Notes under the pieces: generated by a model
What the model was told of the DNA's origin: nothing
Database searches by the model: none
Seen by the model: the letters and a program-made list of their open reading frames with translations, nothing else
In this document: piece after piece, positions 1 through 64,000 of the stretch
Numbering within the stretch: the first letter of the stretch is position 1
How the letters are laid out: each line of letters starts with the position of its first letter
Position numbers and translations under genes: made by a program
From: an uncultured Verrucomicrobiae bacterium
GTDB lineage: Bacteria > Verrucomicrobiota > Verrucomicrobiia > Limisphaerales > Palsa-1400
DNA: 64,000 nt
Assembly (NCBI GenBank): GCA_963707025.1
Contig: CAVPOM010000004.1
Location: forward strand, 512,001 to 576,000
Reading direction: 5' to 3'

Positions 1-895
1 CGTGCCGTACCTGCTGGCCGAGGCGGTGGGGCAATTCAATTACACTCAGCGCAAGGGGTTCGACGCCAAGTACCGCCGGGCTGGAGATGTCGTTCTGCAA
101 GAGCAACAAGCCCTGCGCCACGCCCAGGCGCACAGCAAAGCCGCCGCCTATCCGGCCTGCTCAGGGGTGATCGCTTGGTGCGCCTTCGATTACGCCAGTT
201 TGGTCAATCCGTACGACGCGGTCAAATGCCCGGGCGTGGCGGATGTTTTCCGCATCCCAAAACTGGGCGCGACGTTCTATCAGGCGCAAACGGATGCAAA
301 GTCGCGACCGGTCATCCTGCCCAACTTCTATTGGGATTTCGGACCGAATACACCTCAAGGCCCCGGCAAGAACGCCGCCATCTTTTCCAACTGCGACCGG
401 CTCGATCTTTTCGTGGACGGCCGCCCAATTGCCACGCTCCATCCCGACGCGCAGAATTATCCGCACCTCAAACACCCGCCTTTTTTCGCCGATCTGGAAT
501 TGGACGGCGCCAGCCGGCCGGAGCTTCGCATTGATGGATACCTCGCAGGCAGGCGGGTTTTATCCCGTGCCTTCTCCTCCGACCCGGCCCGGGACCGTTT
601 GTTCCTGCAAGCGGACGATCAAGAGTTGATCGGGGACGGCGCGGACGCCACCCGGCTGGCTTTCGGGGAAGTTGACAAATTCGGCTCGATGCGCCCCTTT
701 GTCTCTGGAGCGGTTTCGTTCCAGATTGACGGGCCGGGAGTTATTGTGGGGGACAATCCGTTTCAGTTGGCGGCCAGCGGAGGCATGGGGGCTGTCTGGC
801 TCAGGACCCTGCCGGGCCGAGCCGGAAGCATCAAGGTGACCGCCACCCATTCTTCCTTAGGCGGGAAGCTGGTGAAAATCAAAGTAATCAGATGA
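1..895 (+). CDS. Glycoside hydrolase family 2, C-terminal part (5' truncated by window)
   Basis: End of TIM barrel (WCAFDY...GVADVFRIPK), FSNCDRLDLFVDG Ig-like domain and DGADATRL...GPGVIVGDNP C-terminal domain typical of GH2; paralogous to the facing gene. Confidence 0.8.
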   Translation, partial: VPYLLAEAVGQFNYTQRKGFDAKYRRAGDVVLQEQQALRHAQAHSKAAAYPACSGVIAWCAFDYASLVNPYDAVKCPGVADVFRIPKLGATFYQAQTDAKSRPVILPNFYWDFGPNTPQGPGKNAAIFSNCDRLDLFVDGRPIATLHPDAQNYPHLKHPPFFADLELDGASRPELRIDGYLAGRRVLSRAFSSDPARDRLFLQADDQELIGDGADATRLAFGEVDKFGSMRPFVSGAVSFQIDGPGVIVGDNPFQLAASGGMGAVWLRTLPGRAGSIKVTATHSSLGGKLVKIKVIR

Positions 896-1122
896 AATCC
901 CGTCGCGGCACACGGCCAAATCAGATCGTCGGCTGCCGTTGTCAATCTCCCGGGAATCATGGCAGTCTCCAGGGGTCTTGCGCGCTGCTGAGGGGAAATG
1001 TCCGGGCAGATCCGCAAACGTGATCGCCTCGGAGGGTTGCTGAAATTCAACTACCGGGAAGCTGAGTGAGCTGTTTGACGATGGGAGGAACCGGGACCAC
1101 CATGGTTGCCCACCTCAGGTTT

Positions 1123-3741
1123 TCAGAGTCTCGGCCAGGTATAGGGCTGCGATTTTATGGTAGCCACGCCTGGCTTGAGACCGAAAGCCTCGGCCCGAAT
1201 GGTAATGGCGCCGGGGGTTGTACCGGCCCGGATGAGGACGGTGGCGATGCCGGCCTCCGCATTGGCCGGGTTAGCCCGGATCCTGGCGTCATCAATGATG
1301 GTTCCCGGCCCCTGCACCGTGAAGGTAACCAGGTCGTTCCCGTTGGGATAGGTCGTCCCGCGCGCGTCACACAGGCGGGCATACACCCGGACGAAGTCAG
1401 ATCCATCGGCGGTCAGATCGCGGCCTGCTGTGTCTGCCTGAAGCTCCAAGTGGGTGGACACTCCGGGCGAATGGATGGTTTGGGTGGCGGCCACCTGATC
1501 GTTGATAAGCCCCTCCGCCTTCAGCGCACTCACTTCGGTGCCCGGACGGGCCACGCCGGTCGAGTAAAGCATGGAATGCTCTCCCAATTGGCCGATCTGG
1601 AAGGTGAAGGGCGGGTGCGGAATTTTGTGACCCGGGTCCGGTTTCTGGGTAGCCAACACCTTGCCGTTTTGGCTCAGCCGCACTTCTTCGCAATTACTGA
1701 ACACCGTGACCGTGGTTGGAGACTGATAGGTGGCGTAGTTGGCAATGAACACCATGGGGCCGCTGTCAACCCCGGGAACAAGGACGTCCGCCGGGCGCTG
1801 GCTTTGGAACATGTAGTAGTCGAACTTGGGCAGCCGGAAGAGGTCCAGGAACCCGCCATAGAACGGTTGGTGGTGGTAGCCGCGATAGCAGTCCACGCCA
1901 GCCCACAGGCACGCCCCGCAAAGACGCCCGGTGCCCGGCCCGTCCGGGCCATTGGCCTGTGCGTAGATGCCATCCATCCGGCTGAGGTGTGACCAGGCCT
2001 GGACGAGCAGGGGTGTCTCACCCCATCCCCGGGGCACGCGGCTGCTGGACTGCTGGTCTGTCCAGTTGTCCACCTGGTCTCCCCACTCCCGGACCCAGAG
2101 CGGCTTGCTGGCATTGTTGCCGCTGTAGTCAATATCCCAGCCATTAAAGCCTTGGAGGTTTCTGACGCGGTCTCCAGCGGCATAACACTGACCTCCGGGG
2201 TATTCCTCATGGACGATGTTCTGGAGCTGGATGGCGACAGGCCGGTTGTCGGTCTCATTCAACTGGGCTTCCCACAGGATGGCCGAGGCGTAATTGCGAT
2301 AGCAGCGCACCATGTCGCGGGCATCCTGCAGGACGCGCTCTTTGAACAGGTCATCGCCCATGAACTGCCAGCCCGGGTTGGAGACGATGGCCAGGATTCC
2401 CAGTTCGTCACAGGCATCCATGAAGGCCGGATCCTGGGGATAGTGACTGCGGAAGGAGCGTTAATCCCGGCATCCCGCAGCTTCCTGGCATCCCGAAACT
2501 GGGCTTCCGGCGAGAGGGCATATCCAACATAGGGATGATCCTGGTGCCGGTTGGCCCCAATGGAGATGAAGTGCTCCCCATTAATGAACAGGCCCTGATC
2601 CTTGTCAAATCGAATTGTGCGAATGCCAAGGCGCGTGCGGAACGTCGTCCGCGGGCGCGTGGTCGCTGCTCACGACGGTATGCAGCACATAGAGCGAGGG
2701 ATGATACGGATGCCACAGCGCCGGCTGCTTCACCTCCAGCGTTAGCACGACCGGACGGGAGGCGCCGGCCTCCAGAGGCAGATTGGTCTCCGCAGCCGCG
2801 GCCACTGTGCCATCGGGGGCGAGGAGAGTTTGCGAAACCTTGCAGTTGCCCGGCGCTTCCATTTCATTGGCCACATCGGTCTGAATCCGCACGGTGGCGG
2901 CGGCAGCGGAGACCTCCGGATAGGAGACAAAGACTCCGCCACCCGCCGGTTTGTTCGCCAGTATCGGATCCGTGACGTGCAGCGGGTTCAGGACCTGCAG
3001 ATGAACTCCGCGGTAGAGTCCCCCGAAGTAAGTGAAATCCAGGGCGTCCTGCGGTTTGCCGGGAGGCACCTCCGGGTTGTTCGAGTTGTCGAGCCTGACG
3101 GTGACGATGTTCTCCCCGTCGAAGCGCGCCTGCTTCGAAAGGTCCACCGTGAATGGCAGGTAGCCGCAGTAGTGACTGGCGAGGTGGACGCCATTGAGCC
3201 ACACATCCGCAGTTGCCATGGCGCCTCCGAACCGCAGGTAGATCTTGCGGTCCCGCCACAGATCGCTCAGGGCGAAATGCTTTCGATACCAGCACACGCC
3301 CTGGTAATTGACGCCGCCGCTGGCATTCAGTGGTTCCAGCCGGACCGTGTGCGGAAGATTCACCATCTCCCAGGCGGCGTCATCCAGTTTGGCGACATCC
3401 ACGGTCTGCGCATCGCGCCGGATGTTGGGTGGCAACTGGTCCAGGACGCAGAAGCGCCAGCCCTGGTTGAAGTCAAAATCCTTGCGTATATCGGACGGTC
3501 GAGGCCAGGTTGGGCTTGCAGGGGCCGTTTCCACCGTGGTTTGAGTCTGGTCCGAAGCAGGGGATGTGGTGCCCGTGGTCAGGATGCAGGAGAGCAGGAG
3601 GAATGCAACCAGCAGCGATTGTCCTCCACTGGCCAGGCCGCGATGTCGTTCGCTTGACCCAACGCTTTCCATGAGGTGATTGATGAGAAATTGCTTCATC
3701 ACAGCGATCCCAAAGGTGGCTGTCTTGAGCGGTTGTTGCAA
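1123..3741 (-). CDS. Glycoside hydrolase family 2 (beta-galactosidase-like), interrupted by two compensating frameshifts (~2640, ~2459)
   Basis: ORFs 2605..3741 and 1123..2421 are in the same frame. The shifted frame between them reads RTRLGIRTIRF...GANRHQDHPYVG, joining SFRSHYPQDPAFMDACDELG. WYRKHF, GGLYRGV, acid/base LNE and nucleophile-like REWG motifs are present; start codon uncertain. Confidence 0.85.
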
Positions 3742-3965
3742 GCAAAAAGCCCCGCAAACCGACGGTGAGATAAGACTTCTCCCAGACAGAGCAGGGACAA
3801 GAAGCCGGACTGTGCCTGCACCACTTTTACTTCAATTTGCCTGATTAACAAGGATACGGAGGCAGAAGATGGCGCGGTGTGTCGGCCTGGGGACAGTGAA
3901 GGTGTTGGCGCCGGGGCTCCAATAAGCTGGGTTTGGTCGGCGCTGAATGGGCCATTCCGAGAGAT

Positions 3966-4101
3966 TAGGGCGGTTTAAGAAATTGTGCAGCCCTAAATGA
4001 GGATGGCAGGGCAAGCACTCCGTGCGCGCCGCGGCGGGTCCCGATAATTCGGGACCCGCCCTGCCGCGTAATGCGGCTACAGCATTTGTGAACTAGACCG
4101 C
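3966..4101. repeat. MITE/REP-like dispersed repeat, copy 1
   Basis: Similar to 16851..16984 (TAGGGCGGTTT...CCCTAAATGAG..TGGCAGGGC..GCACTCCGTGCG.GCCGC...CGTAATGCGGCTACAG.ATTTGTGAA); internal palindromes. Confidence 0.75.
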
Positions 4102-4143
4102 GGCCACAACCGTAAAACCGGTCTTGCAGAAGTCGCGTGTTGT

Positions 4144-6630
4144 TTACTGGTTGCCGGACGGGCCGGGGGTATTGGTGCGAAGGATACTCACATATTTGAG
4201 CGCCACGTCATTGGTGGAGTGCTCTTGCAGCACCTCCTCAAACTGGGCCAGCGCTTCCGGGTTGCGATGCTGGTTGAACAGCGCGATGCCCAAATTCAAA
4301 CGGGCCTCCAGCAATCCCGGCTTCAGCCGCACCGCCTCCGCGAACTCCTGGGTCGCGCCAGCCGCGTCGCCCTCCCGTCCCATTTCCAAACCAAGGGAAA
4401 AGTGGGCCTCGGCGAACTTCGGATCCAATCGCACGGCTTCCGCGTAATGGGCTTTGGCTTCCTCATGCCGCCCCAACTTAATCAGGCTCAGGCCCAAATT
4501 GACCTGCACTTCCGGATCAGCCGGATTCAGGCGGAGGGAATCGGTGAAATTAGTGACGGCGGACTCGTACCAGCCCTTGCTGAAGGAAACCTTGCCCAGC
4601 GCGCTGAAGCTCTCCGGGGTGCGGACCCGGTTGACGAGGGATTCCTGGAATTGTTGGTTTGCTTCCTCCAGTTTGCCCAAGGCCTCGAGCGCTTTGCCCA
4701 GACCCAGATGCGCCGGCCCCCAGTAAGGTTTGAGCCGCAGTACTTTTCGGAACTCCGCGGCGGCTTCTTCGTTGCGGCCCAGTTGCGCTTCCAACACCGC
4801 CAGACTGTTCATCGCCTCCACCGCGTCCGGTTTCAACCGGATGGCCTGTTGCAAGGCGGCCATGGCTTCCCCGTTGCGTTTCGCCCCCTCCAGCGCCACA
4901 CCCAAACTCCGCCACGCGTCGGCGCTGTGCGGCAGCAGGCCCACCACCCGCTGCAATGATTCAGTCTCGCCGGCCGCGTCCCCGGTCTTCTGCTGGAGGA
5001 ACGCCAGGTTTTCTTGCAGAATCCAGTCATTGGTCGCGGCGGCGGCGGCGGCCTTGGTCAGGGCTTCTTCCTGGCGGAGAGCGTCCGGCCGGGTGGCGGG
5101 CAAGAGTTGTTCCACCTGCCGGCGCAAAAGCTCATACTGCTCCCTATTATTGACTTGCTGGGAGAAGGGAGGCTCGTTCAGGCGGCTGAGAATGTCCATC
5201 TCCCCGTCGCGCCGCGTGGAATCTGTCCATCCCAGCCGCCGGGCGCAGTCCTCCGCGGTGGGCCAGGGGTGCGACGCCCGCCCGGGCAAACCCTGCGCCA
5301 CTTGTTCCGCCAGAGTCAGCGCCACCAGATAGTTGCCTTCAAAGGTCAGATGGACATGCTCGTAGAGAAATTTTCCGCCGGGGATGCCGTGCGGGCATTG
5401 CTGTGCCATCGCGGCTTCCGCGTCCACCAACCGCACGCCCGCGCGCGCCCGGTTGGACGCGGCCTGCCGGATGATTTGGTTGAGGCGGCTGTCGGCGCGG
5501 AAGCGGAGAACATCTTGATCGCAAGCCAGGTTAAACTGCCGTAGCGCCTCCCCATCCCGGCCCAACGCCAGGGCGCACTGGCCCTGGCGAAAGTGCGCCT
5601 CGGCAAACGTATCGTCCATCTGGTCCGCTTGTCCAAAAGACGCCGCCGCTTCCGCCGCCCGGCCCGCTTGCTGCGCCTGGATGCCGGCCTGGTAAAAATT
5701 GTCCCAGCGCGCTAATTCTTCGGCGGACATCCCCGTCCGATGCTCCGAAGCGAAGGGGCCGCAATCCGCCAGATTGCGGGCGACGGTGCTGACCACGATT
5801 TTCGCCCCGCTGCGCAGGCCAAGGTCAATAATGTCGTTCAGGTTGCGTTCGAAGCTGCCATAGACCACCGCCATGCGCGGGTCCTCCTGGCGGACGTGGT
5901 GGTGCAGGAACATGATCATGCCGCCCCATTCGCTCTGGTTGAGCGGCCGTTTTTGAAAATGGCGCAACAGGCTGCCCAAGGCCTGTCCAAGGCGCGTGCC
6001 CTTGAAGGCCACCGCGGCGCGGACCAGCGCCAGATTGGCCGCTGGCGGGCCAAAAACCGTGCCCGAACCATAAGGCCCCACCACTTCGTTGTTGCCCATA
6101 TAGATCACCCAGAAGTCCCCGTGTTGCGCCGCGCAATCCCTGGCAATGGGCAGGATGACGTGGGAATCGATCGCCGTCATGGCCGTATTGACCACTTCAA
6201 AATGCTGCTCCGGGTAACGCCCCTCCAACAAGGCTTGCAAAACCCGGCACAGGCCGAATTCAGGCTGCGGATCGCCGTAAGCCGCCGACTCGCCAAAGAC
6301 GAAAACGCGGATCGTATCCGGCGCCTTGACTTTGGGGATGACCAGCGGAAAGGGGCTGCGCGCCATTTCCGGGCCGAAAAAGCGCCAGCCAAAACGGTCG
6401 TTCTCGATCAGGCAATCCTTCCCATTGATCCGCAGCGGCAGAAAGAAGGACATGGGGTGGCCGACCCCCGCCAGGCGCAAGCCGGCCTCCACGGCCACCA
6501 AGAGCAGCGCCGGCCCCAGCACCGCCGCCGCCAGGCGAAAAAGCCAGAGCCTCCGGCGCGGCCGCGGGAGCGGATGGGCCGGCGGCGACCGGCCGCGCGC
6601 GGAGGAACCCTTGGAGCGGGGCGATTTCAT
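4144..6630 (-). CDS. Membrane-anchored SGNH-like domain + tetratricopeptide repeat protein
   Basis: N-terminal hydrophobic helix; FVFGES, YMGNNE and EHVH SGNH-like blocks; many TPR units in the C-terminal half. Confidence 0.8.
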   Translation of the reverse strand: MKSPRSKGSSARGRSPPAHPLPRPRRRLWLFRLAAAVLGPALLLVAVEAGLRLAGVGHPMSFFLPLRINGKDCLIENDRFGWRFFGPEMARSPFPLVIPKVKAPDTIRVFVFGESAAYGDPQPEFGLCRVLQALLEGRYPEQHFEVVNTAMTAIDSHVILPIARDCAAQHGDFWVIYMGNNEVVGPYGSGTVFGPPAANLALVRAAVAFKGTRLGQALGSLLRHFQKRPLNQSEWGGMIMFLHHHVRQEDPRMAVVYGSFERNLNDIIDLGLRSGAKIVVSTVARNLADCGPFASEHRTGMSAEELARWDNFYQAGIQAQQAGRAAEAAASFGQADQMDDTFAEAHFRQGQCALALGRDGEALRQFNLACDQDVLRFRADSRLNQIIRQAASNRARAGVRLVDAEAAMAQQCPHGIPGGKFLYEHVHLTFEGNYLVALTLAEQVAQGLPGRASHPWPTAEDCARRLGWTDSTRRDGEMDILSRLNEPPFSQQVNNREQYELLRRQVEQLLPATRPDALRQEEALTKAAAAAATNDWILQENLAFLQQKTGDAAGETESLQRVVGLLPHSADAWRSLGVALEGAKRNGEAMAALQQAIRLKPDAVEAMNSLAVLEAQLGRNEEAAAEFRKVLRLKPYWGPAHLGLGKALEALGKLEEANQQFQESLVNRVRTPESFSALGKVSFSKGWYESAVTNFTDSLRLNPADPEVQVNLGLSLIKLGRHEEAKAHYAEAVRLDPKFAEAHFSLGLEMGREGDAAGATQEFAEAVRLKPGLLEARLNLGIALFNQHRNPEALAQFEEVLQEHSTNDVALKYVSILRTNTPGPSGNQ

Positions 6631-6691
6631 ATTTCACTTCTTCGGGTGGCTCCAGACGGCCAAGTCAATACTTCCAGATTTCGGACGTTCT

Positions 6692-6783
6692 CGATTGAGA
6701 ATTGCTCACGGAAGTTTTGTTATTGGTTATCGGAAGAGGTTTACATGACCAATGACCAATTCTCAATGACCAATTCTCAATCG
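6692..6783. repeat. Heptamer tandem repeats within an imperfect inverted repeat
   Basis: AATGACC/AATTCTC alternating at 6751-6778; 13-bp perfect IR 6692-6704 / 6771-6783. Confidence 0.7.
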
Positions 6784-6822
6784 CATGAATCGCTCAAATC
6801 CTGCCCAAGGCAAAGCAGCGGC

Positions 6823-6874
6823 TTCGTAAGTATTTGATAATCAATGGAGCGGGTGAAGCGAATCGAACCCTCGT
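6823..6874 (-). repeat. att-like site 1: tRNA-Gly 3' fragment (6845-6874) plus IHF consensus site
   Basis: Minus strand ACGAGGGTTCGATTCGCTTCACCCGCTCCA (T-arm, acceptor 3' strand, CCA) then TTGAT-TATCAAATACTTA; 6834-6874 is identical to 15360-15400. Confidence 0.85.
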
Positions 6875-7110
6875 TCCGGTGACATTTTATATACCGTTGA
6901 TAATTAACATGTTACACATTATGCTGTCATAGCGGGGTTCGTTTATAGAGTGGCTCATAAACCAAACGAGTTGCAGAAAGTGGCTTAAAGTAGTGCAGAA
7001 TTCGACTTCGACACATGCGATTCCCCGCGTGATCCGCGCTTCTCATTTCGAGGATGCTCCAAGTCGGATTTCGCACCCGAACGGGAGAATGCGTCATGGC
7101 TTGCGGCGGG

Positions 7111-7818
7111 TCATTCGAGGCCGCCCCGGTGATCGGTCCTGCCGGTTTGGCGTCTAATCGCATGCCGTTCGGCTGCCTGTTCAAACTGGGCTGCCAAGCG
7201 TTTGGTTTCCTTCTTGATCGCTGCGGAAATTCGGTGGCGCGTTACGTAAACATTGGCGAGAGTAACGCCCAAGGATTGCGCGACCTCGGTTCCCGTCCAT
7301 TCCTTGAGAACGAGCAGGTCGAAAATCTGGAATTGTCTGTCGGTGAAATCTTCCTTCACCCGCTCCAGGGCGACGGCAAAAAGGTTCTTGCGCCATTCGG
7401 TTTCGAAGAGCGCGTCCAGGTCAATCGAGGCCGGATCGGGGACGCGGTTGATTGTGGAGGTTCTCGCCGTGTCATCGTCCACTTGGGGACCGGCGATGTG
7501 AGCCGTTTCCCGGTGACGCTTCTTGATCTGATCCTTGATGCGCCAGGCGGCTTGGTTCAAGAGCCAAGTCTTGAACTTGCACACTTTCGGATCGTAACGG
7601 TATTCCGGCAGATGCCGCGACATGGCGATGGCCGTCTCCTGCACGATCTCATCGGCTTCCGTCTCGGTCAAGCCGGACTGAATGGCAAAGGCCCGCATCA
7701 TCTTGCCGTAAATGCGATAGAACTCGTTCCAACCGTCGGCGTCATCCGTCTTGAGCCGCCGGAGCAAACTGGGCCGCGTTTGAATGGAGCTGGGTTCATC
7801 CATCGCCATGAAGATCAT
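7111..7818 (-). CDS. ECF-type sigma-70 factor (kinase-associated type)
   Basis: TRPSLLRRLK N-terminus, region 2 ADEIVQET...FKTWL, region 4 HTH EVAQSLGVTLANVYVTRHR. Confidence 0.9.
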   Translation of the reverse strand: MIFMAMDEPSSIQTRPSLLRRLKTDDADGWNEFYRIYGKMMRAFAIQSGLTETEADEIVQETAIAMSRHLPEYRYDPKVCKFKTWLLNQAAWRIKDQIKKRHRETAHIAGPQVDDDTARTSTINRVPDPASIDLDALFETEWRKNLFAVALERVKEDFTDRQFQIFDLLVLKEWTGTEVAQSLGVTLANVYVTRHRISAAIKKETKRLAAQFEQAAERHAIRRQTGRTDHRGGLE

Positions 7819-7825
7819 ACTATCA

Positions 7826-7855
7826 TTTTAACGCCGATCCGCGAGGATTCTTACA
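7826..7855 (-). promoter_or_regulatory. Putative ECF promoter for the sigma gene
   Basis: Minus strand TGTAAG-N16-CGTTAAAA immediately upstream of ATG 7818. Confidence 0.65.
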
Positions 7856-7862
7856 ACTATTC

Positions 7863-7892
7863 TGTAAGCATTGCCGCGCCGGGTCGTTTAAA
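7863..7892 (+). promoter_or_regulatory. Putative ECF promoter for the FG-GAP protein gene
   Basis: TGTAAG-N16-CGTTTAAA, back-to-back with the sigma promoter. Confidence 0.65.
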
Positions 7893-7922
7893 CAGATGAA
7901 TCGAACGGACAATCATCCATAA

Positions 7923-10900
7923 ATGATTATGAAAACACGAATAAGCCGATGCCCGGGTATCCCGGCGGTTTTGCGGGCGTCAGCCACTTTGCTCGCCTCC
8001 GTCTTCGTTCTCGCCCGCGCCTACAGCCAGGAGACACTTTATAGTTTCACGGGCGCTCCGGGACAGTTCATTACATTGATGCTGGCAACAAACGGCGACT
8101 TTTATGGCACCACCAGCGCGGGCGGAACGGGCGGATACGGAACGGTGTTCACAATGACGACCAACGGGGATTTTACCACTTTGGTTTCATTCGCCAATAC
8201 CAACGGCAGTCTGCCCTCCAAAGGCGGGTTGATTCAGGCCAGCGACGGGAATTTCTACGGAACAACCTACAACGGCGGCAATCTGGCGCAGGGTGGCGGA
8301 TTAGGTCTTGGGACGGTGTTTAAAATGACGCCCGCCGGGGTGTTGACGAGGCTGCATGTATTCGGTGGCACCGACGGCGGACACCCCTCGGCCGCCTTGG
8401 TGCAAGCCAGCGACGGCAACTTCTACGGAACCACCTATTGGGGGGGCAATCTGGCGCATGGCGGCGGCTCCGGGCTTGGGGCGGTGTTCAAGATCACGCC
8501 TGCCGGCGTGTTCACGCCGTTATATGCGTTCAGCGGGACCGATGGAGGCCATCCCGACGCCGGATTGGTGCAAGGGAGCGACGGCACTTTCTACGGGACA
8601 ACCTACTACGGCGGCGATCTGGCGGCGCCGCTGGGCGGGGGCAACGGGCTGGGCACGGTGTTCTCGATCACGACCAACGGGCAATTTACACTAATGGTTG
8701 CGTTCAACGGCGACAATGGCGGGAATCCCGACGCCGGATTGGTGAAAGCGAGCGACGGCAATTTCTATGGGACAACCTATTGGGGCGGTGATCTGACGCT
8801 GAATGGCGGCTCTGGCCTTGGGAGCGCGTTTCAATTCACGCCGGACGGAGGGTTCACGCTGCTGGCAACCTTCAACGCCACCAATGGAGGCCACCCTTCC
8901 GCGGGGTTGGCCCAGGGGAACGACGGCAACTTCTACGGGACAACCTATTGGGGCGGCGATCTCACCGTGAACGGCGGCAATGGCTTTGGGTCGGTTTTCA
9001 AGATGACATCAGACGGGACAGTCACCACATTGGTTGCGTTTACGGGCGGCAATGGAGCTTATCCTTATTTTGGAGTGCTGCAGGCAAGCGATGGCAGCTT
9101 GTATGGCACAACTTCTCAAGGCGGGGCTGGAGGCGGGGGCACCATTTACCGGCTTGCCATTGGGCCGGCGCTGAACGTTTCGCAGCAACCGGGTAACCTT
9201 TCCGTCAGCCTGGGTGCCAATGCCCTCTTCCAAACTACTGCTCTGGGCAGTGATCCGTTAGCCTATCAATGGCGATTCAATGGGACCGCCATTATGGACG
9301 AGACGAATCCAGCCGTCACCATCTCCAATGTTCAACTGACAAATGCCGGAAGCTACACGGTCGTCGTGACGGACATTTCCGGCTCAGTCACCAGCCGGGT
9401 AGCGACATTGCAGGTGGATCCTGCCTTTACCAAGATCACCACGGGAGCCATCGTGACCAACGTGGGAACCGGCACAGCTTGTGCCTGGGGGGACTATGAC
9501 AATGACGGGTTCATAGATCTCATCGTCACCAGCGCCTATAGCACGGCAAATCATACCGCTCAAAGCAACCTCCTTTTTCACAATAACGGGGACGGCACGT
9601 TTACGCAGATTACAGGCACCGATGTGACGGTTGAGGCGCGGGACTGGCGCGGCTGCTCCTGGGTGGACTACGATAATGACGGCTTTCTTGACCTCTACAT
9701 TGTCAGCACCACGGACAACGGTTTCACCGCTGAGAATGAGCTTTTTCGGAATAACGGCGACGGCACGTTCACAAAAATGACTGCGGGCGTGGCAGGCGAT
9801 ATTGTCCCGGGCGGGGGCAGTTCCGAAGGACCCGTTTGGGCTGACTTCGACCGCGATGGCTTTGTTGACCTCTACATTGCCAGGTACGGCACCGGCTGGC
9901 TTTATCGTAACAATGGCGATGGAACTTTTGCGCAAGTGACCGACGGCGCCGTGGCCGACTATCAGGACAACCGGGGCAGCTACAACGCCGCCTGGGCTGA
10001 TTACGACAATGATGGCTGGCCGGACCTTTTCGTCACCTCCAAGAACGACACCTTTCAGAATGGAACCAATTATCTCTATCATAACGACGGGGCGGCGGGA
10101 TTCTCCCGGGTCCTCTCGGGTCCCGTCGTCACGGACAATGAGTATTCCGTTGGGTGTGCCTGGGGCGACTATGACAACGACGGCAATCTGGATTTATTCG
10201 TGGCCACTGGTCTGAACCACCTGGCCGGGTGCTCCCTCTACCATAATAACGGGGACGGCACGTTTAACAAGATGAGCAGTAACGAGGTCGGCAGCCTGGT
10301 CAGCGACCTGGCGCCCTTTGCGCAGTGCGCCTGGGGCGACTTCGACAACGACGGCTACCTCGACCTGTACGTAACGGTTCTGCTCACCACTGGCGTCAAT
10401 CGTCTCTATCACAACAACGGCGATGGTACCTTCACGCGCGTGACCACAGGGAGCCTCGTCAATGATGTCGGGCCATCGGTGGGATGCGCCTGGGGCGACT
10501 ACGACAATGACGGATTCCTTGACCTCTTTGTCGCCCGTGGAGGGGATACTCTGCCAACGGCCAATGTGCTGTATCGGAACAACGGGAACAGCAACGCCTG
10601 GCTGCGCATCAAATTGGTGGGAACGGTATCCAGCCGGTCCGCCATCGGGGCCAGGGTTCGGGCCAAGGCGTCCATTGGGGGGAAGACTTTCTGGCAGTTG
10701 CGTGAAATCAACACCGGCGACGGCTTTTGCGCCGGTCCGCTCGAAACCCACTTCGGCCTGGGCAACGCCACCAACATTGACACGCTGCGGATCGAATGGC
10801 CTTCCGGCGCCGTGCAGGAGTTTCCCAACGTCGCGCCAAGGCAAATCCTGACTATCACCGAACCGCCGCAGTTGCTGGCGGGCTTGAGCAATGGCGTCCC

Positions 10901-11078
10901 GCAATTCTCCATCAAAGGCGGACGCTTCATGCAATACGACCTCCAGGCCTCAACCGACCTGATGGCATGGTCGCCCCTCGGCACGGTGACGGTTACCAAT
11001 ATGAACGGCACGGTCCAGGTTGTTGATCCGGGCGCTTCCGGTTCGGATCACAGATTCTACAGGGCGGTGTCGCATTGA
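7923..11078 (+). CDS. Secreted protein: GloVer/TIGR03803-like repeats + Ig domain + FG-GAP repeats + ASPIC/UnbV-like + C-terminal FYR domain
   Basis: Signal peptide; repeated LVQASDGNFYGTT..GG....G.VFK units; FQTTALGSDPLAYQW Ig; repeated WGDYDNDGFLDL / NNGDGTF; HFGLG...LRIEWPSG; ends DLQASTDLMAW...DP...RFYR. Confidence 0.85.
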   Translation: MIMKTRISRCPGIPAVLRASATLLASVFVLARAYSQETLYSFTGAPGQFITLMLATNGDFYGTTSAGGTGGYGTVFTMTTNGDFTTLVSFANTNGSLPSKGGLIQASDGNFYGTTYNGGNLAQGGGLGLGTVFKMTPAGVLTRLHVFGGTDGGHPSAALVQASDGNFYGTTYWGGNLAHGGGSGLGAVFKITPAGVFTPLYAFSGTDGGHPDAGLVQGSDGTFYGTTYYGGDLAAPLGGGNGLGTVFSITTNGQFTLMVAFNGDNGGNPDAGLVKASDGNFYGTTYWGGDLTLNGGSGLGSAFQFTPDGGFTLLATFNATNGGHPSAGLAQGNDGNFYGTTYWGGDLTVNGGNGFGSVFKMTSDGTVTTLVAFTGGNGAYPYFGVLQASDGSLYGTTSQGGAGGGGTIYRLAIGPALNVSQQPGNLSVSLGANALFQTTALGSDPLAYQWRFNGTAIMDETNPAVTISNVQLTNAGSYTVVVTDISGSVTSRVATLQVDPAFTKITTGAIVTNVGTGTACAWGDYDNDGFIDLIVTSAYSTANHTAQSNLLFHNNGDGTFTQITGTDVTVEARDWRGCSWVDYDNDGFLDLYIVSTTDNGFTAENELFRNNGDGTFTKMTAGVAGDIVPGGGSSEGPVWADFDRDGFVDLYIARYGTGWLYRNNGDGTFAQVTDGAVADYQDNRGSYNAAWADYDNDGWPDLFVTSKNDTFQNGTNYLYHNDGAAGFSRVLSGPVVTDNEYSVGCAWGDYDNDGNLDLFVATGLNHLAGCSLYHNNGDGTFNKMSSNEVGSLVSDLAPFAQCAWGDFDNDGYLDLYVTVLLTTGVNRLYHNNGDGTFTRVTTGSLVNDVGPSVGCAWGDYDNDGFLDLFVARGGDTLPTANVLYRNNGNSNAWLRIKLVGTVSSRSAIGARVRAKASIGGKTFWQLREINTGDGFCAGPLETHFGLGNATNIDTLRIEWPSGAVQEFPNVAPRQILTITEPPQLLAGLSNGVPQFSIKGGRFMQYDLQASTDLMAWSPLGTVTVTNMNGTVQVVDPGASGSDHRFYRAVSH

Positions 11079-11148
11079 AGATTTTTCTTCCTGTGTGGGA
11101 AGAGAAAAGAACAGACCAAACAGAAACAAAAAACAAACAATGATACCT

Positions 11149-11733
11149 ATGAAAAGACTGAACATCTCATTCACTTCAAATCGGCTGATGCGAAAGCTCG
11201 CCACCTATCTGGCGGCCACCGCGACTGTCGCGATGGCCGGGCTGGCGGCTTCCGTCTGGCTGGGCCGTGCGGACGCCGCAGAACACCATGAGCAACGGGA
11301 CTCTGATAGACGGGCCGACGAATGGCTTTTAGCGACTTACGATGAGGCGCAGGTCGCCGAACTCAACCAGTTGTTGGCGGACTACCATGGAGCCCTCGCC
11401 TACGGTGGCAACATCACGGCGATGGCGAGCCTGTGGGCTGAGGACAGCACCCTTACGTTAAACAATGGCACCCCGTATGTTGGCAAAACCGCCGTGCTGG
11501 GCTTTTTCACCAGCAGCCCTTACTTTAGCCATAACTGGGTCTCCCTGGCGCCGGAGTGGAAAACCACGATCACGGTGCATGGCACTACGGCGGAAGCGAC
11601 CACGGAGTGCATTGCCACGGATCCGGTGGCCAACGTGATCAAGGGCGTCATCCAAGTCAATGTGATCGCTGAACAACGTCATGGCAAATGGGTCTTCATC
11701 TCCATGGATAATTTCACCGAGCCGCAAATCTGA
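11149..11733 (+). CDS. Exported NTF2/SnoaL-like protein
   Basis: Signal-like segment ending ADA; LNQLLADYH...MASLWAEDSTL...YVGKTAVLGFF...GKWVF pattern; start uncertain (11140/11149/11188). Confidence 0.7.
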   Translation: MKRLNISFTSNRLMRKLATYLAATATVAMAGLAASVWLGRADAAEHHEQRDSDRRADEWLLATYDEAQVAELNQLLADYHGALAYGGNITAMASLWAEDSTLTLNNGTPYVGKTAVLGFFTSSPYFSHNWVSLAPEWKTTITVHGTTAEATTECIATDPVANVIKGVIQVNVIAEQRHGKWVFISMDNFTEPQI

Positions 11734-11768
11734 AAGACACGGGATGTCGGGGGTTCCTTCGAGAAACC

Positions 11769-11803
11769 GGGAGCCGCGCAGACAACTGGTGGCTCCCTTT
11801 TTT
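11769..11803 (+). terminator. Intrinsic terminator
   Basis: Stem GGGAGCCGC/GTGGCTCCC followed by T6. Confidence 0.75.
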
Positions 11804-11938
11804 GTGGCAGCGGACTGCCGGTGTCAAGTGTCGTGGCTCGATGATTCCGGCGAAATCGCTGCCTGTCGTGCGCTCCGGCATGCGGTGGCGAACGAGCGGA
11901 GCTAGTTAACTCCTCGATTCATAAACATCACAAATTCT

Positions 11939-11968
11939 TGCAAGGATTCTCCCCTCGCATCGTTTAAG
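11939..11968 (+). promoter_or_regulatory. Putative ECF promoter, third copy
   Basis: TGCAAG-N16-CGTTTAAG upstream of ORF 12034 and the prepilin gene. Confidence 0.6.
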
Positions 11969-12033
11969 CGCCAGGAGTTCATAAAGCGATTGTGAATTGA
12001 AAACCAACAAGAACTCAGACGAATCAGAAAACT

Positions 12034-12222
12034 ATGAAAGCAAAAATCAACTTGCTCGCCTGGGCGAGCGGCCGGACGGTCGTGGTGGAAGCCTGCACGA
12101 ATCTGGCCAATCCCGTGTGGTTTCCAGTCGCCACAAACACCCTCGCTGGCGATTCGATCTATTTCAGCGATCCGGAATCGTCAAATTATCCCGGCCGCTT
12201 TTACCGGCTCCGCCCGCAGTGA
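12034..12222 (+). pseudogene. Internally deleted secreted-protein gene: start fused to isolated C-terminal FYR domain
   Basis: MKAKINLL joined directly to [20 protein letters not shown]...FSDP...GRFYRLRPQ; preceded by promoter and A-rich leader. Confidence 0.6.
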
Positions 12223-12254
12223 AGCAAATTCAACCACGAGAAAGGAATGTTAAA

Positions 12255-13124
12255 ATGAAAACTGAAATGCTACACTTGAGAATGCATTGTATCGGCAAGC
12301 GAACAGATCTGCACGACGCATCTTTTTCTCCGCAAACGGCGGAGGGAGGCTGCGCCGCGTTCACGCTCACCGAACTGCTCGTCGTCATAGCCATCATCGC
12401 GATTTTGGCGGGGCTGCTGCTGCCCGTGTTGTCCAAGGCCAAAGCCAGCAGCCAATCCACGTTCTGCATCAATAATCTCAGACAACTTCAGCTCGCCTGG
12501 AATTCGTACGTGAATGATAACCGGGACTTTTTCCCGCCCAATATCTCGATGTCAATCCAGGGACACCCGGAAAGCGTCTCCAACTCTTGGGTGCTGGGCA
12601 ATGTCCAATACGACACCGACACGTCGAACATCGTTGCCGGCTGTCTCTACCCCCGGGTCAACGCGACCCGCACCTTTTGCTGTCCGTCGGACAAGGCGAC
12701 GACCATCGGAACAACCAAAGTTCCGCACACGCGTTCTTACAGCGCCGACGCCTGGCTGGGGTCCGTTTTCCAGGTGTACGGTGTTTTTGAGCCGGACCCG
12801 GCCACCCACCCCCCTGGTTACACTTTCAAAACCAAGGCTACGTTCGTCACAACACCCGGCCCAGCGGAGGTCATCGTTTTCATTGACGACAACGAGCGGA
12901 CGATAGACGACGGCAACTTCGTGGTCGGGAGGATAAGCTGGTTTGACTATCCTGCCGACCGGCATAATCAGGGAGCCAACCTGTCGTTCCTCGACGGCCA
13001 TGTAGAGCACAAGCGCTGGGCGGCGCCAAAAACCGTCCACTTCTGGGCCTACGGCGCCGACCCGCAAGTCACCGGAGACGAGGCCGATCACGCCTGGCTG
13101 GTGGCGCGGTTTCCAACCAAATAG
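12255..13124 (+). CDS. Prepilin-type N-terminal cleavage/methylation protein with H-X9-DG motif
   Basis: [23 protein letters not shown]...CINNLRQL and [16 protein letters not shown]; start uncertain. Confidence 0.9.
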
Positions 13125-13134
13125 AGGTGGCTTT

Positions 13135-15180
13135 TCATTTCCCGCCGGACCGCATCATCCTCGTGAATCCGATTTTCTGGAGGATGCCTTTGAAGCGCGG
13201 ATTGTCGCGCGGGCCGTCCCAGCATTCGTCAAAAAGCAGAGATGTCAAGGGGGTTTCGAAGCCGTCATCACGCTCATGCGTCTGATAGGATTTTTCGAGC
13301 CAGGACAGGGCTGAGTTGGTGTCGCCCAGGTGTATCTGCACAACCGCCTTCCAGTAGAAACCCAGATTCGGATTGTTCTCCGCCAAGCGCCATTCCTCCT
13401 GCCAATAGGCGCGCGCCCCGCCCAAGTTGTAAGCGCGGAGCAGATGGTCGAAGCGGTTGCTGACCGACGATGGGTTCTTCGTGTACAAAAGCGTGCTGGC
13501 TTTGAAATTCTCAATGGCGTTGGTATAGTCACCCTGCGCCAGATAGGCGCGCCCTAGGTAATTGTAGGCAATCCCATGATGAGGATCCCACTGCAACGTT
13601 TTTCGATACCACTTGATCGCGTTGGTAAAGTCGCGATCGGCATAGTAGGTGTGCGCCATGGCCCGGTAAATAGTGGCCTTCGACGGGAGAATATCCTGGC
13701 TGCATTTTAGCTGGCCGCGCGCTTTCTCCGTGCGGCCCCACAACGTCAGCATGAAGGCATACCACGTATGCGCGAGCTCGTAACTCGTGTCCGCCTTAAT
13801 CGCCTTTAAAGACGAGTCTTCCGCCAGCGGGAAATCCCAATCGTTGAATTCGAGGATGGAGGCGGCGCAATGGGCCGCCGCCGATTCGGGCGCCAGTTGG
13901 TTCAAGGCCTGGGCGATTTCCCGCAACTCGCGCTCCGTCATGGGGATGACATTCGGCGAATGTTCCCGCACCTTCAGTTCGAGCAAACCCGCGTAGGGCC
14001 GCGCGTACCGGGGGTCCAGTTTGATCGCGCGGACGAAATTCGTATATGCCTCCGCATACCGTTCATACGTGTCCCCGCGAATGATCAGCATTCCCCTGGC
14101 GCACAAGGCCGTTGCCATGTCGTTGGTTGAAGGCCCTCCGTCGGACCTTTCAGACCGTGCCACGAAGCTGTGTGAGACGCCGACAAAAGCTCCCGCCAGC
14201 AGCGCCACCACGGCCATGACCACACCCGCCTTCCTGGCCAAGACCCGGCGCTGTTGTAAAATCCTTCGGCGTTTGACTGAGTGACCCTGTTGCAACCGTT
14301 CCAAATCCGCAAGCATGTCCTCCACCTTGCCGTAGCGCGCGTGGGCATCCGTCGCGCAAGCGCGCAGCACGATTTCGTTCAATTCAAAAGCCGGTTTTGC
14401 GTCCGGCCAGGCGCCGATGTCTCGCGGCAACTTGGGATATTCCCGTCGGTCCAGACCCGTGACCGCCTCATAAACAACCCGGCCAAGGGCAAAGATATCC
14501 GCTTGCGGCGTGCCCGGTCCTTCCGGCGGCAGATACCCTTCGGTGCCGACAATCGAACGATTGTCGCTCATGTCCGTGACGAGGCCAATGTCCGCCAACT
14601 TCGGGCGGCCATTCACAAAAATAACATTCGAGGGTTTGACGTCGCGATGAACGAGGCCGTTGCGATGCAGGTGTCCGAGCGCCTGTGTCAGGACCGTGGC
14701 AATTTCCAACGCCTTTGCCGCCGGCACCCGACCCTGGCCCAGTTCCGCCCGGAGAGTGCGGGGAACGTAGGACTCAACGTTTTGGCCTCCATGCACGTCA
14801 TCCGCCAATTCCATCACGTAATAGAAATAGCCCGCTGCCTCATTGCGGCCAATATGGAAGAGCGCCAACTGGCTGGGATGCTCGCGGGAGATTTTCTCAA
14901 AACGTTGAATGCCCTCAAACTCGCGTTGATAAGGACGTTCGTCGTCAAAGGACCGCCGCGAAACAATTTTGGCCGCGCGCAGGACGCCGGTGGCTTTGCT
15001 GCGCGCCAGCCATACTTCGCCATACGCGCCGCCGCTGATGCGCCGGAGCAATTCGTAATCGGGAATCAGTGGCTGATCGGCCGGACCGGCCTTCCCGTCC
15101 CGCCTCACCGACGGCTGTCCCTGCACAGAGCCCGATTCGTCGGCACGCTCGTTGTTTCCAGTTATGCCTTGCTGATTCAT
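13135..15180 (-). CDS. Hanks-type Ser/Thr protein kinase with TM helix and C-terminal TPR domain
   Basis: GGAYGEV loop, AAK, HRDVKPSN, DIG (DFG variant), GTEGYLPPE; TM AGVVMAVVALLAGAFVGV; TPRs. Confidence 0.9.
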   Translation of the reverse strand: MNQQGITGNNERADESGSVQGQPSVRRDGKAGPADQPLIPDYELLRRISGGAYGEVWLARSKATGVLRAAKIVSRRSFDDERPYQREFEGIQRFEKISREHPSQLALFHIGRNEAAGYFYYVMELADDVHGGQNVESYVPRTLRAELGQGRVPAAKALEIATVLTQALGHLHRNGLVHRDVKPSNVIFVNGRPKLADIGLVTDMSDNRSIVGTEGYLPPEGPGTPQADIFALGRVVYEAVTGLDRREYPKLPRDIGAWPDAKPAFELNEIVLRACATDAHARYGKVEDMLADLERLQQGHSVKRRRILQQRRVLARKAGVVMAVVALLAGAFVGVSHSFVARSERSDGGPSTNDMATALCARGMLIIRGDTYERYAEAYTNFVRAIKLDPRYARPYAGLLELKVREHSPNVIPMTERELREIAQALNQLAPESAAAHCAASILEFNDWDFPLAEDSSLKAIKADTSYELAHTWYAFMLTLWGRTEKARGQLKCSQDILPSKATIYRAMAHTYYADRDFTNAIKWYRKTLQWDPHHGIAYNYLGRAYLAQGDYTNAIENFKASTLLYTKNPSSVSNRFDHLLRAYNLGGARAYWQEEWRLAENNPNLGFYWKAVVQIHLGDTNSALSWLEKSYQTHERDDGFETPLTSLLFDECWDGPRDNPRFKGILQKIGFTRMMRSGGK

Positions 15181-15325
15181 GAGCGAACGCGGAAATATGG
15201 CACCCCTGTTGCCTCATTGCGAGATTTAGATGGACGAAGAATTCGTAGGAAGCTGGCGGCTTGCCGAAATGCGAAAGGGAATTGGAGTGTTGACAGTGCT
15301 CGCAGACCGCCAAACAACCCTCACT

Positions 15326-15347
15326 TTACTGCACTCTTACTGCACTC
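15326..15347. repeat. Tandem 11-bp repeat, candidate integrase arm-type sites
   Basis: TTACTGCACTC x2 adjacent to the IHF site of att 2. Confidence 0.55.
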
Positions 15348-15348
15348 A

Positions 15349-15400
15349 TTCGTAACTGCTTGATAATCAATGGAGCGGGTGAAGCGAATCGAACCCTCGT
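15349..15400 (-). repeat. att-like site 2: tRNA-Gly 3' fragment (15371-15400) plus IHF consensus site
   Basis: Same 41-bp core as 6834-6874; minus strand TATCAAGCAGTTA fits WATCAANNNNTTR. Confidence 0.85.
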
Positions 15401-15501
15401 CTCAAGGTGTGGGGCCACTCTTTGAATAGGCAAGCATGTCCGATGAACCCTTTCGATTGAATTCGCTGGTTTTTGGCGTCCACACATAGTATCAGCACTC
15501 C

Positions 15502-16788
15502 ATGAAACTCATCCCTCTCGCGCTGCTGACCCCGATGATCACGTTGGCCAGCGATTTCCCTGCGCCTTCGTCCTTGCCCGTCGTGTCCACGCTGCCAGAT
15601 CCGCTCGTGGCGCGCGATGGCACCGTGATCAAGACGCGCGAGCAATGGGAGAACATGCGTCGGCCCGAGCTGCGCGCGCTGTTTGAGCACTATATGTATG
15701 GCCAGCAGCCGGCGAAGCCGGCTGGGACAGGTGTCAAGCTGCGGGTCGAGGACAAGGCTGCCTTGGGCGGTGCGGCGACCCTGCGGGAATTTGATGTGGA
15801 ACTCGGGCTGGAAAGACCGGCGCGCTTGCTGGTGGTGACGCCCAATGGGAAGTCCGCGCCGGCGCCCTGTTTCCTCGGACTAAACTTTGGCGGCAATCAC
15901 CAGTTACTCGACCACCCCGGCATTGCCGTGCCAGAGACTTTGGTGCAGCGCGGAGACGGTACTGGGGGCGTTGGGGCTGCGGGTCAGGATCGGGGCAAGG
16001 AAACCGACGTTTGGAACATCGCCCAATCCATCCAGCGCGGTTACGCAGTCGCCAGCTTTTTCCAGGGCGACGTGGTGCCGGATGATCCGGCGAGCGCCGA
16101 ACCTATCCTCCGCCGGCTCAGCGGCAGCCCGGCGACGGAGCGCGGCCCGGCCGACACGGCCACGATCATGGCGTGGGCCTGGGGTTTCTCGCGGATGCTC
16201 GATGCGCTGGAAACGCTGCCGGAGATTGATGCCAGGCGCGTCGCCACCGTCGGCCACTCCCGTAATGGCAAGACCGCCCTCCTCGCGGCCGCTTTCGACG
16301 AACGCTTTGCCCTGGCGATTGCCAGTCAGGCCGGCTGCGGCGGCAGCGCGCCTTCCCGGGTGGCACCCGAGTTGGCGAAACCCAATGCCCAAGGCCGACC
16401 AATCGTGGAAACGCTGGCCATGATTAACAAGAACTTTCCGCACTGGTTTGCGGGGAACTTCAAAGCCTTCAATGACCAGCCGGCCCGATTGCCTTTTGAC
16501 CAGCACTGCCTGATTGCCCTGTGCGCGCCGCGGCCGGTCCTGCTCTCCTGCGCCAGTGAAGACCTTTGGGCAAATCCCGCCGGTCAATTCGAGATGCTCC
16601 GGGCGGCCGATCCGGTCTATCGCCTGGTGGCAGGCGACGGCCTGGGCGCACGGGAAAAGCCGGAAATCGGCAAGTTGTTGCCCAGCCGGCTCGGTTACTT
16701 CATTCGAGAAGGCAAACACTCCATGAACGGGGTGGATTGGGCGGCTTGGCTGGACTACGCGGACCTCTGGTTGCGCGCGAAGCGGTGA
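15502..16788 (+). CDS. CE15 glucuronoyl esterase-like alpha/beta hydrolase
   Basis: LPDPL, AWAWGFSRMLD, nucleophile motif GHSRNGK, FDQHCLIALCAPRP, EDLWANP, GKHSM. Confidence 0.85.
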   Translation: MKLIPLALLTPMITLASDFPAPSSLPVVSTLPDPLVARDGTVIKTREQWENMRRPELRALFEHYMYGQQPAKPAGTGVKLRVEDKAALGGAATLREFDVELGLERPARLLVVTPNGKSAPAPCFLGLNFGGNHQLLDHPGIAVPETLVQRGDGTGGVGAAGQDRGKETDVWNIAQSIQRGYAVASFFQGDVVPDDPASAEPILRRLSGSPATERGPADTATIMAWAWGFSRMLDALETLPEIDARRVATVGHSRNGKTALLAAAFDERFALAIASQAGCGGSAPSRVAPELAKPNAQGRPIVETLAMINKNFPHWFAGNFKAFNDQPARLPFDQHCLIALCAPRPVLLSCASEDLWANPAGQFEMLRAADPVYRLVAGDGLGAREKPEIGKLLPSRLGYFIREGKHSMNGVDWAAWLDYADLWLRAKR

Positions 16789-16850
16789 TGGTTGTGGGCC
16801 GCGGCGAGGACAGGATGCAATCTGGGCAGTTGACAGTGAAGCAGGTCTTT

Positions 16851-16984
16851 TAGGGCGGTTTACGAAATTTATATCCCTAAATGAGAATGGCAGGGCGCGC
16901 ACTCCGTGCGGGCCGCAGCGGGCAATCCCGGCCTGCCGGGACCCTGCGGCGTAATGCGGCTACAGTATTTGTGAAACCGCTTTA
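16851..16984. repeat. MITE/REP-like dispersed repeat, copy 2 (TA-bounded, imperfect TIRs)
   Basis: Left TAGGGCGGTTTACGAAAT vs reverse-complemented right end TAAAGCGGTTTCACAAAT (13/18); lies between convergent genes. Confidence 0.75.
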
Positions 16985-17078
16985 GCCGGAATGGCCCGGG
17001 CCTTGGAAGAACAACGCCATCAACTGGCATTTCTCCGCCCTGTTCACTTCACGCCAGGTCCAGACAAACAGCGAGGTC

Positions 17079-18266
17079 CTACAGCCCGTGCCAGGCAATT
17101 TCCAGGGCCATGACGGAATAGGACGTCACGAGCACCGGATCGCGCTCCATCCAGCGCTCGTTTTCATTCCTCCAGGAACCGTCGGTTTGTTGCAGCTTCA
17201 TCAGCTTCGACACCAGTTGTCTCCGCCAGTCCACCGACTGGCCGTCCTTGAGCGGCAATTGGTTGACCCCATAGACCGAGAGCGCCTTGCTCATCATCTG
17301 TAAATAATAATAATAGCCCGACGCACCCATGCCCGGATTCTCGTCCAGCGTGTAATTATTGCGCAGCCAGTCAAACGCCGCCGTCACCCTGGGATCATCC
17401 CGCTTCAGATCGGCGTAAATGTAACTCAGGAAACCGGCGTAGGTGATGGTGCCGTAGGACCGGAAAGTCACCCGGCCGGCGGCGTTCGTGTCGCTGCCGG
17501 CCGAACTGCGCCCGGGGAAATAAATGAAGCCGCCCTTGTTTTTCGCGTCGTCCGAGGCCCACGGTTGCTGGTTCACAGCAGGCAGATTCTGGCACCGCTC
17601 GATGAAATGGATGGCCGCCTCCCAATTCAAATCCTTGACGCCAACGAGCGGCTGGTCCTTCACCAGGTCCTTGCTGTAATAAAGGGCCTCCAGCGCGGTG
17701 TAGGTGTTGTTCATGTCCGTGTGCGGCCCGGTGGCGCTGCTGCCGTAGCCCACGCCGCCGTCGAAGGGCGAACCGGTGTTCTCCTTCCCGCCGGCCTGCT
17801 GGCCTATGATCCATTGCCTGGCCCGCAACGCCACCGCGTCATACTCCGGTTTGTGGGCCGCCAGCAGCGCCATCAGGCAGATGGACGTGTTGTAATTCTC
17901 ATCTTCCTTGGCGTAGATCCCGCCGTCAGGCTTGACGCTGGCAAGAATGAATTTGTAGCCGCGCGCCACCGTCTCCGGCGCGCGCTCCGCGGCGTGCGGG
18001 GAAGGATTGCCCATAAACGCGCTCACCGCCAGCGCCGTCAACGCCGGATGCTCGGGAGTGGACCACCAGCCGTTGCTGTTTTGACTTGACTGCAACCAAA
18101 GCAGCCCGCGGTCAATGGCAAGCTGGACCTCGTTGCGATAGGAAATGTCCGGCGGCGGCAGGACGGACGCGGCTTGGCCCGCGGCACGAGGGATGCAAAC
18201 CGGCCAAAGCACGGTCAGAATCACCATCGGGAGGATGCTTTTGACTGTTAAAATGCGGTTCTTCAC
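17079..18266 (-). CDS. Exported prenyltransferase/squalene-cyclase-repeat (QW motif) protein
   Basis: RGLLWLQSSQNSNGWW, LMKLQQTDGSW repeats; signal-like N-terminus; no DXDD; start uncertain. Confidence 0.75.
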   Translation of the reverse strand: MKNRILTVKSILPMVILTVLWPVCIPRAAGQAASVLPPPDISYRNEVQLAIDRGLLWLQSSQNSNGWWSTPEHPALTALAVSAFMGNPSPHAAERAPETVARGYKFILASVKPDGGIYAKEDENYNTSICLMALLAAHKPEYDAVALRARQWIIGQQAGGKENTGSPFDGGVGYGSSATGPHTDMNNTYTALEALYYSKDLVKDQPLVGVKDLNWEAAIHFIERCQNLPAVNQQPWASDDAKNKGGFIYFPGRSSAGSDTNAAGRVTFRSYGTITYAGFLSYIYADLKRDDPRVTAAFDWLRNNYTLDENPGMGASGYYYYLQMMSKALSVYGVNQLPLKDGQSVDWRRQLVSKLMKLQQTDGSWRNENERWMERDPVLVTSYSVMALEIAWHGL

Positions 18267-18340
18267 AACTTTCAGATTCAACACGATTAAACCCTCCCAA
18301 GCCGGCGCGCCACGCCGCCGGATTTCCACTTGACTGAGCC

Positions 18341-18904
18341 TCAGGGCGGCGCTTGTGCCGTCTGCAACACCGCCATCATGGCTGCCCGCGCCTTGGAAGC
18401 GTCGTCGGCCTCCCCATGCACGCAGCCGGCAAACACGCGCCCGCCCGTCGCGAACAGGACCACCTCCGCGTTGCCCGGATCGCCATCATCGGCCTCGTTG
18501 CCCGATCCAATGACATGCTTGGCGGGCACGCCCGCGACAACCATGTCCATGATGGACGCGGTCTTGAACTTGACAAACTCGCTCTTAATAACCTCCGCCA
18601 CGCCGGGAATCGCGTCGTTGACCGTCTTGGCCTTGGGCACGGCCCAGACGTAAAGCGTCAAATTGGTGGCCTGAAGATGGAGGTAACCATTGGTTGTTGT
18701 TACTTTGGCCGCCGCCGGAACCTTCAGAACCAGCGCCGGTCTGCCGTCCACTGACAGCGTGGCGCTGGTGCCCTCCGACGCAGAGATGGTGGCTTGGCCA
18801 CTGTCAGTCTGGCATCCGCTGGCGCAGCACGCGATGATGAAGGCGGAAGCGATGAGGCGCAGTGTGTTCAAGGCGGCGCGGCTGTTTGAGGCTGCCATTG
18901 TCAT
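18341..18904 (-). CDS. Hypothetical lipoprotein
   Basis: Hydrophobic stretch ending in lipobox-like ASG/C; upstream ORF extension looks non-coding. Confidence 0.6.
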   Translation of the reverse strand: MTMAASNSRAALNTLRLIASAFIIACCASGCQTDSGQATISASEGTSATLSVDGRPALVLKVPAAAKVTTTNGYLHLQATNLTLYVWAVPKAKTVNDAIPGVAEVIKSEFVKFKTASIMDMVVAGVPAKHVIGSGNEADDGDPGNAEVVLFATGGRVFAGCVHGEADDASKARAAMMAVLQTAQAPP

Positions 18905-19113
18905 AGACTGGGATTTCCCATTTGATTTCTTGCCCACGACCGGCGTGGGCCTTTTTTTGACTTTGTTCCTTCCACACAGGTTTGCAAGCCATTTTCCCAG
19001 TCCGGCCTCGATTTTTCTCCAGCAAAGGGGTGTGCCGATGCCTTTTCGTGCTCCCAACCCCTTTTTTCTTGCGGATCTGAAGACACCTCTTCCGTGGTTT
19101 CCATTGTGTTCAT
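18901..19113 (-). CDS. Possible small protein (70 aa)
   Basis: GGAG RBS before ATG; stop overlaps next start as ATGA; no recognisable domain. Confidence 0.3.
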   Translation of the reverse strand: MNTMETTEEVSSDPQEKRGWEHEKASAHPFAGEKSRPDWENGLQTCVEGTKSKKGPRRSWARNQMGNPSL

Positions 19114-19170
19114 GCGGCTCCAACTTAGGTCAATCACGTTGTCTTGTGAAACGAATATGGGAAATCCGGT

Positions 19171-21072
19171 TTAGGGTTTGGGCGCAAGGAGGGCGTCGAG
19201 GCTGCTTGGACCGGAGCCGGTTTTCTCCAGCTTCGGGTAGCGCAGCCCGCCGTCGTAATTGAGGGCGATGGTGCGGTAAATGTCGCCGGTCTTTACCAGC
19301 AGGCTGAGAGGCGATTTCCTGGCCTTGATTGCAGCCTTTAGCTGGTCGGTATCGAGGGCGCGGCCGTTGACGGCGATGAGCTTGGTGCCGACCGTGAGGG
19401 CGGCGTTGAAGGCCGGGCTGTCCCAGGCAACTTCGGTGATCTCGCCTTCCTTGCCCAGGACAAAACCGCCTGAATAAGTCAGGTCGGTGATCTTGCGCGC
19501 TTTCTCGTTGGATTTGAACCACTCCGTCGGCGTGTCGGTATAGACAAGCCGGTAGCCGCCACGGGCGAAGCCGTCGAGCGGGGCGTGATCGCTGACATGC
19601 TCCAGGCGAGCCTGGAGGAAGGCGGCCCAGTCATTGCTCTGGACTTGATTGAGGGTGCGAACGACATCGTCGAAGTTGTACGTCAGTTCGCCCCAATCGC
19701 GGTCGTTCCCGCCGAAGAAGGCGCGGGCGAAATCATCCAGCGATCTGGCGCCGTGGGAGAGTTCGCGGATCAGGCTGTCAGTATCGAGCCAGATGAGGAG
19801 TCCTTCGTTGTAGTAATCCTCGGAACGCTGCCAGCTTCTCCAGCCTTTGGGCCGGCGCTGGGCGATAATCGGATCATCGGTTGTGTCGGCCAGCGGACGC
19901 CACTGGCGGCCGGCGTCCGTGTCGAGGCGGGCGGCGAGGCTGGCCAGGCCGCCGAGGGTCTCCTCTTGCGAATTTAGTCCCGACCGCGCGGCGAGCACGA
20001 AACCCCAAAACTGAGTCTGCCCCTCGTAAACCCAGAGCAGGCTGTCCTGCATGGGCGTGCGGTAGTCAGGCGTCCAAAGGTCGGCCGGCCGGCGGTACTT
20101 GCCGTTCCAACTGTGGGTATACTCGTGCGGCAGGAGGCCGCGCGCCGTGAGATTGTCCTTCCATTCGGTGAAATAACCGGCACTGACGCCATCCTCGGAA
20201 CTGCGATGGTGCTCGAGCCCGATCCCGCCCTGGCGCGCGCTCAAGGCCAGCAGGAAATCATAGTGGTCGTAGTGTTGGGCGCCAAAGAGTTTGACCGCCT
20301 GCGTCACCAGGTTGCGGTGGAGTTGGATCTGCTCCTCGGTGGCGGCAAGTTGTTCAGGTTGGTCTGCGACGATGTCCAGGCGCACGCCCGGAGCAAGGGT
20401 CTCAACCCGGACATTGGCGCCGGCCATGATCGGGCTGTCCACCAGTGTATCGAAGGTGACTTGCTGGAAGTGGATCGTCGCGCCTTCCTGACGGGCGACC
20501 TCCAGCGCGGTCGCGGCCTTCCAACCCTCCGGCAGTTTCACCGAGGGATCCACCCTGATTCGGCGAACATAGCAGCCGGCTGGATAGAGCGCCACGGCGT
20601 TCCATTGCAGATTGAGCATGTCCGGGGCCGTGACGATGCGGCCCTGGCTGACATCCGTCGGCGCGAGAAACTGGAACTGAACTTCAACACTGGACGTTCG
20701 CTCGGGAACCTCGATATGGAAGGCGAAGACATCCACCGGATCGCGCCGCCAAGCCAGCGCGCGCCCGCCGGCCTGGAACGTGATTCCAGCCAGTTCCGAG
20801 ATGGGACCGCTGTCCGTATGATGGCCAGGCAGCCACTTCGGGTAGAGGAGGGTGAGCGGGCCGGCCGCGGCCACGGGCAGGGTCTCACTGACGCGGAAAA
20901 CACCACGGGCGTTGTCGGAGGCATCCACCGAAATAGTGATGACTCCCGGCCAGGCCACGTCGCGGGCGGGCGGGATCGTGTCCGCGATGGGTTGGGCCTC
21001 GGGCGCGCTGTTTTGGGCTTCAGAGAAGAGCGGTAAAAGGACAAAGAGTATCGGGAGGGCTGGATTGCTCAT
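19171..21072 (-). CDS. M61 family glycyl aminopeptidase with C-terminal PDZ domain
   Basis: Signal peptide, WLPGHH, GGIGLEH, HEYTHSWNGK zinc motif, LWVYEGQT, PDZ-like SPAFNAAL...AVNG. Confidence 0.9.
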   Translation of the reverse strand: MSNPALPILFVLLPLFSEAQNSAPEAQPIADTIPPARDVAWPGVITISVDASDNARGVFRVSETLPVAAAGPLTLLYPKWLPGHHTDSGPISELAGITFQAGGRALAWRRDPVDVFAFHIEVPERTSSVEVQFQFLAPTDVSQGRIVTAPDMLNLQWNAVALYPAGCYVRRIRVDPSVKLPEGWKAATALEVARQEGATIHFQQVTFDTLVDSPIMAGANVRVETLAPGVRLDIVADQPEQLAATEEQIQLHRNLVTQAVKLFGAQHYDHYDFLLALSARQGGIGLEHHRSSEDGVSAGYFTEWKDNLTARGLLPHEYTHSWNGKYRRPADLWTPDYRTPMQDSLLWVYEGQTQFWGFVLAARSGLNSQEETLGGLASLAARLDTDAGRQWRPLADTTDDPIIAQRRPKGWRSWQRSEDYYNEGLLIWLDTDSLIRELSHGARSLDDFARAFFGGNDRDWGELTYNFDDVVRTLNQVQSNDWAAFLQARLEHVSDHAPLDGFARGGYRLVYTDTPTEWFKSNEKARKITDLTYSGGFVLGKEGEITEVAWDSPAFNAALTVGTKLIAVNGRALDTDQLKAAIKARKSPLSLLVKTGDIYRTIALNYDGGLRYPKLEKTGSGPSSLDALLAPKP

Positions 21073-21197
21073 GGGAATCTATGAGAATTAGCGTTGCTGA
21101 AAGCGTCAATCTCAAAGAGTCTAAAACTTCCGGTGCGCGCCCACAAGAAGATTTTCCACCCCGCAACGCGGGCCGGCGCATTCCAAGGGAGTTGTCA

Positions 21198-21437
21198 TTA
21201 TTCCCCACACAGCGCCTTCGCCACATTTTTAATATTTTGGGCGCGAATCTCATACGCCGTCTGCCGTTCGCCGGGATTGCCGGAGACCAGTTTCCAGGAA
21301 AGGCGCGGCTGGCGGACGCCGATCCCGATGGGATCTTCAAGATGTTCGCAGCGCAGGTCCCCGACGCGCACCGGGGCGGCTGACGACGCGATGCCTGCCA
21401 ACACAAGGCACATTATCCAGAGAGCGGATTTTCTCAT
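21198..21437 (-). pseudogene. Truncated N-terminus of an alpha-L-rhamnosidase (GH78)-type protein
   Basis: Signal peptide + LRCEHLEDPIGIGVRQPRLSW...RQTAYEI, then stop after 79 aa. Confidence 0.7.
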
Positions 21438-21526
21438 GATACTCACACAGGTTTGATCATCGGGTGTGAGACAATGCTCCACGCCGCCGCACGCCCGAAG
21501 AAGGGAAAAAATGGACTGGCCGGATT

Positions 21527-23089
21527 TCAATGGGCCGTGGCCTGCACGCGGTAGAAAGACTGGCCGGAAGGGGGGGCGGGATCGGTCAACACAATAAGGT
21601 TTCCGTTGGTGGCGGCGGTCAAGTTGACGACAGGCGACCAAACAGGATTGGCTGCTTGCGCGGTCCGCCATAGCGAGTATGCCAGATTAGGGCGGAAATT
21701 CGCGGAAATGACGATTTGATTGTTCGTCCATTGAATGTCGGAAATGTTCGGCAAGGTGGCCGCCGCCGCCGCGGCCGCCGCCGCAAAATTGACCCGGCCC
21801 CAGCCGAAATAAGGATCCCAACCGGGCGCACCGAGGTCGGTTGCCGTGCTTTGCAGAATGCCAATGACGTCATCCGGGTTGAGAGTGGGATTAAGCCCGA
21901 GAATCCATGCCACCACGCCGCAGACTAACGGAGCGGCAAAACTGCAGCCGGTCCCGTAGGCATACCCGCCCGAGGTTGTGGTGGAGTATATCTGGTAACC
22001 GGGCGCGGAAAAATCAATATAGGGACCGTACATGGTTCCCTGAAATTGGTCCGCCGCATCGGTCATGGAGATGCAATAAACGTCCGGCTGGTTGGCGCCA
22101 TCGAGCAGTCCGCTGCCATCAATCGCCGACATGACGAGGATGCCGGAGGTGTTGGTCTTGAGATAATTGCCGGCGGCTTCCAAGACTGGGTTGGTGCCGC
22201 CGCTCCAACTGATGTTCACGACGCGCACCCCGTTGTCCGCCGCCCAAATGGTGGCTTTGTACATGTCGCTGATGGTGCCGTTGATGTTGATGGGAAGAAA
22301 CCGGCAATTGGCCGCGCCGGCAACTCCCACGCCGTTGTCAATGACGGCGGCAGCCATGCCGGCGCACATCGTCGAATGCGCAATGCCGGCGCTGGAATTG
22401 ACGGGCGCATTGGCAACCACGTCCCACCCGCTGATCGTGTTGGCGGCCAAGTCTGGATGATCCATTTGAAAGGGGGTATCCACGATCGCGATGGTGACAG
22501 AAGGCCGGCCCAAATTGCAGATCCAGGCCTGGTAACTGCCGATGACCTTATGATGCCACTGCGTGGCGATCAGCGGATCATCCGGCGAAAACTGCCGCTG
22601 TTCAAAGGTGTCCAATTCCGCAAACTCGACATCCGCGCGCGCCGCCAGAGCCTGAACGGCTTCCCATTTGCGCATCGGTTCGACACGCAAGGCGCTGAGG
22701 TGCGCGAGGCCGCGGAACTTGACCAGAACCACCTCGGGATTGAAGAGCGAGATTTTGCCGGACGGCGCCTGGAGTCCGCCGAAACGTCGTTGCTGGAAAT
22801 TGAGGTGGGCCAGAGTATTGGCCTCGAGAAGAGGAACAGCGCGGTTTGTCAACTGTCCCGAAGCCAGGTCGGAAAACACAATCAATTCAGGAATATGGCG
22901 CCCGGGAATGTCCCGGGGCAGAGCCGTTTGGGGAAGCCGGGACAAATCCGGAGGTAAATTGAGGAGCCGGCCTGAGGCTGAGGCGTAAGGCAACTGGATT
23001 GCGTGACTGGCATCAGACGCGCCCCCGGCCCGCGCCAGGAAGAGAACGGCCAAGATACAAAGACACCGGATCGCGGGGGACAAGCTCAA
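21527..23089 (-). CDS. Secreted S8 (subtilisin-like) serine protease with C-terminal FYR domain
   Basis: IAIVDT, AHSTMCAG, GCSFAAP triad motifs; TATDLGAPGWDPYFGWGRVN; propeptide region. Confidence 0.85.
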   Translation of the reverse strand: MSLSPAIRCLCILAVLFLARAGGASDASHAIQLPYASASGRLLNLPPDLSRLPQTALPRDIPGRHIPELIVFSDLASGQLTNRAVPLLEANTLAHLNFQQRRFGGLQAPSGKISLFNPEVVLVKFRGLAHLSALRVEPMRKWEAVQALAARADVEFAELDTFEQRQFSPDDPLIATQWHHKVIGSYQAWICNLGRPSVTIAIVDTPFQMDHPDLAANTISGWDVVANAPVNSSAGIAHSTMCAGMAAAVIDNGVGVAGAANCRFLPININGTISDMYKATIWAADNGVRVVNISWSGGTNPVLEAAGNYLKTNTSGILVMSAIDGSGLLDGANQPDVYCISMTDAADQFQGTMYGPYIDFSAPGYQIYSTTTSGGYAYGTGCSFAAPLVCGVVAWILGLNPTLNPDDVIGILQSTATDLGAPGWDPYFGWGRVNFAAAAAAAAATLPNISDIQWTNNQIVISANFRPNLAYSLWRTAQAANPVWSPVVNLTAATNGNLIVLTDPAPPSGQSFYRVQATAH

Positions 23090-23104
23090 AGTTCGTAGGT
23101 TCGG

Positions 23105-25003
23105 CTACGGCCTCTTGATGCGATAGAAAACATCGGGAAGGCCGTTTCCGAGGTTGGTTATCCAAAGGAACGAATTGGTGAGGGTGTAGCCTAACCGTGG
23201 ATACCAAGCCACCGTGCCGGAGAGGTTGGTCGTGTACTGCAAGGTGTAGTTGGTGTGGGCAAGCCCGTACGCCAGCAAGTTCGGGTTCTGGCCGGACAAG
23301 GAGCCTTCGAGAATGGGCGGATCGGCGTTGAGCACCCCATAGCGATAAAAGACGGCCTGGTTGCTTGAACTGAGGCCGGTGACGAATTGGAACGAATTGG
23401 CCAATGGAATCCGCCTCAACAGGGTCCAAGATGAACCGAGATCGGTGGTGTAATCAATTTCGTAGGCTTGACCCGGGGTGCCATAGAGCACAAGGACCTC
23501 GTTTGCGCCCGGCGGCTCGATTTGCACGTCCACGATCGGCGGGGCCGCGGTGAACTGGAATGCCCGGTAAAAAATCGCCGGCTGGGTTCGATCCAGGTTC
23601 GAGATTACCGCCGTGAGATTGGTCATGGGCACACGCACCAGATCAGTCCACCCATTTGTCCGGGCCAGGTTCACCGAGAATTGAATCTGATAGCTGTCGC
23701 CGGGGATTCCGTAGAGCACCAGATTGCGGGCGCCCTGAGGGGTCAGTGTTGAGTCGAGCAGGGGCTGGGGTCCAATGATGACCAAGCGGCCCAGTCCCGA
23801 CGCAAGATTGGCCGGCCTCGATCCGTCCGCATTGACTCCTTGCAGCGATTGCGGCGCAAGCTGCACAAAGGACGATGACTGGCTGGAAACGGTCAACAAA
23901 CTCAACTGCGCAATTTGTTGATTGCCGAGAAAAGTCTGTCCGGGCGCGGCGGTAAAACCGATTTGCAGACTTGTGGGCGAGAGAAACTGAAACAAAGTCG
24001 AAGCGACCAACGACGGATTGTCCGTAATGAAGAACGTCGTGAAATCAGCGACGGGCAGGTCCAGCACGAACTGGACATTGGTCAGGCTCGTCCCGGCCGT
24101 CAATTGGATCGGGATGACGCTCATCCCTCCCGCCAGCACAACATCCGAGCCAAAGGCCAGCAGCACGGGCGGGCCTCCGCCAAGCGTGCCGCTGGTGGCC
24201 GACCCCACCAGGAAGTTGGTGGGGAACACCAGGCTGTAGGATTGCGAGAGGCCATGCGGGGATGGCCCAAGGACGGTCGCGGTGAATTCCTGGTTTCCAA
24301 CCGGCAGATAATTCGTGCCGCCGGCCGCGGCAATCAAGTCTGCCACGTTGAAGAACGCCTGGTTGGTCGCCGCGCCATCACCCACCACCGCGGCCAACAC
24401 GCTGGGGGTGTTGGTGTTGGAGAGTGTGATAATGGCCCCGGCGGGGCTGGCATCATCGAGGGTGATGACCAGTTGCTCGGACTGCAACACAAAGGAGGTT
24501 TCCTGGGCGGTCATCACCGAAGGCAGCGGGCCGGACGCGGGCCATTGTGCGGTTTGGCCGTTGGTATTTGAAACCTGAAGTTGGTAATAATAAGAGGCGC
24601 CGGGAGAGCAGTCGGAAACCCGCGCCTGGAACAGGCCAAGGCTCATGGTTTGCTGACGCAACGCGGTCAGATCGAGGAGGCGGTCATAGGAATTGGTCAA
24701 CGCCGGATCGCCCGTGTGCATCGGATAGTATTCCACGCCCACCTGCCCCGCCAGATTGGTGGCACCTCCCGCGTCGGCGAAAATGGAAATCGAGGCGGTC
24801 ACCGAGGCGCTGGGCGGCGGCGAGACGGAAGCGACGACCGAGAAGCCGCCGGGAGTGACATTGACCGTCCTGACGTTGGTGATGACGATCTGGGCGGCGG
24901 CGGAAAAAGCGCCGAGGAACAGACACGCCAGGACCCGCGCCCAACCGCCGCCGGGCCGCGCGCGGCGCTGCGGATGCCTGGAATTTAGAATTGACGCTGG
25001 CAT
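23105..25003 (-). CDS. Secreted beta-rich protein: FN3-like + cohesin-like + three tandem FYR domains
   Basis: Signal peptide; PGASYYYQL FN3-like; three LYG.PG..Y.I.....L..W....FYR units. Confidence 0.7.
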   Translation of the reverse strand: MPASILNSRHPQRRARPGGGWARVLACLFLGAFSAAAQIVITNVRTVNVTPGGFSVVASVSPPPSASVTASISIFADAGGATNLAGQVGVEYYPMHTGDPALTNSYDRLLDLTALRQQTMSLGLFQARVSDCSPGASYYYQLQVSNTNGQTAQWPASGPLPSVMTAQETSFVLQSEQLVITLDDASPAGAIITLSNTNTPSVLAAVVGDGAATNQAFFNVADLIAAAGGTNYLPVGNQEFTATVLGPSPHGLSQSYSLVFPTNFLVGSATSGTLGGGPPVLLAFGSDVVLAGGMSVIPIQLTAGTSLTNVQFVLDLPVADFTTFFITDNPSLVASTLFQFLSPTSLQIGFTAAPGQTFLGNQQIAQLSLLTVSSQSSSFVQLAPQSLQGVNADGSRPANLASGLGRLVIIGPQPLLDSTLTPQGARNLVLYGIPGDSYQIQFSVNLARTNGWTDLVRVPMTNLTAVISNLDRTQPAIFYRAFQFTAAPPIVDVQIEPPGANEVLVLYGTPGQAYEIDYTTDLGSSWTLLRRIPLANSFQFVTGLSSSNQAVFYRYGVLNADPPILEGSLSGQNPNLLAYGLAHTNYTLQYTTNLSGTVAWYPRLGYTLTNSFLWITNLGNGLPDVFYRIKRP

Positions 25004-25009
25004 GTCAGT

Positions 25010-25849
25010 TTAATGAGTGGTGGCGCCGGAGGCCGGTGCCGGCGTTTGGAATTGCGGAACGACCCGCGAAGCGGCGCGCTGCAACCCCGGCTGGCCATGC
25101 CGCGCGAGAATCAGTTCGCCGCCGGCCAGGATGGCATAGCGCCTCACCCCGCCGGCCTTGAGGGCCCGGGCCGTCTCCTGCGCTGTGCCGTCGGCGCTGT
25201 CAATCAAGATCAGCAGCGCCGGCACGCCGGATACGGCCAGGGAGCTTTTTCCCGGGACAAAACTGGCCAGGCGCATGCCGGGGAATTCCTGGCTCAGGTC
25301 GGTCAGCGGCTGGCTTGGGGCATTGGTGTCGCCGGCCACGGACGGGCGTGCGGATGAGGGTGGTTTGCGCAAATCAACCAGCACCACCTCTCCCGGGTTG
25401 GCTGCTTTCAACCCGGCATAGGTGATGTAGTTGAACGTCTCGGACTTCATGCCGGCTGCGCGGGTGGTCAGGGCTTGGGCGCTTTCCCAGGTGGCAAATC
25501 CTCCTTGGAGAACTTCGGCCGTGATTCCCGGCTTTCTGCCAAGAAACGCGGCGGCGTCCTCCACCGCATTGACGGCTTCCCGGCCCAAGCCGTCCCCGTA
25601 AACGACAACCTTGCCCAGGGGCGGCAGGTTTTTGAGCGGGCAGAGGGAGGCGGGAATATTTATGGCCCCGGGAACATGGGCCTGGCTGTAAAGCTCCGGG
25701 CTGCGGACATCAATGACCGTGATCTTCGCGCCGCCAGCCAGTTGGCTCTGCAAATCAGCCACCGTGATGCCGGCGGCGGCCAGGGTCATGGCCCCGCCGA
25801 AGGCAGCCAAGGCCGCCAGCCAAACGATGATGGAATTCTTGGAGCGCAT
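25010..25849 (-). CDS. Exported tandem rhodanese-like domain protein lacking the catalytic Cys
   Basis: VIDVRSPELYSQAHVPGAINIP, LQGGFATW, second LVDLR...ILAGG; VVVYGD in place of VVVYC. Confidence 0.8.
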   Translation of the reverse strand: MRSKNSIIVWLAALAAFGGAMTLAAAGITVADLQSQLAGGAKITVIDVRSPELYSQAHVPGAINIPASLCPLKNLPPLGKVVVYGDGLGREAVNAVEDAAAFLGRKPGITAEVLQGGFATWESAQALTTRAAGMKSETFNYITYAGLKAANPGEVVLVDLRKPPSSARPSVAGDTNAPSQPLTDLSQEFPGMRLASFVPGKSSLAVSGVPALLILIDSADGTAQETARALKAGGVRRYAILAGGELILARHGQPGLQRAASRVVPQFQTPAPASGATTH

Positions 25850-25853
25850 AAGA

Positions 25854-28800
25854 TTATTGGGCTTGGGGTGTAAACTGCTGAACCGGCGCGGCCAGATTGA
25901 CCATCAATACCGCCACGTTCGGAATCGGGAAATCATTTCCAACCAACTTTCCATTCTGCACTTCGGCGACAAGCCAGGGGCCTGATTGGCCATCGAGCAT
26001 GCGCACCGAGAGGGCATTGTCCAGCCCGAGCTGGCGCAGAAGCTGGAAGGCGCTGTATGAATCCGGGAAGCCGGTGTAGCCGAAGACGCTGGCGCCGGCG
26101 GACAGGTTCAGGGGAGAAGTATTGTTGACGCCCAGATCGAGCACTTGATCGCTGTTAAACTTCACCCAAAGGAACGTGCCGGCAACCAGGGTGAAATCGG
26201 GGCCGGAGGGCGCTCCGTTGATCCAACTGGCGGTCTGACTGGTCACCTGGGGCACGAGGGAAGTGTATTCGGTAATGGATTGCACGCCGCTGCCCGCCCA
26301 CAGCGAGAGCAGGTTGTAGGCATTCTGCCCGTAGGCCGCCATGGCGGGCGTCACCGCCACCACGTTGCGATTCTGAAACACCGGTTGCAAGGCCGGCAGG
26401 GCTGCCGCCACAACGCGGGACTGGGCGGAAATCGTTTCCAGCCAAACGGCCCGGCCGTCGGCCAGGCTTGGCAGGGCCTTGAGCGTGGACGTCCGCGTCA
26501 CGGGCACCACCACCAGGCTCGGCAGATGAACCAAACGCGCATTGCCGGTTTGCGGTCCCAGGGAATTCTCCGAACAGACCAGCCAGGGGCCGTTGAGGAA
26601 GGGCTGGAATTCATCTTCCGGAGTGCTGGTGATCTGAATCTCGCGATTGCGCAGCAGGTCAAATCCGTAAATATCCAATTCCACATTCCGGTTGTCCTGC
26701 CAGACAATCCAGTTGTCATAAATGGCCGGATGCAGTTGCGCGAAGATATTCGTCGTAATCCGTCTGACCACGCCGCTTTGCAGGTCGGAGAAATAGATTT
26801 CGCCGGGGCCTTGGTCCCGGAAATCCTGCCACACCACCCGGGCAGCCTGCACATCGGCATCAACCTCATCCTGGGTGGATGGGGAAACGGCGAAGGTTTG
26901 TGAGGAGAGCATGTTGCGGGCAAAGACCTGCCAGGCAGCGCCGGTGTTGCCGGTGGCGCGGGCTTGGTACACCACCCACGGCCAATGGACGGCCGGGTTC
27001 ACCTCGTCCAAGGCCGTGGTGCTGGTGACCGCCTGGGGTCCGGTGTTTCCGTTCAAGTCGGCGAGGTAAACATCCCAGTTCCCGTTGGCTTGCTGCGCCT
27101 GCCAGACCACATAACGGCCGTCGGTGCGCGGGTTCTGCTGGATGGTTGAGGCATGTGTCACTGGGATGATGGAATTATTGGCAGCGGTGATGTCCTGCGC
27201 GTAAATATCGGAGTTGCCATCACTCTGGTCCTGCCACACCACCCAACGGCCCCGGGCGTAAGGATTCTGGGGGCCGCGCGGAAAATCGGCCACGACCTGA
27301 TTTGTGCCCGAAAAGGCGCCAATTTGCGCCAAACTCACAGCAAAATTGGTGTTGCCCAAACCATCACTCAAAGCAATCCGCACGGTGTACCAACCCGGCG
27401 GTTCGATCACACCCGCGTCATTGCGCCCGTCCCAGTTAAAGGAAGTGGTTTTGCCGGCGACGTTCGTGAAGGCCACGCTGCGAACCGCAGGCAGGGAACT
27501 CATGTCGAAACCGTAGAGGGGGTTGATGACCCAGGACACGGTGGTCGGGTTGTTGGTTGGCTGGTAAACCCCGCCGACCTCGCCGAGGACGCCCACGATC
27601 TGCGGTGTGGCGGCTAGGTTGGTCAGAACAACGGGGCTGGCCACACTGGCCGGAGCACGATAATACCCGTTGTTGATGGTCCATTGGTAATTGGTTACGC
27701 CTGCGCCGGCCACCGTCAATTGCGCCGATCCCGCCGCGGCAGGAGTGGCGGGCGTGCCGGTGATGGTCGTCGTCGGCGCCGCCGGATCAACCACCCACCC
27801 AACCGTCACCGCGCTGCTTGGATCCAGATAGGCGCCATATTGGGAACGGCCCAGGACGGAAAGGGTGCTGGCGCCCTGAGGCAGACCGGACAAAGTCAAA
27901 GGAGAACTGACCGGGAACTCAGCACTCCAGGCGTTCGCGTTCAACTGGTATATATAGAAATCTACATTCTGACCGCCAACGGTTATTGAGGCGGCGGCGC
28001 TCGCCGTGGGCGAAGAAGGCGCATTGGACAAGGTGACCCAGCCGACGACTCCCTGGAAAACATCAAGTTGGGCATTAATGGCGGTCGGGCTGGAAGAGAC
28101 GTGGAAATTGATCGGGGTCGTTCCCGGACGGATGGACAAGGCTCCGCCGGGATTATACATGGGCGTTGCGGGGATGCTCACCGAGTCAAAACCCAACGAA
28201 CCCGGCCCGGGCAGGATCAGTGTCACATTGTGGTTGGTCTCCTGGTTGCCGCTGGTATCCACCGAATAGAAACTCAGTTGATAGGTTCCCGGATTGCTCA
28301 GGCTGAATGGGAGAGCCAGCCCGAAAGGCGCGCCGTTAAGGCTGTCAAGATTTGTCACCGGACTGGCATCCTGCGTGAGGAAGTACATTTGTGTCGCCCG
28401 GCGTGACGTAATAAACGCCATTGGTGAAGGTGGAGGGTCCGGCAAACATCAGCGTGGTGACCGGGGCGTTGGTGTTGGGCGGAGGGTTTGTGTAAGTGAC
28501 AGCGTAGGTGTAGTTGCCAAGGTTGACGAAGTCGAGAATGTTCAAATAAGTGTCCTTGAAATTGGATCCCGGCTCGTAATGAAGACTGGTCCAATAATTG
28601 TTCGTGTTCAGGACCTTGCCGTCCGAACGCACGATGCTGGCGATGGGCAGTTTGGCCTGGCCCGGATCATTGAGCCGCATATAGCCCCAGTTGGCAATGG
28701 TGGCCGTCAGATTCACCTGGTAAGGGTTGGCCGAACCCGAAACGGTGGCATTGCTCAGGACGTTCACCGGGTAAACGCCGCCATCACTCTCATAAAGCGA

Positions 28801-29841
28801 ATCGGGAATCAAATTGTTGATGGAATCAAGGGCGCCGGAGGTGTCGGCCAGGAAGTCCCGGATGTTGTCGCGGCCCGGCAGGTCGTCCAGGACCTCGTGC
28901 AAAAAGAGATAAGCGTCAACCGATTTGATGAGGGAGGTTTCCGCGCCGCCCAACGCGCTGGAGTGGGTGTAAGTGGCGCTGACGGATAGGAACGTGCCGG
29001 AGAGAGTGCAAATCATGTCCCAGGCGCCCTTGGTCGTCTGACCGGGTTGCAGATTCCCCAGGTTTACGGTCAGGTTGCCGTTGGCCAGAGGGGAATCGTT
29101 TACGCGCGAACCCAGCAGTTGCGCAACCAGGATCAGATTCTGGACATTGGAAACAATCTTGGGCTGCTGTGAATTAATGATCACGTTGTTAGCCACGCCA
29201 TAGCCGACGTTCTGCACCAGAACGCCAAAGGTGAAGGGAATCGGGCTGCCCAATCCTGTAAACGGATCCATGCCGGTGACATCCCTGGGCTGGAAGTAGG
29301 TGATCTGCAACTGGGCATCGGGAGCGACGGTAATGGGAGCGGGAATCACCAGAAGCGAGGAGGAGGGGATGACCACACCGTTGATCTTGCCGCTCAAGGT
29401 GGCGCCAATTTTGTAACGCACCCCGGCGGGAGAGGTTCCCCCGGCCGACGTGGCGGGAATGAGGAACCAGCCGATCTGGGCGGTCTGCCCCGGCATGATC
29501 ACCCCGCTGCCGTTGACATCCGAAATGTTCTGCAAGGTGGGCGGCTGGACAAAAAAGTTGGAGGAGGAATCGTTGACCGTTCCATTGGTGGAGAGGGCCG
29601 GGTTTTCGAACGTCAAATTGGCGTGAAAATCGGTGATCGGATTGTTCGGGTCGTTGTCCGTGATTTGCAGGGTGGCTTGAAAACCGATCCGCTCAAGCGT
29701 CAACTGCTGCGAGAGCACGATCTGGACTTGGGCGCAAAGCCCCTGTTGCTGCTCCTGGCCGAAGGCAATCCCGTGGACGCACACCAGGCAGATGACGCCC
29801 AGCCAGCCAGCCAGGAATCGCAAGCGAAGAGGCGTTTTCAT
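25854..29841 (-). CDS. Large secreted protein (~1330 aa) with Ig-like, FlgD-Ig-like and beta-propeller repeats; one frameshift at ~28398
   Basis: ATG 29841 overlaps the upstream stop and starts a signal peptide. Removing one base joins YYVTP to ATQMYFLT. FNWDGRNDAG...PGWY; repeated VVWQD.....DIY units. Confidence 0.75.
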
Positions 29842-32800
29842 TTCCCCACCTCCGGTGTTTTGCTGGCGCTGCTGACGGCCGTGGCGGGCAGGGTTTGGCC
29901 GCACAGGTCATGCACCAGCACGTCATTGGCGTAGAACGAAGTATCCCAGCCAAGCCTCAAGGTGTAAACCTTCATGCTTTGGTCCATCGGCAGATTGGCG
30001 GCGACGCGCACGCGTTCGCCCTGGGAATTAAAGAGCCAGTCGCCCGGTTGCAGGCGGGAAACCGCGGTCCAGCCCCTGCCATCCACCCAGAAGAGATGCT
30101 CGGCCGTGGCCTCCACGCTGCGCGCCGCCGCGCCGTTGACGCCCGAGAGGCGGATTTCATGCACGTTCGCAGATTGCAGTGAGTAATTATTCACCACCAC
30201 CGCGATGTTATCCGTCCGTTCGCCGCTGCGGACGCGATCATTGGGGCGGATGCCGGCAATAGGTTTCCATGAGCCGTCGGCCATCAAGACCTCCGTATCC
30301 GCCGCGAAACAGCCATTGCCGGTGGGCTGGAAAGCCTGGTTGGACTGCTGCGGATCGGGCGCGGGACTAACCCCGCTAACACCGGGAACGCCTCCCACAT
30401 TGGAAAGGAGGGTCCCGATGATGCATCCGATGTAACTTGCGACAGCGGACGGGGCTGCAGTAACTATGTCCGCCACGCCTTCGGCAAATTGGACCGTGGA
30501 CATGGCAATGGCGGCGGCGCCCGCCAAGGCGATCAGGGTATTGTCCTTTTGACAGCGGCCCTCGGCGTTGGCAATGGCGTTGAGGCCTTCAATGAAGTCC
30601 CCGATGCCGCCGAGGAATCCGCCCAAGTCAGGCAGGCAACCGGCCAAAACATCTCCAGCACCCTGCTGGGTTTGGCCATTGGGGCCCCAATAGGTGACCG
30701 TGAAGGGAACATCCACAGACTGTTGCGGGAGCAGGACGGGCATGTAGGTGATGAGCGGCAGGTAGCTTGCCAAATTGTCCTGCGAGCCTTTGATGTTGAC
30801 GTTTTCCATCTGAATAAGCCCCTGGTTGCCCACCGTCACATTGTAGTTGGCCTGGAAACCCGGGGTAACATTATTGAACCGCATGAAAGGAGGCGCGACT
30901 GTCAATACGGGAACCGGCACGAAGGTCTCATAAGTCTCGGTGACAGAGATGTCGTAGGTGTCCGAGAAAGGCACCGGGACGACGGTGAAGTTGACCGTGA
31001 CCAGGCTCCGATTGAGCCGCGCATGCTGGTAACCTGTCTGGTCGGCCACGATGGTCATCGGTCCCGAGCTGGCGGAACAGCCGGGCGCCGAGGCCTGCCA
31101 GCTCCACGCCCCTTCTTCCAGGTTAGTGATGGTGACCAAGCCATTGGTGTCCGTGTAATACGGCCCCAAATCCGCCTGGAGCAAGTCATTGTGCAGGCGG
31201 ATGGCCGCCCCCACCAGCGTGGTGCCGACGATGTCGTCCACATAAAACTGCATTCCACCGGTCAGGCTGGAAGTCACGATGGCATAAACACCCGCCGGGA
31301 ATGGCTGGTTGAGATTTGTTCCCTGAACCAGGATGCTGTCAGAGTAGAAGGCCAGCGGTGTGCCCGATGGCGGAGTGAAAACCACGGTGAGGCTGTTGGA
31401 CTGTCCCTGTGGCAAATCCGGAAGATGGATGGTTCCATCGGGCGCGACCGCCAAGTTGAGCTGCATCCAGGAATTGGTCGGCGGCGTCAGGGTGACACCT
31501 TTGAGGTCAGTCAAGCCGTTGTTGGCTATAATGATCTGGCCGCTCTTCTGGTCACCCCGGTTGACGCTGACCTCCAAGTAGCCTTGCGCCGGTGTCGTGA
31601 CGGCCAGGACCGGAACCGCCGGGAAGAGCGTGACCGTGCCGGTGAAGGTGGCCAAGGCTCCTTCGGCGGAGGTGAAGGCAAAGGCAATTTGCGCGGTGTC
31701 CGGCGCGTCAATGGCCGCCGCCATCTGCAAGTTGATGGTCTGGTTTTGCCCCGGCAGGACCATGAAGCCCCCCGCGGTGAGGTTGGTTCCGGTGACTTTG
31801 TCCAGAGGAACCTGGGTTGTGCCGGACAGCGTATAGGCGCTGAAGCTGCAGGTAAATCCGGTCAGCGGAACATCGCCGGGGTTGACCAAGGCAATGGAAA
31901 AGTTCAACGTGCCGTTCTTGGACATCTTGATGTCGCCTTGGGCGGGATTGGAGTAAACCCGGAAAATAAAGATTTGCGCCTGGTTGAGTTGGTCCACGAC
32001 GAGGGGATTGGCCGCCCACAGGCTCAGAGACCCGCCAAAACCCGGCGGCGGGTTATAGGTGTATTGGTAGTTGCCATTGGCATCGGTGGTCACCGGGATG
32101 TGCCAGCGGTAACCGCGCGTGGCGAAACCGAGGTTCAGGGCCGCATTGGGAAGGGGCAATCCAGTGGCGCGGGTGATGGCCTGCCCGGTGATGAGGACCG
32201 CATCGTCATTCGTGTAAATGATCTTGTCGGTTTGGGCCGTGCCGTAGTACGGCGTTTGCGCCAGGCCGGAGACCATGCTCCCAAACAGCGGGCCGGAAGT
32301 GAGTTGAGCCGGAGTGCCGATTTGGCTGTAGTTGGTGCCGACCACGGCTTCGAAGGTCACATTCCCGGTGCCAACCAGCGCCGCCGGCACCAGGACGTTG
32401 GGGGCGGTGAATTGAACCGAGGCTCCTGGGGCGACGTTCACATAGGCGGTGCCGTCCGGCAGGAAGGTGGTTCCCGGCGGCGTGCCTTGGTAAGGGGTGC
32501 GGCTGACTTCCTGACCCAAGGAATTCTGGACCGAGATATAAACATCGCCGGGCTGGTTTCCGCTGGCCCGCTCCACGATGAACTGCATGTTGACGTAACC
32601 GCGATTGAAGACCTGGACTTGGAACGGGGTCAAACCGCCGGCCAGCGGAAGCTGGTTGGCGGAGATGGCAACCTCGGTACCCGGCAACTGGCTGTTGACC
32701 AGCGTAAAGACACTCTGGTAGGTGACGCTGCTGCCCTCACTATCCGTTTGCTGGACCGCGCTTACCTGAATGGTCTGGGTGGCCACCACCGGGGCTTCCG

Positions 32801-35800
32801 CGACGATAACGCTTTGTTGAACGTTGCCGCCGGGACTGACGGTTGCAACCAGGTTCTGCGTCACACTCAATGGGTCCGCGCCCGGCACGGCCCGGTTCCA
32901 GATCACGCGCGCCAGCGGCAGGCTGGCCGTGCCGCTGAGGTTGGTGATCCCGGCTTGAAATTGATCAAAATAGCCGGTCAGAAGCGGGTTGCTGGCACCG
33001 GTCCCCGCCGCGTTTGCCAACAAACCAAAAGCCACCGGATTCACCGTGACAATGCGCTGGGGCCCTTCCTGCGCCGAAACGTTGACCGCCGTCACACCGT
33101 AGGTGATGGCATCGGACATCGGGAGGTTGTCGGTGTAGTTCGTCGCCGTCAACAGAACCGAGTTCTGTTTGATGCCGTTGCGATAGACATTGAAGCCCGC
33201 CACGGTGGGATCGTTGCTGCTCCAAGTGAGGACCGGCACCTGACCCAAAACAGACAGGACAGACAGGTTGTTGACAGGACTGACCAGCAACTGGATCGAG
33301 GCCGGAGCGCTCGGATTCTCATTGCCCACCGCGTCCACGGCGGAAACGATGTAGCTGTCCGTGCCGCGTGGAGGATAATCAATGACCGGCCCCGCGATGG
33401 ATAACGTCTGAATGCGCGTCCCGTTGCGATAAACGTTGTAATGGTCGGGTGTCTCCCCGCCGGACGGTTCCTGCCAGGCAACCCGCACACCGCTGGGAGC
33501 CAGGGAAACGGTGACATTGACCGGCGCGGCAGGGGGCGTGCTGTCCGACGTGGCGGTCACGACATTGGAAATGGCGCTTTCAGACCCGAGCCGGCTGGCG
33601 CTGATGCCATAGCTGTAAAGTCCGTCGCCCGGAGGCAGATCAACCACGTAATTGCTGGTGATGCCGTCGAGGTCCAAGGTATATGGAACGACGAAGTTTG
33701 ACCCCGATTCGCGGTAGAGCCGGTAGATTTGCGCGTTGCTGACGGCGTCCCAGGAAAGACGGATGCTTCCGCCCGCGAGGCTGGTGGCAAGCAGCTTCGT
33801 CGGCGCCGCCGGTGGCGCAGGCAGGGAGGTGTTGTAAAGTTCCAGGCGGCCGCCCGCAATGATATTGGTTCCGACATTGCCCACGCTGTCCTGGGCGCTG
33901 AGGGCAAACTGGCCAAATCCTGAACCCATCCCCGGCGTGAGGGCGAGCGTTCCGCTCCAGTTAATGCCGGTGCCCGCGAGTGCCACGGGAACCGCGGAGC
34001 CGGCCGGCGGCGTGAAGGCGAGAGTGGGGGCCGTGCCCGACGCAGCCGGTTTAGTCAAAGTCACGCCCACGGATACACTCGTATTATTGACAGTTTGCAC
34101 GGGGCCGGCTGGCGCGGTGGCGATCGTTCCGGCGGGAGGCGTGGTATCAACCGTCAAGGGCGCACCGGAGGGGGCGCCGTTAAACGTATTGCCAACCTGA
34201 TCCTGCGCGGTGGCCATTACAGACACCGTGCCGGACGGCGTGGTGGACGCGATGACAAACACCGTTTGGTACGTGTTGAGCGCCACGTTGGTAAGGCTCA
34301 ACAACACCGGCGAGGCGGCGCCATTGGGCCGGAAGGTCAGCGAAGGCGGCGAGGCGAGGGCTTTGGTGGAGGTCAACGTGATGCCAATGGGGCCAACCCC
34401 GGCAGGCGAAGGCTGGTTGTAGGCGATGCTCAGGGCGGGCGGTGTGGGATCGTAAAAGGCCGACACCAGCGCGGAGAGCGGGCTTGGATTTCCGGCGGCA
34501 TCAAATCCAACGACGCCAAAGTAATAGGTCCCCGGAGCCACGCCCTGGACCGTGTAAGACGACAAACCGAGCAAGACCGAATGGCCGGTGGCCAGATTGG
34601 TGCTGGCAAAGGGTGAAAGGCTCCAAAACACTTCGAAGGTGGCGGGCGGCTTGCCCGATGGTGCAAAGCTCCAAGTGAGATTCAACCCCGCGCCCGGCGT
34701 GTAAACCGGCTGGTTGAGCACCACCGCCGCCGGCGCAACGGTTTCCACGGTGACGTGCCGCGCGACCGAGGAGGCGGACCCCGTGCTGTCGGAGGCCACC
34801 GCAACGATAGTGTTGACACCTTCCGCCAGGGTGAGGCCGGCCAGGTTGAAATTGCCCTGGGCGTCTGCCGTGACCGTTCCCAGAAACTGGCTGCCGGCGG
34901 AAACCTGGACGCTCATTTCCGGCTCCGCGGTTCCGCTCACGGTCAAGGCCGGATTGTTGGTCACGTAGTCCCCGGCGGGCGAAGCGATGACCGGCGCCTG
35001 CGGCGGCGTGACGGCAACGATAACGTCTTCGGAGAGCGTGGCGAAGTTGCCCGCCGTATCCCGCGCCAGCAATTCGACCTGGTGAATCGCGCTGCTCAGG
35101 GAGCGAAGGTCGAAGAAGTACGAAAAACTCCCGCCAGCGTTGGTGATCTGCAACACGTTATCCAGATAAAACTCAATGTCCAGGACACCGAGCGCGGCGG
35201 TGGCAGAGCCGGTGACCGTCAGCGGACGGTTCAACGTCTGGCCATCAGCGAGGCTGAAGGAGTGGATGACAGGCCCGGCGGTCACATAATTGATGTCCAG
35301 CTCCAGGGGCGCATTGGTCTGGCCGGTGATGCTGCGGTATTGGGCAAAGACATGTTTCAGTCCGCCGCCTGCCGAGAGCGGGAAAGTGGCAAAGTTGGTG
35401 AACGGGACGAAAAAGACGCCATTGAAAGTAAAATCCTCGCTCAGGCGCATGGAAGCGGCCGTGCGGCAAGCCAGTTGCACGTTGGCCGACGGGGTGCCGA
35501 CCTGGGTCACGCCGTTGGAAGCGCCGAGCGCCGGGGTCAGCAGCGGTTCAAAGTTGAGGAAGGGATTGTAAGTGACATTGCCCGCCAACGACGCACTCAC
35601 GCCGGCGTCCACCGCCGTGCCCCACCAATTGTTGGCGGCCGTCATGGGCAGGCTGCCTGCGGCGAAGGCGTTGGTTTGGTTGTTTTGGATCACGGAGTTT
35701 TGCATGGCCAGCAGCGCCGTGTCCGATTGTTCGATGCCGATTCCGTTGCCGCTGACCAGGGCGTTGCTCGATGTCAGGCTGGCTCCATCCCGGAGGGCGA

Positions 35801-38800
35801 GGCCCGTCGTGTTGAAACTGGCTGTGAACGCTTGAACCGAGGGCGCGCAGGCGTTGAGCGTCAATCCCCGGCCGTAAAGGATTTCCACGAAACTCAGGCT
35901 CGACCCGCCCGCGCCGCTGCCCAGCGTCACTCCGGCCCAATCACCCGCCGCGGGAGTGAGGCCCGGCGAATCGTTGGCCGAATCAAAAATGACAGGCGCC
36001 AAGGCGGTGCCATTGGCGGTCAGAGTGCCCTGCTGCACCGTCAGGCTGGTGCCGGGGGCGAAAAACAACGTGGTGCCGGGCTGAATGGTCAAAGTCGCGT
36101 TGCTCACGACGGTCATGCTTTGATAGATGTTGACCACCCTCTGCCCGGGGCCGCCGATGCTGGTGTTGACGCTGATGTTGCCCGCATAGGGATCGGACCA
36201 TTCGGCCGTGGCGACGGCGGGGTTGAAGTTGTTTTCCGCGTTGAAACCGGCCACGGCGAAATAATAAGTCTGGGTGCGGTCGAGGCCGTCCACCTGGAAG
36301 GAAGTGGCGGCGGGGCCGAGGGTCGCGCGCGAATTGAGACCGGCGACCGAAGTGAAATTGGTTTGCTGGTAGTAAACCAGGAACCCGGCGAAGCCCAGCA
36401 GGCCTGAGGTGTTGTAGCCGCTCCACGAGAGGAGAGCCGAAGTGCCTCCCACCGCCGATTCTTGAACGGTGACCGGCGGCGGCACCGCGCTGGGAATGGT
36501 AATGGCCAGCGGCGAGACCGCGGCAAGGCTGTTGCCCGCCATGTCCAGCGCCTGGATGGCGACATAATACGGGGTGTCGAGCGCCAGACCGCTGAATTGG
36601 AAGCTGCGCGCGCCTGAGCCAAGCCCGGTCAGAACAGGCAGGGCCGCAACGGAGCTGAAGTTGGTGCCCTCGATGTAAACGCGGAATCCAGCCAGATCGG
36701 GCGGCGCGGCATAACCGGCCCAGCTCACCGTGGCGGAACTGCTGTTGGTGGCGGTCACCGCCAGGACCGGGTTGGGCGGCGCGGTGGCATCCACCACGAA
36801 CTGCGCCGGATTGGTCGAAACCAGGAAATCGCCATTGACATCCTGCGCGCCGGAAACCAACAACTGGACCGTGCCATCCATGCCCGCGGCGAAGGTGACG
36901 GGCGGGGTGTGGTAGGTATCATTGCTCAGCGCGTTGGTGGTCCAATAACCATTGGTCGCCACCACGGCTTGAGGGACGACGGCGCTGTTGGTGAGGAGGA
37001 TGATGGGGGAAATGTTGCTGGCCATGCTGCGGTCGAACCGAAGCGTCAACAGGAAGTTCGTGGTGGCCGGAACGGTCCCGGCAAAATTGGCGGTGATGTT
37101 GATCACCTGGGGCAGGACGTTGAATTGGCCGTAAACGGCCACGTATTGGAGATTGGTCGGATCCAGGGTGGAGAAAGTCTTGCCAAAGGCGGCCTGGGCG
37201 CTGGCTGGCGTGTTGCTGAGGGTGAACTGCTGGAACACGTAGTAATAGGGCGGATTGGTGACAGCCAGCGGGGCGCTGAAGTTGGCGGTCTGGCCGTTGG
37301 CGTAAGTGCCCCCTCCCGCCACCGCAGCCACGCCCGGCGGAGAGGTGGCGGTGGTGACAACATGAGTCACGTTCGCCTCCGTGTAGTTGGCCACAAATGA
37401 ATGATCGGCAAACACAACGTTGGTCAAGGAGAGGTTCGTGCCGACGACAGTGGGGCCTTCGGTCCAATTGGTGAAGTGGTAGCCGATATTCGGATAGGCC
37501 GTCAGCACGCTGGTGGCGCCGTAGATATATGAACCCGCGCCGAGGATGGAGCCGGCGGCGGCGGGATTGTTCGAAACAGAGATGGCGTAAAGGGGAAGGG
37601 CGAAGTTCGCGACCAGATTGCGATTCCGGTTTACCGTGAAGGAATAAGTGGCGCTGGTGCTCTGCAAGACGCCGTTTTCCGTCCAACCCGTGAAACTGTA
37701 AGGCAGCGTCGCGGTGTTGGCCGCGGCGGTGACGACGGCGGTGGCGCCTTGCAGATAATTACCCCCGCTGGACGCGGTGCCGCCGCCGGCGGGATTGACC
37801 GCGGTGGCAATGGTGAAGAGTTGCGCCCCGGCCACAGGCGTGGTGGTGAAATTGACCGCCTGGTTTGCGCCGTTCATCGCCACCGTTTGCGGGGCGACGT
37901 TGTTGTAGCCGGCGGCGGGCAGGCCGGTGACGCCCACTTGAAAGCTCTGGTTGGGAACGGAGATCTGGTAGCTGCCGTCGGCGCCCGTTATGGCTTGAAG
38001 AATCGAGGCGGCGCCGGGAATGATCACCTGGACATTGTCCACGAAGCTGTTGTTCGCTTCGTTCGGGTTTAAATCCAGGAAGGTCAAAGGAGTCAGGCTG
38101 GTGCTGGCGGTGAATTCGATCTGGACGCGTCTCCAGTCAAGGTTGCCGCTCCCGCCGCTGGTTTCGCCGAAGGTATAATAATTGGTGTCAATGGTCACTC
38201 CGAGAACGCTGTTGCGGCCGTAATGGCTGTAACTTCCATGATAAAAGATCAGGTCATAAGTTGTCCCGGGAGTAGTCGGGAAACTTTGCGTGACACCGCC
38301 GCCGCCGGTATGGCCCGCGGGGTCCATGAACTGGTTGCCGTCTTCCGCCGGGCCCTCCCAGTAAAGGCTGACCAAGTCCACATCGGCGCCGGCGTGGCCG
38401 ACCACGGCCCAGCCTGTGACGCTGGTCGAACCTAATCCGTAATAAGTGTAGGGCGTGGTTCCTATGGAGGGGAGTTCGAAGCTGCCATTTTGAACCAGGT
38501 TGCTCACGCCAACCATGTCGGCAAAAACCGTGACGCCGGAAATGGGATGGTTGCTGGTGTCGGTGACCAGCCCGCTGATTTGCAGGGGGGCGGCCAGGGT
38601 GGGCGGGGCCAGGGCCTGCAAGGTGACCGAGGCGGGTCCGTAGTTCAGGTCCCAATTCACGCCACCGCTCAGAGGCGGCAGGTTGGCGGTGGCAAAGACG
38701 CCCGACTCCGAAGCATAGGAGATGAGCGCAACAACGTCGCCCACGGCCGGCGTGTAGCCATTGAGAAGGTTGACGCCGAGAGTGCCATCGAGGTTGACAT

Positions 38801-41800
38801 TGCCTGGCAGGAACAACTGGCCGGCCAGGTTCGGCCCCGACAGGCCGAAATCGAGCGTGGCGCCGGCCTGCGCATAGGTGGCGGAGTTGATGAAGTTGAG
38901 GTAGCCTGATTCAATGTCGAACGCCCCCCCCGAATTGAGGACGGATACATTGTTGAAGGTGGTCCCGCCAAAGGTGACGGTTTTGGACAAGGTGCCGTTG
39001 TTGACGAAACTGGAATTGCCACCGCCATAAGCGCTGTTGATCTGGTAATCGTTCTGGACCAGCCAGAGGCTGTTGTTGGTGATGGCCGTGCCGCCGCTGC
39101 CCCGAACCGCCCCTCCCGTCCACAGCACCGTGCCGTTGTTGACCAAGACTGACCCAGGCATGTTCTTGTCGGAGCCGGTGGCCAGGTTGAGCACCGCGTT
39201 GCTCGCAATAGTCAGCCAATTGTTGTTCAGTCCGCCGGCATTCCAGTTCAAGGTCCCGGTGACGGTATTGGAGCCGGTCAAAGTGGCGCCTGAAAGGGTC
39301 AGGTTGGTGATGGCACCGCTGTTCTGGAAAGCAGGGCCAAGAACAAGATTGCCTCCGGCCAAAAGCAAGTTTGGAATTTGGTCGGTCAGGAGGGTGAGTG
39401 TGCCGCCGCTGAACTGGCTCGCCCCAGGACCCTCGAAGAGCGGCGGCGCGCCCGCGGAAAAACCGCCCCCTGTCAGACTGAGCGTCGCAAACTGGGCGAC
39501 GTTGTAGGTTCCGCCAAGCAGGCCCCCGCCCGCGAAATTGACGGCGCCGGTCTCGACATCCACGAAACCGCTGTTTTGAAAGGCAACAGAGCCGTTCAAG
39601 GTGGTTGTGCCGTAGGTGCCCTGTTTGCGGAACGTGCTGTTATTGATGAAGGTCACGCTGCCGCCATTGTTGTAGATTTGATCATCGGACTCTTCCAGCC
39701 AAAGCCCGTTGTTGTCGAACACGGCCCCATTGTTGCCCACCAGCGTGGCGCCGTTCCAGAAGACGGCGCCGAAGTTGGTCAGGGAACTGGCGGGGAAATT
39801 GAGATTTCCACCGGAAACCAGGTTCAACACCGCATTGCTGGCCACCGTCAACGAGCCGCTCAAGGAACCCGCCCCCCAGGTGTAGGCGCCGGTCACGGTG
39901 TAGTTGCCGGAAAGGGTCGCGCCCAGGTTGGTCAAATTGTTGATCGCGCCCGCATTCTGAAACGCCGCGCCCAGGACGACGGTGCCGCCTTCCAGGAGCA
40001 GGCCGGGAGCCAGGTCGTTCAGCAGCGTCAGCGTGCCGCCGGTCAGCCGGGTGGTCCCGGCGCCGGTGATGGAGGGCAAGGCATTGAACACAAAGCTGCC
40101 GCCGTTGAAATTGATGAAGGCGCCGGAGGCGGTGTTGTAGGTCCCCGAAAGCGTGCCGCCGGAGTTGAGGTTGAAAGCGCCGCTTTGGGCGTCCAGCGTG
40201 TTATTGTTGACAAACGCCAGGCCGGTGATGGTCGTCGTGCCAGTGGCGGCGGATTTGCGCAGCACGCCGTTGTTGATAAACGTGGCCGCGCCGTTCCCAA
40301 AACCAATCTGGTTGTCGCATTGCACCAGCCACAGATTGTTGTTCGTCACCACCGAAGCAGCATTGCCGTTCAGGTTGCCTCCGGTCCAATTGACCTGGCC
40401 CGAATTGATCAGCGCGGAACCTGACATGTCTTTATCGGAGCCGCTGAGGTTGAGCACGCCGTTGGGGGCGACGGTCAATTGGCCGCTGAGAGAGCCGCCC
40501 GTCCAATTGAAAGTGCCGGTCACGGTGTTCGTGCCCGAAAGGGTTGAGCCGGCAATGGCCAGGTTGGTGATCGAGCCGCCCTGGAAGGCAGGGCCGAGCA
40601 CGACCGTGCCGTGAACGAGGTAAAAGCCGGGGGGGATGTCGTTGAGGATGGTGAGCGTCCCGCCGGCAAACTCACCGGCCCCGGAACCGGTGAAGGCCGG
40701 CAGGGCGCCCAGGGTAAAGGCGCCGCCATTGAAATAAATATAGGAGCCCGCCGCGGTGTTGTAAGTCCCGCCGAGCGTCCCGCCGCTGTTGAAGTAAACC
40801 GGTCCGGCCTGGGCGTCCACCGTGCCATTGTTGACAAACGACAGGCTGTTGAGAAAGGTCGCGCCGCCGTTGTTCAGGGTCCGCAAGATGCTATTGTTGA
40901 CAAAGGAGCCGCCGTTCAGGCTGATCTGGTTGGCCGCCTCCGCCAGCCACAGCCCGCTGTTGGTGATGACGGTGGCGGCGTTGCCCGAGAGGGAGCCGCC
41001 CGTCCAGAGGACCGTGCCGAGATTGACGAGGGTCCCTCCGGAAAGACTGACATTGCCGCTGATGTTCAGCGCCGCGGTGGCCGGGATGGTCAGCAGTCCG
41101 GCCACCGTGCCGCCCGTCCAGGTGAACGCATTGGTGGCGGACAGGACGCCCGGGCCTTGCAGGGTCCCGCTGCTGAAATGGATATTGTTGACAGTAGCGC
41201 TGCCGCCGATGTTGACGGCGCCCCCGTTGGCGATGGTCACGTTGTCCAGCACCCCGGGAACGCCGTTGGGACTCCAGTTGCCCGGTGTAAACCAGTCGGA
41301 GGAGACCGCGCCGGTCCAGGTGTAATTGGTGGTCTGCGCCTGGTCGGAATAGACCGTGATGTTGACCGGCGCGGAGGTTGCGACCGCGCCCGCCGCGTCA
41401 ATCGCCCACGCGCTGAGGGTGTAAATACCGGGGGAGACGGAGTTCCAGGTGAAATTATACGGGCTGCTCAGGGCCTGCCCGATCAGGTTGGTGCCCTGGT
41501 AGAACTGGACGGCGGCAATGGCGGCATTGGTGTCGCTGACCGTGGTGGCAATGGGGATGTTGACAGGAATGGCGAACTTCTGGTTGTTGGTCGGACTGGT
41601 GATGCTGATGGCCGGACCGAGCAGGTTGGTGATCAAAAGGGTCACGGCACTGGCGCCATAGGTGAGCTGCCAGGAAGCCCCATCGGCCGGAAGATTGGTC
41701 GTGGAAAAAGTCCCGCTATGCGAGGGATAACTGATGATATTGAAAGTGTTGCTCAGGCCGAGGACATAATTGTTGTCCAAATTGACATTCAGGGTGCCGG

Positions 41801-44800
41801 CCAGGGTGGCGGCGCTGCTCAGGCCGATGTGACCGCTGCTGCCCACCCCGTCAATGCCGATGGCCCAGGCGCCGCCAGTCTGGCTGAAGGCGTTGTTGAA
41901 ATTCATCGTGCCGCTCTCGGCGTCCACGACGCCTGTGCCAATGTACTGCACACTGATCGGGCTGGCGCCCGTGGTTCCCCATTTGCGCAGGAGTCCGGCG
42001 TTGTTGATGAATTCGCCTCCCGTATAATCACCCAAGCTCTGGTCGCATTGGATATTAATCGCCGCCCCCGCCTGATTATACAGGCCGTAGTAGTAGAACG
42101 TCCAAGGGCCGGCGGTCCAATTGATCGTTCCGGAGTTGGTCACCCAATTCTGCAAGCCCTTGTTGCTGGAACCGGTGAGGGTGAGCACGGCGTTGCTCGG
42201 GATCATCAGCGGCGTGTAGAGCCTGCCCCCGTTCCAGTTGGCGGTCGCTCCCGGATTCAGGGTCAGCGCCGCGTTGACGTTGCCATTCCAACTCACTGTG
42301 GCGTTGCTCAGAACGGTCAACGGCCCGTTGATATTGCCGTTGAGGGTCAGGGTTCCCGAAACGGCGTTGCTGCCAATCAGATTCTGCCCGTTGAGGGTGA
42401 GGTTGGTGATGGTGCCGCCCTGGAAGTTGGTGCTGAGGGCAATCGTGCCGCCGCTCATCTGAAGATTGGGAATCGTGTTGCTGAGCAGCGTCAATGTGCC
42501 CCCAGTCATATAAAAACTGCCCGCGCCGTCGAACAGCAGGGGAGGGGTAATGGTGAAGCTGCCCCCGCTCAGATACAAAGCGCTTCCGCCGGCAATGCTG
42601 TACGGGCCGGACAAAACCGCGCCGCCGTTGAAATTGATGACGGTCCCGGCTGCGCCCAGAAACGTCCCCGAGGGATTCTGCACCAAATTGTAGAAAGTGA
42701 AGTTCCCGGATTCCAAGTCAACGGTGGCGGTGTTGTAAATCTGCACGCTAATGCCGCTCGTGCCTGTGGTTCCCCATTTGCGCAGGAGTCCGGCGTTGTT
42801 GATGAATTCGTTGCCCGAATAATCACCCAGGCTCTGATCGCACTGGATATTAATCGCCGCCCCCGCCTGATTATACAGGCCGTAGTAGTAAAACGTCCAA
42901 GGGCCGGCGTTCCAATTGATCGTTCCAGAGTTGGTCACCCAATTCTGCAAGCCCTTGTTGCCGGAACCGGCGAGGGTGAGCACGACGTTGCTCGGGATCG
43001 TCAGCGGCGTGTAGAGCCTGCCTCCGTACCAGTTGGCGGTCGCTCCCGGATTCAGGGTCAACGCCGCGTTGACGTCGCCATTCCAATTCAAGGTGGCGTT
43101 GCTCAAGACGGTCAACGCGCCGTTGATATTGCCGTTGATGGTCAGCGTTCCGGAAACCGTGCAGGCGCTGGCCAGGTTCAGGCCGTTGAGGGTGAGGTTG
43201 GTGATGGTGCCGCCTTGGAAGTCGGTGCTCAGCGCAATCGTGCCGCCGCTCATTTGCAGATTGGGAATGGGGTTGGTCAGCAGCGTCAGCGTGCCGCCTG
43301 TCATGAGATAATTGCCCGCGCCATTGAACAGCAGGGGTGGGCTGATCGTGAAGGTCCCAGCGCCCAAATTCAACGTGCCGCCGGCAGCTATGGTGTAAGG
43401 GCCGGACAAAACCGCGCCGCCGTTGAAATTCATGACGGTTCCGGCTGCGCCCAGAAAAGTCCCCGAGGGATTTTGAACCGAATTGTTGAAGATGAGGTTC
43501 CCGGATTCCAAATCAATCGTGCCGGTGTTGTAAATCTGCACGCTGATGGAACTGGTGCCGGTATAGGGCGCTCCGAAGGTGGCCAACTTCTGGAGGGTGC
43601 CGGCGTTGTTGATGAATTCGCTGCCCGAATAATCACCCAGGCTCTGATCGCACTGGATATTAATCGCCGCCCCCGCCTGATTATACAGGCCGTAGTAGTA
43701 AAACGTCCAAGGGCCGGCGTTCCAATTGATCGTTCCGGAGTTGGTCACCCAATTCTGCAAGCCCTTGTTGCCGGAACCGGCGAGGGTGAGCACGGCGTTG
43801 CTCGGGATCATCAGCGGCGTGTAGAGCCTGCCTCCGTACCAGTTGGCGGTCGCTCCTGGATTCAGGGTCAACGCCGCGTTGACGTCGCCATTCCAATTCA
43901 AGGTGGCGTTGCTCAAGACGGTCAACGCGCCGTTGATATTGCCGTTGATGGTCAGCGTTCCGGAAACCGTGCAGGCGCTGGCCAGGTTCAGGCCGTTGAG
44001 GGTGAGGTTGGTGATGGTGCCGCCTTGGAAGTCGGTGCTCAGCGCAATCGTGCCGCCGCTCATTTGCAGATTGGGCACGGTGTTGCTGATTAAAGTCAGC
44101 GTGCCCCCGGTCATCGCATAACTCCCAGGGCCGCCGAGGGAGAATGGAGGAACTTGGGTAAAGGTGCCGCCGGTCAGGTTGATGTTGGCTCCAAAGCCGG
44201 CGGTGAACGACCCGCCGAGCACCCCGCCATTTCCCAAATTGATGGCCGTGCCGTTGGCCGCGGACATGGTTCCTCCGAAACTGCCGTAGCCGAAATTGAT
44301 CGTGCCGCTGAGGACGCTGACCGTTCCGGTGGTGGTGAAGTTGACACCGATGGTGGTTGTGCCCGTGCTCAGGGACTTGCGGATCAGGCCCGCATTGATG
44401 ACGAACTCGCTGCCGTTATATCGAGGCATGCTCTGGTTGCACTGCACGTCAATCACGCCGCCGGCCAGATTGTTGATGGAGCCATCAGTCGCTCCGTTGT
44501 CGTTGCGCAGGTTCCAATTCCCCGAGCCGTTCCAAAGGATGTGCCCGGCGTTGGTCAGGGCGGCATATTGAATGACGTCAACCGAGCCACTGACATTGAG
44601 AGTGCCGCTGCTCGCAATGTTCAGCGCGCCCACGAGAGTACCGGCCAGCCAGTTCAGAGTTCCGGTCACGGTGTAGGCGCCGGACAAGCTGCTGCCGTTG
44701 AGGGTTAGATTGGTAATGACGCCGCCTTGGAACACGGGCGACAGCAAGACGGTGCCCCCGTCCAGAGGCAGGTTGGGAACCACATCATTGTTCAGAGTCA

Positions 44801-47105
44801 GGGTGCCGCCGTTGAAGACGGCCTGTCCTGCGCCATCGAAAATGACATCCGGGCCGTAGGTGAACGTGCCGCCGCTCAAATAGATGTTCGCACCCGCAGC
44901 CGCCGTGTTGGTCCCGTCAAAATAGCCGCCTGCTGAAAAATAGAGCGCCGTGCCGGGGCCGGCCTGAAAGTCGCCGTCAAAAATACCCCCGCCATTCAAA
45001 TTCAAAGTGCCGCTTTGCACGTTGACGGTGCCAGTGTTGTTGAACGCGACGCCGGTAAAAGTCGTCGTCCCGGTGGTGGGCGATTTGGTGAAGACGCCGT
45101 TGTTGTAGAAATTGGGCGTTCCGCCAAAGGCGTTGTTGATGGGATCGTCCGTTTGCGCCAGCCAGGTGCCGTTGTTGGTGAAAATCGTTCCTCCATTGCC
45201 CCGGATCGGGCCTCCGTCCCACATCACCGTGCCACTGTTGACGAAGGTTGAGGCTGGGAAGTCCTTGTTGTTGCCGCCGACCAGATTCAGGACGGCGCCC
45301 GGGGCCACGGTCAACAGCCCGCCATTCATGGAAAGATTGGTCACGTAGCAACTGGCCCCCGCCGCAATGGTCAACCCGCCGCTCACCGTCCCGCTGAAAT
45401 TGAAGGTTCCGGTCACGGTGTAAGTCCCCGAGAGGGTTGCTCCCGTCATCGTCAAGTTGGTGATGGCGCCGCCCTGGAAATTCGGCCCCAGCGTGATGGT
45501 CCCGCCATGAATCGGCACATTGGGGATGGTGTTGTTGGTCAGCGTCAGGCTGCCTCCCGTGATCGAACTGCTTCCCGCGCCCGTGAAAATGACATCCGGG
45601 CCGTAGGTGAACGTGCCGCCGCTCAAATAGATGTTCGCACCCGCAGCCGCCGTGTTGGTCCCGTCAAAATAGCCGCCTGCTGAAAAATAGAGCGCCGTGC
45701 CGGGGCCGGCCTGAAACTCGCCGTCAAAAATACCCCCGCCATTCAAATTCAAAGTGCCGCTTTGCACATTGACGGTGCCGGTGTTGTTGAACGCGGCGCC
45801 GGTAAAAGTCGTCGTCCCAGTGGTGGGTGATTTGGTGAAGACGCCGTTGTTGTAGAAATTGGGCGTTCCGCCAAAGGCGTTGTTGATGGGATCGTCCGTT
45901 TGCGCCAGCCAGGTGCCGTTGTTGGTGAAAATCGTTCCTCCATTGCCCCGGATCGGGCCTCCGTCCCACATCACCGTGCCATTGTTGACGAAGGTCGAGC
46001 CTGGGAAGTCCTTGCTGTTGCCGCCAACCAGATTCAGGACGGCGCCCGGGGCCACGGTCAACAGCCCGCCATTCATGGAAAGATTGGTCACGTAGCAACT
46101 GGCCCCCGCCGCAATGGTCAACCCGCCGCTCACCGTCCCGCTGAAATTGAAGGTTCCGGTCACGGTGTAAGTCCCCGAGAGGGTTGCTCCCGTCATCGTC
46201 AAGTTGGTGATGGCGCCGCCCTGGAAATTCGGCCCCAGCGTGATGGTCCCGCCATGAATCGGCACATTGGGGATGGTGTTGTTGGTCAACGTCAGGCTGC
46301 CGCTTGTCATCGAACTGTTTCCCGCGCCCGTGAAACTGACATCCGGGCCGTAGGTGAACGTGCCGCCGCTCAAATAGATGTTCGCACCCGCAGCCGCCGT
46401 GTTGGTCCCGTCAAAATAGCCGCCTGCTGAAAAATAGAGCGCCGTGCCGGGACCGGCCTGAAAGTCGCCGTCAAAAATACCCCCGCCATTCAAATTCAAA
46501 GTGCCGCTTTGCACATTGACGGTGCCGGTGTTGTTGAACGCGGCGCCGGTAAAAGTCGTCGTCCCAGTGGTGGGTGATTTGGTGAAGACGCCGTTGTTGT
46601 AGAAATTGGGCGTTCCGCCAAAGGCGTTGTTGATGGGATCGTCCGTTTGCGCCAGCCAGGTGCCGTTGTTGGTGATGATCGCGCCCGAATTGCCCCGGAT
46701 TTGGCCGCCGGTCCACACCGCGGCGCCATTGTTGATGATCGTGCCGCCCGGCATGTCCAGGACGTTTCCAGGGCGGTTCAAGTTGAGCGTGGCGTTGGTG
46801 CTGATCGTCAGCGTGCCCGCCACCACGCCGCCGGTCCAATTGAATGCGTTGGAAACGATCAGACCGGCGGAAGCGTTCATGGTGCCTCCGCTCAGGCTCA
46901 CCGTTCCGACATTGGTGGCGCTTCCGACCAGCGCGGTGCCGCTGCTGATAATCGCGGTATCGGCGCCACCGGGGACGCCGTGGGGATTCCAATTATTGGT
47001 GTTAAACCAGTCGGTCGAAATCGCGCCTGTCCAAGTGAAGGTTGCGCCATGCGCCGGGCTGCTGAGCACGACGGCCAGCAAAAACATTTTGCGGACGACA
47101 TTCAT
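29838..47105 (-). CDS. Giant (5755 aa) secreted adhesin-like protein with C-terminal Hint domain
   Basis: Signal peptide (AHG/A); G/N/T-rich beta-helix-like repeats, Ig-like, DUF642-like (VQNGSFE), divergent B-repeats, FN3 repeats; hydrophobic segment; Hint. Confidence 0.85.
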   Translation of the reverse strand: MNVVRKMFLLAVVLSSPAHGATFTWTGAISTDWFNTNNWNPHGVPGGADTAIISSGTALVGSATNVGTVSLSGGTMNASAGLIVSNAFNWTGGVVAGTLTISTNATLNLNRPGNVLDMPGGTIINNGAAVWTGGQIRGNSGAIITNNGTWLAQTDDPINNAFGGTPNFYNNGVFTKSPTTGTTTFTGAAFNNTGTVNVQSGTLNLNGGGIFDGDFQAGPGTALYFSAGGYFDGTNTAAAGANIYLSGGTFTYGPDVSFTGAGNSSMTSGSLTLTNNTIPNVPIHGGTITLGPNFQGGAITNLTMTGATLSGTYTVTGTFNFSGTVSGGLTIAAGASCYVTNLSMNGGLLTVAPGAVLNLVGGNSKDFPGSTFVNNGTVMWDGGPIRGNGGTIFTNNGTWLAQTDDPINNAFGGTPNFYNNGVFTKSPTTGTTTFTGAAFNNTGTVNVQSGTLNLNGGGIFDGEFQAGPGTALYFSAGGYFDGTNTAAAGANIYLSGGTFTYGPDVIFTGAGSSSITGGSLTLTNNTIPNVPIHGGTITLGPNFQGGAITNLTMTGATLSGTYTVTGTFNFSGTVSGGLTIAAGASCYVTNLSMNGGLLTVAPGAVLNLVGGNNKDFPASTFVNSGTVMWDGGPIRGNGGTIFTNNGTWLAQTDDPINNAFGGTPNFYNNGVFTKSPTTGTTTFTGVAFNNTGTVNVQSGTLNLNGGGIFDGDFQAGPGTALYFSAGGYFDGTNTAAAGANIYLSGGTFTYGPDVIFDGAGQAVFNGGTLTLNNDVVPNLPLDGGTVLLSPVFQGGVITNLTLNGSSLSGAYTVTGTLNWLAGTLVGALNIASSGTLNVSGSVDVIQYAALTNAGHILWNGSGNWNLRNDNGATDGSINNLAGGVIDVQCNQSMPRYNGSEFVINAGLIRKSLSTGTTTIGVNFTTTGTVSVLSGTINFGYGSFGGTMSAANGTAINLGNGGVLGGSFTAGFGANINLTGGTFTQVPPFSLGGPGSYAMTGGTLTLISNTVPNLQMSGGTIALSTDFQGGTITNLTLNGLNLASACTVSGTLTINGNINGALTVLSNATLNWNGDVNAALTLNPGATANWYGGRLYTPLMIPSNAVLTLAGSGNKGLQNWVTNSGTINWNAGPWTFYYYGLYNQAGAAINIQCDQSLGDYSGSEFINNAGTLQKLATFGAPYTGTSSISVQIYNTGTIDLESGNLIFNNSVQNPSGTFLGAAGTVMNFNGGAVLSGPYTIAAGGTLNLGAGTFTISPPLLFNGAGNYLMTGGTLTLLTNPIPNLQMSGGTIALSTDFQGGTITNLTLNGLNLASACTVSGTLTINGNINGALTVLSNATLNWNGDVNAALTLNPGATANWYGGRLYTPLTIPSNVVLTLAGSGNKGLQNWVTNSGTINWNAGPWTFYYYGLYNQAGAAINIQCDQSLGDYSGNEFINNAGLLRKWGTTGTSGISVQIYNTATVDLESGNFTFYNLVQNPSGTFLGAAGTVINFNGGAVLSGPYSIAGGSALYLSGGSFTITPPLLFDGAGSFYMTGGTLTLLSNTIPNLQMSGGTIALSTNFQGGTITNLTLNGQNLIGSNAVSGTLTLNGNINGPLTVLSNATVSWNGNVNAALTLNPGATANWNGGRLYTPLMIPSNAVLTLTGSSNKGLQNWVTNSGTINWTAGPWTFYYYGLYNQAGAAINIQCDQSLGDYTGGEFINNAGLLRKWGTTGASPISVQYIGTGVVDAESGTMNFNNAFSQTGGAWAIGIDGVGSSGHIGLSSAATLAGTLNVNLDNNYVLGLSNTFNIISYPSHSGTFSTTNLPADGASWQLTYGASAVTLLITNLLGPAISITSPTNNQKFAIPVNIPIATTVSDTNAAIAAVQFYQGTNLIGQALSSPYNFTWNSVSPGIYTLSAWAIDAAGAVATSAPVNITVYSDQAQTTNYTWTGAVSSDWFTPGNWSPNGVPGVLDNVTIANGGAVNIGGSATVNNIHFSSGTLQGPGVLSATNAFTWTGGTVAGLLTIPATAALNISGNVSLSGGTLVNLGTVLWTGGSLSGNAATVITNSGLWLAEAANQISLNGGSFVNNSILRTLNNGGATFLNSLSFVNNGTVDAQAGPVYFNSGGTLGGTYNTAAGSYIYFNGGAFTLGALPAFTGSGAGEFAGGTLTILNDIPPGFYLVHGTVVLGPAFQGGSITNLAIAGSTLSGTNTVTGTFNWTGGSLSGQLTVAPNGVLNLSGSDKDMSGSALINSGQVNWTGGNLNGNAASVVTNNNLWLVQCDNQIGFGNGAATFINNGVLRKSAATGTTTITGLAFVNNNTLDAQSGAFNLNSGGTLSGTYNTASGAFINFNGGSFVFNALPSITGAGTTRLTGGTLTLLNDLAPGLLLEGGTVVLGAAFQNAGAINNLTNLGATLSGNYTVTGAYTWGAGSLSGSLTVASNAVLNLVSGGNLNFPASSLTNFGAVFWNGATLVGNNGAVFDNNGLWLEESDDQIYNNGGSVTFINNSTFRKQGTYGTTTLNGSVAFQNSGFVDVETGAVNFAGGGLLGGTYNVAQFATLSLTGGGFSAGAPPLFEGPGASQFSGGTLTLLTDQIPNLLLAGGNLVLGPAFQNSGAITNLTLSGATLTGSNTVTGTLNWNAGGLNNNWLTIASNAVLNLATGSDKNMPGSVLVNNGTVLWTGGAVRGSGGTAITNNSLWLVQNDYQINSAYGGGNSSFVNNGTLSKTVTFGGTTFNNVSVLNSGGAFDIESGYLNFINSATYAQAGATLDFGLSGPNLAGQLFLPGNVNLDGTLGVNLLNGYTPAVGDVVALISYASESGVFATANLPPLSGGVNWDLNYGPASVTLQALAPPTLAAPLQISGLVTDTSNHPISGVTVFADMVGVSNLVQNGSFELPSIGTTPYTYYGLGSTSVTGWAVVGHAGADVDLVSLYWEGPAEDGNQFMDPAGHTGGGGVTQSFPTTPGTTYDLIFYHGSYSHYGRNSVLGVTIDTNYYTFGETSGGSGNLDWRRVQIEFTASTSLTPLTFLDLNPNEANNSFVDNVQVIIPGAASILQAITGADGSYQISVPNQSFQVGVTGLPAAGYNNVAPQTVAMNGANQAVNFTTTPVAGAQLFTIATAVNPAGGGTASSGGNYLQGATAVVTAAANTATLPYSFTGWTENGVLQSTSATYSFTVNRNRNLVANFALPLYAISVSNNPAAAGSILGAGSYIYGATSVLTAYPNIGYHFTNWTEGPTVVGTNLSLTNVVFADHSFVANYTEANVTHVVTTATSPPGVAAVAGGGTYANGQTANFSAPLAVTNPPYYYVFQQFTLSNTPASAQAAFGKTFSTLDPTNLQYVAVYGQFNVLPQVINITANFAGTVPATTNFLLTLRFDRSMASNISPIILLTNSAVVPQAVVATNGYWTTNALSNDTYHTPPVTFAAGMDGTVQLLVSGAQDVNGDFLVSTNPAQFVVDATAPPNPVLAVTATNSSSATVSWAGYAAPPDLAGFRVYIEGTNFSSVAALPVLTGLGSGARSFQFSGLALDTPYYVAIQALDMAGNSLAAVSPLAITIPSAVPPPVTVQESAVGGTSALLSWSGYNTSGLLGFAGFLVYYQQTNFTSVAGLNSRATLGPAATSFQVDGLDRTQTYYFAVAGFNAENNFNPAVATAEWSDPYAGNISVNTSIGGPGQRVVNIYQSMTVVSNATLTIQPGTTLFFAPGTSLTVQQGTLTANGTALAPVIFDSANDSPGLTPAAGDWAGVTLGSGAGGSSLSFVEILYGRGLTLNACAPSVQAFTASFNTTGLALRDGASLTSSNALVSGNGIGIEQSDTALLAMQNSVIQNNQTNAFAAGSLPMTAANNWWGTAVDAGVSASLAGNVTYNPFLNFEPLLTPALGASNGVTQVGTPSANVQLACRTAASMRLSEDFTFNGVFFVPFTNFATFPLSAGGGLKHVFAQYRSITGQTNAPLELDINYVTAGPVIHSFSLADGQTLNRPLTVTGSATAALGVLDIEFYLDNVLQITNAGGSFSYFFDLRSLSSAIHQVELLARDTAGNFATLSEDVIVAVTPPQAPVIASPAGDYVTNNPALTVSGTAEPEMSVQVSAGSQFLGTVTADAQGNFNLAGLTLAEGVNTIVAVASDSTGSASSVARHVTVETVAPAAVVLNQPVYTPGAGLNLTWSFAPSGKPPATFEVFWSLSPFASTNLATGHSVLLGLSSYTVQGVAPGTYYFGVVGFDAAGNPSPLSALVSAFYDPTPPALSIAYNQPSPAGVGPIGITLTSTKALASPPSLTFRPNGAASPVLLSLTNVALNTYQTVFVIASTTPSGTVSVMATAQDQVGNTFNGAPSGAPLTVDTTPPAGTIATAPAGPVQTVNNTSVSVGVTLTKPAASGTAPTLAFTPPAGSAVPVALAGTGINWSGTLALTPGMGSGFGQFALSAQDSVGNVGTNIIAGGRLELYNTSLPAPPAAPTKLLATSLAGGSIRLSWDAVSNAQIYRLYRESGSNFVVPYTLDLDGITSNYVVDLPPGDGLYSYGISASRLGSESAISNVVTATSDSTPPAAPVNVTVSLAPSGVRVAWQEPSGGETPDHYNVYRNGTRIQTLSIAGPVIDYPPRGTDSYIVSAVDAVGNENPSAPASIQLLVSPVNNLSVLSVLGQVPVLTWSSNDPTVAGFNVYRNGIKQNSVLLTATNYTDNLPMSDAITYGVTAVNVSAQEGPQRIVTVNPVAFGLLANAAGTGASNPLLTGYFDQFQAGITNLSGTASLPLARVIWNRAVPGADPLSVTQNLVATVSPGGNVQQSVIVAEAPVVATQTIQVSAVQQTDSEGSSVTYQSVFTLVNSQLPGTEVAISANQLPLAGGLTPFQVQVFNRGYVNMQFIVERASGNQPGDVYISVQNSLGQEVSRTPYQGTPPGTTFLPDGTAYVNVAPGASVQFTAPNVLVPAALVGTGNVTFEAVVGTNYSQIGTPAQLTSGPLFGSMVSGLAQTPYYGTAQTDKIIYTNDDAVLITGQAITRATGLPLPNAALNLGFATRGYRWHIPVTTDANGNYQYTYNPPPGFGGSLSLWAANPLVVDQLNQAQIFIFRVYSNPAQGDIKMSKNGTLNFSIALVNPGDVPLTGFTCSFSAYTLSGTTQVPLDKVTGTNLTAGGFMVLPGQNQTINLQMAAAIDAPDTAQIAFAFTSAEGALATFTGTVTLFPAVPVLAVTTPAQGYLEVSVNRGDQKSGQIIIANNGLTDLKGVTLTPPTNSWMQLNLAVAPDGTIHLPDLPQGQSNSLTVVFTPPSGTPLAFYSDSILVQGTNLNQPFPAGVYAIVTSSLTGGMQFYVDDIVGTTLVGAAIRLHNDLLQADLGPYYTDTNGLVTITNLEEGAWSWQASAPGCSASSGPMTIVADQTGYQHARLNRSLVTVNFTVVPVPFSDTYDISVTETYETFVPVPVLTVAPPFMRFNNVTPGFQANYNVTVGNQGLIQMENVNIKGSQDNLASYLPLITYMPVLLPQQSVDVPFTVTYWGPNGQTQQGAGDVLAGCLPDLGGFLGGIGDFIEGLNAIANAEGRCQKDNTLIALAGAAAIAMSTVQFAEGVADIVTAAPSAVASYIGCIIGTLLSNVGGVPGVSGVSPAPDPQQSNQAFQPTGNGCFAADTEVLMADGSWKPIAGIRPNDRVRSGERTDNIAVVVNNYSLQSANVHEIRLSGVNGAAARSVEATAEHLFWVDGRGWTAVSRLQPGDWLFNSQGERVRVAANLPMDQSMKVYTLRLGWDTSFYANDVLVHDLCGQTLPATAVSSASKTPEVGK
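29907..30311 (-). other. Hint (intein-like) autoprocessing domain, 135 aa
   Basis: G/CFAADTEVLMADG..KPI (block A), ATAEHLFWV (block B TxxH), VYTL...SFYANDVLVHD (blocks F/G). Confidence 0.9.
41973..44075. repeat. Intragenic tandem repeat, 795/810-bp units (~2.6 copies)
   Basis: Near-identical DNA at offsets 795 and 810 (e.g. 42076/42871/43681). Confidence 0.85.
44838..46675. repeat. Intragenic tandem repeat, 747-bp units (~2.5 copies)
   Basis: Near-identical DNA at offset 747 (e.g. 44977/45724/46471). Confidence 0.9.
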
Positions 47106-47433
47106 CGGACAACCACTTCACAGCCACTGCATCTTGCTTTGATTTTCAACCCGGCAACTCTGCGCGCCCACCCAAAATGCCATCAAAAATGGTGCAATGG
47201 TGAACTCAAGAATATCAGCATGCCTTTACATAGTCAAGGTTATTCTGATCGCACTGGGCTCAAGATTGTTTGCGGCCACGCTTCAAGTATTCAAATAGTA
47301 AACATTACGTGGTTGCGGAGACACCGTTGGAATCCAGATACGCACTCCATGGCCTGTTCATCGCGGGAAGCTGCTCATTGCGCGTGCAAATGTTCCGGGG
47401 AACCGCCCAACAACTGAGACCATTCTTGAGGGT

Positions 47434-48441
47434 TAGAGCATTTCCATAAATCATGTAGCGTAGCGGGCGTTTAAAAAGAAGCCCCGGCAATCGGCGGTGG
47501 AGATGGCTTCAAAGGCAATCTTCGCCGCTTGGAGCAGTTCCTTGGCGGTTCGCGGCGCGAGACCTCGCATAATTTGTTTGACCTTGCTCCACATATTTTC
47601 GATGGGATTAAAGTCTGGCGAATAGGGCGGCAGATACAGCAGCGTTGCCCCGGCCTCTTCGATGGCTTGGCGGACTCCGGTCACCTTATGCGTGGCCAAG
47701 TTGTCCATGATGACCAAGTCACCCTTGCGCAACTCCACCACCAGCCCCTGCTGGATCCAGGCCAAAAACATTTCCCCGTCCATGGCCCCCTCAAAGAGGC
47801 AGGGGGCCGCAGGCCCGGCCAGACGAATGGCGCAGACCAGGGTGGTGGTCTGATAATGTCCCTGCGGGACGTGGGCCGCCAGTCTTCGGCCCACGGGTGA
47901 CCGCCCGCAAAAACGGGTCATCTTGGTGTTGGCCCCGCTTTCATCCACGAAGACCAGTCGGGCAGGTGGGTCACTTGCCAGACGCTCATGCCAATGGGCC
48001 CGCTTTTCGGCCACGTCCGGACGGTTCTGCTCGGCGGCGCAGAGCGTTTTTTTTATAGCTCAACCCCAGTTTGCGCAGCCACAAATCCACAGTGGAGGTC
48101 CCGAAAGGGCGGTCCAGACGCGCCCCCAACTCGGCCAACGTCGCGTCGGGCTGGGCCGCCACCAGCTTTTGCAGGCGAGCCTGGCGTCCGGCGTTCAGCA
48201 GCGTTTTGCGCCCGCACAAATGGGTTTGCGGCTGGAGCGTGCCGCGCTCTTGGAACTGCTGCCGGACCCGGCGCACCGCCGCCACGCAAAAGCCGAAAAA
48301 GTCCGCGATCTCGCGGGTGCTTTTGCCTTGTTCATAGAGTTGCAGGATGCGCTCGCGCGCAGACACGGGTATCGCTCGCATGGCTCAAGCCTGCCAGCCC
48401 TCTCGCCCCAGTCAAGCTATATCATTTATGGAAACGCTCTA
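47434..48441 (-). mobile_element. IS630-family insertion sequence
   Basis: 26-bp TIRs TAGAGCATTTCCATAAATCATGTAGC / TAGAGCGTTTCCATAAATGATATAGC (23/26), TA at both ends. Confidence 0.92.
47451..48381 (-). CDS. IS630 transposase, two ORFs joined by a -1 shift at the A8 run (48047-48054)
   Basis: HTH ORF 47986..48381; DDE ORF FVDESG, IMDNLATHK, YLPPYSPDFNPIE; the shift gives YKKTLCAAEQNRPDV. Confidence 0.9.
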
Positions 48442-48552
48442 GCGTTGACAGAATCTGTTAACCCACCTTGCGAAGCTCACGAAACCAGCCTCCGGCGCGG
48501 GTAACGTACCCGCTGCATCGCGGCGCGCGCTGCCGGACGCAAACCCGGACGC

Positions 48553-48810
48553 TCAGTTGGACGGCGGATCAGCCAGCGGGACAGTCCGATACAAGCGCCA
48601 CGGCGAGTTGGCAGCGTCGGGGTCGGCAAAGTCCATCGAGCCGTTGACCACCTGGTTGGTGCAGACCGGGGTCCAATGGATGGCATTGGTGGTGTAATCA
48701 ACGCGGAACCACGCTCCGTCCGGACCGCCCGCCGTCAAATGGAAGGAACGGTCGCCCAGCACCGCGGCCTGTGGAACAACCGCGCGAGATGGGGGGTCAA
48801 TGATGATGGG
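48553..48810 (-). pseudogene. Orphan 3' remnant of a secreted-protein gene (FYR-type C-terminal domain)
   Basis: DRSFHLTAGGPDGAWFRVDYTTNAIHW...DFADPDA...RLYRTVP, with no N-terminal part. Confidence 0.6.
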
Positions 48811-49525
48811 CTATGCTGCAAGTGTGTTCCCAGGCGTGGAGAAGCTGGGCGACGATTTCGTCAACGCCGGGGCCGTGTTTGACTTGGGCGAAGACAAACG
48901 GGCCTTCACCGCGCATCTTGCGGGCGTCCCGCTCCATGACCGCCAGGTCGGCGCCGACCGCCACGGCCAGGTCGGTTTTGTTGATGACGAGAAGGTCGGA
49001 TTGGGTGATGCCAGGACCGCCTTTGCGCGGGATTTTGTCACCGCCGGCAACGTCAATAACATAGATGGTGTAGTCCGCCAGTTCGCGGCTGAAGTGGGCG
49101 GCCAGGTTGTCGCCGCCGGACTCGAGCAGGAGGATGTCGGGATGGAATTTTTGCTGGAGGTCTTCCAGGGCCAGGAGGTTTGCGGAAATATCTTCGCGAA
49201 TGGCGGCGTGCGGGCAACCGCCCGTCTCCACCGCTCGAATGCGCCCGGCCTCAAGAGCTTGGTGGCGGATGAGAAATTCGCCGTCCTCCTTGGTGAAAAT
49301 ATCGTTGGTCACGGCCGCCACGCTCGCGCGGTGGCGCAAGCGCTGGCAAAGCGCCAGCATCAACGCCGTTTTGCCGCTGCCCACCGGACCGCCCACGCCG
49401 ACGGTGAAAGCACGTTGCTGGAAGTCGCGGCAAAGCGGCCGGTCGCGGTCGTGGAAGTGTCCGGCGTGGTCGAGGTGTTCATGGGTGTGGCCGTTGGAAC
49501 CGTGTTGATGGGAAGGGAGGCTCAT
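48797..49525 (-). CDS. ureG: Urease accessory GTPase UreG with His-rich N-terminus
   Basis: [27 protein letters not shown]. Confidence 0.95.
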
Positions 49526-49537
49526 GGCATCGGAGGA

Positions 49538-50254
49538 TCAGCTTTGAAACAGGCGCGAGTAAAGACGGTCCTGCGTTCCCTGCCAAAGTTCCAACAAGGG
49601 AGCGGTCTGGGTGATGTCGGCCACGCCCAGGTTCTCACATTCCGCAAGAATGGACTGGGCTCGCGGAGCCAGCCGCTGTTGCAGGGCCTGCGCTTCCATC
49701 GGCCCGGCGATGCCAAGCCGGACCGCTCCCGCCACCAGGCCGCGCAGGTGTTGAAAGAAAAACAATCGTGTCGCGCCGGACCGTCTCACCCCCAACGCAC
49801 ACGTGACAGCACCAAAGGCCGGCGCAAAATGGCCCAATGGAAAGTACTGGGCTGCCCGGGCAACTTCGCTGGAACGAAAGATTCTCCCCGACGAGGCCAG
49901 AAATGAACGGCCCTGCAGGCGGCTGGCACGGTTGGCGACATGGTTCGTAAGAAAGCAATCGCACAGCCGGTCCAGTTCACCAGGATCATCCGGCTCGTCA
50001 TACGCGGCGGTGACAAATGGCAGGCTTCCGTTTCCAAGCTGCTCCAAACTGACTTCAACGAACGACGCCAGGTCGGAGGAGTTTTGCACTTCCCCGTGCT
50101 GCCACGCCGCCTCCAGGCCTCCGGAGTGCGCGAAGCTGCCGGTGGGAAATGCCGAATCAGCCAATTGCCAAAGCAGCCAGTCGGCGTCAGCCTCCGCGAC
50201 TGCCACCTCGTGGCGTGAAAACCGTTTGTCGTTTAATAGGGCCGGGATTTTCAA
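49538..50254 (-). CDS. ureF: Urease accessory protein UreF
   Basis: [35 protein letters not shown]; start uncertain. Confidence 0.92.
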
Positions 50255-51966
50255 AAGAGTGAATAGCGCTGGGCCAGCGGCAGCACCTTCGCAGGAGCGC
50301 AGACGAGCGCCTCGCCATCGGCCGTCACTTCGTACGTTTCCGGGTCCACCGTGATGCGCGGCGTGGCGTCATTCCATTTCATGTCTTTTTTCCCAAGGCT
50401 CCGGCAGCCCTGCACCGCCTCGATGCGCTTGCTTAACCCATAGCCGGCGGCCACGCCTTTCTCCCGGCAAAGCCGGCTGACAAAAGCGATGGAAATGGGA
50501 CCGGGCGCGCGACCAAAAGCGCCGAACATCGGGCGCATATAAACCGGCTGGGGCGTTGGTATGGAGGCGTTGGGATCGCCCATCTGCGACCAAGCAATCA
50601 TGCCGCCTTTGACAACCATTTCCGGTTTGGCTCCAAAGAAAGACGGCTTCCATAACACCAAATCCGCCAGTTTGCCGGTTTCCACCGAACCGATGCAATG
50701 GGCCATCCCGTGTGAAATGGCGGGGTTGATGGTGTATTTGGCGATGTAGCGCTTGATGCGTGAATTATCGTTGCCGCCCGTCTCGCCCGGAAGCCGGCCG
50801 CGCTGGTTTTTCATCTTGTCCGCTGTCTGCCAGGTCCGGGTGATGACTTCGCCGATGCGGCCCATGGCCTGGGAATCCGAACTCATCATGCTGATCGCGC
50901 CAAGATCGTGCAGGATGTCCTCCGCGGCAATGGTTTCTCCGCGAATCCGGCTTTCGGCAAACGCCACGTCCTCTGGCAAATTGGCGTCGAGATGATGGCA
51001 AACCATGAGCATGTCCAGGTGCTCATCAATGGTATTGACAGTGTACGGGCGGGTGGGGTTGGTGGAACTGGGGAGGACATTTGGCTCGCCGCAAACGCGG
51101 ATGATGTCGGGAGCGTGCCCGCCGCCGGCCCCTTCGGAGTGATAAGTGTGAATGGTGCGGCCCTTGATGGCGGCGAGGGTGGCTTCGACAAAGCCGGATT
51201 CGTTCAAGGTATCCGTATGAATAGTGACTTGAACATCATATTCGTCGGCGATGCGGAGGCAGCAATCAATCGCGGCGGGGGTCGTGCCCCAGTCTTCGTG
51301 CAACTTCAAGCCCATGGCGCCGCCGAGAATTTGCTCCGGCAGGCCGGCAGGCAGGGCGGAATTGCCCTTGCCGGTGAAACCGAAATTGAGCGGCAGGCTG
51401 TCGGTCGCCTGGAGCATCATGCGCAAGTGCGGCGCGCCCGGAGTGCAAGTGGTGGCGCAAGTCCCGGTGGCCGGGCCGGTGCCGCCGCCCACCATCGTGG
51501 TCAAGCCGGCGGAGATGGCTTCGTGGGCCAGTTGCGGACAAATAAAATGAATGTGCGAATCAATGCCGCCCGCTGTCACGATCAGGCCCTCGGCGGCGAT
51601 AACTTCGGTGGTCACGCCCACAATCATTCCGGCGGTGACGCCCGCCATCACATCCGGATTGCCGGCCTTGCCGATGCCCGCAATGAGTCCGCCCTTGATT
51701 CCGAGGTCGGCCTTGTAAATGCCAGTGTAATCCACCACCAGGGCGTTGGTGATGACGCAGTCCAGCGCTTCCTTCTCGCTCACGCCCGCCGCCTGGCCCT
51801 GGCCTTCGCGAATGGTTTTGCCGCCGCCGAATTTGCATTCGTCGCCATAGACAGTGTGATCGCGTTCGACTTCCAGGACCAGCGACGTGTCACCAAGCCG
51901 GACGCGGTCGCCGGTGGTCGGGCCGAACATCTCGGCGTAATGCCGGCGTTTCATTTTGTGGGGCAT
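50251..51966 (-). CDS. ureC: Urease subunit alpha
   Basis: [44 protein letters not shown]. Confidence 0.98.
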
Positions 51967-51971
51967 GGCGG

Positions 51972-52736
51972 CTAGGAGAGTTTGTGGGCGAACCCTTCTT
52001 TGGCAACCCGTCGCATGGCGGATTCCCGGCCCGCTTGGGAAACGGGGCCGCCGGCCAAATTGTTTCCTCCGCGAATGACCTTTTTCCCGGCGATGTCCAC
52101 CAGGCGGACCGACTTGGTTTCGCCCGGCTCAAAACGCACCGCGGCACCCGCTGGAATGTCGAGGCGCTTTCCATAGGCTTTGGCGCGGTCGAAGCTTAAC
52201 GACGCATTGGTCTCGATGAAGTGGTAGTGACTGCCGACTTGCACGGGGCGGTCGCCCAGATTGGTGACAGCGAGGGTGAAGGCGTCGCGGCCCGCATTCA
52301 GCTCCAACTCTCCTTCCTGTGGCGTGCAAGCGCCAGGTGCAAAATCTTCTTCGCCGGCAGCGGTTTTGAAAGTGGCCAATTCCGGGACGGGCAGAAAACT
52401 GCCGTGCAAGGCCAGCGCGAGGTTGCCGTCTTGCGCAGCAATCGGATGATGGACCGTGACCAGCTTGGTGCCATCGGGAAAAGTCCCTTCGACCTGCACC
52501 TCGGCGATCATGGCGGGAACGCCGGCCATCACCTGATTGCGGCCCAGCAACTGGCGTCCCAAATCCATCAAGTCGGCGACGGTTTTCCCCTCACGGATAA
52601 ACTCAAGCAGTTGGGTGGCGATCAGGGCCACCGCTTCAGGATGGTTGAGGCGCAAGCCGCGCGCCAGGCGCTTCTGCGCCAGACAGCCGGCCTGGTGCAG
52701 AAGCAACTTGTCAATTTCGTGGGGACTAAGATGCAT
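51972..52736 (-). CDS. ureAB: Fused urease gamma/beta subunit
   Basis: [11 protein letters not shown]...[12 protein letters not shown] (gamma) fused to [13 protein letters not shown]...RFEPGE (beta). Confidence 0.95.
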
Positions 52737-52763
52737 GTTTGAATCTCATTTTGGCCGGCGAAC

Positions 52764-53594
52764 CTACCATTTTCGCGACCAGGGGTCATCGTGCAACAGT
52801 TCCGGCACAAAGGCAAGACATCGCTGAATTTCCCGGCTCACATCCTCCACCCGTTCTCCGGCCACGCGCAGCAGCGCGCCCTGGCGCAACGGGCTGGCGC
52901 TGACAAGGAGCGGCGCTCTGGGCACCACCGGTTGCGCCGCGGCATCGGCGAGTATTTGCGCGGCGTGGGGGGCAAGGCAATCTCCCATCACGACGACCAG
53001 GGCCAGGCAGTTGAAGCGGCCCATGCGGTGGGCGCCCTGCAACGGGCCTTGGGCCGCATCCAGCAGAAGCGAGTCCAGGAGAATGCGCTCGCCACCGAGG
53101 AATATTTCGTTGCGGCTTTGCAAACAGGTGAAAGCCCATCGTTCGCCGCGCGCCGCGCGCCCGGAACAAAACCAATCCAGCAGCACCAGTCCGGCGGAAG
53201 GTTGCAGGTGAAATTCCTGCCGCTGGTTGTAGGTGGAATCCGCAAATGCCTGGACCGGCTCCGGGGCCAGCACCAGGAGCGATCCTTCCTCCAAAGTGGC
53301 GCAGAGGCGGTGGCTGCACGGGCGAAGGCGGGGGTTGCGATAAACCTTGGTCAAGGCCTGGGTCGTGACGAAACACCGCGACTGAGGGCCAAGACGCAGG
53401 TCGAGGCTGGTCTCGTCGCCGGCCACCAAACCGCCGCCGAAGCTGGCCAGCCAGGCCCAGACACTCGGCCCGCGGGAACGGGGCAGCAGGAGCTTCAACG
53501 GATTGGACGCGCAGGCGGATGTGACGGTGCTTTGCCCGGAGACGACCTTGACCTCCAGGCGCGCATGGGCGGGTTTGACAACATGGCCCGTCAT
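52764..53594 (-). CDS. ureD: Urease accessory protein UreD
   Basis: PLKLLLP, GGGLVAGD, TTQALTKVY, GRAARGERWAF. Confidence 0.92.
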   Translation of the reverse strand: MTGHVVKPAHARLEVKVVSGQSTVTSACASNPLKLLLPRSRGPSVWAWLASFGGGLVAGDETSLDLRLGPQSRCFVTTQALTKVYRNPRLRPCSHRLCATLEEGSLLVLAPEPVQAFADSTYNQRQEFHLQPSAGLVLLDWFCSGRAARGERWAFTCLQSRNEIFLGGERILLDSLLLDAAQGPLQGAHRMGRFNCLALVVVMGDCLAPHAAQILADAAAQPVVPRAPLLVSASPLRQGALLRVAGERVEDVSREIQRCLAFVPELLHDDPWSRKW

Positions 53595-54286
53595 ACCGTC
53601 AAATGTTTTCTGACGATCTCATCGTTCAGGTGGGCAATGGGGCCTTCGGCCACGACGGCTCCGCGATCCATAATATAAAAACTGTCGCCTGTACTGAGGC
53701 AAAAATCCAGATATTGTTCGACCAGGAGAATGCTGATTTTGCCTTCCTTCTTTATTTTGAGGAGCGTTTCGCCGATTTGGTCAATGATGTTGGGCTGAAT
53801 GCCCTCGGTCGGCTCGTCCAGAAGCAGCAGCTTGGGGGCGGTCAGCAGGGCGCGGGCGATGGCCAATTGTTGCTGCTGGCCGCCACTGAGGACGCCGCCC
53901 TTGCGCTGCAACATTTCTTTAAGCACGGGAAACAATTCCAGCACGCGATCCACCTGGCCGTTGGCCTTGGTTGCATGAATGACCAGGCTGATCTTCAGAT
54001 TCTCCCACACGGTGAGATTGGGAAAGATGTCGCGGCCCTGGGGAACATAGGCCAGGCCCAGGCGCGCGCGCTCCTCGGGATTCAATGCAGTGAGATCCAG
54101 GCCGTCGAATTTAACCGCACCGGTGTCCGTCTTCATCAGGCCGACGATGGATTTGAGGGTGGTCGTTTTACCGACGCCGTTGCGGCCCATCAGACACACC
54201 AGGCTGTGATTCGGCACCTGCAAATTCACGCCGCGCAGAATGCGGGAGCCTTGGATGGAAGCCGAAATGTCGGAAACTTCGAGCAT
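53591..54286 (-). CDS. urtE: Urea ABC transporter ATPase UrtE
   Basis: GRNGVGKT, LSGGQQQQL, LDEPTEGIQP; operon context. Confidence 0.92.
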   Translation of the reverse strand: MLEVSDISASIQGSRILRGVNLQVPNHSLVCLMGRNGVGKTTTLKSIVGLMKTDTGAVKFDGLDLTALNPEERARLGLAYVPQGRDIFPNLTVWENLKISLVIHATKANGQVDRVLELFPVLKEMLQRKGGVLSGGQQQQLAIARALLTAPKLLLLDEPTEGIQPNIIDQIGETLLKIKKEGKISILLVEQYLDFCLSTGDSFYIMDRGAVVAEGPIAHLNDEIVRKHLTV

Positions 54287-55056
54287 CAGTGTGGCGCTTT
54301 CTTTTTGCGGCCGAGATAGACCTCGATGACGCGCTCGTCATTTTGGACGCCATCCACCGAGCCTTCGCACAGGACGGAACCTTGATGGAGCACGGTGACT
54401 TTGCGGGCAATCTGGCGGACGAAGGTCATGTCGTGTTCAATGACCAGGATGCTGTGTTTGCCTTCCAGCCGGAGCAGCAGTTCGCCGGTCTTACGGGTTT
54501 CCTCATCGGACATTCCGGCGGCAGGCTCGTCCACCAGAAGCAATTTGGGGTCTTGGGCGATCAACATGCCGATCTCCAGCCATTGCTTCTGGCCGTGGCT
54601 CAGCGCCCCGGCCTTCCCATCAGCCCGCTGCGTCAGGCCCACCGTGTTGAGCACTTCCTCAATCCGGCTGCGCTGGTCCGCCGTGGTGCGATGGAACAGG
54701 GCGGAAAAGACCGCGCGCGAACCTTTCAAGGAAAGCAGCAGATTCTCAAACACCGTATGGTCCGTGTAAACGGAGGGAGTTTGAAATTTCCGGCCGATGC
54801 CCAAGCGGTTGATTTGATATTCATTCAGGCGCGTCAGGTCGGTGTCCCTGCCATACTCGATTTTGCCGCTGTCCGGCCGGGTGCGTCCGGTGATGAGATC
54901 GAGCATGGTGCTTTTGCCGGCGCCATTGGGGCCGATGATGACGCGCAGTTCGCCCTGATCCATGTAGAAATTCAACTCGGAAATGGCTTTGAAACCGTCG
55001 AAGGTTTTGTTGACGCCTTCGAGCATCAGAATAAATTCTTTGCGTGTGACGCTCAT
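54286..55056 (-). CDS. urtD: Urea ABC transporter ATPase UrtD
   Basis: Start MSVTRKEF overlaps urtC stop; [30 protein letters not shown]. Confidence 0.92.
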
Positions 55057-56153
55057 GGCGTCCTCCCGTGCCGGCGGTTCAGGAAGGCCCGCAACTGGTC
55101 GGGCACGCCCACGATGCCTTTGGGCATGAAAACGGTTATGAGAATGAAAAGGCCGCCCAGGATAATCAGCCAAAGATCGGGATAAGCCCGGGTGGCCCAG
55201 CTTTTCAGGGCATTGATGGTGATGGCCCCCAGAACCGGCCCGATCAAGGTGCCGCGCCCGCCCACCGCCACCCAGACCACCGCCTCCAGCGATTTGTCCG
55301 GCGCCATCTCGCTGGGGTTGATAATGCCCACCTGCGGCACATACAGCACCCCCCCGAGGGCCGCGATCAAGGCGCAGAGCACAAAGACAAAGAGCTTGTA
55401 ATTGCCGGCCGCGTAGCCGCTGAACAGCACCCGGTTTTCGCTGTCGCGAATGGCCTGCTGAACCAGTCCAAATTTGGTCTGGCTCAGCCAGCGGCAGCCC
55501 AGATAAACCAACACCAGCACCAGCGCCGTGACCATATAGAGTCCCCGCTGGGTGGCTGGCACGCGCAGGTCGTGGCCAAGGATGAATTTGAAATCGGTAA
55601 ACCCGTTGTTCCCGCCCAGCAGCAGGCTGTTGCGAAAGAACAGCAAACAAGCGGCGTAAGTCAGCGCCTGGGTAAGGATGGAAAAATAGACTCCCCGGAT
55701 GCGCGAACGAAAGGCCAGGAAGCCGAAAACCAGCGCCAGAGTGCCCGGCAGCACAAACGCCATCATCAGGGCAAATGGAAAACTGGCGAAAGGCCGCCAG
55801 AAGGCGGGCAAACTGCTCCACCCCAGAAAAACCAGGAAATCCGGGATGGGCTTGTGATACTGGCCCAGGTCCCCGATCATGCGCATCAGGTACATCCCCA
55901 TCATGTACCCGCCCAAAGTGAAGAAGAGCGCCTGGCCAAGGCTGAGCAGCCCGGTGTAACCCCAGAGCATGTCCACGCTAATGGCCAAAATAGCGTAGCA
56001 AAGATATTTGCCGTAGAGGTTGATGCTGAAGTTGCTGACATGCAGGAAGCTGCCGGCGGGTGTGAACGCATTCAATGACGGCAAAACCACCAGCATAACG
56101 ATCACCGCGGCCATCACCCCCCAGCGTTCCGTTTTTGTCCCGGCGGGTCGCAT
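55053..56153 (-). CDS. urtC: Urea ABC transporter permease UrtC
   Basis: [37 protein letters not shown]. Confidence 0.92.
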
Positions 56154-56158
56154 ATCAT

Positions 56159-57917
56159 TTAATCCAGGCTGCGGCTGCGGCTGGCAAACAAACCGCCGGG
56201 CTTCCATTGCAAAAAGACGATGATGGCCACCAGGACGACAATCTTTCCCGTGACGGGCGAACCGGTGGTTTGCTGGAGGACTTGGTCGGCGGTGCCGATG
56301 CCAAAGGCCGAGCAGACGGTGCCGACGATGCTGCCCACGCCGCCCAAAACCACCGTCATGAAACTGTCCACGATGTAGGATTGCCCGAGGCTGGGGCCGA
56401 CATTGCCGATTTGCGAGAGAAAGGCCCCGGCCAAACCCGCCAGGCCGGAACCAAAGGCGAAGGTCACCATGTTGATCCGCCGGGTGCGCACGCCCAGGCA
56501 GGCCGCCATGTCGCGATTTTGCATGACGGCGCGGATGAGCAGCCCCAGCGGAGTCTTTGTCAACAATAGCCAGGTTCCCAGAACGATGACCGTGGCAAAC
56601 CCAACGACAAAGACGCGATTGTAACCGAAAATAACGTCGTGGATGGAGAAATGCCCCTGCAGCCATGAAGGCGAATTGACCTGCACGTTGTTGGCCCCGA
56701 AAACCATGCGAAAACACTGTTGCATGACCAGCGAAACGCCCCAGGTGGCGAGGAGCGATTCCAAGGGCCTGCGATAAAGAAACCGGATGACGGTGCGCTC
56801 AATCAGCAACCCGGCCAGCGCCGCCATGATAAAGCTCAAGGGCAGCGCGACAAGGAAATAGCCTTCATAGACCCAGCCTGTGGCGTTGAGCCCGGGGAGG
56901 TGCAGCCCGAAGCTCAGCGCCTTGCCGCCGAAGCTGAAGGGCAAAACGATGTGAAACCCGAAACCGGTTCCGAAAAGGTTTTGCACCACGTAACACGTAT
57001 AGGCCCCCACCGCGATCATTTCACCGTGCGCCATGTTGATGATTCCCATCAATCCAAACGTGATGGAAAGCCCCAGCGCCACCACCAGCAAAACCGAGCC
57101 GAGGCTCACGCCGTGAAAAATCGTGCCGAAGAAATTGACGCGCCCAATATGCACGTAAATGCTGCGGATCGCCCGGTTGGCCGACTTGGCCACTTCCGGC
57201 GGACAATCCGCCCTGGCAGCCAGGCGCTTGAGATTGTCGAGTGATCCCATGTCATTGAGCCGTTCCAATTGCTCCACGGCCGCCAGTTGCACCCTGGCAT
57301 CAGGGTCGGCCAGTTGCAGCAAGGCGACCGCTTCATCCATGGCTTTTCTGACCCCGGCGTCGCTTTCCTTGGCGCGACGGGCTTGCAAGACGGGGATGTA
57401 TTGCGGCTTCTGTGAATTGCCCAGCTTCGACACCGCCGATTGCCGCGCTTCGGGGTTGGGGTCCGCCAGCGCCAGCGAATCGAGCGCCTGCTGGATGCTC
57501 CTGCGCAAGCGCATGTCCACGTCCGCCGTGTTCAAATCGCTGGAGCCGAAGCGAAGTTCCACCCCTTTGCCATCCTTGAGAAATTGGCCGTCCAGGATGC
57601 TGATGGCGCGCGCTTTGCTGTTGGCATCCAGCGCGTCTTCCAGCAGCACCGGCGTTTTGGCGCCGTCCGGGGCGAGGTAGATATAAACGCCGTCACGCAG
57701 ACCAGGCGCTCAGGACATCGCGGACAATTTTGGAGGCGGAGTCGGCCAGCTCGCCGAGGAGTTTCTGCTGTTCCGGCCCTTCGCTCAAGACCGCCTGGGC
57801 CAATTGTTTGCGCACGCCGGCATCGTCCGCCGCGCCGGAAGCGGCGGTCATCGCGCCCGCAAGGAAAAGCAAACTCAACCATGACCGCGCTGGCGCTTTC
57901 AGTAGAATCTTCATCAA
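56159..57917 (-). CDS. urtB: Urea ABC transporter permease UrtB with N-terminal periplasmic HEAT-like domain; frameshift at ~57700
   Basis: Signal-peptide ORF 57693..57917 joins 56159..57649 if one base is removed (SAW.RDGVYIY); [18 protein letters not shown]. Confidence 0.88.
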
Positions 57918-57932
57918 TCTTCACTAATAAAC

Positions 57933-57959
57933 AGGGGCGGAGCCACCGGCTCCGCCCCT
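57933..57959 (-). terminator. Intercistronic hairpin after urtA
   Basis: 12-bp perfect stem AGGGGCGGAGCC/GGCTCCGCCCCT followed by GTTTATT on the minus strand. Confidence 0.65.
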
Positions 57960-58000
57960 TGAACTCGGAGCAAGCAATAGACCGCAAGGCCGGAGCCTTG

Positions 58001-59314
58001 TTATTTAGACATGGCCGCGAGCTTTTGGTCAAGACCCTGCAGGAGGAACGGTTCGCCGGCAACTTGATCGAAGGTCTTGAGTATCTTGAACTGGCCGTTG
58101 GCCCGGGTATCGCCAATATAGACATTTTTGACCGTGTGATGATTTTTCTCCATGGTGGTTTTCCCGCCCGGCCCATTGAAGCTGATGGTGCCGGATTCGA
58201 GCGTTGTCCGGACCTTGTCCACGTCGAAGGTGCCGGCCTTTTCCACCGCCGCCTTCCACAGATAGGCTCCGTCGTAAGAGAGCACCATCGGGCTGTCCAT
58301 GGCGCGTTTCTCCTTGACCACGCCCGGATGGTCTTCGGTCTTGAGCCAGTTGTCCCAACGAGCCAGGAAAGCCTTGTTTTCCGGTGTGTTGATGGACATG
58401 AAATAAGTCCAGCAACCCAGTTCGCCCACCAGGTCCTTGGTGGGCAGGGCGCGCAACTCGTCCTCCGCCAGGCTGAATGAAACGACCGGGCAATCCGCCG
58501 GGGTCAGACCCGCCGCCGCGACTTCCTTGAAGAACGGCACATTGGAGTCGCCGTTGATGGTATTGATCACGCAAGCATCGCCGCTGGCGGCGAACTGTTT
58601 GATCTCTGCCACAATCTGCTGATAGTCGGTGTGGCTGAAGGGTGTGTATTTGCCGGCGGAAATCACCTTGCCCGAGTCATCCTTGCGCAGGCCCCCGCCG
58701 ATGTCCTCGATCTTGATCCCATGCAGCAGGAGGTATTTGTAGAGGATCAGATCGGTGGTCTGGGGGTAAACGTAGTCGGTGCCGATCAAATAGAATTTCT
58801 TCTTGCCCTGCGCCAGCATGTAATCCACCGCAGGAATGGCCTGCTGGTTGACCGCTTCGGCGGTGTAGAATATGTTTTTGGACAACTCCTCGCCTTCATA
58901 CTGCACCGGATAGAAAAGCATGCCGTTGTCCTTCTCGAAGACCGGCAGGACGGACTTGCGGCTGACCGAGGTCCAGCAGCCGAAAACCACCGCAACTTTG
59001 TCCTCCTCCAAAAGCTGCTTGGCTTTCTCGGCGAACAACGGCCAGTTGGAGGCGCCATCCACGATGACCGCTTCAATCGTGTAGGTTTTGCCGCCCACTT
59101 TGATGCCGCCGGCCTTGTTGATTTCATCGAAGGCGAAGAGCAGGACATCGCGCAAGGAGGTCTCGCTTATGGCCATGGTGCCGCTGAGGGAATGGAGGAT
59201 GCCGACTTTAACCGTGTCCGCCGCGGCGGTGTGGATGGCGAGAATTGCGGCGGCGCAACCTCCCAGCCATTTGAACAGGCAGGATTTCACAGGAGTTATC
59301 AGTTGCAGTTTCAT
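58001..59314 (-). CDS. urtA: Urea ABC transporter substrate-binding protein UrtA
   Basis: [33 protein letters not shown]. Confidence 0.93.
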
Positions 59315-59361
59315 AAGATTAATTTTGTTTTTTGGTTATGGGGTTGATGGTGCCAGGTTTC

Positions 59362-60663
59362 TCAGAACGTGTAGGATGCGCCCATGCCGATGATGAACTG
59401 GTCGCTCTTGCCGTTCAGAGCGGTGGAAACAGTGGAGTGGTTCCAGCGGATTTCAGGTTGAATCTTGATATTGTCCGCGGGTTTCCAGTTCAGGGTCAAG
59501 GTGACGCTGGACAAATCCTGGCCGTGGGCGAAGCCGACACCAGGAAAACCCGTTCCGCTGGGGTCGGGGGATTGGTAAAGGGTGGCGAAACCAGTGGGGT
59601 CATAGAGGAAATCGGCCCGCAAGGCCCAGGTGGTTTTGGCCACCAAATCACCCGTCAACCAGCCGCCAATGGACCAAAAATCACTGTCTTTGAGCGGCGT
59701 GCCGCGAAAGGAATATCTCCAATAATCCAATTCCGTGGCAAAGCTGAGGTTGTCCACCTCAGTCAGTTTGCGAGTGCCAATAAAGGAAACGCCATCGTCC
59801 CGCCAGGCTGGAGAGAAGTCCTGACGTCCAGAAAAGCCCAGGAAGGCCAGGGAGGTTTTGGCATCCGGCTTGATGTAGACTCCGCCCATGAAGGTTTTGG
59901 ATCCCGTGTCAATCGGGCCGGTGAACAGGCCGTTTTGCAGGCGCAGCTTGAAGCCGATCCAGTCGGTGAAGTCATAGGCGACTTGCACGCCGGTGGAGGG
60001 CGGGTTGCCGGTGTAGTACCACTGGTAGCCTTGGGAAAAGTTATCGTTGGCAATCCCGCCATCGCCGGATTCATAGTTGAGCAAGGAAATCAATTCGCCA
60101 GCCTTGACGTCCAGGCCGGTGCCGATCGGGACGTTCAATTCGACATAGGCCTCGCGGATAGCGCTGAAGCCGGCCACGCCACTTTTTGGGTCCACGATGG
60201 GGGCGTCCTGACCGAAGATCAGCGAGGTGCGGTAGCCGGCGTCCCACTTGTCCTTCTCCACCGCCGGGCTGGCGAGAGTCAGTTTAAACTCGTTCAATGT
60301 AAAGGAGTTGAGTTTGGTGTTCCACAGGTAGCCGCTCGGCGCGTTGTCCTTGGAATTGGCCACGTCATAAAAATATGAGGCGCTGACAGCTCCGCTAATG
60401 ATGATGGAGGACAGGGCTTTGACTGGCTGGGTGGAGTTATCGCCACTGGGTTGAATTCCTTCCTTTTTCATAAGGTCCTCCAGGGCATCCAGGCGTTTTT
60501 TCAACGCCATGTTTTCCTGTTCCAGTTTATTGGTGTCCATTTGAGCCTGGAGGGAAAAACTGCCGGTGAACATGGTTGCAAGAACCACCCCGACGGCTCC
60601 CATTGTGGACAGGGTGGTTCGGTAGTTTTTGTTGCTGTATAACATTTGCTCGTGTCTGTTCAT
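59362..60663 (-). CDS. Outer-membrane beta-barrel porin (BBP2/DUF1597-like)
   Basis: Signal peptide, short coiled coil, IREAYVELNVP, amphipathic strands, terminal YTF; start uncertain. Confidence 0.8.
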   Translation of the reverse strand: MNRHEQMLYSNKNYRTTLSTMGAVGVVLATMFTGSFSLQAQMDTNKLEQENMALKKRLDALEDLMKKEGIQPSGDNSTQPVKALSSIIISGAVSASYFYDVANSKDNAPSGYLWNTKLNSFTLNEFKLTLASPAVEKDKWDAGYRTSLIFGQDAPIVDPKSGVAGFSAIREAYVELNVPIGTGLDVKAGELISLLNYESGDGGIANDNFSQGYQWYYTGNPPSTGVQVAYDFTDWIGFKLRLQNGLFTGPIDTGSKTFMGGVYIKPDAKTSLAFLGFSGRQDFSPAWRDDGVSFIGTRKLTEVDNLSFATELDYWRYSFRGTPLKDSDFWSIGGWLTGDLVAKTTWALRADFLYDPTGFATLYQSPDPSGTGFPGVGFAHGQDLSSVTLTLNWKPADNIKIQPEIRWNHSTVSTALNGKSDQFIIGMGASYTF

Positions 60664-60719
60664 GTTAATAATGTTAAATAAAAGGCAGGATCCAGAGCAC
60701 ATGGCCAAAACTGCGCGAC

Positions 60720-60736
60720 TTGGCTCACTGCCTGCT
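60720..60736 (+). promoter_or_regulatory. Candidate sigma-54 (-24/-12) promoter facing lysR
   Basis: TTGGCTCACTGCCTGCT (GG-N10-GC). Confidence 0.4.
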
Positions 60737-60780
60737 GCCACACCGATTGCGGCTTGGAAGATCGCCTTCAATTGGGGCAT

Positions 60781-60797
60781 AGCTTTGACAGTGCCAA
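60781..60797 (-). promoter_or_regulatory. Candidate sigma-54 promoter for porin-urt-ure operon
   Basis: Minus strand TTGGCACTGTCAAAGCT (TGGCAC, GG-N10-GC). Confidence 0.5.
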
Positions 60798-60823
60798 AAG
60801 GCGGGCCAAGCCTTGGAAGTTGT

Positions 60824-60838
60824 TTGAATAGTTTTCAA
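60824..60838. promoter_or_regulatory. Candidate LysR binding site
   Basis: TTGAA-N5-TTCAA dyad containing T-N11-A just upstream of lysR. Confidence 0.5.
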
Positions 60839-60845
60839 CAAAAAC

Positions 60846-61784
60846 ATGAAATCCGCTCACCTTGGGCAAACGCCTCTGGATTCCCGTCAGCTAAACGCCT
60901 TTGTCAGTCTGGCGCGCACGGGCAGCTTTAAGGAGACAGCGGCGGAACTTTTCCTGACGCACTCGGCCATCAGCCATACCATGCGCTCTTTGGAAGAAGA
61001 AGTGGGCTGTAGATTATTGACCAGAATGAGCAAAAGAGTGGTGCTGACTGACATGGGGGAGGCTCTTTTGCACCATGCTGAACATGGCCTCAAAGAATTC
61101 GCCAAGGCGCGGGAAACCCTCGACCACCTTAAGCAATGGGGGGCGCCCCGGCTTCGGGTTGGAGCGGATGCGAGCGTTTCCCGGCAATTGCTTCCCTTGG
61201 TCTTGAGCCAGGCGCGGCAGGCGCATCCCCGGCTGCGTTTCACCACGCGCGTGGTTCGACCTTGGGAAGCAGTGGCCAGCCTGGCGAACGAAGAACTGGA
61301 CCTGGTTTTGGGCGAATCTCAGAAGACAATTCCAGAAATTGCCTTCACCACGCTTTTTGAAGATTCATTGCGCGTCGTGGTCGCGGCCTCTCATCGCTGG
61401 GCCGCGCGGGGCAGGATCGCGCCGGGTGAACTGGCCAGGGAACCCTGCTTGCTTACTAGCAAATCTCATCCGACCAGCCGGTTGATAGAGCGCTATTTTG
61501 CCGCCGAACAAATCGAGTTGAATGCCATCGCCGAGATGGACAGTTTTGATGGGATCAAAGAACTGGTCAAGGACGGAACCGCCATCAGCGTGCTGCCGTT
61601 GTGGGTCGTGCAAGATGATCTGGCTGCGGGGGTTTTGGCCGAGTTTCCGCCGGGCCGGCGCGCCTTGACTCAGGCCTGGGGACTCTACCGCTGGCGCAGC
61701 CGTCCTGTCGCCGTGGTGGAAAACAGCTTTCGCGTCTTGTGCGAAGCGGCCGCAGGCAACATGATCAAGACAACCACCACTTGA
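60846..61784 (+). CDS. LysR-family transcriptional regulator
   Basis: LDSRQLNAF...GSFKETAAELFLTHSAISHTMRSLEEEVG HTH + substrate-binding domain. Confidence 0.93.
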   Translation: MKSAHLGQTPLDSRQLNAFVSLARTGSFKETAAELFLTHSAISHTMRSLEEEVGCRLLTRMSKRVVLTDMGEALLHHAEHGLKEFAKARETLDHLKQWGAPRLRVGADASVSRQLLPLVLSQARQAHPRLRFTTRVVRPWEAVASLANEELDLVLGESQKTIPEIAFTTLFEDSLRVVVAASHRWAARGRIAPGELAREPCLLTSKSHPTSRLIERYFAAEQIELNAIAEMDSFDGIKELVKDGTAISVLPLWVVQDDLAAGVLAEFPPGRRALTQAWGLYRWRSRPVAVVENSFRVLCEAAAGNMIKTTTT

Positions 61785-61936
61785 TTGGGATTCTCGCCCA
61801 GAAGGCGGCACAGTGGCACCATGGCAAAGCCCTTTCCAGTTGGCTGTTTCAAGCCACGCGGTTAACGGCGAATAATTTTGTCAGGAGCGAATGCCGGCGC
61901 CACCGCCAGGAGGAGGAGGCACAAGTGCAATCTATT

Positions 61937-62239
61937 TTAGGTGAACTTCCACAAAACGCTCCCCGTCGCCGCGTCGAAGCAATAAAGCGTGGCATTCGTG
62001 CCGTTGTTCCCCGAGGCATAGACGCGAGCCTTTGCGACGCTAATCGGCGCGTAACCGACCCCAAGTGACGCCTTCCACAACACCTTCGGCCCTTCATCCC
62101 CCCATTTCGCCACCCAGCCCGTCTCAGTGGAAATGCCATTGTGAGCAGGCCCCCGGTAATTGGGCCAATCCGCCGCGCGCGCATAACGACCGCCCAAGCC
62201 GGCCGCCACCATCAAGCCCAAAGGGAGAATCCTCTTCAT
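61937..62239 (-). pseudogene. Truncated PQQ-like beta-propeller protein (N-terminal 100 aa)
   Basis: Signal + ADWPNYRGP.HNGIS, VLWKASLG, LYCFDAATGSVLWK, then stop. Confidence 0.7.
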
Positions 62240-62248
62240 CCTCCGAGG

Positions 62249-62548
62249 TTAGGCAGAACATACACGGCGAGTCAATTTCTCCAATGCTCTTCTGCTCCAG
62301 CCCGCACTGAGCTTTCCCACCAACGCGAACGCGCTGTCGTTGTGCAGTTTTGTTTTCTCGGGTGTGCTGGCCTTGAAAACCTGGTACGGATCGGTGGTGC
62401 TGCAAAGGATCACGGCCCGGTTGCCGTCCGGCTTCAGCTTGCGCTGTGGCTTGTTTTCAGCCCTTCTGAGCGAATCCAGAAATCTTATGTCATCCCACGG
62501 ACGGAACGGCGCTGCTCTCCGCATGGACGGCGGAGTAGTGCGCGGCAC
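62249..62548 (-). pseudogene. Internal fragment of an SPL-like radical SAM gene
   Basis: AVILCSTTDPYQV motif; no CxxxCxxC or C-terminal part. Confidence 0.45.
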
Positions 62549-62854
62549 TGCATGAGATGCTTCCAGATTCGCGGATGACGCCAGGCTGCCGATTGACTGC
62601 CGGTTGAGCCGGGTCGCGGATTACCAGGGCGAATTCAGCGTTGTCAGAGCGATGCGAGAAATGGGGTTCCCGAGCCGGAGACGAAGGATTGGCGCCAGTC
62701 GCTCAGGAGAACAAAGCCGGCACCATCTCTTCGCGCACCTGATTCAAGCCGATTTGGGTTTTGGCAGGAGGAATTCCTCTTGCAAAATGGATTACTCTAA
62801 TGGACATTATTCGCGTCGTAGTTGTGACAAAAAGCCGTTGCCTGCCAGACTGCC

Positions 62855-63295
62855 ATGAAGGCCAGCCAGCAAGAAACATGGGATGCCGCACAGACGGTTG
62901 AATCGGTTCAACGCGAGTTGAAACGGTGCCGGGGCGAACTGGACGAAGGCCGAAAGGGCCTGGAACAAATGGGCCGTTCGGCGGCGTTGTTCGCTGGAGA
63001 AAACCGGCTTCTGGAGATGATCGCCTCGGGTGATCCGCTTTCCGCCGTGCTGGATGCGTTGGGCCGGCTGGTCGAGGCACTTTCGAGCGGTTGTCTTTGT
63101 TCGATTCTCCTGTTGGATGCGAATGGCGACCGGCTGTGGCATGGCGCTGCGCCCAGCCTTCCGGCCAGTTACACCAAGGCCATTGACGGCAGTGCCATTG
63201 ACTCGCAGAAAGGCCCGTGCGCGCCGGCCGCCGATCGGAGTGTCGTCGCGGTGCTCGGGCTCGGCGGACTGGGGCATGATGGAGGCATCCCATGA
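62855..63295 (+). pseudogene. Truncated GAF-domain sensor protein
   Basis: RLLEMIASGDPLSAVLDAL...CSILLLD...LWHGAAPSLP; similarity lost after KGPC. Confidence 0.7.
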
Positions 63296-63465
63296 ACACA
63301 AACTCGAGCAAACTCGCAGGCAAGGCGGCCGTGGTCACCGGAGCGTCCAAAGGCATCGGCGCGGCCATCGCAAAACGACTTCCAGCCCATGCGTCAAGGG
63401 CGCAAGCACGATCAACAAACGAGGCGAATGCACGAGGCGAATTCCCTGAAAAGGTCCGACGATGA
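63292..63465 (+). pseudogene. N-terminal fragment of a short-chain dehydrogenase
   Basis: KLAGKAAVVTGASKGIGAAIAKRL, then unrelated sequence and stop at 57 aa. Confidence 0.7.
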
Positions 63466-63493
63466 AAAAACAGAGAATGAAAGGACACAGAAT

Positions 63494-64000
63494 ATGACAA
63501 TTCAAACCGGCGCACTCAAGTACCCGGCCCTTGCCCAGCAACTGCTCGACGCCATTGATGAGCAGTTCGGGCTGCACCCCGGCTTTCGGCCCGCACATGC
63601 CAAAGGGCTGATGTGCTCGGGCACCTTCACGCCGTCGGCCGAGGCGGCGAAGTTGACCCGCGCCCCGCACGCCAGCCGCCCCTCCACTCCCGTGACAGTG
63701 CGCTACTCGAATTCGACGGGCGTGCCGACCATTCCCGACAACGATCCGAAGCGTTCCAGTCCCAGGGGGATGGCCACTCGCTTCCACCTGGCGGAGCACG
63801 AGCACACCGACATCGTCGCACACTCCACCGACGGCTTCCCGGTTCGCACCGGCGAGGAGTTCCTGGAGTTGATCCGCGCCGTCACAGCCTTCATGGGGGG
63901 CCGGCCCGAGGCGCTCGGATCGTTCCTCGCCGCCCATCCGAACGCCAAGCGGTTTGTCGAAACGCCCACACCGATCCCGACCAGTTTCGCGCGGGAGGCC
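63494..64000 (+). CDS. Catalase-related heme peroxidase (SrpA-like), 3' truncated by window
   Basis: Own translation: GLHPGFRPAHAKG...VTVRYSNSTG...PRGMATRF; open to window end. Confidence 0.85.
   Translation, partial: MTIQTGALKYPALAQQLLDAIDEQFGLHPGFRPAHAKGLMCSGTFTPSAEAAKLTRAPHASRPSTPVTVRYSNSTGVPTIPDNDPKRSSPRGMATRFHLAEHEHTDIVAHSTDGFPVRTGEEFLELIRAVTAFMGGRPEALGSFLAAHPNAKRFVETPTPIPTSFAREA

What the first reader, a model, noticed from the sequence alone, without database searches (positions are those of the whole stretch)
29838..30680. Giant adhesin ends in a hydrophobic segment plus an atypical Hint domain with no toxin tip
Seen: a Gly/Ala-rich hydrophobic region with three Cys, then a Hint with intact Cys1 and TxxH that ends VHD-LC instead of VHN-C/S/T, followed by only 22 residues. 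No barrel, anchor or immunity gene follows. Known: Cys1/TxxH drive N-terminal thioester formation; the terminal Asn drives C-terminal cleavage; Hedgehog Hints use the thioester to ligate an external nucleophile. Inference: the Hint activates the C-terminus of a ~5600-aa protein for release or covalent coupling to a lipid, surface or partner protein.
Basis: partly seen in the sequence, partly recalled or inferred. Interest (0 to 1): 0.8.

Follow-up and report, generated by a model that had tools for sequence, protein, structure and literature searches.

The report
Cargo-less Hint facing split-off partner
A giant secreted bacterial protein ends in a self-cutting domain with nothing behind it, and the next gene encodes the half that relatives carry in the same chain, so the domain may stitch the two separately exported halves together.

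Summary
The 5755-aa secreted protein ends in a Hint domain (Cys1, T69xxH72) that ends VHD-L-C plus 20 residues. It is not a decayed toxin Hint. In 75 aligned loci Cys1, His72 and the distal Cys137 are invariant, the Asn position is always D/Q/H/E, and no toxin tip follows. Against: Hint plus split arose once; a third clade keeps B separate without any Hint; this genome's glutaminyl cyclase probably blocks B's N-terminal amine. No biochemistry exists. The scan noted this family before on another genome (e1-3191412); the fused/split comparison and the conserved acceptor-like peptide are tested here.

The parts
29838..47105 (-). Giant secreted protein, 5755 aa (chain A): signal peptide, long repeat region, Ig/FN3/choice-of-anchor-C domains, conserved A domain, Cys-triad region, Hint
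   Evidence: 44 family members of 3218-7753 aa
30684..31163 (-). Conserved 'A domain' (about res 5315-5474; CarboxypepD_reg-like part plus TVxFxVVPVPFTDxY motif), shared by fused, Hint-type and RHS-type relatives
30312..30680 (-). Variable hydrophobic Gly/Ala region with Cys5490 (74 of 75), Cys5518 (59 of 75), Cys5561 (75 of 75), then a Gly/Pro linker to the scissile Gly5598
29901..30311 (-). Hint domain, res 5599-5735: C1, T69, H72, W81, C137 conserved; D135 at the intein Asn position
30096..30107 (-). Block B TAEH (T5667, H5670)
   Evidence: T 73 of 75 (others S), H 75 of 75
29901..29903 (-). Distal Cys5735 (Hint C137), two residues after the Asn-equivalent Asp; proposed branched-thioester or disulfide residue
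   Evidence: 75 of 75; 117 of 118
29838..29900 (-). 20-aa unconserved tail that carries the Shine-Dalgarno sequence (29848-29853) and the ATGA stop/start overlap
   Evidence: in-frame ATGA/GTGA overlap in 62 of 77 split loci
25854..29841 (-). Partner gene B (about 1300 aa mature): signal peptide, two Ig-like domains, FlgD-Ig, beta-propeller repeats. One extra base near 28397-28399 breaks the frame in this assembly
   Evidence: paralog and 70 of 80 loci are full length; contigs of related strains in 3 of 4 runs lack the extra base, the fourth has no cover there
29734..29757 (-). Predicted mature N-terminus of B, QEQQQGLC (Gln3, Gly6, Cys8 conserved); candidate acceptor or docking peptide
   Evidence: G6 and C8 80 of 80, Q3 77 of 80, small residue at -1 in 80 of 80; pLDDT 58 for residues 1-10 when B is folded alone
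25010..25849 (-). Secreted rhodanese-like protein; no Cys at the start of the predicted active-site loop (VVVYGDGLG)
   Evidence: found after B in 41 loci, 66 of 80 loci having at least 1.5 kb after B; 21 of 22 matched loops without a leading Cys
23105..25003 (-). Third secreted partner protein, no Pfam hit
   Evidence: found after B in 61 loci, 66 of 80 having at least 1.5 kb after B

Best explanation
A new Hint type that works like the Hedgehog autoprocessing domain inside a four-gene secreted operon. Shown from sequence: catalytic residues, operon, and fused versus split architectures. Inferred: (1) chain A and chain B are exported separately on their own signal peptides; (2) Cys5599 forms a thioester at Gly5598, helped by T69/H72; (3) the 5598-residue chain moves to Cys5735, and a Cys1-Cys137 disulfide may hold this off until reduction; (4) with no Asn, and the two assisting His not conserved, the branch is not resolved from inside; (5) an outside nucleophile takes the chain and the Hint leaves. 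The most likely acceptor is the conserved, flexible N-terminal octapeptide of B (Cys8 thiol, or the free alpha-amine where residue 1 is Ala/Thr). That would rebuild after export the A-linker-B chain that Hint-less relatives make as one polypeptide.
For: C1, H72, W81 and C137 are 75 of 75 and T69 is 73 of 75; G6 His is 35 of 75, F13 His 11 of 75, G7 Asn 0 of 75. No cargo follows the Hint in 94 of 94 complete ends. Of 80 GTDB loci picked on B, 78 have the Hint directly upstream and the other 2 have under 300 nt of upstream DNA; 18 of 18 metagenome loci are Hint plus split B. Picked on the A domain only: 20 of 20 close hits are Hint plus split B, 35 of 40 weaker hits have A and B fused with no Hint, 5 are open-ended. 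The Q-x-Q-x-x-G-x-C start is seen in Hint-coupled B (Q at -5 33 of 35, G 35 of 35) but not in fused (n=65) or stand-alone B (n=14). Precedent: Hedgehog C143 forms a branched thioester equivalent to intein C+1 and a C1-C143 disulfide (PMC12054796, parts 1-2 read); BIL2 conjugates a ubiquitin-like domain onto other proteins (PMC8616854 passages) and is the top fold match.
Against: All Hint-coupled B domains form one clade (50 of 50, support 1.0), so Hint plus split is a single event and the counts are not independent. A third clade has B as a separate signal-peptide protein with no Hint (14 loci, at least 7 near RHS genes), so A and B need not be ligated. B Cys8 is also present in 59 of 65 fused and 14 of 14 stand-alone B, so it predates the Hint. 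The genome has a glutaminyl cyclase (E 1e-97) and Gln is the commonest residue after rough signal-peptide motifs (77 of 242), so B Gln1 is probably pyroglutamate and its amine blocked. In 40 of 75 B domains a second Cys near 119 could tie up Cys8. Two clade members (P0102, P0103) lack the Hint and end G-C-P. The distal Cys sits at +2, not +1, and its position next to Cys1 was not measured.
Confidence: 0.35

Rival explanations
1. Same two-step thioester relay, but the acceptor is not B: a lipid, envelope glycan, or a protein on a surface or target cell (a Hedgehog-like anchor or chemical harpoon). B binds the A domain by contact or disulfide, as in the other architectures.
For: Same catalytic pattern. 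A hydrophobic segment precedes the junction: 65 of 75 reach hydropathy 1.2, 31 of 75 reach 1.6. B can be a separate chain without a Hint. Probable pyroglutamate on B.
Against: No sterol-recognition-like region: tails are 15-61 aa and unconserved. No invariant acidic residue in the stretch where a D46-like base would be expected (exact equivalent not mapped). Does not explain the fixed N-terminal peptide of B.
Confidence: 0.25
2. Release only: the Hint is a redox-gated pro-domain (Cys1-Cys137 disulfide) that is hydrolysed or thiolysed off, exposing the hydrophobic Cys-triad segment at the end of the giant protein.
For: B-type BILs cleave without splicing (PMC4031507 section 8). Hedgehog C1-C143 disulfide. 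The variable hydrophobic segment could be the payload (22% identity).
Against: Cutting off a domain with nothing behind it gives no evident gain, and the strict four-gene context and B peptide stay unexplained.
Confidence: 0.2
3. Atypical cis-splicing: residue 135 (Asp/Gln/Glu) cyclises, the freed amine of residue 136 takes the chain from Cys137, and A ends in X-Cys-Gly-tail; that Cys then forms a disulfide with B Cys8.
For: Position 135 is D/Q/E in 69 of 75; inteins ending in Asp, Gln or Glu can cyclise (PMC4031507 passages). Hint-less P0103 ends G-C-P-tail, which resembles such a product.
Against: His at 135 in 6 of 75; assisting His residues not conserved; the Cys is one residue too far for the standard S-N shift; the locus of P0103 was not recovered.
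Confidence: 0.1
4. No cleavage: the Hint is a structural or disulfide tether between A and B.
For: B Cys8 has no partner in the variable region or first B domains in some members, e.g. L060 and L127.
Against: T69 and H72 are kept with Cys1 across 36% median Hint identity, which a tether would not need.
Confidence: 0.07
5. Degenerate pretoxin Hint that lost its toxin tip.
For: Best profile is PT-HINT (65 of 75 members); relatives with RHS cores and variable tips exist.
Against: 0 of 94 with Asn or a tip; invariant Cys137; intact in many phyla and in a paralog in this genome.
Confidence: 0.02

Closest known systems
Hedgehog C-terminal autoprocessing domain (Hog-Hint)
   Same: C-terminal Hint on a secreted protein; C1, T69, H72; no terminal Asn; an invariant distal Cys (C143 there, C137 here) that can relay the N-chain (PMC12054796).
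   Different: Bacterial; no sterol-recognition region, only a 20-aa tail; D46 equivalent not evident; sequence closer to PT-HINT/BIL than to Hog; fixed downstream partner gene.
PT-HINT / A-type BIL of polymorphic toxins (PF07591; C. thermocellum BIL 2LWY; 8W20)
   Same: Closest profile and sequence; sits after a variable region at the end of a large secreted protein.
   Different: No His-Asn, no toxin tip, no immunity gene; invariant Cys at +2; the next gene is a 1300-aa secreted partner.
Tetrahymena BUBL1 BIL2 (6TMM/6Y75)
   Same: Top fold and sequence match; uses the N-terminal thioester to attach the N-chain to another protein (PMC8616854 passages).
   Different: Eukaryotic, cytoplasmic, ubiquitin cargo, has a terminal Asn (N143A in the PDB title), acceptor is a lysine.
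B-type and C-type BIL domains
   Same: Bacterial Hints in variable regions that cleave without canonical splicing (PMC4031507 section 8, PMC7765530 and PMC9185962 passages).
   Different: B-type lacks similarity to block G, whereas this one keeps a block F/G-like strand. C-type comes with a PPS-1 domain in predatory bacteria; the primary papers could not be read, so overlap with C-type is not excluded.

Membership tests
Hint superfamily | Hint fold with Cys1 and block B TxxH | tested here: met
PT-HINT / A-type BIL toxin system | Profile match over cut-off | tested here: met
   34.3 vs 27.7 bits
PT-HINT / A-type BIL toxin system | C-terminal His-Asn | tested here: not met
   0 Asn in 75 loci and in 94 proteins
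PT-HINT / A-type BIL toxin system | Variable toxin domain after the Hint and an immunity gene next | tested here: not met
   tails 8-61 aa; next gene is B in 78 of 80 and 18 of 18 loci
Class 1 intein | Terminal Asn/Gln/Asp followed directly by Cys/Ser/Thr at +1 | tested here: not met
   +1 is variable (L32, R11, S7, M6 ... of 75); Cys is at +2
Class 1 intein | Insertion into a conserved host protein with a real C-extein | tested here: not met
   flanks are the least conserved parts
Class 3 intein | Cys at F4 and no Cys1 | tested here: not met
   F4 is T48/N17/S10 of 75; Cys1 invariant
Hedgehog Hog domain | Conserved distal Cys, no terminal Asn | tested here: met
   C137 75 of 75; equivalence to C143 is by analogy, not by superposition
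Hedgehog Hog domain | Sterol-recognition region after the Hint | tested here: not met
   unconserved 15-61 aa tail
Hedgehog Hog domain | D46 general base | tested here: inconclusive
   no acidic column at 64 of 75 or more between Hint positions 26 and 90; residue-level mapping to 1AT0 not obtained
B-type BIL | No similarity to intein block G | tested here: not met
   FYANxVLV-x-x-x-C aligns through the terminal strand with BIL2 and 2LWY
C-type BIL | PPS-1 domain upstream; type-specific motifs | not testable with these tools
   no profile held; only a secondary mention was readable
Any self-processing Hint | Demonstrated thioester formation, cleavage or ligation | not testable with these tools
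   needs biochemistry

The most novel reading that the evidence does not exclude
Two separately encoded and separately exported proteins are joined covalently outside the cytoplasm by a Hint domain acting as a single-turnover ligase: the giant chain is relayed from Cys1 to Cys137 and then onto the N-terminal Q-x-Q-x-x-G-x-C peptide of the next gene's product, rebuilding a 7,000-9,000-residue chain that relatives encode as one gene. This would be natural inter-gene protein ligation without a split intein.
Probability: 0.3. Interest if true: 0.92.

Novelty: new variant of a known kind. Interest (0 to 1): 0.72.

Why it matters
It defines a bacterial Hint type with the Hedgehog-like residue set (C1, TxxH, distal Cys, no Asn), a natural model for how Hedgehog chemistry can arise from a BIL-type domain. 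It names a specific candidate substrate, so the question of what cargo-less bacterial Hints do becomes a direct bench test in cultured, non-pathogenic strains (Pedosphaera parvula WP_007412597.1, Marinicellulosiphila megalodicopiae WP_422380681.1; Haloferula sargassicola, L117). If ligation to B holds, it is a new way to assemble giant surface proteins and a possible peptide-tag ligase of about 137 residues.

Tried and rejected
Complex prediction of the Hint (res 5586-5740) with B 1-286, paired alignments of 75 rows: score 0.00 in both runs, no verdict, no evidence either way. Inter-chain mutual information on the same 75 rows: top pairs follow the proteobacterial/verrucomicrobial split, not interpretable. 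Cysteine parity as a test for an A-B disulfide: variable-region Cys count is odd in 42 of 75 and the middle Cys does not exclude B Cys119 (34/25/10/6), not clean. Glutaminyl cyclase versus B residue 1 in five other genomes: found in 1 of 5, no pattern, and type II enzymes were not searched. Locus of the Hint-less members P0102/P0103: not recovered by a metagenome scan (18 loci, all with Hint) or a 251-genome class search (0 hits). Fold search of B 1-286: only generic tandem Ig-like matches, TM under 0.3. ESM Atlas gave only generic Hint clusters. PF28492, precomputed on 4 of 26 homologs, is not in the held Pfam, so a newer model of one of these domains cannot be excluded. Public runs hold only small shares of the region (at most 0.12); no statement on habitat or expression is made. 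A whole-protein homolog search timed out.
Full report
Observation. The minus-strand ORF 29838-47105 encodes 5755 aa with a signal-peptide-like start. PT-HINT passes its cut-off, the AF2 model is confident (pLDDT 88.9) and its best fold matches are Tetrahymena BIL2, gp41-1 and the C. thermocellum BIL. No barrel, anchor or immunity family is hit downstream. That gene (B) has a signal peptide followed by QEQQQGLCAQV.

It is a family trait, not decay. A search of 1.84 billion representatives with the last 500 aa gave 119 proteins at E up to 1e-30. Among the best 150 listed, 116 carry the A domain; 94 of these have a complete Hint end, with D46, Q26, E14, H8 and no Asn at the intein-terminal position and tails of 8-60 aa. 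In the paired set of 75 loci (window plus 74 of the 80 loci; 6 left out for missing A domain, short B or fusion), Cys1, His72, Trp81 and Cys137 are invariant and Thr69 is 73 of 75. The residues that serve C-terminal cleavage are not kept: penultimate His 35, F13 His 11, Asn 0. Residue -1 is mostly Gly or Ala. A paralog in this genome has the same layout. Named records are mostly Verrucomicrobiota, with Deltaproteobacteria/Desulfobacterales, Myxococcota, Gammaproteobacteria and Lentisphaerae labels also present.

The operon. Of 80 GTDB loci picked with B-domain patterns (biased to this clade), 78 have the Hint right upstream, 77 split and one in a single frame; 2 lack upstream DNA. In 62 of the 77 the stop overlaps an in-frame ATG or GTG. 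All 18 metagenome loci agree. B is full length (1280-1320 aa) in 70 of 80. A rhodanese-like gene was found after B in 41 loci and a third secreted gene in 61; 66 of 80 loci had at least 1.5 kb after B, and the ORF picker misses some. The frame break in this window's B is one extra base absent from related contigs.

Fused and split forms. The A domain was found in 87 of 301 genomes of the order, 136 places in two score groups. I fetched 20 of the 30 strong and 40 of the 106 weak places. All 20 strong ones are A-variable-Hint followed by a separate B. Of the 40 weak ones, 35 have A, a variable Cys-rich region and B in one ORF without a Hint, and 5 run off the fetched DNA, two of them into RHS-like repeats. 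The 30 loci from the relatives search gave 10 Hint-split, 16 fused, 1 Hint open-ended, 1 open-ended, 1 ending without B nearby, and 1 (L030) fused but frameshifted. These sets overlap in genomes. A tree of 124 B domains has three groups: Hint-coupled (50 of 50 in one clade, support 1.0), fused (58 of 59) and stand-alone B (14, weak support). So the Hint and the split came together once, and the correlation is one event. The stand-alone group shows that B can be a separate chain without a Hint; at least 7 of the 14 loci have an RHS end motif nearby and none has a Hint in the DNA fetched.

The N-terminus of B. In all 80 loci a small residue lies eight before the Cys, which fixes the predicted signal-peptidase site. 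The mature start reads [Q61/A16/T3]-[Q64/E9/T6]-Q77-[F53/Q14/Y13]-Q65-G80-[L/V/W]-C80. Fused and stand-alone B keep the Cys (59 of 65, 14 of 14) but not this peptide. The peptide has low confidence when B is folded alone, while the two Ig-like domains behind it are well predicted. The third gene's predicted first residue is not fixed in the same way (A 31, Q 10 of 54, rough alignment), so the pattern exceeds a general Gln preference. Against an amine acceptor: the genome encodes a glutaminyl cyclase and prefers Gln after signal peptides, so Gln1 is probably cyclised. The proteobacterial members start with Ala (15 of 75).

Mechanism. Hedgehog C143 takes the N-chain from C1 as a branched thioester, can form a C1-C143 disulfide, and passes the chain to cholesterol (PMC12054796, parts 1 and 2 of 5 read). 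The residue set here fits those first two steps and lacks the means for the third intein step (roles from PMC4031507, passages and section 8). I infer a persistent thioester resolved by an outside nucleophile. With no substrate-binding region after the Hint, the obvious candidate is the co-translated partner whose domain follows at this very point in fused relatives. I put ligation to B at 0.35, another acceptor at 0.25, release only at 0.2, atypical cis-splicing through Asp/Gln/Glu135 at 0.1, a non-cleaving tether at 0.07 and decay at 0.02. Every chemical step is inferred; none is shown.

Relation to known systems. It works like a Hog domain but fails membership (no sterol-recognition region). 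It scores as PT-HINT but fails the defining His-Asn, toxin and immunity features (toxin context from PMC3482391 passages). It is not a class 1 or class 3 intein and keeps the terminal strand that B-type BILs lack. C-type BILs could not be tested. Searches for Hint domain with bacterial intein-like, B-type, N-terminal cleavage and adhesin, Hint domain with Verrucomicrobia and giant protein and C-type BIL terms listed no description of this family; the giant-gene preprint has no intein or Hint-domain passage in its main text (its supplements were not seen). The library lacks most subscription papers, including the original BIL papers, and a newer Pfam model (PF28492) on 4 of 26 homologs could not be identified.

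Verdict. Real, conserved and not a degenerate toxin Hint. A new variant of the Hint superfamily in a fixed secreted operon, with a concrete and testable candidate substrate. Interest 0.72; 0.92 if ligation to B is shown (probability about 0.3).

Noticed in passing
G000:C4 about 76000-95900 (L001): Second complete copy of the operon in the same genome (Hint ends VHDKCG, 50% identical; B about 79% identical over the first ~470 aa; rhodanese-like, third gene and S8 peptidase follow). Its giant gene is also split across frames, which points to indel errors in this assembly.
   Followed up: partly
window 28397-28399: One extra base breaks gene B; contigs of related strains in runs X1, X2 and X12 and the close relative L053 lack it, so it is probably an assembly error.
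   Followed up: yes
G000:C12 about 304500-304800 (L002): Truncated A-domain fragment that stops after about 95 residues of match, next to a transposase-like frame; no Hint or B in 14 kb.
   Followed up: no
L088 about 9900-10100: Hint and B lie in one open frame, with a signal-peptide-like stretch still between them; a natural or artefactual refusion.
   Followed up: partly
P0102, P0103: A-chain members of the Hint clade, 45% identical to each other, with no Hint; both end ...G-C-P, and P0103 keeps a 'GGEQ' tail like the coupling tails.
   Followed up: partly
L135-L143, L150, L187, L200, L041: Third architecture: the A domain runs into, or precedes, RHS cores with variable tips, and B is a stand-alone secreted gene further on; transglutaminase-like and rhodanese-like genes (by eye, motifs recalled) lie beside B in L037, L041 and L136. 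The A/B domain pair has no Pfam model in the held copy.
   Followed up: partly
L025, L027, L029, L030, L031: Fused relatives that lost B's Cys also lack the middle Cys of the variable region, a hint (one clade only) that these two pair.
   Followed up: no
window 47451-48381 (-): Two-ORF DDE_3 transposase (IS630-like, recalled label) just upstream of the giant gene.
   Followed up: no
window 48797-57649 (-): Urease and urea ABC transporter genes, recognised from translation by recall.
   Followed up: no
window 21527-23089 (-): Secreted S8 peptidase follows the operon here and in the paralog, but in only 4 loci of the 80-locus set.
   Followed up: partly
G000:C4:753997-754728: Glutaminyl cyclase (PF05096) and a Gln bias after signal peptides (77 of 242 by a rough pattern) suggest a Q-rule outside Bacteroidetes (the Q-rule papers were seen as search listing only).
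   Followed up: partly
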